From Isurus oxyrinchus (Eukaryota), in NCBI GenBank assembly GCA_026770705.1, contig JANJGN010000042.1, positions 6,138,001-6,202,000 on the forward strand: a stretch of DNA of 64,000 nt, written 5' to 3'. The notes under the pieces are model-generated. The model worked only from the letters and a program-made list of their open reading frames with translations, was not told the origin of the DNA and did no database searches. Positions 1 through 64,000 of this stretch are shown in pieces. Numbering within the stretch: position 1 is the stretch's first letter; each line of letters starts with the position of its first letter. The position numbers were made by a program, and so were the translations under genes.

Positions 1-304
1 ACTGAGTGTGATCAGTGACAGAGCAAGATGCAGTGAAACACTACAATAAAATTTGCTGGAAGAGTTTCAGCAGCATTGACCAATGCATTTGATGGTGCTC
101 TTTCAAAAAGGTAGTGAGTGTCATGAACGGCCGAATGGTCTCCTGCTGCTCTCTCGCATTCTGTATTGCACCGGCAATGCCTGAAGTTCAGGATGGTGCT
201 CATAGTCGGGCGAATTTTGCAAAATTCTTTTCCATGGCGCCTTCTGATGAATGTTATGCTCTGGTTAATGTGCACATTGAGCATAATCTTGCTTTGAGCA
301 TTGA

Positions 305-1567
305 GCATATTGACTTCTTTGAAAATGTGACAAGCAAAGTGGGCAATGGTGATCCTGAAGATGTAATATATCTGGACTTCCAGAAGGCCTTTCTTAAGGT
401 GCCACACAAAAGATTAATACACAAAATAAGATTACACGGTGTTAGGGGTAACACATTAGCTTGGATAGAGGATTGGCATAACCAACAGAAAGCAGAGATT
501 CGGGATAAATGGGTCTTTTTCTGGATAGCAAGCTGTAACAACTAGTGGTGTGCCCCGCGGTTCGGTCCTTGGGCCCCAACTATTTACCATCTATGTTAAT
601 AACTTGGATTCAGAGATAGGAGATACCATAACCAAATTTGCAGATGACATCAAAATAGGTGGGAAAGTAAATTGCAATGAAAAAGAAATAAATTTACAAA
701 TGGATATGGACAGGTTAGGTGAATAGGCCGAGATTTTGCAGAGGGAGTTTAACGTGGATAAGTGTGAGGTTATCCATTTTGGTCGAAAGAATAAAAAGGC
801 TACTTATTGTTTAAATGGAGAGAAACTTCAGAATCCTTCAGTGCAGAGGGATCTGGATATCCTTGTGCATGAATCGCTGAAAGGTAGCATGCAGGTACAG
901 CAGGTAATAAGGAAGGCAAATGGAATTTTGGCATTTATTGCTCAAAGCATAGAATATAAAAATAGGGAAGTGTTTGTTGCAAGTAGGCAAGGCATTGGTG
1001 AGACTGCACCTGGGGTATGGTGCACAGATTCACCCTTACTTGAGGAAGGATATAGCTGCACTGGATGTGGTTCAGAGGAGGTTCACTCGATTGATTCCAG
1101 CGATGCGAGGCTTGTCTTAAGAGGAGAGATTGAGCATTTTAGGCCTATACTCGCTAGAGTTTAGAAGGATGACAGGAGATCTAATTGAGGTATATAAGAT
1201 GCTAAAGGGGATAGACAAAGTAGACATGGAGCGGATGTTTCTCTTTCTGGGGCTTTCTAGAACAGGAGACCATAGCTTTTGTCTAACGGGTGGTAGTGTT
1301 AAATCAGAGATGAGGAGGAATTACTTTTCTCAAAACGTCGTGAACCTGTGGAATTCACCACCTCAGAGTACAGTTGATGCTGGGACGCTGAATAAATTTA
1401 AGGAGGAGATAGACAGATTTTTAATTAATAATGGGTTTAAAGGTTATGGGGAGAGGGGGGAAATTGGAGTTGAGGCCAAAATGAGATCGGCCATGATCGT
1501 ATTGAATGGCGGGGCAGGCTCGAGGGGCTGAATTGCCAACTCCTGCTCCTCGTTCTCATGTTCTTAT
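305..1567 (+). mobile_element. CR1-type LINE, 5'-truncated and frameshifted RT fragment with 3' UTR, in the intron upstream of the C2 exon
   Basis: Translations show FFENVTSKV..VIYLDFQKAF.KVPHKRL, GVPRGSVLGP, KFADD, FNVDKCEVIHFGRKN, LGLYSLEFRRMTGDLIEVYKML and RRNYFSQNVVNLWNS. The 3' end reads cctgctcctcgttctcatgttcttat. Confidence 0.9.
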
Positions 1568-2682
1568 AACCTATTTTGATATTATGATAAAAAAAAATGT
1601 TGACACACCCTACCCACTGAATTCACCAAATTTCTGCAGGCAAAATAGAACAGAGAATTACAGCAAATGGATATATTTTCAACACAATCTGTCAAACTGT
1701 AAAGCCTCATTCAGATAATCGTTCCAATTGCCAGAGTGGATTCTATTTGCTGCTGAGTATCGGTACCAAAATTTGCATGTAAGATGAAACGGAAGAATGG
1801 AGCAGAGAGAAAGCAAGGGCAGAGAAATAGACAATGGAATTAACCTGTCACTGGCAGGAAGTTCCGGATCAGTAGACCCCAGCACTGCCAGCCACAGAAT
1901 CGGGGTGAGGTGTGGGGGCTGGGCAAGGTTTTTGGGGGGGTGCAGAGCAGGGGAGGTTGGTGGTTGGATCACATCCCCGCCAATCGCAGCAGCCCCTGAA
2001 TCAGGAGTAATAATTGGCTTGATCCGGACTTGTGTCTCGAACTCAGGTGGATGTTCCAACTCAGGGACCTGCTAGCCAATCTGACTGGCTGGCAGCCCTA
2101 TTTACCCAGCAACACCAGCGGCAGCAGTGGGCAGGTCTGGGGACACAACAAGTCCACTGCGTCTGAATCTCGGATTCCAGGGTCATGTAAGTGTTGGGTG
2201 TTTCAAGGCTGACAAGGGAGATGATGCCGGGTGTGTGCAGATATGATTAAGTAGTCCTTATGGAGAGGCTGGGGTGGAAGGAAGCGAGCATCCGCGGTTG
2301 GAAGTCTTTGGGAGGGCGTCCGATGTAGAAAGGGCATGTTGGTGCTAGGAAAGTGTGATGGAGGGTAATGTCCTTGGGACGTGTCGTCCAATGTAGAGAA
2401 GGGGTGACCCAGGCCACACCTGAGGAATGGTGGAAGGGGTTTTGCCTGCTGGGGGTGACTCACAGCGCAGCACCCCCTTCATGATCATGGGGCCCTCCAC
2501 CAGGCACTGAGAGCCTTGAAGGCGACCTTCCTCCTTACAGGTTAAAACGTCCTGCATGCCACGTGTTGACATGTCTGCCCACAGATTGTCACTGATATAA
2601 AAATTATTGTTAATAAGTAGAATTGTCAGCATTAAAGCCTCCTCGTGATTTTATTTTTTTTGTTTTTGTTGCTCACTTGTAG

Positions 2683-2988
2683 ATATCACAGTACTTCTCA
2701 GAGATCCCACAGTTGAAGATATTTGGATCAATAAAACTGCCATCCTAGTGTGTGAAGTGGTGTCCACAGCTCCCAATGAGGTTGTGATCTCCTGGAAGGT
2801 GAATGGAAAGGTGAGGGCTGAAGGTGTTCAAATCGAAACCGGTACCCAAGATGGTAACCAGTACCTGACCATCAGCCGCTTGACAAGCAGCGTGGAAGAG
2901 TGGGAAAGCGGGGCTGAATACTCATGTTCAGCACAGGACAATCTATCATCGACTCCGGTATCAAAAGGCACACGAAAGAAACAACGAG
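2683..2988 (+). CDS. IgNAR: Immunoglobulin heavy chain (IgNAR-type) constant exon C2
   Basis: Pyrimidine tract plus AG at 2681-2682, donor G|GTAAG at 2989, 306 nt, phase 1. Translates (D)ITVLLRDPTVEDIWINKTAILVCEVVS..VISWKVNG..YLTISRLTSSVEEWESGAEYSCSAQ: a C1-set domain (Cys-Trp-Cys) closely resembling shark IgNAR C2 as I recall it. IgW C3 is the homologous alternative. Confidence 0.9.
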
Positions 2989-3075
2989 GTAAGCTTATAC
3001 ATGCCTACATATATATATATACGTTTACCAATGGCAATGAAGTTAAGACTAACAGTGGTTGAACTTTTGTTACAG

Positions 3076-3393
3076 TCGAGCCAGTGGAGCCAAAGCTCCG
3101 GCTCTTGCCTCCATCACCAGAAGAAATTCAAAGCACCAAAGCCGCAACCCTCACTTGTTTGATAAGAGGATTCTACCCGGACAAAATAATAATTTCCTGG
3201 CAGAAGAACGGAGCTGCTTTGAGGTCGAACATCAGCAGTTTCCCCACGGCCCTTGAACAGGACCAGACCTTCAGTTCAAAGAGCCTCCTCATTTTACCTG
3301 AAGCGGAATGGAAGTCAGGAGCAAGATACACCTGTGCTGCCTCACACCCACCTACACAATCCACAGAAAATATGACCATCAGCAACACGAAAG
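3076..3393 (+). CDS. IgNAR: IgNAR-type constant exon C3
   Basis: Acceptor ttttgttacAG at 3074-3075 after an 87-nt intron, donor G|GTAAAA at 3394, 318 nt. Translates (V)EPVEPKLRLLPPSPEEIQSTKAATLTCLIRGFYPDKIIISWQK..FPTALEQDQTFS..EWKSGARYTCAASHPP. Confidence 0.92.
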
Positions 3394-4747
3394 GTAAAAA
3401 CAGTTTCTCAGATTGCATTTCCACATTCAAGGTTTGTACTTAAATTGACAGCAACACCGAAGAACCACCACACTAGCAAGTACATTCCTCCAGGTTGCAG
3501 GGACTAAATAACGTATGGGAACCAATTAATGTGGCCTGATCTCCCAGACAGCACAGAGATGGTACAGTGCTCAGCACTCAATATGTCCGCCTCCACAAGC
3601 AATTTGAGAATCCAGTGATGATAAGGGGAAGGATAAGAATGTCTGAGACTTAACTTCTCAGTTTTCTGGAAATGAGCGCTTTATTCAGATGGTGCTAAGC
3701 ATACCTTAAGGGACACTCTGTTCCACAAAGTGGGGTTAAGACTTTGCGCGGTCCACTTCCCTGTTTCATTTCTTTTTTAGAAAACTACAACAGTGACTGC
3801 TTTTCAGCAGTGAGTTCAGAACCAGAAGCAGCCAGTCACCAGGGAGTTGAACAATCGAAGCCGTTTTGTATGTTTCTAGTCTTGAAAGCTACTGCAACAA
3901 ATGCATTAGAGGTCACAGGCCTGGGCAAATAACGTCCTCATGGACTGAACCTAATGAAGTGACAATTTATTTTGATCAATTTAATCTCCTCTGATCAACA
4001 TTTTCATTTCCGGCGGTGTAGTATTTTTTAAGTGAAGGCTAAAAAAACCCTGCACAATAATTGCCCAGCGCCTCAGTGATTGGCTGGGAATTCTCAGATT
4101 TCCCAGGAAGCTGGAGGTACTTTGCTGAGTTCGTTGATATTGACCTTTGGTGTCTGGTAATTGGCCTCGGTATCTCTTCGTTTGTGCAGTAGGAATGGTC
4201 ATTGGTTTGATTCCCAATCTACGGTAGCTACCGATGTGCCAGTTTGGAATGAATGTTAAAATTGGGTGCGATGCATTCAGGGCATAATAAATTGCTGATA
4301 TTTTCTGCCTATGTGGGTTCATTGGGAACAACCATTAGCTGAGGTTCGAGAGGTGATGAACAGAACTCAATAGTGAGCAGTGGCAATAACAGGGCAAATA
4401 CTTCGACTGACGGAGCCCCAGACTCTTAAAGCTCGAGCTCCATCTGATCGCTGAGCACCTATGCACTGTAATGTGAACCAACTCATAATAATGTTCCCTC
4501 AATGAGGCTGTTTTTCATCACTGGGTTAACCACACTGAACCGGTGACTCTTGGAAGGTACAGTGGTCCGGGCGTATCTGGTAACAGGTGAGGGACCCTTT
4601 CTTTGCTCCTCCTACGGCCTGAGTGGCCATCGTCGGAGTCGACATGTTTGGACATCTGCTGATGGCAAGAGTCGACTGGGCTGTGATGCATTCTCGGTAA
4701 AATAGGCTGCTGATGCACTCTGTCCCTGCTGACCCACTCATAACGGG

Positions 4748-5143
4748 ATGTGGTCTTCGCTGGCTGGGCCAGCACTTACTTCCCATCCCTAGTGGCCCGT
4801 GAGAAGGTGGTGGTGAGCTGCATTCTTGAACCGCTCCAGTCCACGTGGTGTAGGTTTACCCGCAGCGCTGTTAGGAAGGGAGCTTCAGGATTTTTATCAG
4901 ACAACAATGAAGGGAAGGCAATATATTTCCAAGACACAATCCTGAGTTGGAAATATATTTGTCGTTTGCTTCACTGCCGCTGGTCAAAATCCAGGAACAC
5001 CCTTCCTAACAGCATTGTGGGTGTAACAATAAAACATAGACTGCAGTGGTTCAAGAAGGCAGCTCACCACCATCTTCTCGAGCGCAGTTATGGATGGGCA
5101 ACAAGTGCTGGCCCGGCCAGCGAGGCCCACATTCTCTGCATGA
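4748..5143. repeat. Two 3'-end fragments of LINE family B in inverted orientation, forming a ~385 bp imperfect palindrome
   Basis: 4748-4932 (atgtggtcttcgctggctgggccagc...atatatttccaa) is the approximate reverse complement of 4947-5132 (ttggaaatatat...gctggcccggccagcgaggcccacat). The same 3'-end sequence recurs near 9060, 24830, 29610 and 41610. Confidence 0.8.
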
Positions 5144-5494
5144 TAAACAATCGACATTTGACAGAGATACTCAAAGTGACCTTCCCTGTTAGATCTTATA
5201 CCAGAAAATAATGTTTATGTGATACAGTTAAATGTCTCATGTTGGTTCAAATAGTTACAAGGAAACCGTTAGAAAATAATCTAAAACATCCTATTTTCTT
5301 TGCTGGAAGGATGATCTGAGCTTTGCAATGTTGAAATCTGCCCCTTTAAAACTTGGGGACATTTTTTGTCAATTGGTTGCAAAATTCCTTCTCGTTGCCA
5401 CGTTTTATCCTGTTTAAACTCATTGAGATGGCTCGTTTTATTACACTGTCATTATTATTTTATAAAATTTCCTCATTCCCTCCAAATATTTTCT

Positions 5495-6080
5495 TTTGCT
5501 GCCAAATGAGGAGAGACAATATAAACTAAAGGCTGCAATTCCGAACGGGTTGCAAGTACAGGGATACGTGGCCTTATACCTGTACAAATCATTGATGAGC
5601 GTGGGGAAGCTGGAGATAATGGTTAAACAATGAGAACCAGAGCTGTACAAACAGAGGCAGAGAGTTCCAAAACAAGGAGATTATGTTCAAGCTTTATTCC
5701 AGTTTAGGTCAAATCAGTATTTTATAATGTGTCCATTTCTGGGCACCACAAGTTAGCAAGAATATGAAAAGTTTCGAGAGACTGCAGAAAGGGATTGTGA
5801 GAATTATTCCAGGGTTACGGGAATCAGTTACGTAGGGAAGGGCTGTTCTCTTTGGATAAGAGGAGGTTGAGAGGAGATTTGTTAAGTGATTGATTGCCAA
5901 CAGGCAAGTAAGTGGTCACATCTGACAGTCTGGATAAATGTTGGTCTTTCAGGGAATCAAGGAATATGTGCAGTGGGTGGGGAGCTGGAGATAGAGGCGA
6001 AGGTCATGCTTGTAATGAATGGCCGGCGAGCCTTCAGGGATCGAATGGCCTGCTGCGGCTCCGATTTCTTACGTTTTTAT
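5495..6080 (+). mobile_element. Degenerate CR1 LINE 3' fragment
   Basis: Similar to the 3' parts of the other CR1 copies (tgtgtccatttctgggcacca; gaatggccggcgagccttcagggatcgaatggcctgctgc..tttcttacgttttt). Confidence 0.6.
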
Positions 6081-6851
6081 TTCCCTGACCAGAAGCAGAA
6101 TTTTATTTTTTTAAAACTACCCCACCGCCTCCCTCCCCCGCCCCATTTTTGTTGGTAAACCTGTTATTGCTCTCAGTGCACGGATAGTATAGAAGGCCTG
6201 TCCATTGTTACTAATTTAAAATTTGTGTACCTCTGGGTCAGGTATATCATGGTAAACCTACACATTTCCTCACTTTACATTCTGCAAAACAATTGCTTAA
6301 ACTCAAAATTCCAGCGGCAGTCCTTCCAAACTGGATGATATTTCACTCTCTCTAAAACATTAGACTCTCCAATTGAGTGAGTGAACTTGGTGTCAAATCA
6401 TGCAGAACGTCTATAAAGTTTTGCTCAGGGCACGCGTCCGCCCTTTGATCAGTCCTGGGAAAATTAATTAAACATTGGGTCATAAATAGAGGGAACTTTT
6501 AATTACGTTACATGAGTGGGAAAAGAATCGGGCACCTACAGGCCACTAGACAGCGTTCGACCTCCAGAATCAGCGCAAATACAATCAAATATTCAGTCCC
6601 TGTCAGAGTAATCGGCGAGCCTGGAAAGAATTGCAGTGAATATTATTCAGAACATGATCCATGGAAGCCATAGGAATGAAAACAATAAGTCTAGGAGAGC
6701 GCAGCATCATGTTATCTCAACCAGCAACAGGATAATAACAACTCAATCACTTTTCAGTAAGTACTGGTTCACATTTTCTAGCATTCTGCAGTGTTTGTCG
6801 TCCGTGATTTCAACATGAGAGTTTGAAACAACCGTTCGCTTTTCTTTCCAG

Positions 6852-7172
6852 CTGATTGCCCTGAGTCAGACATTTCTGTCAATATATTGAACCCTCCGTT
6901 TGAAGAGATATGGGTTCAAAAGACAGCGACCATTGCTTGTGAAATCCTTTACAGTGATTTAGAAAGCGTCAGCGTGTCCTGGCAAGTGGATGGGAGAATG
7001 AGAACGGAAGGAGTTGAGACCCAGAATCCTGAGTGGAGTGGAAGCAATTCGGCCATCGTGAGCAAACTGACGGTCACTGCGGCAGAGTGGGACAGTGGGG
7101 TGGAATATGTCTGTCTTGTAGAAGGAAGTGAATTACCAACACCAAAGAGACGCTCAACCAGGAAATTAAAGG
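6852..7172 (+). CDS. IgNAR: IgNAR-type constant exon C4
   Basis: Acceptor tttctttccAG at 6850-6851, donor G|GTAAG at 7173, 321 nt. Translates (A)DCPESDISVNILNPPFEEIWVQKTATIACEILYSDLESVSVSWQV..GVETQNPEWSGS..EWDSGVEYVCLVEGSELPTP, with an extra N-terminal Cys at the position of the IgNAR inter-chain disulfide. Confidence 0.92.
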
Positions 7173-7617
7173 GTAAGCACAGATAACACTCGTTCAGGGA
7201 CTGGTCCAATTGCCAATGGCCCCAAACGAAAATAAAAAGCAGGCCAAACGTTAAATTCTAGTATAATCAATGAAATACAGTCCCGGGTCCAACCAGTCAC
7301 CACGTTGATGAAAACTATGGTAAAGAAAATGTAAGAAATCTGAAACTGCTGCATCCCCAAGTCCAACAGTGTCAGCATTTCTTTAAAATGCTTTCCCCAA
7401 CGCTATGAGGAAAAAAATAGGGCCACAATGCAAACAATAAAAAGAAAAAATATGAATGAGAGCCATGTGCAAGGAAAAAGATTTTTAAACCTATGAGATA
7501 GGAAATATTCCACATTTCCAAACATATGGTACTTCTAAGAGAAGAAAATGTATAGTGAAGACCAAATAATAGACAGAGTCAGTTTAAAAAAATATTTGTA
7601 TATTTCTCTCTTTACAG

Positions 7618-8000
7618 TTGGCACAATGATTAGTCCCAAAGTCTACATTCTGTCTCCGTCAGAGGATGAGATTGACACTGAGAATACGGCAACGCTGGTG
7701 TGTCTCGCCACCGGTTTTTATCCTGCTGAGATTTACATCGCTTGGATGGCCAATGACACCCTTCTGGATTCAGGTCATCCGAGCCAACTGGAGAGTGAGA
7801 AGGGAAATGGTTCCAGCTTCTTAGCCGGCAGATTGAGACTCACCGCAGCCGAGTGGAACACTGGCACCACTTACTCCTGTTTAGTGGGCCACCCGTCCCT
7901 CGAGAGGAATTTAATCCGAAGTATTAATAAATCCCACGGTAAACCTACTTTAGTTAATGTTTCGCTTCACCTAACTGACAGTGTTAAATCGTGTACATAA
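7618..8000 (+). CDS. IgNAR: IgNAR-type terminal constant exon C5 with secretory tailpiece; internal donor at 7938/7939 for the membrane form
   Basis: Acceptor ctctctttacAG at 7616-7617. Translates (V)GTMISPKVYILSPSEDEIDTENTATLVCLATGFYPAEIYIAWMANDTLLDSG..YSCLVGHPSLERNLIRSINKSH|GKPTLVNVSLHLTDSVKSCT*. G|GTAAA donor within the GK codons; tailpiece has an NVS sequon and penultimate Cys. Confidence 0.93.
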
Positions 8001-8225
8001 CCCGCCATGATTGACCAGGCCTTTCCTGTAGAAATGTCACCGCTGTGAGGTTCCTAATTATTTCAATATTGGAATCAACAAATCTCCCAAACATCTGACC
8101 TCACAATCACCCTCCAGGGCAGCGAATGACTGTTCGCATTTTATACAAGTTGCCATATTATCAAAAACTCATGAAGGGTTTAGTGATGCATGGTTAGTTT
8201 GTCTGTATGTGGCACAACTGATTGC

Positions 8226-8231
8226 AATAAA
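8226..8231 (+). promoter_or_regulatory. Polyadenylation signal for the secretory transcript
   Basis: First AATAAA I found after the stop (225 nt downstream), followed ~35 nt later by a GT-rich element (tttgtctgtgtgtg). Confidence 0.7.
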
Positions 8232-8599
8232 AGCAAAATGAAAATTGGCTGCCTTGCTTATTCATGGTTTGTCTGTGTGTGATATCTTCGTGGTGATCAT
8301 TAATGCTTTGAAGCAAATGTATAAGATATATATGCTCTAATACCCAAAATGTGCAACACCCGTCTGTTCCTCCACTTTTAGAAATACTTGGTGTGCTTTC
8401 AAGCAGATTACACAAAGCATCAGCGTTCTTTCAGAGTTACTGTGATTTACTCTTTCGCAATAAGCTATTTACCTAGAGGGCGGATTGAATAAATTGGAGG
8501 AAGTTACGCTCAACCTATATAGTGACAACATTCACCAAAACTGATTTTTGAATGGTTTCACTCTGATAAATCAATTCCAGCCAGAAAAACACCTAACAT

Positions 8600-10090
8600 T
8601 GAGAGTCTTCTAGCTTCTGACTATTTACTCATCTTCCATGTTTCAACCCGATGATGCCCCTCAACCACATATTTCTAAATCGCAATTCTTTATCCCATTT
8701 GGCCACTGACAAAGGGCTACCTCACTGCCCATTCTCTGTATTCTCCACTGCCTCTCACTTTTCCGCTGCATGTCTAGACAGTCAATATTAAGCGAGTACA
8801 GGTTGTCTCCTCGAGAATCGCAAAGCTATCATCTTTGAATCCCGCCATACACTCCATCTCCACATCTTCACTTTCAAACAAGAATCATCCAAAATTATTG
8901 AGCCGTTGGCCCAATTCACGACATGTCCCCATTTAACCATTACTCTTGTGCTGGCTCCAAGTCAAATAACTACACCGTTTGAAAATTCTTATTCCTGTTT
9001 TTTAAATACCTGCATGGCTTTTCTCCTCGATCAACTGTTTTTTTTTTAAGTATTCATTCGGCTAGTTTTTGGGTCGCTGGCAAGGTCATGTTTTGTCTCT
9101 AATTGTCCTAGAGAAGATGGCGGTGACCTTTTCTCTTGAACCATTGCAAACCACGTGGCGTATGACACGCACAATACTGTAGGGGATTACAGGATTTAGA
9201 CCCAGAAATAATGATGGAATGATGATTTAGTGGCAAGTAAAGATGGTGTGCAACTTGGAGGAGCCTTTTCAGATGATCGTGTTCCTACGCATCTGCTGTC
9301 CTTTTCTTTCTAGATTGTAGTGGTTCCGCGCTTGGAAAGTGCTGTCAAAGTAGCGTTAGGGAGTGGCTGGAGGGTCTCTTATAGATGGGTCACACTGTTG
9401 CCACTGTGCGTCGGGAGTGAAGAAAGAAATGTTGAAAAAGTTTAACATGTTGCCGACCAAGCGGGAAACTTTATGCTGGCTATTGCTCCAGTCAGCCTGC
9501 CCTCCCGGATCCCCACGTGCCTCCAATTCAGATCTCGTGTGCATGCTCAATTTTCTTTATTTTGTCCTAATTATTTCATGGGATGTCGCTGGCAAGGCCA
9601 GCACTTGTTGCCGAATTGCCCATGAGCTGATGTATTTCTAAGTCATGGTGGAGGACAGCTTAAAAGTCAATGAAACTGGCATGGTCCATGTACGGATTTC
9701 AGATTTCCTTCCGTCAGGGGCATTAGTGAAGCAGATCTGGTTTACAGCGTTCGGTGGCAGTTTCGTGGTCACCATTACTAAGGCGATTTCTACTATTACT
9801 TGTTCACTGACATCACCGTTAGGCCACCAGCTCCCTATATCACTTATAGAATATGGGTGTCAACTGCCCAAACACTAAGCTCTACACATGCATCGTTAAA
9901 CCTGTGCGCTGCTTTTACCTATCTCTGCTACTTCAAGAAGCACATTAAAGAAACGATATTTTACAAAGATTTGTTTACTTGACCTGATTGGATCTTCCTT
10001 CACTTGGCATCAGGTGCTGTCTGATTTTGCTCCTGTAAAACACCTCGAGGCTTTTTCCCCACGTTTCTCGTGCTGCAAAGCTGCAACTTG
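8600..10090 (+). mobile_element. Degenerate L2-like LINE 3' region, interrupted by a family B 3' end (~9050-9490) and a family B SINE (~9570-9790)
   Basis: Remnant resembling the L2 ORF2 C-terminus (ctggctccaagtc..tttgaaaattcttattcctgtttttaaatacctgcatggc) and an L2-type tail (gctcctgtaaaacacctcgagg). Confidence 0.45.
9570..9790 (-). mobile_element. SINE-like short derivative of LINE family B (5'-UTR body joined to the LINE 3' tail)
   Basis: ggatgtcgctggcaaggccagcacttgttgcc (family B 3' tail) is joined to ggacagcttaaaagtcaa..cattagtgaagcagatctggttt..tttcgtggtcaccatta, which matches 55146-55275. Confidence 0.55.
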
Positions 10091-12815
10091 ATGTTGTTGT
10101 GCAATGAATGATCGATTTGTATAATTTCCAAAGATCGCATTCGGAGATACGCATTGATTTGAAATTATCCCCGTATTTTTATTTTTAATCATAGCGGACA
10201 TCATTAACATTTCCCTGGCTTCTGAATCAGAAGGTTGTGGATTAATCTCCTTTCCACAATTCTGGCACTTGATCGAGGCTCATATTGCAGTCGAACGGTG
10301 TGAAGGGTAGTGAAGTCTCAGTGCTGCTGTGTTTCATTTGAAAAGCATATTCTTGACCCGATCCGATAGTTCCGGCGCATGTTGAAGACTCCATGCAGAA
10401 TTGCAGGAGCAGTGATATCTTCCAGAGTCTGTTATCTCTATTATATCCAGACACAGCATTATATAGACTGGCTTCCTATTTGCTCCTTTAGTTTTTTTCG
10501 GGGTGTTATTTTAGTTTAACTTGCTGTGGACTCAAACACTAAAGTATTTAAATTTTTGAAAAAGTATTATTATTTCCCCATGAAGTATTTGGGAAATTCT
10601 GAATCAGTGAAAGGTTACCTATGAAGCAGGGCATGACTTTGTTGCCACCATCGTCAACCTTGCTCAGCTCACATAATTTAGCACACAATCTGTCCGTATG
10701 TCCAATGTGAAGCGGAGGCACCAAGAACTGATTTTTCAAGGAGAATCTCAGTCTGCAGTAAATCAACTGGTCGCATTCGTGTTGCCAATAGTTACCCTGT
10801 TTTTTCTTCCCCCTTGTTTACGTGCATCAGGCCGCTATTCATTGTGCCCTGTTGAAAAATACACTGAAATTAAAGGCGCAGATCAGAGAGTTGGTTGGTA
10901 GGTCTCCTTACCAGGCAGTCCACAAACATCCTCGGAATCTGAAAAAGACCCAATAAAGTTTCGATGGGCAAACAAAAACATGTCAACCAGGGATCATTGC
11001 ACAATTCACCTTCTGGACAGTGCATTCTGTTATACTGGGTTTACTAAGTGAGAAACATAGCAGGAGTACAATACTTCATCCATTGTTGATCTGAAATCTC
11101 AGCCATGTCATCGAAAAATGTATGCATGGCCATGTAGAGAATATATGCCCAGGTGACTGTATTGATGTACCTGCCCAGAGTTAAGCAAATGTTGCTGAGT
11201 CTCTGAACCTCCAGTAGTTGGAGCTGCTCTTTTATGTCTTGTGGGATCACTCCGTGCTGGAAAACATCTCGCTGAGTAAAGGAAGCAGTCTTCTAAAGGG
11301 TCTGACAGCTATCGATGTTGGATGCTCATAGAGTGGCAGTTATCCAGGAAAAGAAGGAGGCCATTCGGCCTATCTATCTGCCAAGTGTTTGGTGAAGCTG
11401 TGGATATTACACGTAATATCCCCTACTTGGCACACGTTCAAGTGCAATAGGTAAGTGAACACAACTTATATCCGTGTCCTGCACAATGTCAGTCTTTGAA
11501 TTATCTCGGTACTATTCAGTTGCGTTGACTCGAGTCCGGTTGAACAGCTTAAACAGCTGGTCTTACTCCAGTACAGATATTTCTGTAGATTGCCTGATCC
11601 TACAATGCTTCATCAGCTCATATATATGAAGGGCTCATAGCCTGGTAGAATTCAAGGTAGAGTAGGTATTGTAGGATCGACAATTTTTTCGAATTGTAAA
11701 ATTGGAAGGTCTTGTTTGGTTGTTTAGAAAACGAGGCTTGTCAATCATTCAACTCTCATAGAGGGGAAACAAGCATTTGATGAGAACGATGAATTTGATA
11801 AAATATGACAATGTTTATTCTTTTGGTGCAGGTACACATAAAATTACGATGCTTCTGCATTCACTTAAGCCACCTGCGCTCAATACAAATCGAAAAATCA
11901 GCCAGTGGGATAGCTTGCAGAATTAGAGAGTTAGTAGTGACACGTTCAGGGGATTGAGGGAATTGTTAACGTCACCTTTAACCAGGCGCTCACAGTTCTA
12001 CCCCACAGGGTAACCATCCCTATGGTGCTATTGTGACATAATGCTGGAGCTGCCATAGGGAAATATACGACACAATGTATTACAGAATTCACAGGACCTT
12101 AGTAACCGTGTAACCAGAGAATTGTAAACATAATATATCGCGATAATCATAGCAAAGATGTTGATACTGCAATGCTGACGTCATCAATAACAATCCAATC
12201 TGATGACATTGGGTAAAGAGTAATGCTGCTGTTCAGATTATACTGTCAATATATATGCACCTTAACCGGTTTAAATACTGTGAAATCATTTGTTTCTACC
12301 GACGAATGATCTTTGCCGTAAAATGTCAATACCTCCTGAGAGGCGAACATAAACTGTGCCGATGAGGTGCAGCTGAATCTTGAGTTGAAATGTGACTCCG
12401 CCCTCATTTGCCTGATGATCTCCTGGTTAGTGTAGCCTGTGAAATGCAAGTGATTCGAGCCTGAGTCCACCTTTCTATTCAGATCAGTGCCGAATTCGCC
12501 TTCTAAATAGATTTTTGATTATTTTGGTGTTAGCGGCTGCTAAAAGAGTAAAAATAAACTTCAGTCACAGGTGAATGATCATTTTTCATGGAACGGTGCA
12601 AATAATGCAAACATTATCATTTAAAATAACTCCTCTATCCAAGGTGCGCTGTATGACCTCGATTTTCACCCCCAACAATCATACCGTGTTTTCAGAAAAT
12701 TACTTCAATCGACTTAAGGTCTTTTCATGTGCCCTGCCAGCTGCCGCCTTTATGTTATATCGAGTCTATATTCAACCCGATCTCATTTATAACACAGTCC
12801 GTTTATTTATTCTAG

Positions 12816-12973
12816 AACTCCCTCAAATAATGGAAGGTATGGACGACCAATTAGTAGAGGAAGACGGATTAGAAAACTTCGATGAGGATGTAGGCACTGC
12901 ATCAACAGTAGTCGCTTTCGTCACTTTGTTCATTCTAAGTATGATATACAGCTCGTACGTGACAGTCCTTAAG
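12816..12973 (+). CDS. IgNAR: Ig heavy chain transmembrane exon TM1
   Basis: Acceptor tttatttattctAG at 12814-12815, phase 1, donor AAG|GTAAAG. Translates (E)LPQIMEGMDDQLVEEDGLENFDEDVGTASTVVAFVTLFILSMIYSSYVTVLK: an acidic spacer plus an antigen-receptor TM (CART-like T, F, S, YS, VT, K). Confidence 0.92.
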
Positions 12974-24814: not shown

Positions 24815-26926
24815 TGGTTACACCAGTTATTATTGACCATCCCTAATTGCCCTTGAAAGGTAGTGATGAGCCGCCTTAATGAAATGCTGTTGCCCACATG
24901 GTTTACGTGTAAAAACATTTATGTCAGGAAGGCAGTTAGAGGGCTTTGGGCCAGCACCATTGATAGCACGGCAACATATTTCCAAGTCAGGGTGGCGTGT
25001 GGTTTGGAGGGGAACTTGCAGTCGGTGGTGTTCCATTTCATCTACAACCTTTGTCCTTCAACGTGGTAGAGTCACGTGATTGCATCGTGCTGTCGATGGA
25101 GGCTTTGTGAGTTGCTGAAGTTCATTTTGTGTGGTACATACTGTGGTCACTATCTGTCTCTGACTGAGGGCCTTAATGTTTAAGGCGGTGGATAAGGTGC
25201 CATTGAAGGGGGCACCATTTCCTGGATATTGCTGCGTTTCCTGAGTGCTGTTGGAGCTGCATCTATCTGGGCAAGTGGACAATATTACATCACACTCTTG
25301 CCTTGTGCTTTGTAGATCGTGGACAGTTCCTGGGGGGTAATGAGGTGAGCTTTTCACTGCAGAGTTCCTAGTCTGTGAACTGCTCTTTTCGCCACATTAT
25401 TCACCTGGAAGGTACAGTTCAGGTTCTGTCCAATAGTAATCCCCACAATGTTGATATTGGGGGGAATCAGTGATAGTCATGTCATTGATTGTCAGATGGA
25501 AATGATCAGATTCTTTCATGCTGGAGATGACCATTGCCTGATAATGGTATCGAACGAATGTTAGTTTCAACTTATCAGCCCAAGTGTAGATTTTGTCCTA
25601 TTCTTGCTGCCCAAAGCCACGAGCTGCTCCAGTATCTATGGTGCGGATATTCATGTTGAACCTTGTACAATCATCACTAACATCCCCACTTCTGACCTTA
25701 TGATGGAAGGAAGGTCATTGATGAACCATGGGAAGATTTTTGGTCCGAGGACACTACCCCGAGGAACTCCTGCAGGAATATCCTAGGACCAAGATGACTG
25801 ACCTTGAGAAATGACAATGATCTTTTTTGCTAAGTATGACTCTCACCATTTTCCCATTGACGACAGTTATTTTAGGCTCCTTAATGGCACACCCTGTCAA
25901 ATGATGCCCTGACGTCACAGCAGTCATTCTCACCTCTTGAGTTCAATTCTGGTTCATATTTGGATCAAGACTGTAATGGCGTTCAGAGCTGAGTAGCGAT
26001 GATGTACCCCAAACTGAGCGTCAGCGAGCACCTCTGTATTACACTGTTGAAAGCACCTCCCATAAAATTGTTGATAACCAAGAGTAAACTGATGGCGTGG
26101 TAAAACTGGCTGTGTTGGTTTTGTCCCTTCTTTTTGTGCACACTCTAAAATAGGGCAATGTTCTACTTTGCAGGGTAAACGTCACTGTTCCAAATACACT
26201 GGAACAGCTTGGCTAAGGGTACAGCTTATTAAGCAGGAAAAGATTTCCGCACGATTGTTGGAATGTTGTCAGGGCCCGAAACCTTTTGCATTTTCGAGCG
26301 CCTTCTGCAGATTCTTCACGAAGTAGCGTGAATCCATTTGGCTGAAAACTGGCTCTTCTGATGATGCTGAGCTCAAGAGCAGGGAAATTGGGCATCCACT
26401 GGGCATTTCTAGCTGAATATGTTTGCAAATTATTCAGCATTGTATTTTGCACTTATGATTTGGGCCCACCGATTATTGGTGATGAGGATATTCATGAATT
26501 CTCATCGTCTTGTTAGTTGTTGACTTATCTAAGCACTTTTATGACTGGATGTGGCTGGACTGCAGACCTTCAATATGATACGTTGGTTGTGGGATCCCTT
26601 ACCTCTCTCGCTTGCATGCTGTTTCTGCTTTTTGGCAATCAAGTATCTTGTGTTCTCCCTTCGCCATGTTGACACCTCTACATTAGGCCTGCCTGATTCT
26701 GCCCAACTCATGCCCTCCTCCACTCTTCATTAAACCAGAGTGGATCCACTGATTTGACGGTAGTGGTGCAGTGGGCTATTTGCAGGGCCTCGAGATTATA
26801 CATTGCGGTTGAATAGAATTCCACTGCTGCTGATGGTCCACATTGCCTCATGACGCCCAGTTTGAAGTTTCAAGATGTGTTGGAAATCAATCCCAAAGAG
26901 CACGGTGGTAGGTGCCATACAACAGG
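24815..26926 (-). mobile_element. LINE family B (non-CR1 APE-RT LINE, clade unassigned), 3' part (paralog ~41600-43703)
   Basis: Paralog minus ORF KALETAKVSGPDNIPAIALKSCPPELAVPLAKLFQ..TGIHP and GVPRGS motif (ccccgaggaactcc); 3' end matches 4947-5132. Both copies break at ACAACAGG. Confidence 0.8.
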
Positions 26927-29590
26927 AATATCTCCGCTAAGTGTTTCTCAAGATAGAATTCAGATTAGCAGTCACTCTCTGATATGAAACTTAGGTGTGC
27001 TTGTTAATAGGCATAGTTAACAGAAACGCCTATGTCACTTCCAGTTATCAGTCAGCCAACTGAAAGTTGCTACCTGAATAGATGTTATTTACTGGAGCAG
27101 ACAGCTGACTTAGCAGTTGCATCTTGGTTTGCGCCATCTGCTCTCTCGAGAGAATTATACAGTGTGAGATGACAAAGTGAGATGACAAGGCTTGCCTGCG
27201 ACGAGGAACAAAAGCCAATTTGGGAATTTGGTTTAAGTGAGAAATCGGTGCAAAGGAAGAAGGAGGTGCACTTTTTGTACCATTCTGGGGCCTTCAGTAG
27301 CAGGTAGGTTTTTTTCTGCCAAAAATCTATGGGGGATAACTTGCTACTAGTTTAGCTGTATCAATTAGTATATAATTGATTTGTTCATTAAATAAGATTA
27401 TTCAGCCATGACAGTCATACTGGCGTGCTTTAATTCAAAAACATCAGAATCTGTGGAATGATTGCAATCCCAAAAAACTAAATCTGTGGCAAGAGATTTC
27501 GCCTCTGATCTATTGAGCAATGTTTTGGTTTCTGCGACACACAGATACCACAACCAAGAAGATTGGTAACACAATTATGTGGGCTCTTTTATTTCATGGG
27601 GTGAAACCACATGCACCAATCTCTGCAAGTGCGCTGACAGGTCCTGTCCCTCGAGCTGCTCATATCTTCAGCGTGATGATTAATTGAGCATGTACATCGC
27701 AAACTCTCTGATAGTGTACAGTAGTTATAGATAGGCTCTTTAAAGGCATTCGACCGCAAGCAGAAGCCAGAGACCCAGACTTTGTGTAGCGTCTGGGAGG
27801 GGGATCGCTATCCAGACATTGTGTTCCAGGAACCTCTCTCAGCCCTTTAGGCCAAGTAGAAAGTTAGAGTCTTGCAATTATCAGAGACAGCGGATTATGA
27901 CTGTGAGATAGGCAGGGATCAGTATGCTGTAGATACTGATGGTGGGTTCAGAGCCCTTGAATTTGCCCAAGAGACAGATGTGCTTGTGGCCTACTTGAAT
28001 GAGCAGAAAGACGGCATTCATGGGGAAGCGGCACAAGCACCCATTAAAGATAGGATTGTTCAATTGGCACAGGCTGTGCTGAAACATGGCTGTTGGCAGT
28101 GTCATGGTGAACTGTATAACTAGGGTTTCTGTTACTTCGTCAAATGTAGGGTGGGAGCAGAGTCTGTGTGAAGGGAGGTATAGAAATATGAAGATAAAAG
28201 TCAAGGCAATGGAACAAACTAAAAACCAGCAGAGCAGATCAGGAAGGTGCAAAGAGTTGAACAGTAATCCTGCATCAGAAAGTGAAAAAATAACATTCAG
28301 GCAATAGTCGCCGACATTAAACTAAATTATCCTTATCAGGATACAGAAATACACTCACAATACAATAAATCGATGAACTATTGTCACAAATCGAGATAAA
28401 CAACTAACAGCTATTCTTCAATACAGAAACAGAGCTGCACGGTGACTAAGGTTGTAGTATAAGTATTCCAGGCTACGCAATATGTTTCAAATGGAGACTG
28501 AATTGCCAAGCGGTACTGATAGTAAATGATGGCATAAGGACCTTAGTGAGCAAGGGCCTTGGATCAGAAGATCATGCAGTGGAATCTGGTTAGGTGAATA
28601 TTTTGGACAAAGAGAGTCAGTAAACCCTGGTGGGAGTAGGTTATACATCCACTAGGAGAACCTAACAGTTGCAAAGAGCATTAAACAAGAAATTATTGGA
28701 ACCTGTCACAAAGGCTATTTAATAAAACTGGGGAATTTTAATCCTCATAAAAATAAGGCATAACAAATTGACAAGGGTCGTCAAGAAGATGATTATTTCT
28801 TGGAACAATGCTTCGCGAAAAAAGATCCACTGGGAGCTGCTGATCGTTATGCATTTAACTTCCACGTTAAGCTTGAGAGCGACATATTCTACCAAACAAT
28901 AACATTCAATTTAAATAAAACCAATTATTTAGGAATGAGGAGAGGACTGAGTAAGTGTGGTTGGGGTAAACGAATTACAGTTATGGTAGTAAATAAACAG
29001 TGGGAACAATTTCAAGGAACAATTCATATTTTTGGACAAAATTCATTCGATTGTAAAACCAAAAACTCAACAAGAAAAATCACATCCGAGTATTACTCAG
29101 GAAGTAAAGATGGTATCAGATTAAAAAGAAAAACGTATAATGTTGCAAAGAGTGGGAGCAAGACTGAGGATTAAGATTGTATTACAAAGAATGAAAAGAT
29201 CAGCCAAAAGTTGCTAAAAAGGGGGGAAAGCATTCAATTGCAGAGCACACTAGACAGGAGCATAAAACAGATTGTAAAAACTTTCACTAGTTAAAACATG
29301 AATGTAACTGAAGTAAACACTTACTAGTGTCAGGGGAAATTGTTACCGGGAATGACGAGATGGCAGGGAAATTGAACAGATAGGTGGTGAGTACCTTCAC
29401 AATGGAAATTACAAGATGCTCACCAGGAATATAAGTTAACATAAGTGCTTATAAGAGTGAATAAATTAAGGTAATTTATATCAACAGAAAAATTACTGAA
29501 GACAAAAAAAAACGGACATCTGCCAAGTTCCCAGGGCCTGATGGCATTTAACTTGGGCGCCTAAAAGTGCCAGAGACAGTGGATTCCCTG
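26927..29590 (+). mobile_element. Degenerate CR1 5' region (5' UTR/ORF1 zinc-finger-like remnant near 27410-27520; endonuclease to tether region 28330-29590)
   Basis: aactaaatctgtggcaag (IC.KC-like), gtattccaggctac (IPGY), GAADRYAFNF..NLNKTNYLGMRRGL..W and ccagggcctgatggc (PGPDG). Confidence 0.55.
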
Positions 29591-29599
29591 GCATATACT

Positions 29600-30928
29600 T
29601 TTCATTCACAGGATGTGGGTTTCGCTGGCTTGGCCAGCATTTATTGTCCATTCCTAATAGCCCTTGAGCTGGTGAGCGGCTTTGCAGCCATGTGGTGTAG
29701 GTGGACCCACAGCTTATGTGCTTGGAAGGTGCTATCGAAGGAGTCCTGTTGCATTCCTGCAGTGCATCTAGTAGATGATGCACACAGATGCTACTGTGCT
29801 GTAGGGGGTACATGTTCGCACATGTGATGCCAATCAAGTGGGCGGGTTTGCCTGGATGTTCTCCAGCTTCTTGAGTGCTGTGAGAGCTGCACACATGCAG
29901 GCAAGTGGAGAGTATCCAATGGCACTCCTGAGTTGTGCTTTGTAGATTGGTGGACAGACTTTGCGGAGTCAGGAGGTGAGATTCTCGTCCCAGGATTCCT
30001 AGCCTGTGGCCTGATCTTGTAGTCAAAGTATTTATATGCCAGTTCAATTTCGGGTCAATGTTAACCCCCAGGATGTTGATACCAGGGGGATTCTGCGATA
30101 GTAATGTCATTGGTAATGATTGGTGGCTAGATTCTCCCTTGTTGCAGAGGGACATAGCTTGTCATTTGAGTAGCAGGATTGTTAGTTGCTACTTGTCAGT
30201 CCAAAACAGGTTACGGTACAGGTCTTGCTGCATTTGGACACGAACTGCTTCAGCATCAGAGGAGTCACGAATTGTGTATTTACATTGTGGAATCATCAGC
30301 AAACACCCCCACCTCTGACCTTATGATGAAAGGAAGGTCATTGATGAAACAGCTGAAGGTGGTTGGGCCGAGGTCACTATCCTGAGCAACCCAGTGTTGT
30401 AGATGAACTAGCACATAGCTTTGCTAGTGGCCTGGCAAGTTTTGGAGTACGAGTCATCAGTACCATTGACGGAATATTTTCCTGGACCGTCGCATTTGTA
30501 CAATTCTAGGCCTTCAGCCTTTTCTTGAAATCACGTGAAGTGAATCAAATTGGCTGAAGACTGGCATCTGTGATTCTGGGGACGTACAGATGAGTCCAAG
30601 GTGGCTCATCCACTGGGCAACTCTGGGTGATGATTGCAGCAAATGCTCCAGCAGTATCTATTGCACTGATGTGCTGGGCTCCTCCATCATTGAGGATGGG
30701 AATGTTTTTGTAACCTCCTCCTTCAGTGAGTTGTTTAATTGTCCACCGTGATTCACAACTGCAAGTGGCAGAACTGATCCATTGGTTGCGGGATCGCTTA
30801 GCTCTGCCTATCACTTACTGATTATGCTGTTTGGCATGCAAGCAGTCCTGTGTTATAGCTCCCCCAGGTTGACACCTCTTTTTTAGGTGTGCCTGGTTCT
30901 GCTACTGACAAGACCTTCTAAATTCTTC
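29600..30928 (-). mobile_element. LINE family B fragment abutting the start of duplicate copy 2
   Basis: Minus ORFs INILGVNIDPKLNWHINTL..SGHRLGILGR and WTIKQLTEGGGYKNIPILNDGGAQHISA; 3' end ggatgtgggtttcgctggcttggccagcattt. Confidence 0.8.
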
Positions 30929-31383
30929 TGTGACTCCACCCCATTTTCCTGATGATCTGTTAGGTTATTTAGCCTGTGAACTGCAAGTGATTCGAGCCTG
31001 AGTCCACCCTTCTATTCAGATAGGGGCCGAGTGAACCTTCTGAATAGATTTTTGATTATTTTGGTGTTATCGGCTGCTAAAGGAGAAAACCTAAACTTCA
31101 ATCACATGGGATTGATCATTTTTCACGGAAACGTGCAAATGATGCACACATTATCATTTAAAATCACTCCTATGACCTAGGTACCCTGTATGACACCCAA
31201 TGTCACCACCCAACAATCATACCCATGTTTTTGGAAAATTACATTAATCGACTTAAGGTATTTTCATGTTCCTTTACTTTGACTTCCAATGCAGCATACC
31301 CCTGCCAGCTGCCTCCTTTGTGTTATATCTGGTCTATATTCAACCTGATCTCATTTATAACACACTCCATTTATTTATTCTAG

Positions 31384-31542
31384 AACTCCCTCAAATAATG
31401 GAAGGACTGGAAGACCAATTGGTAGAGGAAGACGGATTAAAAAAACTTCGACGAGTATTTAGGCACGGCATCAACAGTAGTCGCTTTCGTCACTTTGTTC
31501 ATTCTAAGTACGATATACAGCTCATATGTGACAGGCCTTAAG
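31384..31542 (+). pseudogene. Duplicated TM1 exon with a +1 frameshift in an A7 run
   Basis: Acceptor intact (ttattctAG), 159 nt vs 158 nt. TTA GAA AAC has become TTA AAA AAA C. Donor is AAG|GTCAAG. 13 substitutions relative to TM1 by my count (6 synonymous, 7 non-synonymous). Confidence 0.85.
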
Positions 31543-34500
31543 GTCAAGATGGCTCGCAGTAGTATCGGGAAAATGTGTAAATTTATTCAACAGTTGAATT
31601 TCTTACCGAGATATAGCTAAGGTACAGATGAAGAACTAAACATTTCAATATTTGCATAATTTAAATCTATCCCACAGCGTTAGGTTGAGTTTCAATAGTA
31701 ATTTCCATCTATATATTTTGTAAGCCTCCCTATTTTGAAGATTGGGGAGAAGGCTTAATGCATAGTAATATTATTGCCACATTAAGCAGAAGAATATGTC
31801 AATGATGAAAAAAAAGATGCATTGTTTCTAGATTCTGGATCTTTAGGTAATGACCTGAACCAGTTGGTGATGTGATGGCAAATCCCTTGAAGCATTGACC
31901 ATGAGGTTTTTGAAGTCACGAGAAGTTTTCTCTGAGAGAAAGCAGAGCGCACAAGCAAAGCGTTTGCATGCAAACATGGATCACTGTAAAGAGATGAAGA
32001 AATTATTGATTGCAGATTGATGGGAGATGGATCAACGTGAATCGAATGGAAAATCATTTATTATGATTGCTAGGAGGTGGAAAACAGTGCGGGTTGAGGA
32101 AAGCACTAGCTCACAAGGATGTAAGGTTAATCACTGTGAAATGATTAGGAAAGCGTACCCTACGAAATGATGGGAAATGGATCATTGTGGAGACACGAAG
32201 AAAGCAGTGACTAGGGAAGAATAGGGGGTGATGTGTCCGTTGGAGAGATGAAAACAAACATTTACTATGGAAGGTTACCAAACAGGAGCATTGTTAATAG
32301 GTGAGAAGGGGATTGACGGAAGGAATGGAGAAAATGTTAGCTTTTAAATTGATCAGCAAATGATACAAGATGAAGGTCGGTTGGCCCAAAAATCCACAAT
32401 CATAGAAAAATAAACTATAGATCTGGGCTTCAATTTTAGCAAATGACAACAGTTAAGGTTAGGATTAAACCGAAGAGTAAATATTATGTCAAGAAGAAGA
32501 CAAAGGGAAGTTTGTGGCGCTCACCATTCTCCATCATTCATTCAGATTGTGGCTGATCTGTGCTTTAGCGAATTAAGCACATCTTACCTTCATGATTATT
32601 AATATGCCTAACTAACAAAGCTCTGTCAAACGCAGTTGTAAGCATTTAAATTGGCATCCAACCTCCACATTTAATTTCCTTTTGGGCTGAGGGGAGAGTC
32701 TTAGATGGCATCCAGCCAATGTGCAAAGAAGTGTTCCCTCGATTCGTCCCTGAAATACCAAACTCTACTTTTAAGGTTTTTTTCGTGTTTTTGTCATATG
32801 GTAGATTTTTGTTTTTAGTTTATTACTATATTAACAGCCATATCAAGTAATTATTTAAGTAACTCAATTAGATCACCCTGTAATCGTCCAGGCAACACAA
32901 TCCGAAGGTGAAGATCATGCTGGCATAATTTTAACCATTTTGTGACCGGTGTTGTTCTGGTGAATCTCTGTTCCATTCCTGCAAGCACTTCCTGATGTGG
33001 GCTTCGCAGAAGTGAACAAAGTAACGAGAGCTTTGTACAACTGAGACAAGGTATCTACCCCTTTGGATTCCAACTACCCCATGCCCAGGGTTAAAGCCAA
33101 CTATCCATTTGCTTCTTTAATTATTTGTATTCCTTTCCCACTAACTTTAAGGATTTCCGTAGTTGGAAAGCTAATTATTCGAGATGTTCTACAGTTTTTA
33201 TCGTCTCATAGTTAGAAAATAACAATCGTCTATCTTCCTTAATTTCAGACTAGATGACCTCACGTTTCCATAGGGAACTTTACATATCGTTGTGCAGAGC
33301 CTACCCCAATCCCGCATTGATTTAATTTTAGGAAGACCACTTGCGACTTTCTACTCTTTGCTGTGCTGCTTAAATTATCATTGTCAGCAAATTGAGGTGT
33401 ACGGCTCTCTATTCCGACTTCTCAAACCCTTGACAAGCATAGCAGATAAAGTACATCCCAATTCAGAGGCCCCCCTCCCAGAGACAAATAGCTGGCAATT
33501 CTTGTGCTGGAAGCACTTTCCATTATTTACTAAAATCTACTCATAATCGTTTCTATTCCAACATATTAGGTTTCCCAGTGCCAACACATAACTGAATGTT
33601 TTGTTCCTGGTCCCATACCAGTAATTCTCATTGCTTCTGTCGCTAAGCCTTTTCATCCTGAAGGTTAGTGCTGAGAATTGGAGACAAGACTGATCTATGG
33701 TTCCTGGAATATTCCCCACCTCTGGCGCGAGGGGAGCTGACGTGTAGTTCAATTGCATAATGTTATCTTTTTTTGGACAGGGTACGTTATTGATAAGCTT
33801 CCATTCTCCTGTAACTAGGCCCATATCAAAGCAGAACTGCAACTTCGTGTCCAGACTATCTGCAATTGTAATTCATACTTCACTAATCCGTTTCTGATGC
33901 ATCCCATCCAACTGGGTGAATTTTTCACCTTGTGCACTGGCAGAACATTAACTTCTTCCCTTGCATCTGTGCTTCTCCCCTGTTTTTATTTTCTTTCCAG
34001 TGCCACCTTCTGACTGTGACATTTCCAGCATTAATTTCTTCCCTGAAGACTTTTGCAAAGTATTAACTTAGTCCCTACGTCGTACTCCCTCTACCTCCAG
34101 AATAGAGTTAACTTTCGCTTTCTAATTGACTCAGCCTTATTTTGGCTACATGTTTTCTCTTTACATGTTTAGAACAGAGGTTTAGACTCACCTTTCCATT
34201 ACCTGATAATCTATTGCCAAATGCTCTTTGTCACTTTTACATGATCTCTTATCACTCCCTTTGTCTGCTTTATGAAAATAAACTATCGCCACTCAGAGAG
34301 CCTCCTCTTGTTCATTTAGTGATTTGCTTAGTCTTTCACGTCAATCCATCTGGAGCACGTCACCTTTCCATTCACCAAAATTAACGCCACTTCCGTTGAA
34401 TATTTTCACATATGATTAGTTCTTCTACAAATCCATATGTACTTTAAACATAATGATATTATCATTATTTTCCATATTATCTCCGTCTGCTACATGCCTC

Positions 34501-37500
34501 ACATAATTCCTTAGAACTAGATACGACACTGCTTCCTTCCTTGATTGGGGGTAAAACACAGAGACCATGAGAACTATCTTATCCACATTGCACGAGTGAC
34601 TCCATGTCTTTTTGTGTGATACAGTTTCATTCAGCCTCGTATAATAAATGATGCTCCCTATTGCCAATACGCTGAATTTCTAGCAAATTTCTGTGATGTT
34701 CCTGTAGTTTTGCTCCTCCATTTCCTCCCCACTATGTTGTGGTCCATTTTATACACCTAGCACCTAATAATGTTTCTGCTATTCATCAGTTTTACTGAAA
34801 CAAATTCCGTGTTCGAACTCTCAAGTACACCAACACTTTCTAATGCTTAGAAAGTATATTACGTAAATGTTCCACCTTCGCTCCTTTATTTTCCTTCCTC
34901 ATCTTGCCTCAAAATGTTGTTGACATGATTACAAAATTGACATGCCTTCCCTCACATCCCCTAGGTCTCTGTTACTGCAGTTACAACATAATGCTACGTG
35001 GTCTCTCGTACCTACAGCCCAATGATGTTAATTAACATTTACCAGGAATTAACACAAATGGACACAATGTGATCTTGGATTGTTTTGCAATTCTCCGTGC
35101 ACCAAACTATCTAATTCGGAGCTGTTCCTCAATTAAATCTAATTTGTTTCTTTACGCTCTCTGCAACTTTTCTCTGCCCTCAAGTTCTTCATCTGTTGGG
35201 TGGGTGGTGTTGGGGGTGGGGGGTGGTGGTGGTGGGGTAGTGGAGTTGGATGTGCCTTCTCTGCCATACTCATTTAAAGCCTCCACCACGATTTAATTAA
35301 TATTCCTGCGATGGATTGATTCCAGTCCTCTTTGTATGCAATGCGTCCACATTCTTCAGGTCCGAACAACCTCTCAAATGGTCCCATTGGCCCCATATTT
35401 TGAAGCATCTTCTGAACAGTTTCGTCATTCGTACATTAACCTGGATTATTTTGCTGCTCTTGCACTAACTGTTCTGTAGCACTGGGGATAATCGGGAGAT
35501 TGCCAACAGGAAGGATGTGCTCTAGGTGCTGAAATTATTTCGGTAGAATCTCAATCCTTTCCCTACCTGTATCATTGGTTGAAACATGGACCGTGACTTT
35601 TGGTCATTTTTCTTTCCTTTTCAAAATCTTCTTCATCTACTCAGTGATGTAACTGACGTTGGCACAATTGAGCTAAAGCGAAACTTATGTTGGTGGTGGC
35701 AGAAGCGCTGGCCAATTCCCCGGACTGTCAAGTTCCCTAAAGAACTGCAATCCTCCACTTCATGATTCACTGACTTGTTTAAATCTGGCCCCTAGTGACG
35801 TGGATGATTACTAGACAGCTCTACTCAAAGCCCTGCAAACCGATTTGAATATGTAACAATCCTGGAGGATTCCTGCACTGTGAGCATTTCCTTAACCTAT
35901 CGGATAACCAACCACTTACTAACCTCCTGAACACTAGATAGACAGGATGACAACCTCCTTGGATTAATGCACTTCAGGAGATTCTCAGGCCCACAGGAAC
36001 TCCAGATGCTCCTCGATTAGTATACATGAGTTGTTTGATTTCCTTTGCACCTTACTCATGTTTATTATTTTATTCATGTTGGAAACTTGATGTTTATTTA
36101 TTAATTTTGATCCGGGAAATTTTGCTGTCCTCTGCCGTGGGACCGTAAACCGAAGTCCCGTTTGCTTCCTCAGACAGAAGCAAACGATCCTGTGACATTA
36201 TTTCGAAGAAGGACAGGGAAGTTCTACCCGAAGCCCTGTTAAATATTTATCACTCAATCAACATCATGAAAAGGAGATTATCAGGTCATTATCACATTGA
36301 GCTTGCGGAGTTTGTTTTGTGGAAATCGACATACATTACAAAAGTGATTACAGCTCAGGAGGATTTCACTGGACAGAAAGGGCGCTGGACGTTCTGATGT
36401 GGTGAATAGTGCTACATAAATGCAATTCTTCCTTTTTTATTAATATTTTTCTCTCTCTTATCTATAATGATTTTCCAACTGTATCTATCCACTTATTTAG
36501 CTATCATTTTGAATAAAGACGTATTCCATGGTTGCACTTGATGTTGGACCCCTCTGTATAGTCCAGTAGGAGAGTGACGCATTGATACAGAGTTGGAGAC
36601 AGCGGACATGTCTCAAATTAAACAAGTTGCTAAACATCAAATTCTGAATAATTACACATTCAAATGTGAACATTTTTTTTGTTTCTGTCTCACACTTGAT
36701 ATATGTCACTCATCTCTCATTTTTTCCATCTCTCTTTCCGACTAACCATCTCTGTACCTGTCACCTATCTGTTTATATCTGTATGTACTTAATAATATTC
36801 CTCTCATGTACACACACATACACACACACACACCAGAAAATCTGTAGCATTGCACAGGGAGCATTGGGAGCAAGTATTGCTTTCACATGAGGAAAGCAAA
36901 GGATAATTAGAGCAAGGATATTATTCAGTTCACATTCCAAAGCCATTTTCTCAGTCCTTATTTCCCCCATGGCATTAAAAATTCCTAACAGCACATTTGC
37001 AATGTAGATTGCGAACATTCGCTTATTAGGTAGTGATTACAAACAGAAACTAACAACAATGTTTTTTCAGCATGCCCGTCCTCTCTGACAATGCTGTCGA
37101 TCACAATCTATACTTCAACCAACTGCACTTCTCTCCTCCCAAAACTGCAGTAGGTTTAACCATTTAGCTACATTATTGTTCATGTAACATCAACATATTT
37201 TCTAAACCTTACGTCATGATCCATGATATTAAAATGGAGAATGCTTATACTTACTCACCTTGTGAGACCATACTGCAAAGCAATTCACTGGAATTAGAAG
37301 GAACAGAGCAGAGTATATATACAATCACAGACAATACTAACCGAGAGGGTGCAATAGACTTTGAACAGAACATGGCATTACAATAGAAAGCAGTTTAATT
37401 TAGCTTGCCAGTAAAAGAATGACAATTCTTGTACACGCAAAAACCATGTCAGGACTGACTTTGAAGCATAGGGATAGTCAAGGGTAATAATGTGGAAATG

Positions 37501-38044
37501 GGAAAGTTCTGAACAGATACATGAGAACAAAAGAATTTGTTGTCCAGGTCAATATTTCATTGAAAGCTAGCGGATGATCAAAATACTAATGGGATGGCGT
37601 TTTTCTGGTCCAAACATATTGAGTAAGCAGCAATTTTTAAAGAAACACTATCGTTCAAATTTCATTTGGAATGCAATGTTCCGATCATAGGAACTGCAGA
37701 TGGACTACGTTAGGTGTGCTAGGAGTCAAGCAATGATTCACGAGTATCGTCATATTTGTTTCTGAAAATTGTATAATTATTGTGGGGTATTTAACATCCA
37801 TAACAAATAATTGACTTAAAGATCGAGAAGACACACAAGTGATATTTTCCATACTTAGGCTTCTGAATGTTGATGGCGGGGGTAATTCCCAAACCCAGAA
37901 TGATTGTTATCTTTCACGATAGTTATACATAATATTGTTGTTATTGTTGTTGTTGTATACCCCGGACGTTACAGTTGAACTGAACATCATTTTTCTCATT
38001 GCGGAACGCACTGGGTTTTAATGCTATGATTTTTTTCACTGCAG

Positions 38045-38053
38045 GTGAAATAG
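38045..38053 (+). pseudogene. Duplicated TM2 exon (intact VK-stop)
   Basis: atgatttttttcactgcAG|GTG AAA TAG, identical coding part to 21241-21249; downstream AATAAA retained at 38329-38334. Confidence 0.8.
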
Positions 38054-41000
38054 CAGCTCTTTGACCAGAGGGCATTTCAGCTTTATATTCAAAGCTTGGT
38101 GGCAAAGTCCTCTTGGGGACAGATTGTGTGACTCTATCAGCATGAGCAGCTGCTCCGTTACACCACTTCACCTTGTGGTTGCTGCATAGCCTCGCCAATC
38201 TGTGGCAACTCTGCTTAATTTACTTCTATTAGTTCATAAATTAACACTTTTTTTCTTAAGAAGCAGCGCTAAATAGAATTGTGCATCATTACAACAACCG
38301 AGTATGTTCAGCAAATCCCACTTAATCAAATAAAATATATTGAGAAGAAAACATTGAATGCCGCTATGTGTTAGTACTACTTTTGAAATAGTAGGATTGT
38401 TTCTTGTCTCAGTCATTTTTTAAATATTTTATGACAATTTGAATTTGAGAATTAACAATAAAAACGCCCTTACCACGTCCGTGAGCTCGCAGACAACCCA
38501 CCAGGCTTGTCGAACCTGTCCTTGTCCTAGGATGAGTTAAGGCTCGCCAGCTGTTACAGAAGGTCCAAGCATTCCCTTTAGGAAATGGAAACTCACATGT
38601 GAATAATCCCAAAAATACATTCTCGAAACAAGATCTGCAGTAATAGTAAGCACTCATCTGGTCACCACTTATATTGATAATCTCATTTTGTTAAGGAAAG
38701 ACTTTATCTACTGGCATTTGTTCCAGAATTGTTAATAGACCATACTTGAATGTGGAAATTATTTAATTAGTGCTGCGTAGCTGAGCAAATTTTCAAAACG
38801 TTTTGTGCATATCTCATATACAGCTCCCAGAGGAGCACAGCATTGCATCTTCGCTTACCAGCATCATGCAAGTAACATAGACATTGATTTCTGGCACAGT
38901 CGCACGGGCTTACATCCTTTTAGAGACCCAATGGAAACTAAAGGCATACCTGACTGCTTGTTAGCTACATAGATTCCTGAAACACATGTTTAAAAACAAA
39001 ACCCTTGTTTGTGGACTACTCTGGAGGCTTGTTGCTCTGTGATCCCTGATGCCTCCAAATCAATTCCACTGAAGATCTATTTCTAGCCAATGTTTTAACA
39101 CCTTTAAAGAAAATCCGTTAAGGACACAAGAAGGGAGAACCAATATAACAGGATCACAAAATCATAATGACAAAGAAGGAGGCCTTTCGGCCCATCGTGT
39201 CTGCACTGACTCCCCAAATGAGCATAACGACCTAGTGTCAGTCTCCTGCCTTTTCCCCGTACCCATGCGCATTGTTTCTATTCAAAACAAATATCCAATG
39301 CCTTCTTGAACCTCCATTGAAACTGCCTCCTCTATAATACCAGGTAGCACCTTCCAGACCCAAACCACTATTGCATGAAAGTGTTTTCTCTCACGTCACA
39401 GTTGCTTCATTGTCCTCTCGTTCTTTATCCTTTAATGACCAGCAACAGCTTCTCCTTATCTAATCTGTTCAGGTTCCTCGTGATTTTGAACATCTCTATT
39501 AAATCTCCTCTTAGCCTTCATCTCTCCAAGGAGAACAGTCTGAACCTCTTCAATCCAACCACATAGCTGAAGATTCTCATCCGTGGAACCATTCTTGTAA
39601 ACCTCCTCTGCACTCTCTCCAATGTGTTTACATCCTTCCTATAATGTTGCGCCAAGAACTGTACATAATGCTCCAGCTGAGGCCTCGCGAGTGTCATATA
39701 TAAAATCAGCTAACCTCCGTGCTCTTGTACATTATACCCCTATTAGCAAAACCCAGTATACCGTTTGCTTCATTAACTTCTCTCTCCACCCTGTCACATT
39801 CAACTATCTATGCTCATATACACCCCAGGCCTTTCTGCTTCTGCACCCTGTTTCCAAGTTTATCCCTTATTTAGACTGTCTGTAAATAGTCATCCTATAA
39901 AATACAACACTTCACACTTCTCCGCATTGAACTTCATCTGCCACCTACCTCCCCAGTCCATCAACTTGGCTATGTCCTCTTGAAGTTCTGCACTGTCCTC
40001 CTCGCTGTTTACAACACTCCCAAGCTGAGTATCATCCGCAAGCATTCAAATTCACCCCTGCACACCAAGATCTGAATAATTAAAATATATCAGGACAAGC
40101 AAAGGTCCCAGTGCCGATCCCCGGGGAACTCCACTGCAAACCTCCCTCCAGCTGGTACAATATCAATTGACCATTAGCCTCTGCCTCCTATTTTTTTCAC
40201 ATAATTTTGCATCGACGTTGTTATTGTCCATTTTATTCCATGGGCAATAACTTTTCTCACATGTCTGTTGCTTAGCACTGTATCAAATGCCTTTTGAAAG
40301 TCCATACACACCACTTAAACAGCATTACCCTCATTGACCTTTTCTGTCGCCTCTTCAGATAACTCCAGCAAGTTCGTTAAACACGATTTCCCCCTGAGAA
40401 ATCCATGCTAGCTCTTGTTTATCAACCATTATTTTTGCATGTGACTGCTAATTCCATCTGTAATAATTTTTCTTTCCAGAATCTTGCCCACCGCTTAAGT
40501 TAAGCTGCCTCGTCTGTAATTACTGGGATTATTCTTACCACATTTTTTGAACAGGGGCGTAATGCTTGCAATTCCACAGCCTTTTCCTTAAAACATCGTT
40601 GCCCAAATCTAGAAAGTGAATTTTCCTAATTATACTATTTCAGATACAAACACTGATATTTGATGTTCTGAACAATTACGACGTAAACTGAGTGAAAATT
40701 ATAACATATACGGACAGGTATTTTTTTGCATTCAGTTAGATCATGGTTGATCTGCACCTTAACGTTGTTGTTCCACATTGCCTCAAGGTCCTTCGTTTAC
40801 TTTATCTGTAATGGCAATATTTGCAGTGATTTGTCTAAATGAAATGTTAGAAACATTGGGAACTTACGCCCGTTGCTAGTCATGTGGAGATTGCATGTTC
40901 TCAACAATACATTTAATATTCATCTTTGTTTTATATGTTGCTACAGTGTTATTATTTAGTCATTATTTTATACTCTGTACACGCAAAGGTTTGGAATACG

Positions 41001-44000
41001 TGTGATGCTGAAATTCACCGTTGTTTTTATTTTTTTAAAAAACGAGTGTTCCATCTTTATTTCTAACATTTGTTTAGCTCATACAATTTGTCCAAGTTTC
41101 TGATTGCTCCAATTATTAGGTTAATGCAACTCACCTGTAAATATCATTAATATAAAACATCAAAAATAGAAATAACGAGAGATGCAATTCAATTGAACAA
41201 TGAGCTTATTAACCCCCACTTATTATTGCAGCTATTTAATTGATTAGAACAACATTATCTTGGATGAATGAAGAGAACTTGGGAAATAATCTGGAAAATT
41301 TATAAGGTCTAATTATTCAGCAACATATCAGAAATTTAAACAAGGTCCACAAATATTCTTTAGGTAATGAGTATTCACTCTTAGCAGCTATGTTCTGATA
41401 ATTAATTTGTTGAATTAACAATCATCAATTTACTGAAGCGAGGCCTATGATTCAATATAGTTAGATTTATTAACTGCATTCTGTGGGAACATCACTTGAG
41501 ATGAATAGGCCGTTATGCAACAAGGAATGAGAGCTTAGTCCTGAACTTGGAGCAGCTGCGAATTATTGATTTATTAATGGCAAGTTGGCTTCTCTGGGTT
41601 AAGCAAGTTATTATTGACTATCCCTAATTGCCCTTGAAAGCTGGTGATGCGCCGCTTTAATGAAATGCCATTGCCCACTTGGTGTATGTGCAAAAACATT
41701 TATGTCAGGAAGGCAGTTAGAGGGCTTTGGCCCAGCAGCATGGATGCAACAGCAACATATTTCCAAGTCAGGGTGGCGTGTGGTTTGGAGGGTAACTTGC
41801 AATCGGTGGTGTTCCATTTCATCTACAGACTTTGTCCTTCAAGGTGGCAGAGGTCAAGGTTTTGTTTGCTCTCGATGGACGCTTCGTGAATTGCTGAAGT
41901 TCATTTTGTGTTGTATATGCTGCTGTCACTACCTGTCGCTGATGGAGGGAGTAAATGTTTAAGAGGGTGAATAAGTTGCGATTGAAGGGGGCTCCATTTC
42001 CTGATGTTATGGAGTTTCGTGAGTGCTGTTGGAGCTGCATTTATCTGGGCAGTGGACAATATTCCATCACACTCCTGTCTTGTGCCTTGTAGATCGTGGA
42101 CAGTTCTTGGTGGGGGTGAGGTGAGTTTCTCACTGCAGAGTTCCTAACCTGTGAACTGCTCTTTTCGCCAAATTATTTATCTGGATGGTACAGTTCAGAT
42201 TCTCTCCAATAGTAATCCCCACAATGTTGATATTGGGCGTGTCAGTGATAGTAATGTCATTGATTCTCAGACGGAAATGATTAGATTCTCTCATATTGGA
42301 GATGACCATTGCCTAATAATCGTATCAAACGAATGTTAGTTTCAAATTATCAGCCCAAGTCTAGATGTTGTCCTATTCTTGCTGCCCAAGGCCAGGAGCT
42401 GCTTCATTATCTGTGGTGCGGATATTCTTGTTTAACCTTGTACAATCAATAGCGAACATCCCCACTTCTGACCTGATGATGGAAGGATGGTCATTGATGA
42501 AGCAGCGGAAGATTTATGGGCCGAGATCACTACCCCGAGGAACTCCTGCAGGAATATCCTGGGACTAAGATGTTTGACCTTCAAAAACCACAATGATCTT
42601 CTTTTGTGCTAAGTATGACTCTTACCAGTTTCCCATTGACTCCAGTTTTTTGAGGGCTCCTTAATGCCACACTCGGTCAAAGGATGCCCTGATGTCAACA
42701 GCAGTTATTCTCATCTCACCTCTTTTGTTCAATTCTGGTTCATATTTGGTTCTAGAATGCAATGGCGTTCAGAGCTGAGTAGCGATGATGCAACACAGAC
42801 TGAGCGTCAATGAACACCTCTTTGTGACACTGTTGAAAACACCTCCCATCACTTTGTTGATAACCAAGAGTAAACTGATGGTGGGGTAATTGGCCGTGTT
42901 GGATTTGTCACTTCTTTTGTGCACATGCTAAAAATAGGAAATGTTCTACTTTTAGGGGTGTATGCCAGTGTTCCAAATACACTGGAACAGCTTGGCTAGG
43001 GGTACAGCTAATTCCGGAGGACAAGACTTCAGTGCAATTGCTGGAATGTTGTCAGGGCCCGAAACCTTTGCAGTTTCTAGAGCCTTCAGCAGCTTTCTCA
43101 TGAAGTGGGGTGAATCAAATTGGCTGAAGACTCGCTCTTCTGATGCTGCTGACCTCAAGAGCAGGCAGAGTTCAACCATCCACTGAGCATTTCTGACTGA
43201 AGATTGTTGCAAATGATTCGGCTTTGTCTTTTGCACTGATGTTCTGGGCTCGCCTGTTATTGGTGATGAGGGTATTTATGGATTCTCATCGTCTTGTTAA
43301 TTGTTGACTTATCCAAGCCCTTTTTTTGACTGGATGTGGCAGGACTGCAGACCTTCAATATGACATGTTGGTTGCACGATTACTTACTTCTCTCGATCGC
43401 ATGCTGTTTCTGCTCTTTGGCAATCAAGTTCTCTATTCACCATGTTGACACCTCAATTTTAGGCCTGCCTGATTCTGCCAAAGCCATGCCCACCTCAACT
43501 CTTTGTTCAACGAGTTTGGATCCACTGATTTGATGGTAGTGGTGTAGGGGGTTATTTGCTGGGCCCCGAGGTTATAGATTGCGGTTGAATAGATATCCAC
43601 TGTTGGTGATGGTCCACATTGCCTCATAGACTGTCCAGTTTAAAGTTGCAAGATGTATTGGAAATCAATCCCAATAACACGGTGATAGGTGCCATACAAC
43701 AGGAATCTCTCTGGTAAGTGTTTCACAAGATAGAATTTAGATTAGAAGTCACTGTCTGGTATGAAACCTAGGCATGCTAGTTAAGAAGCCTAGTTAACAG
43801 AAACGGCTATGTCACTTTCAGTTAACAGTCAGCCAACTGAATGTTGCTACCCGAATAGATGTTATTTACCAAAGCAGAAAGCTGACTTAGCATTTGCATT
43901 TTGGTTTGAGCCATCTGCTCTCTCTCTTTCGAGAAGTATACAGAGTGAGACGACAAAGTCAGTTCACAAGGCTTTCCTGCAACGAGGAAAAAAAGCCAAT

Positions 44001-44040
44001 TTGGAAATTTGGTGTAAGTGGGAAATCAGTGCAAAGGGAG

Positions 44041-45560
44041 AAAATAAATAAATAAATATGTTTTTTTCTTTTTCTCTTTTTATAATGGAAATAGGTGGGA
44101 AAAGGAAAATCTATATAATTTATTGGAAAAAAAGAAAAGCAAGGGGGAAAGAGAAAGGGGGTGGGGATGGGGGAGGGAGCTCACGATCTAAAGTTGTTGA
44201 ATTGAATATTCAGTCCGGATGGCTGTAAGGTGCCTAGTCGGAAGATGAGGTGCTGTTCCTCGAGTTTGCGTTGGGCTTCACTGGAACACTGCAGCAAGCC
44301 AAGGACAGACATGTGGGCAAGAGAGCGGGGTGGAGTGTTAAAATGGCAAGCGACAGGGAGGTTTGGGTCATTCTTGCGGACAGACCGCAGGTGTTCTGCA
44401 AAGTGGTCACCCAGTTTACGTTCATCCTCCGCCATTTCCGCTAACTCCAGCATAATGCCACCACCAAACACATCTTCCCTTCACCCCCCCCCCGTATCGG
44501 CATTCCGTAGAGATCGCTCCCTCCGGGACACCCTGGTCCACTCCTCCATCACCCCCTACTCCTCAACCCCCTCCTATGGCACCACCCCATGCCCACGCAA
44601 AAGATGCAATACCTGCCCCTTCACTTCCTCTCTCCTCACCGTTCAAGGACCAAAACACTCCTTTCAACTGAAGCAGCATTTCACTTGCATTTCCCCCAAC
44701 TTAGTCTACTGCATTCGTTGCTCCCAATGTGGTCTCCTCTACATTGGAGAGACCAAACGTAAACTGGGAGACCGCTTTGCAGAACACCTGCGGTCTGTCC
44801 GCAAGAATGACCCAAACCTCCCTGTCGCTTGCCATTTTAACACTCCACCCTGCTCTCTTGCCCACGTGTCTGTCCTTGGCTTGCTGCATTGTTCCAGTGA
44901 AGCCCAACGCAAACTGGAGGAATAACACCTCATCTTCCGACTAGGCACTTTACAGCCTTCCGGACTGAATATTGAATTCAACAACTTTCGGTCGTGAGCT
45001 CCCTCCCCCATCCCCATCCCCTTTCTGTTTCCCCCTTCCTTTTCTTTTTTTTTCCAATAAATTATGCAGATTTTCCTTTTCCCACCTATTTCCATTATAG
45101 AAGGAGAAAAAGAAAAAAAAATATTTATTTATTTATTTTATATTTCTTTTACATCTTTTATGCTCCCCCCACTCCCACTAGAGCTGTACCTTGAGTGCCC
45201 TACCATCCATTCTTAATTAGCACATTCGTTTAGATAATATCACCAACTTTAACTTTAACACCTATGTGTTCTTTTGTACTATTGTTGTTGACATCTTTTG
45301 ATGATCTGCTTCTATCACTGCTTGTTTGTCCCTACAACCACACCCCCACTCCACCTCTCTCTCTCTCCGCCCCTCACACACACACCTTAAACCAACTTAT
45401 ATTTCAACTCTTTCTTGGACTCGAACTCAAGTTCTGTCGAAGGGTCATGAGGACTCGAAACGTCAACGCTTTTCTTCTCCGCCGATGCTGCCAGACCTGC
45501 TGAGTTTTTCCAGGTAATTCTGTTTTTGTTTCTGTTTTGGATTTCCAGGATCCGCATTTT
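44041..45560 (+). mobile_element. Penelope-like retroelement (GIY-YIG endonuclease 3' fragment) with an inverted 5' duplication
   Basis: Translates CPRKRCNTC..FTCISPNLVYCIRCSQCGLLYIGETKRKLGDRFAEHLRSVRKND..VACHFN..EQHLIFRLGTLQPSGLNI.F. Inverted arms at 44041-44422 and 44756-45139. Confidence 0.92.
45431..45467 (+). ncRNA. Minimal type I hammerhead-ribozyme-like motif in the Penelope terminal region (A6 position variant)
   Basis: GTT-CTGTCGA-A-GGGTC-atgag-GACTC-GAA-ACGT-C-AAC: stem I GTT/AAC, core CUGuCGA, stem II GGGTC/GACTC, GAAA, palindromic ACGT stem/loop III, GUC cleavage triplet. Confidence 0.6.
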
Positions 45561-45719
45561 TTTTTTTGGTTTTTATCCCAGTTAAACAGAGGCAGATCCG
45601 TGCTGGCGGGTTAAGGTTTCAAATCAGCCTGAGCCAAAGCCACGCAGGGAGGATAGACCCAAGTGAAATAAATGAAACCACACATACCACAAGTAAGCAA
45701 GTTATTAGGGCCGTGCAAA

Positions 45720-46720
45720 TGTCCCACGCAGAGATAGATGGGAATAAGAACAGTGTGCCGTCAGGGAAACAGAACAGTGCTATGGAACTCAACTGGGGAA
45801 CCGTGGGTTCCATTAGGAGGTTCATAGTGGAACAGCAGTCCAAACTAATCACAAAAATGCAGAAGGAGGGGTGGAATCCACAGGGAACCCCCGGAGTACA
45901 AAAACAGTGGTGTATAGAGCAGAAAAAGTATAAGGAAAAGAAAGGGGTGATGGTTATTATTATCTTGTCCCTGCAGTTGTGTAGGCAGATTAATCCTAAA
46001 TTCCAGTCGATTAGACAGAGAGAGACAGGGTCAGAATCAGGACAGATCAGAGCAGTGGCGACAGCTTGTAGTGACACTGATCAAAAGGGAGAGAGCTCCA
46101 AAGCAGAAACCAATGATGGAGTTGCGACAAAACCGACCTCATACGAACCAACCACCCCATTTTGCCCGTTGAATCCCATGGCCCCTGTGGCAGTAACTGT
46201 TAGGAAAAGTAAAGCCAGGAAAGGCTAATAATAAACCGAAGGGAGAAAGGAGGCTGAGGAATGGAGGAAGGACGAGGAGATGGAGAGTGTTAAGGAGAAA
46301 GTTCAGCATGTACCATTAAGCCCGGGGGTGAAGCAGGTTTTGCTGAAAGAACTGCTGAGACTTAAAACTCGGCATAACAAACCAGATTTTTGAACCAAAC
46401 TAGGGGAAATGCAATGCACCCCCTTGATAACCACATACTGGTGAAGGCGAAGTGCCAGGGGATATTTGGGGATGATTGGCCATACAGTTTAGAAGCGGAG
46501 ATTGGGCAAAACCTGGGCACATCCCAGATCGGGAGAAGGCGACAGCCCAGCACAGGGACTTTGAGGAGGCAATTGAGGAAGCCTTGAGGGATGGAGAGAC
46601 AAATTGGGTGCGTATAATGTCTGGTGCGATATGACAGATTTTCCTGAAAATCTGGAAGGATGATTGGTACCCAATAGGTCCACCACTGAATTTTCTGTAA
46701 CTTAATATTCAATTGATCTA
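45720..46720 (+). pseudogene. gag: Retroviral gag-like remnant
   Basis: Broken ORFs MELNWGTVGSIRRFIVEQQSKLITKMQKEGWNPQGTP..MAPVAVTVRK..VQHVPLSPGVKQVLLKEL..MHPLDNHILVKAKC, assigned mainly by position 5' of int and env. Confidence 0.5.
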
Positions 46721-46995
46721 AGTTACAAGAGCTGCTTGTGCTGAAGAGAGAGAGAGAGAAAAGGGGCCTACCCCTAGAGGATTAATAAGCACTGACAGGC
46801 AGTAGCAGGGGAACTGTGAGCTTTCGTCAGTTTGATGGTCCTTAAAGGTGGTGCCTTCAAGATCCCTTTATTTCCTCCATTGCTATTTGAAGTTTCATTT
46901 AGAATATGAGAGTTTTAAGTCGTTGTTAAGGATACAGGAATATAAATACATAATTCTAAATGTAAGTTTGCTTGTGTGCAATGAAGCATTTGTAA

Positions 46996-49476
46996 AGAAA
47001 CATATAAAAGTTACAGCACAGAAGGAGGCCATTCAGCTCATCTTGTACATGCTAGCCCGAGGACACCCAGGTGCCCTTTATAATCCCACCTTCCTGCACC
47101 CGGCCCATAGCCCTGCAGTTTACAGCACTTAAGGTGCAGATCCAGGTACTTTTTTAAACAGTTTAAAGTTTCTGTCTCTACCACCAACTTGGGCAGTGAA
47201 TTCCAGACACCCACTACCCTCTGCATAAAAAAGTTCTTACTCATGTCCCCCCTACACCTTCTGCCACTTATCTTAAATCTATGTGCCCTAGAATTCTCCA
47301 CCAAGGGAAACAATCTTATCCTGTCCACTCTATCTATTCCACTCATTATTTTGTACACCTCAAGCAAGTCACCTCTCAGCCTTCTTTGTTCCAAGGAAAA
47401 TAGCCACAACCTATCCAATCTCTCCTCGTAGCAACACTTTTCTAACCCAGGCAACATTTGTGTAAACCTCCTCTGCACTCTGTCCAGAGCTATTACGTCC
47501 TTCCAGTAATGTGGTGACCAGAACTGCACACAGTACTCCAGCTGTGGCCTCACCAGTGTTTTATGCAATTCCAACATTACATCCTTACTTTTAAGTCCAT
47601 ACCTCTGCTAATGATGGAGATCATTCCATATGCTTTCTTTACAACCTTGTCTACTTGAACTGCTGCCTTCAGGGACCTGTGTACTTGAACGCCAAGATCT
47701 CTCACTTCGTCTACCCCTCTTTGTATATTCCAACTTATTTTGAAATCCCTGTACCTGTTTGACCTCCCTAAATGTATGACCTCACACCTCTCTATGTAAA
47801 AATCCATCTGCCACTTTACCACCCACTCCACCAACCCATTTATATCATTTTGGAGATTATGGCTATCTTCTGCACTATCCACTACTCGGCCAATGTTTTT
47901 ATCATCTGCAAATTTCCTAATCGTGCCCTCCAGGGTCACGTCCAAATCGTTACTTTGCAACATAAACAGCAAGGGTCCCAACACCGAAACATGTGAAACA
48001 CCACTTGAGACCACTTACCATTTGCAAGGGCATCCATCGACCATTACCCTTTGTTTCCTGTTACAAAGCCAACTTTTTATCCAGTTTTCCACATTACCCT
48101 GAATCCCATGGGCTTTTACCTTCCTGACCAATCTGCCATGTGGGACCTCGTCAAATGCCTTTCTAAAATCCATGTGCACAACGTCTTCTGCACGACCTTC
48201 ATCAACCCATCTTGTCACTTCCTCAAAGAATTCAGTCAAATTTGTGATGCAAGACCTTCCTTTGACAAATTCATGCTGACCATCCCTGTCTAGCCCATGC
48301 TTTTCCACATGACAGTTAATCCTATCTCTCAGGATTGATTCTACTAATTTGCTCACCACCGATGTAAGACTAAATGGCCAATGATTGTTTGGTATTTCGG
48401 TTTATCCCTTTTCATGCAATGGACCTACGTTTGCATTTCTCCAGTCCTCCGGCACCTCCCCTGTATCGAGTGAAGATTGGAAAATCATCCTCAGAGCATC
48501 TGTTATCTTCTCACTGACTTCCTTCAGCAGCCTCGGAAACTGGCCCTGGCGACTTGTAAACTTTCAAGGATATCAATCGTTCGAGTACTTCCTCCCTCTT
48601 TGTGACTATCCTGTCCAATATCTCGCAGTGTTCCTCCTGGACTACTATATCTACGTCCTCCCTTTCCTTTGTAAACGCGAAGACGAAATATTCATTCAAA
48701 ACCCTTCCCACAGCCTCTGCATCTGCAAAGAAATTTCCATCTTCATCTCTGATAGGTCCCACTTTTTCCTTAACTAATAATGTATTGGTAAAATATCTGT
48801 GGGTTATCATTAACTTTACTTGCTAATCTTTTTTCATGCCCTCTCTTTGATTTCCTTATTTCCTTTTTTACTTCGTCCCTGCACTTCCTTTGTCTGTGTA
48901 TGCTATCTGCAGTGCTTAGTTCTTTGTGCCTATCGTACAATTCCTTTTTCTGTTTGATCTTCCCCTGTATTCCTCCAGACAAACAGGATTTAGTAGTACT
49001 GTTCTTATTTTTGTCAAGGACATGTCTACTTTGTACAATTAGGATCTCGCTTTTTAGTGCTTCTCACTTGTTTTCCATTGTTTTACCCTCCAGCACTGCT
49101 GTCCAGGCAACCTCAGCCAAGTCCCTTCTTATTTCAGATATATTTGAATTCCCCCATACTCCTGCCTTATCTCTGTCCTTTTCCATAGTAATGCTAAATC
49201 TATCTGAATTGTGATCACTGTCCTCAATATGGTCGCCAACTGTCAGATCACTTGCGGTTCTTCGTTCCCCAAGACAAGGTCTAGAATTGCATCTCCTCTC
49301 GTTGGGTTTGTCACTAATTGGTTGAAATAACTTTCCTGGACACACTGCCTGACTATTTCATCCTCAGTGCCCCTTGTATTGTTTGAATTCCAATTGTTAT
49401 TAGGATAGTTGAAGTCTCCTACTACTATTGCCCTCTTGTTCTTACAAACAGAGATTTGCCTACATATTTGTTCTAC
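46996..49476 (-). mobile_element. CR1 LINE inserted antisense into the ERV
   Basis: Minus ORFs VGDHIEDSDHN, KSPGP, SCITNLTEFFEEV..HMDFRKAFDEVPHGRL, GVSHVSVLGPLLF..KFADD and LVRPQLEYCVQFWSP..FFMQRVVGVWNSLP. Confidence 0.93.
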
Positions 49477-51129
49477 TCACATACGTGAGCTTTAATGTGT
49501 TTTCTTCTGTAAATTGTCATGTGTATGTGCAATTTAGCACGTTAGGGTTGAAAGCCCCAGGTTATATTAAAGGAAAAGTACACTCAAACATTCCAAAGTT
49601 TTGAGTATAAGGTTTGAGATGAGATTTCTGGCAAAAGGGGTCGCAATTTGAAGGTATCATGAAGCTAGGCAGGGTTAGATGAACCAATCTTTGTACCTAC
49701 CACCCCTTTGCAGACTAGCATCGCCAGCTTCCAAGATGATTGGGATTGATACAGACGAGTTGTATTAACTCATACAACTTTGTGTTATAATATTCTGCAG
49801 TAAAAAAAGGTTACCTGAATTTCAAGGAATTCTAGGCAAACCAAAAGGCATAAACACACAGTCTATGTGATTCCAATGAATAAAAGGGGGTTTCTCTTCA
49901 AGAGATTAATTAAATATGAAAGGAAATCTGCATGCCAACAGGATTGTTATTTAAAGCTGGGACAAGGCTTGACTTGTAAAGTGCAGTGTAATTTAACAGG
50001 TTACTTTGAATAAAGAGGATGCTATCCAAAGGTAAAGAATGTTTCGATAAACATATGGGAAGTATAACTTGGATACAAATCAATACACATAGAAAAAGGT
50101 AGTTTTAATTTTGATAAAGTAAATTACATTTCTTACAAAGTTTAAAATTTTGAGATTTGGTTCCTGATAATTTCTCAAAGGGAATTTTAATTTTTAAAAG
50201 TTTGACTACAATTGGATATAATTCACATGCTGCAAGCTTTTGTATTTGTAAGTCTGTTCCCGAAATATGAAGCTAAGTTCAAGACCTTGACAAAGTTTGG
50301 CAGAAATCCAATTTTGGCCGGGTTAATGAATCTGGGATAATTCTAAGAAACGGGTCAGGCACAATTTAGTGGGATACTTTTGAGACAATAAAATGCTGTT
50401 TGAGATGAAGATAAGGAACATATCAATGCCTAATTTCTGTTATTAAAACTGTTATATATTATTTATTTTAAAGTCTATCCAGGCAACATGAACAAGAGAA
50501 TAATGTAGCTGTTACATGTGTAAAATGGCATGAGGCAAGTAGGAGACATGGTTAGGGAAAGAGAACACTATATACAAACTGTTTTAAGGGAACTGAAATT
50601 GATAATCTGGCCATCAGCTGAGACATTCGAAACGCACAGGAAGAAATAAGCAAAGATCTAGAGACAGATATCCTCGGTGATATGGAATAGTTAATACGGC
50701 CTAAAAAGCAAGGAGACATTATAAACGATAAAAACAATAGAGACACTGGCATCAAGAGAACCTTAGGATGATCATGGTCAGGGGAAAAATACTTAGAGGT
50801 AGAACTATGTGGAATCTGTATTTCAGGAATTGAGATGTAAGGAGAAATAATACTCAACAACAATATACCACAAGGATACAAGTAAAGGGAAAGCTGGTAA
50901 AAGGCGAAATAGATGTATTACTGATTGCATTAATGTGACCGTGAAAAACAAAAAGTAAGACCATGGAATTAACAATATGATGACAGGAAGTTAAACGGCT
51001 CCCAGAGAGAACTGTCACTGGAAGTGAAGACACTGAGCCATTGAAAGATAGGATAAGAAGGTGCATTGTAGAATTGTGTAGGCAGTTTAAGAAATTAAGG
51101 TCCGATGTGGGACAGCAGCAGGAGACAGT

Positions 51130-51735
51130 AGATTGGAAGGAGTGGAGTGTGCCTGTCCAGATAAATTCAGATCAGGGAACTCATTTCACAGGAAGAGTTA
51201 TTAAAGAAATGCATAAAGGTTAATATAAACAGAAATTCTACATTCCTTACCAGCCACAGAGCTCGGGGATGGTGGAAATGGTAAACTGAACTTTAAAGAA
51301 AACATCAATCACAAAAGCAATTCAAGAGACAGGGAACAGCCTAATGTTCTAATGCGCCTTAGGGCTACAACAAGTAGGACAGCTGGGTTCGTCCCATTTG
51401 AAATAATGACAATGAGAGCAATGCAGTTACCCTAGAGAATCATAGTAGTAGTGGGAGATGTAGGACCACAAAAAGGAAAGCTGCAAGACTATTTGAGGGA
51501 AATAAATAAGCAATTGGATGAGTTGAGGAAGAAGTCAGAGACCAACAGGTGATTAAGGACATGGAAACAGGCCAATACGATGAGCAAAAGTGGACCAAGT
51601 GGGGAATAAGGTGATTTTCAAGGTGAGCTTGGAGCGCACAGGCATGGACCATACGAGGTAATTAAGGCAGGTGATACATGCGCACTTGTAGAAATGAGAA
51701 CGAGACATAAATGGAGGCATTACACACAGTTAAAG
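51130..51735 (+). pseudogene. pol: Retroviral integrase core and C-terminus (frameshifted)
   Basis: WSVPVQINSDQGTHFTGRVIKEM..QKFYIPYQPQSSGMVE.VN*TLK (second D and E of DDE), VPFEIMT, HGPYEVIK..KWRHYTQLK. Confidence 0.88.
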
Positions 51736-51739
51736 ATAG

Positions 51740-53627
51740 ATGACAATTAACCAGGCGGTTACACGGAGAATGGGAGCAGATGTTAATGTCTCCACAGGCC
51801 TACGATCCTGGTCATGGACGTATCAGTACTTACAAAAAGGTCGGGGTTCATCCCTGCTCATCCTGCACCTCAGGAGGAACTTAGGTACAGCACGGACAGT
51901 GCCGAATTTGACACGCAACAGGGAATGATAAATGTTACAGTAGGAGAACAAGTGCTTTTGAATTGTAGTAAGGGTTTGCTTCTGATCGGGCGCGGGAGGT
52001 CCTCCCAAAAGTGGACATTAGTACCACTAGCCAGCCACCTCCCACATCTACTTCCACAGTCTGAGTAGAGATCATTGAAACCTCTCAAATCACACCAACT
52101 GACCCACTTTGCTCGACTATGCATCCACGACAGACGAATGCTTTGGTACTGGTTAATCACAAGTTTTGTATGATAATGTACACCACGACCCATAGTATTG
52201 AACATATCCTGGATTCCCCCGCCCCCGTGGTGCTCAACACATATTCGAGCACTATTTACGCCACTAGTGGGCCAGCTGCTGACTGAAGCATCTCAGCTCA
52301 ATGGCGAGATGCGATCAGGCTTGGGAGAGAACTGCGTTAAGCGTAGCTTGATAAATTATGCCTCTATGATATTCAATATAGGGACATCAGTGGTTGAATC
52401 AGAATCTAGCAACTGTTGACCAGAAGCTCCAGACCCTGAGATTTAAGCTGAAGGAGGTTCTAGAGTGGGGACAGGGAATTCGTAACATCCAATTAAACGC
52501 AGACCAGGACATGACAGGATTAATCCACAGTCTGGCTGCCGTGCTCAAAAGTAATGTGGGGACAATCAGCAAACTGATTGAAATAGGGAAACATACTTCA
52601 GACGAAGTGAGCAGAAAGGATGTCTGTAGCACCTATGGATCTTGGGCACTGGAACAAGCCCGAGAGAATTTAAGACAGATTAATGAAAGAGTAGCTCCTT
52701 TATGGGTAACTAATGAACATTTATGTAATCTTTCACGACAAAAGGATCATGACTTGAACCTAGAATGAAAGTTGAATGTATAGTGAATAGTAATAAGCTA
52801 ATAGGCATTTTATTAGTAATACCTGTCATTCCTATGTCAACACCCGGCAGGACATTATATAAAGTAGAACATATTGGGGTTATACGGGAGGATTATTATA
52901 CTAGGTATCATGACATTCTACCATATGCATTAGACATAGAAGGGTATATAGTTAGCACCACATCAGAAGAGTGTAGGAAAGAGGCCACCGCAGTGGTATG
53001 CACACCCAATATATGAGAGAGGTAAAGCTAAGTGGATTTAAAGCAGCAGCAAAGTGTAGAATGGAAAATATATGGGCTGCAAAAGAACCGACCCATGTTG
53101 CATACACGGGGATTGGGAGATATTCTATAACCATGTGGCAGCAGAAGATCCAATACAAGAACAACCAGATATGCGCCATCCATAATCATTCAGTGTGCCT
53201 ACACCGACAGGCGAAAGCAAGGGTAGGGAAGGTGGAACTGGTCGAAATATACAAGAGAGGAACGACTACTATTCAGGTCAAGGAAAGCCTTAAAACTACC
53301 TGACAGCATTTGAACAATTTTTCCTTTGAAATTCCCTTATTACCCCAGCAGCCAGCCACGATTCGTGGACAGGCTCAGCAGATATACAGAACTTCCCATA
53401 CACTGCAGCAGCAGGTTAGAACCTTAAAGGAGGATATCGAGCAAATAGGTTTCTCCACATGGTGCTGGTGGAACTGGGGCGCAAACGTACAGATACGCCC
53501 CTGGATTCGGATTATCTCCCATGCCTTCGTTATACTTCAACTGATATTATTTATGTATCTAACACACTTGATTCTTTGCACCCGGAAGTCACAGAAAATG
53601 CGGCGCTGGAGGAGTTTTAACAGGTAG
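51740..53627 (+). pseudogene. env: Retroviral env remnant (class I fusion protein)
   Basis: Basic cleavage site CVKR|SLINYASMIFNIGTSVV at 52333-52395, heptad-like segments, Cys-rich middle, Trp-rich TWCWWNWG, TM WIRIISHAFVILQLILFMYLTHLILC and basic tail RKSQKMRRWR. Confidence 0.78.
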
Positions 53628-53791
53628 AGAAGGAATTTGGAAAGTCAAAGGTTTAAAGTATGATACAGATGGTCTGACCAGTACTTTCTACGCACCAAAG
53701 CTAGATACCTGGCCTGTTTCAATGGGTGGCGGTTCGTAAAGAGGGCGGACAGCACCACTGTAATTGGCTACCTTGGGCTCGGCCAAGAGCC

Positions 53792-53802
53792 AAAAGGAGG
53801 GA
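53792..53802 (+). other. Polypurine tract of the ERV
   Basis: aaaaggaggga one base before the TGTAAG LTR start at 53804. Confidence 0.75.
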
Positions 53803-53803
53803 C

Positions 53804-54372
53804 TGTAAGGGGGTATTATAGGGGATACATTAAGAACTAATTGAAAGGAAATGGACTACTTAAAATATCCAAGCAGCCACTGCCTTCAAGTATAGTTAAA
53901 GGCCAGGCTGGACAGGGAGGAATCTGAACCTTGCACACCCTCAGAGCCTGTGACCATCAGCAAGGCCAGGCCAAACAGTGAGGAATGCAAACATGATAGA
54001 CTGGGTGTCTTAGGAGTGAGCCCGGAGCCTTAGTTTGAAAAACAAACAAGATTGGGTCTGTTTATAGCAGATAGGGAAAGAGCAGATGGTCCTAGTAGAG
54101 ATGGGAGGGAAGGTCTCCGCTGGGGGTGAAAGTAGGGACAGATGGTGCCTTTACTTTGGTACTTTTGTTACTAGGGAGATGTCTGTTTAGTGTAAATCTC
54201 TATGTTGACGAGATCAGAATCTGGAAGCTGTTCTTATACGTGATCAGTTGTGTATAAATATGGTGAAAACCTGTAGTTTAGCAGAATTCTATCTCAAGCT
54301 GCATTACTCGAATAAACGATCGTGAACTGTACCTAAGACTGCTGTGGTCCCTTTGTCAAAGTGATCACAACA
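53804..54372 (+). repeat. 3' LTR of the ERV (end at 54358 or 54372)
   Basis: Starts with TG after the PPT; TATAAA at 54253-54258; AATAAA at 54311-54316; CA dinucleotides at 54357-54358 and 54371-54372 before family B LINE sequence resumes. Confidence 0.72.
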
Positions 54373-55410
54373 GGGGGTATCCTCAATGTGAAAGAGGGGC
54401 TTCATCTCCTGAACGACTGTGGTGGTCACGCCTACCAACACTGTCATGGACTGATGCATTTGCGGCAGGCAGGTTAGTGAGGATGAGGTCAAGTATATTT
54501 TTCCCTCTTGTAGGTTCCCTCACCACCTGCCGCACTCCCAGTACAGCAGCTATGTAGTTTAAGACACGGCCAGCTTGGTGAATAATGGTACTACCACCAC
54601 ACTTTTGGCCATGGACATTGAAGCCCAACATCCAGACTACATTCTGCGTCCTTGCTACCCTCAGTTCTTCCTCCAAGTTGTGCTCAACATGGAAGAAAGC
54701 ACTGATTCATCCGCAGGACATTTCCTTGCCCTTGACCTGATGCCGTGAGATCTCATAGGGTCTGGAGTCGATATTGAGTACTCCCAGGCAGCTCCCTCCT
54801 GACTGCATACCAATGAGCCACCAATTCTGCTGGGCCAGTCCTGCGGTGGGGCAGAACATATCCAGGGATGGTGATGGTGGTAACTAGGACATTATCTGCG
54901 AGATATGATTCTGTGAGATTGATTATGTCAGGCTGCTGCTTGACTAGCCTTTGAGCCAGCTCTCCCAAATTTGGCACAAGCTCCAAGATATTAGTAAGGA
55001 GGACTTTGCAGGCTCGACACGGCTGAATTTGCCAGTGTTGTTTCCGGTGCCGAGTCAAGGTCGATGCCTTGTGGTCCATTCGGTTTCTTTTCTGTTTGGA
55101 GGCTTTGCAGCAGTTTGATACAACTGCGTGGCCTGCTCTTTCAGTGGACAGTTAAAAGTCAATCATATTGCTGTAGATCTGGAGTCACTTGTCAGACAGC
55201 AAACGTTTTTCTCTTGAGGACATTAATAAACCAGATGGGTTTTTGCTACAGTCGGGTTCATTATGGTTTCATTAGACTTTTAAATCCAGATTTTGCCTTG
55301 AATTCAATTCCTATCCTCTCCCGTGGCAGGATTCGAACTCGGCTCCCCAGAGCATTATGCTAACTCGGAATTAATGGCATAGTAGCTATATTACTACGCC
55401 ATCGCCTCCC
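54367..55410 (-). mobile_element. LINE family B 5' part: tRNA-like head, 5' UTR and APE endonuclease
   Basis: Minus ORFs KVLLTNILELVPNLGELAQRLVKQQPDIINLTESYL..IPGY and WMLGFNVH..VREPTRGKNILDLILTN..VGRRDHH. The head starts GGGAGGCGATGGCGTAGTAA (A-box-like) and contains GAGTTCGAATCC (B-box-like, 55340-55329). Confidence 0.8.
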
Positions 55411-56039
55411 CTTGACCTATGAGCTTTCATACCTCCAGAGATCCAGGAACGGTTCCAACATATTGGAAGGTAGCAAATGCAACAGTGGTTTTCAAAAAAT
55501 GACGGAGTGAGAAAACTATGGAGTAAATAAAGTTCCAGAAAACAAATAAAGCTGCAAAGTCAAGCCTCAAATCTGAAGGCGATGCAATTCCAGCCTTGGC
55601 ACAGCAGGAGGGAATCCACTGAAAGATGTTGTTGATTTATTTCATCCTCAGAATACATTTGCCTGTTCTTTTTCACTCACGTGCTTTTTAACGGTCAGAT
55701 TACCTGAAATACCGCCAAAGAAACTTCCAAAACTTAATAACTGAGCGAGGTTGAAGCACACGTTTCAAATGGAAAGGTTAACACAGCAACAAAATACCAA
55801 TGAAATGCAATTTGGGAGAACGCCTAAGCGTTCTCCAACTGATTTTTAATGTATGGCATTTAAAAAGAAAAATAAACCAAATCAAATTAACCGGAAGTGG
55901 AACAGAAGGGATCATGTGTCCAGTGTCGCCAGAACTGTATTTGTGATCTACCGTTCTTGATGCACTTGTGTCAAGAAGCTTCATTTGATATAACAGCATT
56001 AGGAGTCATCTAATGACCAATTATCGTTATTGTAATAAT

Positions 56040-56800
56040 ATAGGATCATAGGAACGGGAAAAGGCTATTCAGATTGCATAGCCCTTTTTCTCCATTCAAT
56101 ACAGGCCATGACTGGTCTGTATTTCACCTGCATTTACCCGCCTTAGATGTCTATTCTCTGATAACGTAAGCAAATAAATATCTAGACATATTTTTCCAAC
56201 TGATATCCTGAATGGCCTAACTTCATATGTATGCTGGTGCCGCCGTGTTGCGGCTTCACCTAGGCGGACAAATAGTTTCAGCATACCTATTCCATCAAAT
56301 CCTTTATCAGTTAATCGCTTCGATTAGACCCCTGTCCATCTTTCTGAAATGGGGGAAATAAAGCCAAAGCATTTGCAACGTGCCCTCGTAATTTAACTCT
56401 CGAAGCTCTGGTGACTAATTTTTGCCAAACCCCTATGGTATGCCTCCCAGGCCAATGGAGATCCGCTGACCAGAAATCAACGCACTAGTCCATGTGGGTC
56501 TGAGCAAAGCTCTATACAATCAAAGTAATTTCCTCTCGTTCGTATTTCAGCCAAACTGAACTAAAGACAAACGTCCATGTTAGCTGATTGATCGCCTATT
56601 GAGACTTTCCTTATCTTTTATTGATTTGTGTTCATGATCACCTCCATTACTTTCCCGTTCTATGGTTCCTAGTCTGTCAGTTTTAAGAAATGTTCGATTC
56701 AATCCACAATGGATACTATCACGCTTCTTGACATATAACTACAGCTGCGACAGTTTGTCCCACTTTCTCAATCCATCTCAATCGCCTTTTAACCTCGTGT
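56040..56800 (-). mobile_element. Degenerate CR1 3' fragment
   Basis: cataggaacgggaaaaggctattcag..caggccatgactggtctg 3'-end signature, similar to other CR1 copies. Confidence 0.5.
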
Positions 56801-59269
56801 TTCAATATGCACAACTTGCTGAGCCTCCTCCCGAGGCCAAGAAGTGCCCCAATAAATTATGCTGCTGCAACACAATTTGTTTATTATTTGCCTGGCCACA
56901 TGGTGGCGCGCTGGAGCTTCTCATCGACTACGCGGTGTCCTTGCCCTGCCGCGTGCGTGCCTTTGTCTTTCATTCATAAAACGTCATCTTACCCCTAGGT
57001 TTTCCACGTTTTTCTATATTGGGTGACTTCGGTCTTCACATCAGTCCTGCCTCTTCTGTGGTTGTCGTTGCCCAATCTCTTCGGTTGCATTTTTTCTCTT
57101 CATTCTAAATGCATAGCACGAAACTAATTACTCACTTTGCTCATCAAATTTACACAAAATTGAATCTATATCACGTATTGTCATTGTCTGCCGCAAACCC
57201 GGGACTCTCACTATGTTCCCACGTTCCTTTGAGGCGTATAGCTGAACCTGATGACAGACAAAAACAATGGACTACTTCTCTATTACCTGGAGGGCGCCAA
57301 GGATCGTTCGGTGAAGATCAATTTAAGGACTGACATAAAGTAACATCACTCCGCTGACCAAGGGCGCACACCCAAGTCCAAGAAAAATGTAGAAGCAAAA
57401 TAGATGAAAAGCTTCCTCACCTCCGAACTCACGCATCCAATTTTTATTTCTCAACGGACTGTGGAAAAAGCTGCTAAAGCGCAGTCGGTGCAGCAAGGGC
57501 GCGCACGCAGTCTGTGTGAGTTAATGTTGCCTGTGCCTGTATCCGTTTCCTGATTGTTACTATTGTGTGTACAGACAGATTGCCATGGTGAGCTTTCTGG
57601 AGCCTCAGCTCTCTACCACGTTACTCTGTGTCCTTGGAAATAAACGCACAAATCAAAGGCAATGTGACCCTATGCAGGTCATCACTTCCGCTCTCAAGTC
57701 AACCAGATCTTTTCTCTGGCTGCCTGATAATTACCTTCAGCATATTTCTGCTTGAGGATATATTACTACAGGTTAAATATAATTACGTCACCAATTTTTC
57801 TGTAAATACTGGGCATCAAACTTCACCTGGCCATGTGGAGATTGGAATTCAGTCTTGCAAAATGGAACCTCCACGATTTTTTCCGCCCATCTCAAGTTCA
57901 TTTGAACTAATGAACCAGAAATTATTCCGAATTTCTTTCCAAAGGGCAAGTGGCATCGCCGGATTTTCCTTCCTGCTGTAATTAACGATGATGCTGTTGA
58001 GCCGAAAATCTCCCCAATATATTCCCATAGGCATCGCATTGTATTCATGCATTAATTGAGGCCCAAGGCTCAAAGTACTGGAACGTTATCTGCGCACTAA
58101 CACAGAGAAGACAATTCTCCTTGATTCCAATAGCTTGATCTATTGTTCATGATGAGGACAGATGAATTGGAGCTGCGTCCCGATGAGATTCCCCCGCTCA
58201 TGCCTTTGAAAGAGGCTATGGCCAATTTACTCAGATCACCTATTGGTTTAATTTCACGTATTAGAGGGCGGGTTGTCATTCAAGTGCTTTAAGCCTTTCT
58301 TTGCCATGATTGCGAATTTATGATCCATAATAGATTCATTCATCTAAAGCAAAATTGGTGGTTTTGACTTCATATGAATTTCACATAACATCAGTGTCTA
58401 ATTGTTCCTTGCCATAATTGCGAGAACCGATTTCCAATTTTGCATGTACCATGTCAGAACCTGCATTCATCATCTTCAGTGTGAACATTTACTTGCCCTG
58501 AAGTAATTTATTGAGCTTAGCATTCTTCAGTAATAATTAATGTTAAGTTGTTTAATGGCTAAATTAGAGGTTACTTTTCTTTCCTTTGGCCATTCAGCTG
58601 AACGTTCGTGTTATTTGGAACTCCTTAAATGTCTATGCATTGAAAGCCTTTTTTAACGATCAACACTATGTTCCAAACTGCAAGAGAATTGAAGAATGAG
58701 TTCTAAAACCTCATCAGACAGTCTGTTTACATCCACAATGAGGGACAGGGTGAGGAGCGAGACAGAATATTCAGTTATTGGTTGAGACAGGACTACTAGA
58801 CGAGGCAAAGTCTGTGGAGTTGGCTTCGGATTGAACCAGGGCCACAAGAAAAGGGCTGGGACGTCGCAATAGTGTAAGAATGATACCAAACTGCGGGATA
58901 AAGTTGTATTGGATGAATTAGTTTATCACTGATTTGAAGTAATGGATGGGGATGTAAAATATGTCCAACTTTGAATTGTTACAGGACAATGAAGAGAAGA
59001 TAAGCCAATGCAATTTGTACAAGATTGATAGAGGGCTGTTGGGAAAGAGTGAGATTGTGTAGTTTAAGTTTTGATGCACAGGGACAGAGAAACAGGAAGA
59101 AAACATCAAGCTCAACAAACTTGTTGAAATATTAACTGTGATGATAGTAGACCATGATCTTAATTTCATCGACCCTTTAACTGAACTAACATTAAAGCAA
59201 TATTTTGTGGGAAACAGGTGTTCTACCACCCACTACCACCATTAGCCTGGCAGGAGTAGTCGGGAAATT

Positions 59270-60520
59270 ACGAGAATGTATTTAAAAAGCATGTGATATC
59301 AGAACAATTAGAAAATAATGGTAGCATTTGGAAAGGTCAACATGGATTTATGGAATGGAAAGCATGTTTGACAAACCTATTGGAATGCCTGGAGGCTGTA
59401 ACTAGTGGAATAGATGTTGGGGAACCAATTAATGCAATGTATTCGGATTTTCAGATGCCTTTCGAGAAAGTCCCACACAAGAGGTTATTAAGGTCAATGA
59501 GAACGCGTAGCATTGTGGGTAATAAGCTAGCATGGATTTAGAATTGATTAACAGATGGAAATCAGACAGCAGGAGTAAACGGGTCTAAAGTTGGCAGGCT
59601 ATGACCAATGAAGTATTGCATGCGTGAGGGTTTCAGGCTCAGCTATTCACAATCTATGTCCATGATTTGGAGGTGAGGAGCAAACATAACATTTTCAAAT
59701 TTGTTTTAGTCACAAAACTGCGAGTTGTGAGGAAGCTGCAAAGAGGATTCAAGGGGCTTTAGGCAGGCAGAGAGAATGGGCAAGAGCATGGCAGATGGAA
59801 TATAATGTGCATACAAATGTAAAGTTCACCGCTTTCGATAGGAGGAAAACATGAATGCGAAGTACATGCATAATGGTGAGACATTGTGAGCTGTTGATGT
59901 CCAAAGTGATTGGGTTGTCCTTGTTCATAAATCACTTAAAACTAACATAAAGATGTGTCAAACAGTTAGCTGGGCAAATTCCATGTTGGCCTTCATTGCA
60001 AGCGGATTTGAGTACTTGAGTAAAGATGTCTTGCTTGTAATTATATAGAGCCTTGTTGATATCGCACCTGGAGCATTGTGAAAGTTTTGGACTTCTGACG
60101 TGAGTAAGGGTATACTCCCATAACATGAGAGCAACGAAGCTTTACCCGACCAATTCCTGTACTGTTCGGACTGTCCAATGCGGGAAGCTTGAGGAAATTG
60201 GCCCTGTGTTCTCAGGAGTTAAGAAGAATGCGGGGTCTAGAGCCAGGGGACACAGTTGCAGAATAAGGGGAGGCCATTTAAGACTTTATTCAGAGGGCGG
60301 TAAATGTTTGGACTTCTCTGCCACAGAGGGACGTGGATGCTGATTCATTGAGCCTGTTCAAGAAAGTGATCGATAGAGTTCTATATAATGGAGACAATGT
60401 GGTATATTAAGATAGAGTGTAGAATTGGCCGTTAGGTGGAAGATCAGCCATCATCTAATTGAAAGGCGGTACAGGCTTGAGGGGCCGAATAGCCTACTCC
60501 TGCTCCTTTTTTCCAATGTA
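59270..60520 (+). mobile_element. CR1 LINE RT and 3' fragment
   Basis: GQHGFMEWKACLTNLLECLE..YSDFQMPFEKVPHKRLL; 3' end ggcttgaggggccgaatagcctactcctgctcc. Confidence 0.85.
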
Positions 60521-61411
60521 CCTAAATTCTGACTCAAGTAAAAAAAAATCCCATTTCGACTGAGCAGCCTACCTCTGAGTTTAAGATGAAAGCAACGTGC
60601 CTGAAGAGCCCAACTGAGTTAAAACAATTTTCCTCTATAGTTTTCCATTCTTTTTGAAAAGCAAAACATCAATCAAATCGCCCCTTGACATTTATATTCC
60701 TGGAAAGACGAACCTGATTTGTATAATCTCTGCAAATATTCTAAACTTCGAAACGTTGGTAAACATTCTGCTGAATCTGAGAGATAAAGATTCCGATGTC
60801 AGTCACTTGTTTGTACATTACTCTGCCAAGACCTATTGACATTATCCCAGGTGCATTTTAAGTAGTGCTGAGTATCTATGTAGTAAGACATCCTCCCTTC
60901 TATGTTATAACCCCGAGCTGTAACGGAAACATTATGTTGTCATTTATAATTATCTTTTGTGCAGAAGTCCTGCATTGAAGTGAATTGCATGTGAAGACTA
61001 TTAAATTTCTTTGTGACTGCAACTTTCCTATATTTCCACCTGTCCAATCATGCACAAACATATCTGTTTAAGATCGGATCGAGAATTAAGGAATTATCAT
61101 ATTCATCAATGGAAATGCATATGCCACAGTTTCACTAGCTCCCTTAACCGATCACTGTCTCTTTGTAACTGTACGCTCCTCTGCAAAACAAAACTGTTTT
61201 CCATGGGAACATTTATGTAAGTGATTCTCACTTATTTTTGTCAGAATTCCAAATCTCACTAAAGTTCATTAGTCACTTCCTTCCAATGAGATAAGACACT
61301 ATTATCCATAATGTCACTCTTCCACTGCCAACCAATCACCTAACCAGATAAATAAAACTCTTTCCAATCTTATAGAAATTATTTATTTGTTTTCTAAGCA
61401 AGATATCATAA

Positions 61412-62263
61412 TGTTAAAGGAATTTAATGTAAAAATACAAGCGTGTGCCTATATTTGTCGGTGTGGGTGTCTGTGTGTGACTTAATTGAGTTAAATGCAG
61501 CTGGCCTGAAGGCTTTGCTCTGTCAGGAGAGAAGTTAGGGTTGCAATATTAAGTAGCTAGAAATAAGACATAAAGGGAACATTTACATGTTTAAATAAAC
61601 CCGGCTAGGTTATTTTCGAAGGAATTGGGTGAAATGTGTCACCTAACCAGATGAAGTTCAGAAAAGGTCTGTTTATTTTTCCCACAGATTACTGCTAAAA
61701 TAAGCACTATGATAAATTTTGTTATGATTAGGGAAGTAAAGTCCAAAGGCATAGTGAAACAATGGGCGTTTCCATTCAAAACGAAAACCATGCATAAAGG
61801 AGCAAAGATTGTGTGTAAGGGTAGGCAATTTAAGATCTAATGAATGTGAAAAACCATCAACATCTACACCTGAAGATGCTATCTACAAGGAACTTGTAAG
61901 GAAACTCTCTTTGAATTGGATTCTTCAGGGTATCATGATTCATTGTCTGGGTCTTTTAAAACCCACGGGCCTTACTGTTGCCTTAATGAAAGTGCAACTG
62001 GGCGTTAGGTTAATTAGGGGGTATAGAATTTATCATAATAGTCATGTGTGGAACTATGTACACATTTAAAACTATTTCGCATTTTAATAAAGGTTTAACT
62101 TGGTGTGGTAAGAAACATATAAGCCATTATAGATTTATTACTACTGAATTCAAAGCACACAACTCAAAATGTATATAAATTGCAGAACAAGTTGTGACAA
62201 TTGTTTCAAGAATCCCTTTGGGGTGTGGGCAGCACAGCATACACCATCAGCTGTGCCATATCA
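61412..62263 (+). repeat. Probable 5' LTR of a Gypsy element
   Basis: TGTTA start and ..gccatatCA end, internal AATAAA near 62086, directly upstream of gag-like sequence. The second LTR is outside the window. Confidence 0.5.
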
Positions 62264-62299
62264 CTTTGCGGGATATATTTAACATTCCATGATTGGCTT

Positions 62300-64000
62300 G
62301 GAGTTGCTGAATCTTCAAGTTACCAGTAAGAGATCCAGTTTGAATTCCTGAATTGGCATGAGGTTTTTTTGAAGCAGTGAGACTGCAATATGGCTTTGGC
62401 AGTTGCTCAGAAATATTTGGGGGTTGACCTTATAACTTTGGGCTGGTTTTCGTAAGATAACTAAAGTTAAGTTAATGGAATTATTGGACAATTTACAATT
62501 GGGACAACCTGGAGGGGCTAAAGAAGCAGATACAATTGAAAGTACAGCACAGCACTTACAGTTGGAAATAATGACTGACAGTTGTGAGTCAAAGCTAGAA
62601 CCATTCCGTTCTGTTAGAAATGAAGAGGCTTGAGTTTGAAAACTCAAAGGAACTGAGAAAACCTGAATTGGAGGCAAACGAAAAGAAAGAAAATTGGAAA
62701 TTGGAAAAAAAAAGAAACTGGAACAGAAGGTAGCAGATAAAGAAAGGGAAAAGGGGAGATTATTTCCAAAAAATGGAAATGTTAAAACTTGATCTCCAGA
62801 GGGAAAAGTTAGCAATGGAGGAGAGAATGAAGGAAAGAGGCTGAGAGTATCGGCTTAAAAAAAGCTGGATTTCAAAAATGAGACAGCAGATGCTGAGGAA
62901 AGTTCTAAGGAAGAAAGAAAACCTTTAGAATAAAACGCAGTGAGGCGTTTTTTACATTTTTACAATGTCTTCCAAAGTTTGAGGAAAGGGATGTGGAAGC
63001 TTTCTTTATTTAATTTAAGAGGATAGCTAAAGAGATGGAATGACCACAGGGAAACTAGGCATTGTTGTTACAATCCAGGTTGGTGGTAGAGCACATGAGG
63101 TTTGTGCTTCACTTACAGAAGAAATATCGGTGAAATATTCAGCGGTTAAAAAAAGTTATATTGTGTAAATTCGAGTTGGTTCCCGAGGCATACAGGCGGA
63201 AATGTGAGAAAATAGCCTGGGGAAACTTATACTGGGATTGGAATAGTAAAACAATGTATTTTGTATCGGTCGATACGAGCATTAAAAATAAAAATACAAT
63301 ATATTGAGCTCTTAGAGAGCTAATTCTATTGGATGAATCTAAAGATTCAATTCCTTTGGCAGGAAGAACTCATGAGGAGGACCAAAGAGTTGAAATGGTA
63401 AGACATGCAGCAGAGAAAGCTGAAGATTAAGAGTTATTTCATAGAGCTAAATATTTATTTCATCAATGTTTTAAATCAGACAAAGATAGAAAGTGGGAGG
63501 AAGCGAAATGAATGTGGGCCGTCAGGTAAGAGGAGTAGGTGGAAATTCACTGGCAGTTTATTTCAGGATGAAAAGAAAGGTGCTGAGGATAGCAGCAACA
63601 TTCTAAAATGGCGGTGGTTTCATTGTAGTCAAATTGAGCATACGAAACCTGTGTGCTGGAAATTGCAGGGAAAATCTGTTGGAATTATATGTGTCCAAAA
63701 ATATTCTGGAAGTAAAAGTACTGTGGTTCAGAGGTTCAGTAACGGGAAAAAAACAATGGTTGGTGTACACATAAATCACGGAGAAACAATGATATGTAAA
63801 CAAGTGGGAATATGTTCACAAGTTGCCCAAGAGAATTCGGAGAATCAAGTTGCAGAAATGTTTAAAGGTGTTATGTGTGAAGGGGAATACGTCCCATGTG
63901 TACTGTTGGAATTTTAAGAGGCACAAGGGCCAGTGAATTCTTAAAGTTTTTGGATAATGATATTTGTTGTTCAGAGGGAGTATTGCAGGAACGAATGATA
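62300..64000 (+). mobile_element. Decayed Gmr1-like Gypsy LTR retrotransposon gag (SCAN-like capsid, zinc knuckle) and protease start
   Basis: E/K/R-rich coiled coil, LPKFEERDVEAFF..KRIAKEME*P, GRAHEVCASL, FELVPEAYRRK, knuckle remnant FHCSQIEHTKPVCWKL and protease-like ILRGTRAS (compare ILRDTGAS). Confidence 0.75.

Follow-up and report, generated by a model that had tools for sequence, protein, structure and literature searches.

Why should an antibody gene carry two membrane-anchor cassettes one behind the other, and does the second of them do anything? The question is raised by a 64,000-nucleotide stretch of the Isurus oxyrinchus genome (GenBank assembly GCA_026770705.1, contig JANJGN010000042.1, positions 6,138,001 to 6,202,000 of the forward strand), the whole of which we call the window. 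In the messenger RNA of a membrane immunoglobulin, the last constant (C) exon is spliced to two membrane exons, TM1 and TM2, and the transcript ends at the poly(A) site of TM2. A first-pass annotation, made from the sequence of the window, had proposed that a downstream repeat of TM1 and TM2 (copy 2) provides a second, alternative membrane cassette, or else is the stump of a second gene cluster. We think it very probable that copy 2 is neither of these, and is a broken duplicate of the IgNAR membrane anchor, likely inert today and likely left by a single old event in which 18.5 kb of an ancestral cluster was duplicated head to tail.

Judged by its sequence, the host gene is an IgNAR gene, as had been supposed in the first-pass annotation. 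A VNAR-type V segment lies about 14.4 kb upstream of the window, and in PDB its 30 best matches are all entries for shark VNARs or for nanobodies (the top one with E 5e-39). Between this segment and the window there is a J-like GAGTVLTV motif (12.8 kb before the window start) and a C1 exon (0.4 kb upstream of it), and the window itself contains four further C exons (2683-8000), of which C3 has a whole-length match to a novel antigen receptor structure (Table 1). The cluster thus has the J, the five C exons and the cysteine-ending secretory tail of IgNAR; a strict pattern for the recombination signals of D segments gave no match between V and J. IgNAR membrane forms are described, in an excerpt of one study, as having three or five C domains (PMC5192425), and in the present gene splicing to TM1 is expected to start from a GT inside C5, directly behind 7938. 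All four C exons in the window are upstream of the TM copies, and no Ig C motif was found within the window either between the copies or downstream of them, so the second cassette does lack C exons, as originally stated.

Contigs from six of the 21 sequencing runs listed were compared with the cassettes (X1, X4, X5 and X9 for copy 1; X4, X9, X8 and X17 for copy 2), and the transcript evidence consists of low-depth contigs from runs that are only guessed to be RNA (12 were guessed to be so and none is recorded as RNA). The joint between C3 and C4 was present in contigs of four of four runs, and the other joints of the C region are given in Table 1.

Table 1. Coordinates of the features of the IgNAR cluster and its duplicated membrane-anchor region, in positions of the window.
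Feature	Position	Strand	Remarks
IgNAR C2 exon	2683..2988	+	Open C1-set domain; spliced to C3 in 3/4 runs at the exact joint
IgNAR C3 exon	3076..3393	+	Whole-length single-domain match to PDB 4q9c 'Novel antigen receptor', E 9e-46
IgNAR C4 exon	6852..7172	+	Spliced to C5 in 4/4 runs
IgNAR C5 exon and run-on secretory tail	7618..8000	+	Tail ends SCT-stop; secreted form in contigs of 4/4 runs
Duplication unit 1	12391..30928	+	18.5 kb: end of C5-TM1 intron, TM1, long intron, TM2, 3' flank
TM1 copy 1 (A)	12816..12973	+	158 nt, open, hydrophobic helix; working anchor exon
Retroelement insertion, CR1-like in appearance	~13546..15248	+	About 1.7 kb in the copy 1 intron; absent from copy 2
TM2 copy 1	21241..21536	+	VK-stop 21241-21249; ATTAAA/AATAAA at 21526/21531; X4 contig covers 21239-21699 with 7 other letters
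Head-to-tail junction	30928..30929	+	Unit 1 ends and the homologue of 12391 follows
Duplication unit 2	30929..44042	+	3' end cut short in the window cluster
TM1 copy 2 (B)	31384..31542	+	159 nt, pseudo-exon; +1 frameshift near 31441; donor GTCAAG
TM2 copy 2	38045..38462	+	Acceptor, GTGAAATAG (VK-stop) 38045-38053, AATAAA at 38329 and 38457; intact
Presumed Penelope-like element	44041..45567	.	380-bp inverted arms (44041-44422, 44756-45139), GIY-YIG remnant; at the cut point of unit 2

Self-BLAST of the window matched 12391-13545, 15249-19861 and 20046-27261 to 30929-44042 on the same strand at 85-86% identity, which confirms the first-pass description of a block of TM1, long intron, TM2 and AATAAA repeated directly downstream. 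The two copies differ by 12-14%, with an identity of 88.2% over a 3.6-kb piece of the intron when gap columns are left out. The duplicated unit begins 425 bp upstream of TM1, and we set its limits at 12391-30928, with copy 2 lying head to tail behind it, because copy 2 in the C42-1.1, C126 and C38-12.7 clusters extends through the homologue of 27261-30928 before it runs into unique flank. The unduplicated continuation is found where unit 2 ends in those three clusters, and also at a single-cassette locus on C26. In the window cluster, the last 3.7 kb of unit 2 (the 27261-30928 homologue) is gone, at the edge of an element that we take to be Penelope-like from its anatomy, and whose GIY-YIG remnant matches PF01541 (E 7.8e-5). 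Farther downstream, 45577-54373 appears to be a decayed LTR-element-like stretch; its 53804-54373 portion recurs ahead of this stretch in other clusters, like a terminal repeat, and is missing from that place in the window.

A junction of the 30928|30929 type is present in all 11 cassette pairs, on four contigs, and both types of copy occur in the DNA of another species, which upholds the view that copy 2 is neither a haplotype nor an assembly duplicate. The claim that a CR1 element had entered only one copy holds for the insertion, which is restricted to copy 1 (and is absent even from copy 1 of the C26-0.70 and C38-13.3 clusters), but the name refers to its appearance, a short tandem 3' tail, and the element can be called CR1-like at most.

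Both acceptors and the VK-stop exon of copy 2 had been described as intact, and they are, but a frameshift and the GTCAAG donor of TM1 had been overlooked. TM1 copy 2 has one additional A in an A-run near 31441, and the hydrophobic helix is therefore lost from the spliced frame, in which the best 19-residue Kyte-Doolittle mean is -0.34, compared with 2.13 for copy 1. The donor reads GTCAAG in copy 2 of the window as against GTAAAG, and GTCAAG is found in 9/11 second copies. Across the genome, first copies of TM1 are invariably open and 158 nt long (11/11), whereas second copies are invariably broken before the helix (11/11), by three independent lesions: eight share the additional A, the copy on C126 is interrupted by a stop at codon 24, and the two copies of the C26-0.70/C38-13.3 clusters share one at codon 5. 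Not one second copy retains an in-frame TM1 with a hydrophobic helix. A homopolymer error in the assembly was considered as the source of the frameshift and rejected because the second copies carry three different lesions, with eight copies on three contigs sharing the frameshift and the other three having different stops. TM1 had no match in Pfam.

A TM1 search of the genome (G000) gave 23 full matches, namely 11 first copies, a second copy 18.3-18.6 kb farther along for each of the 11, and one orphan on C26, as well as two further 30-nt side pieces. IgNAR-type C5 was found at 11 loci (89-100% identity), ten of which have a cassette pair; the eleventh (C26, 3.25 Mb) has a single cassette with TM1 deleted, and one cassette pair (C42, 6.23 Mb) has no C5. 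Several of the IgNAR loci are 99.4-99.9% alike, and because some of these may be haplotype copies, we count three lineages of independent evidence: a young main group (8 pairs), C126 (1 pair) and C26-0.70/C38-13.3 (2 pairs).

Two of the loci in this survey are unusual in themselves. At C26:3,196,700-3,280,000 (L031-L039) there is a broken IgNAR cluster with a frameshifted C5, an inversion, loss of TM1 and a single cassette, and 37 kb before it lies an orphan open TM1 of an older paralog. At C42:6,224,047-6,300,481 (L026, L001, L027, L002, L028-L030, L061, L062), a younger tandem repeat of 76.4 kb copies the window from 9605 onward; it starts in the C5-TM1 intron and contains no C exons, and thus places four TM cassettes behind a single C5. 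Its identity is 99.97% near TM1 and decreases to about 98% at the far end, and it could be either a true repeat with recent exchange or an assembly artefact.

The rate of change in TM1 differs sharply between the two copies. Across lineages, first-copy TM1 differs at 6/158 positions (3.8%) against 499/3579 in the intron (13.9%; p=6.6e-5), whereas second-copy TM1 differs at 23/158 (14.6%) against 541/3588 (15.1%; p=1), with a ratio of changed to silent codons of 12:5. The shallower comparison with C126 gave 3/158 in the exon and 231/3595 in the intron for first copies (p=0.017), and 12/158 and 183/3629 for second copies (p=0.19; changed to silent codons 8:3); the four exon/intron tests have branches in common and so are not independent. 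Between copies 1 and 2 of the window, the exon differs at 13/158 and the intron at 424/3587 (p=0.2), an intermediate divergence that is as expected with one constrained branch. Purifying selection on TM1 copy 2 is thus not apparent, since its exon is as divergent as its intron while first-copy exons change more slowly, and in a neutral simulation the chance of a stop or frameshift was 50-65% per lineage of comparable length. The genomic data thus show that copy 2 has decayed at the intron rate and has multiplied with the cluster.

The tree of the 3.6-kb intron piece (23 rows) adds a complication that is not predicted by one duplication event without later exchange. In it the main and C126 lineages, with both of their copies, form one group, from which the copies of C26-0.70/C38-13.3 are separated (100/100); a short tree around TM1, with nine of the 23 available rows, left the base unresolved. 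Two independent duplications, which the intron tree might suggest, were rejected as the junction is identical in both lineages. We infer instead that copies 1 and 2 later exchanged sequence, because the tree does not split by copy despite the one shared junction. The window's own second copy has a copy-1 letter in TM1 (31470-31490) and differs at several sites in TM2 (38045-38250) from the other six young second copies, which hints at a mosaic history through exchange between clusters.

Other features of a membrane cassette have been kept in copy 2, namely AG and GT splice ends, a VK-stop TM2 and a poly(A) signal. Acceptor, VK-stop and poly(A) hexamer are retained in 10/10 second copies that still have TM2, the exon being wholly deleted in the C38-12.7 cluster (1/11), and none of the 15 core bases of splice sites and VK-stop has changed in any second copy that retains them. 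A rough, post hoc estimate of the neutral chance of this is 0.04 for the 15 core bases and 0.14 for the nine coding bases. In the C26-0.70 and C38-13.3 clusters (L019, L017), TM2 copy 1 is VV-stop and copy 2 is VK-stop.

The contigs show that copy 1 is spliced. Its TM1-TM2 joint was seen in two of four runs (X4 and X9); the single X4 contig across it has 7 other letters on copy 1 but, when aligned to copy 2 with a less strict threshold, 43 and a gap, and both X9 contigs over TM1, and at 38322-38323, have copy-1 letters. As low-depth contigs drop rare forms, use of copy 1 is shown by these data and silence of copy 2 is not. No contig joining C5 or C3 to TM1 of either copy was found among the rows listed, a blank that was not counted as evidence; nor did the thin contig data contain a join of TM1 copy 1 to TM2 copy 2, and the zero cover of X8 contigs over both copy-2 TM exons likewise carries no weight. 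X9 yielded a copy-2-like intron contig at 34187-34860 (depth 20; 36 other letters, compared with 70 for copy 1). Its source may be either DNA or read-through RNA, as contigs of the same run cover 29/30 bins of the copy-1 region, introns included.

Evidence on the age of the duplication comes from X17, a DNA-sized run of another species, in which two classes of pieces are present at a depth of 105-139. Compared with the window's copy 2, one class is as different as first copies are, and the other is about half as different or less (for example 9/207 as against 25-30). Because X17 therefore holds both types of copy, the duplication is likely to predate the split from that species. The extra base is missing from the X17 contig that resembles copy 2 at TM1, the rest of whose frame is unreadable.

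The history that best accounts for these observations would begin with a single 18.5-kb head-to-tail duplication in the ancestral cluster, by which copy 2 was created. Membrane IgNAR transcripts would run from C5 (or C3) to the first TM1 and the first TM2, with the first poly(A) site as their end point; copy 2 would lie beyond the end of the mRNA, presumably never spliced, and would hence have escaped selection. In three lineages it would then have been disabled independently, by a frameshift or by a stop, while being carried along with every copying of the whole V-D-J-C cluster and while some exchange took place between copies 1 and 2.

How do other explanations compare with this one? The alternative membrane cassette of the first-pass annotation is not supported. 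A second working anchor would agree with the intact splice dinucleotides and TM2, and with the copy-2-like TM1 without an extra base in the X17 species, but TM1 copy 2 is broken in every pair by the three lesions, and the exon, being unconstrained, evolves like an intron; unless reads should contradict all three lesions, the idea is refuted for this assembly; it could at most apply in other species, and we find it extremely improbable. The suggested stump of a second cluster, having lost everything from V to C, is not supported either. A duplication of a whole cluster followed by one deletion would look the same at the junction, and the C-less 76-kb repeat just downstream on C42 offers a younger parallel, but two events would be needed where a single head-to-tail junction suffices, and no C remnant precedes copy 2. 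An assembly join is rejected because the junction falls at the same base in all pairs on the four contigs, and X17, moreover, has both types at similar depth; together, stump and join are highly improbable. The broken duplicate remains our preferred reading, and it leaves two ways in which part of copy 2 might nevertheless be used. TM1 copy 2 could be dead while TM2 copy 2 acts as an alternative last exon (12973>38045), supplying a new 3' UTR or, where a cluster's own TM2 is VV, a KVK tail. The bases kept in TM2, the VV-stop form of copy 1 in 2/11 clusters and the copy-2-like intron contig of X9 all speak for such use; we nonetheless consider it distinctly unlikely, as the transcript would have to bypass the first TM2 and its poly(A) site and then continue for a further 17 kb, one cluster has dispensed with the exon, and the spliced contigs seen join copy 1 to copy 1.

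The other use would be at TM1. If C5 or C3 were joined to TM1 copy 2 with its frameshift, the product would be a secreted IgNAR with a basic tail of 51 residues ending near a cysteine, like the CH4-M2' form of human IgE. The shifted frame has no hydrophobic stretch and its stop coincides with the final exon codon, where nonsense-mediated decay would be avoided according to the usual 50-nt rule, and in 6/11 second copies the frame is open to this exon-end stop. However, the shifted frame of copy 1 has the same stop, which is thus a by-product, and the frame has not been kept: two of the eight frameshifted copies (about 1% apart) stop earlier, and the other three second copies stop early in the original frame. 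Such a form would also require TM1 copy 1 to be skipped, and no contig supports it; we rate it as very unlikely. That any part of copy 2 is in use seems, all told, improbable.

Doubled membrane exons are also found outside IgNAR. Genes on C88 appear to be IgW-like, from their extra C domains and their 64-70% likeness to IgNAR C5, and in three of five such loci (C88:531,002-537,036, L064 and L065; and L073-L078) TM1 is duplicated over 3.4 kb. All eight TM1 exons found in the IgW-like loci are open and have intact splice ends; a transcript with both would be out of frame, which means that the two are used alternatively or that one of them is skipped. No convincing TM2 exon turned up when the C88 genes were searched with a pattern. 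The gene at C88:531,002-537,036 also has ten C-type domains, at C88:514,400-530,700 (L080, L079, L064), with one exon pair present three times in tandem. It could be argued that copy 2 of IgNAR is kept in nearly all clusters because it is used, with TM2 as a distal last exon or the frameshifted TM1 as a secretory tail, and that the double TM1 of the C88 genes represents the same path towards alternative Ig tails at a less advanced stage. We regard this broader proposal as unlikely; if copy 2 were used, it would mean that the tail of an antibody can be changed by duplicating membrane exons alone.

As a broken duplicate, copy 2 brings no new biology but can serve as a marker. From the junction and the three lesions, the steps by which IgNAR clusters expanded in this lineage can be dated and put in order. 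Stray TM1 copies are also an annotation trap, since they may enter false gene models. A protein search with TM1 gave one match among 21 candidates, a basking-shark gene model (P0001) in which a receptor-like segment and a stray TM1-like exon are fused to a complete IgNAR chain. This fusion is probably an annotation error, and it suggests that the basking shark has additional TM1 copies close to IgNAR; we have not counted it as support because its TM1-like exon resembles the orphan at 3.20 Mb on C26 as much as it does a second copy.

In the titles, abstract openings and text passages covered, there is no description of a duplicated IgNAR membrane cassette, although a prior report, above all for IgW, may exist; the corresponding parts of PMC4279169, PMC12227049 and PMC11767079 add nothing further on the subject. 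The cluster resembles those of bamboo and nurse sharks, as outlined in excerpts of the respective papers, in its order of V, J, five C exons, a secretory tail and then a membrane tail (PMC8692893, PMC11641339, PMC5192425). The bamboo-shark clusters are described there as having one Sec and one Tm tail (PMC8692893), whereas here a second, broken cassette stands at 10/11 C5 loci; the passages of the nurse-shark locus paper make no mention of membrane exons (PMC11641339). In human IgE, a membrane exon read in another frame is reported to give the secreted CH4-M2' form, whose tail lacks a hydrophobic segment (PMC2119292). Both RNA and protein were detected in that case and the cassette is the only one of the gene, whereas the shifted frame described here stems from a mutated duplicate, is not conserved among the copies and finds no support in transcripts.

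Closer parallels are offered by the dead remnant membrane exons of rabbit IgD (PMC5568218) and the orphan, pseudogenised IGHZ-TM1 of the killifish Austrofundulus (10.1101/752063), as these are presented in excerpts of the two reports. In both, as in Isurus oxyrinchus, TM exons with a broken frame and without working C exons are found either downstream of a live Ig gene or separate from one. Copy 2 shares with such orphan membrane exons a broken TM1 without C exons of its own but is not the remnant of a lost C gene: the rabbit and killifish exons are leftovers of a lost isotype gene, whereas copy 2 is a partial tandem copy of the 3' end of a live gene that has multiplied with its cluster. It belongs, in our view, with the pseudogenised Ig membrane exons, as an old and most likely inert member of that group that is widespread in the IgNAR clusters of this genome.
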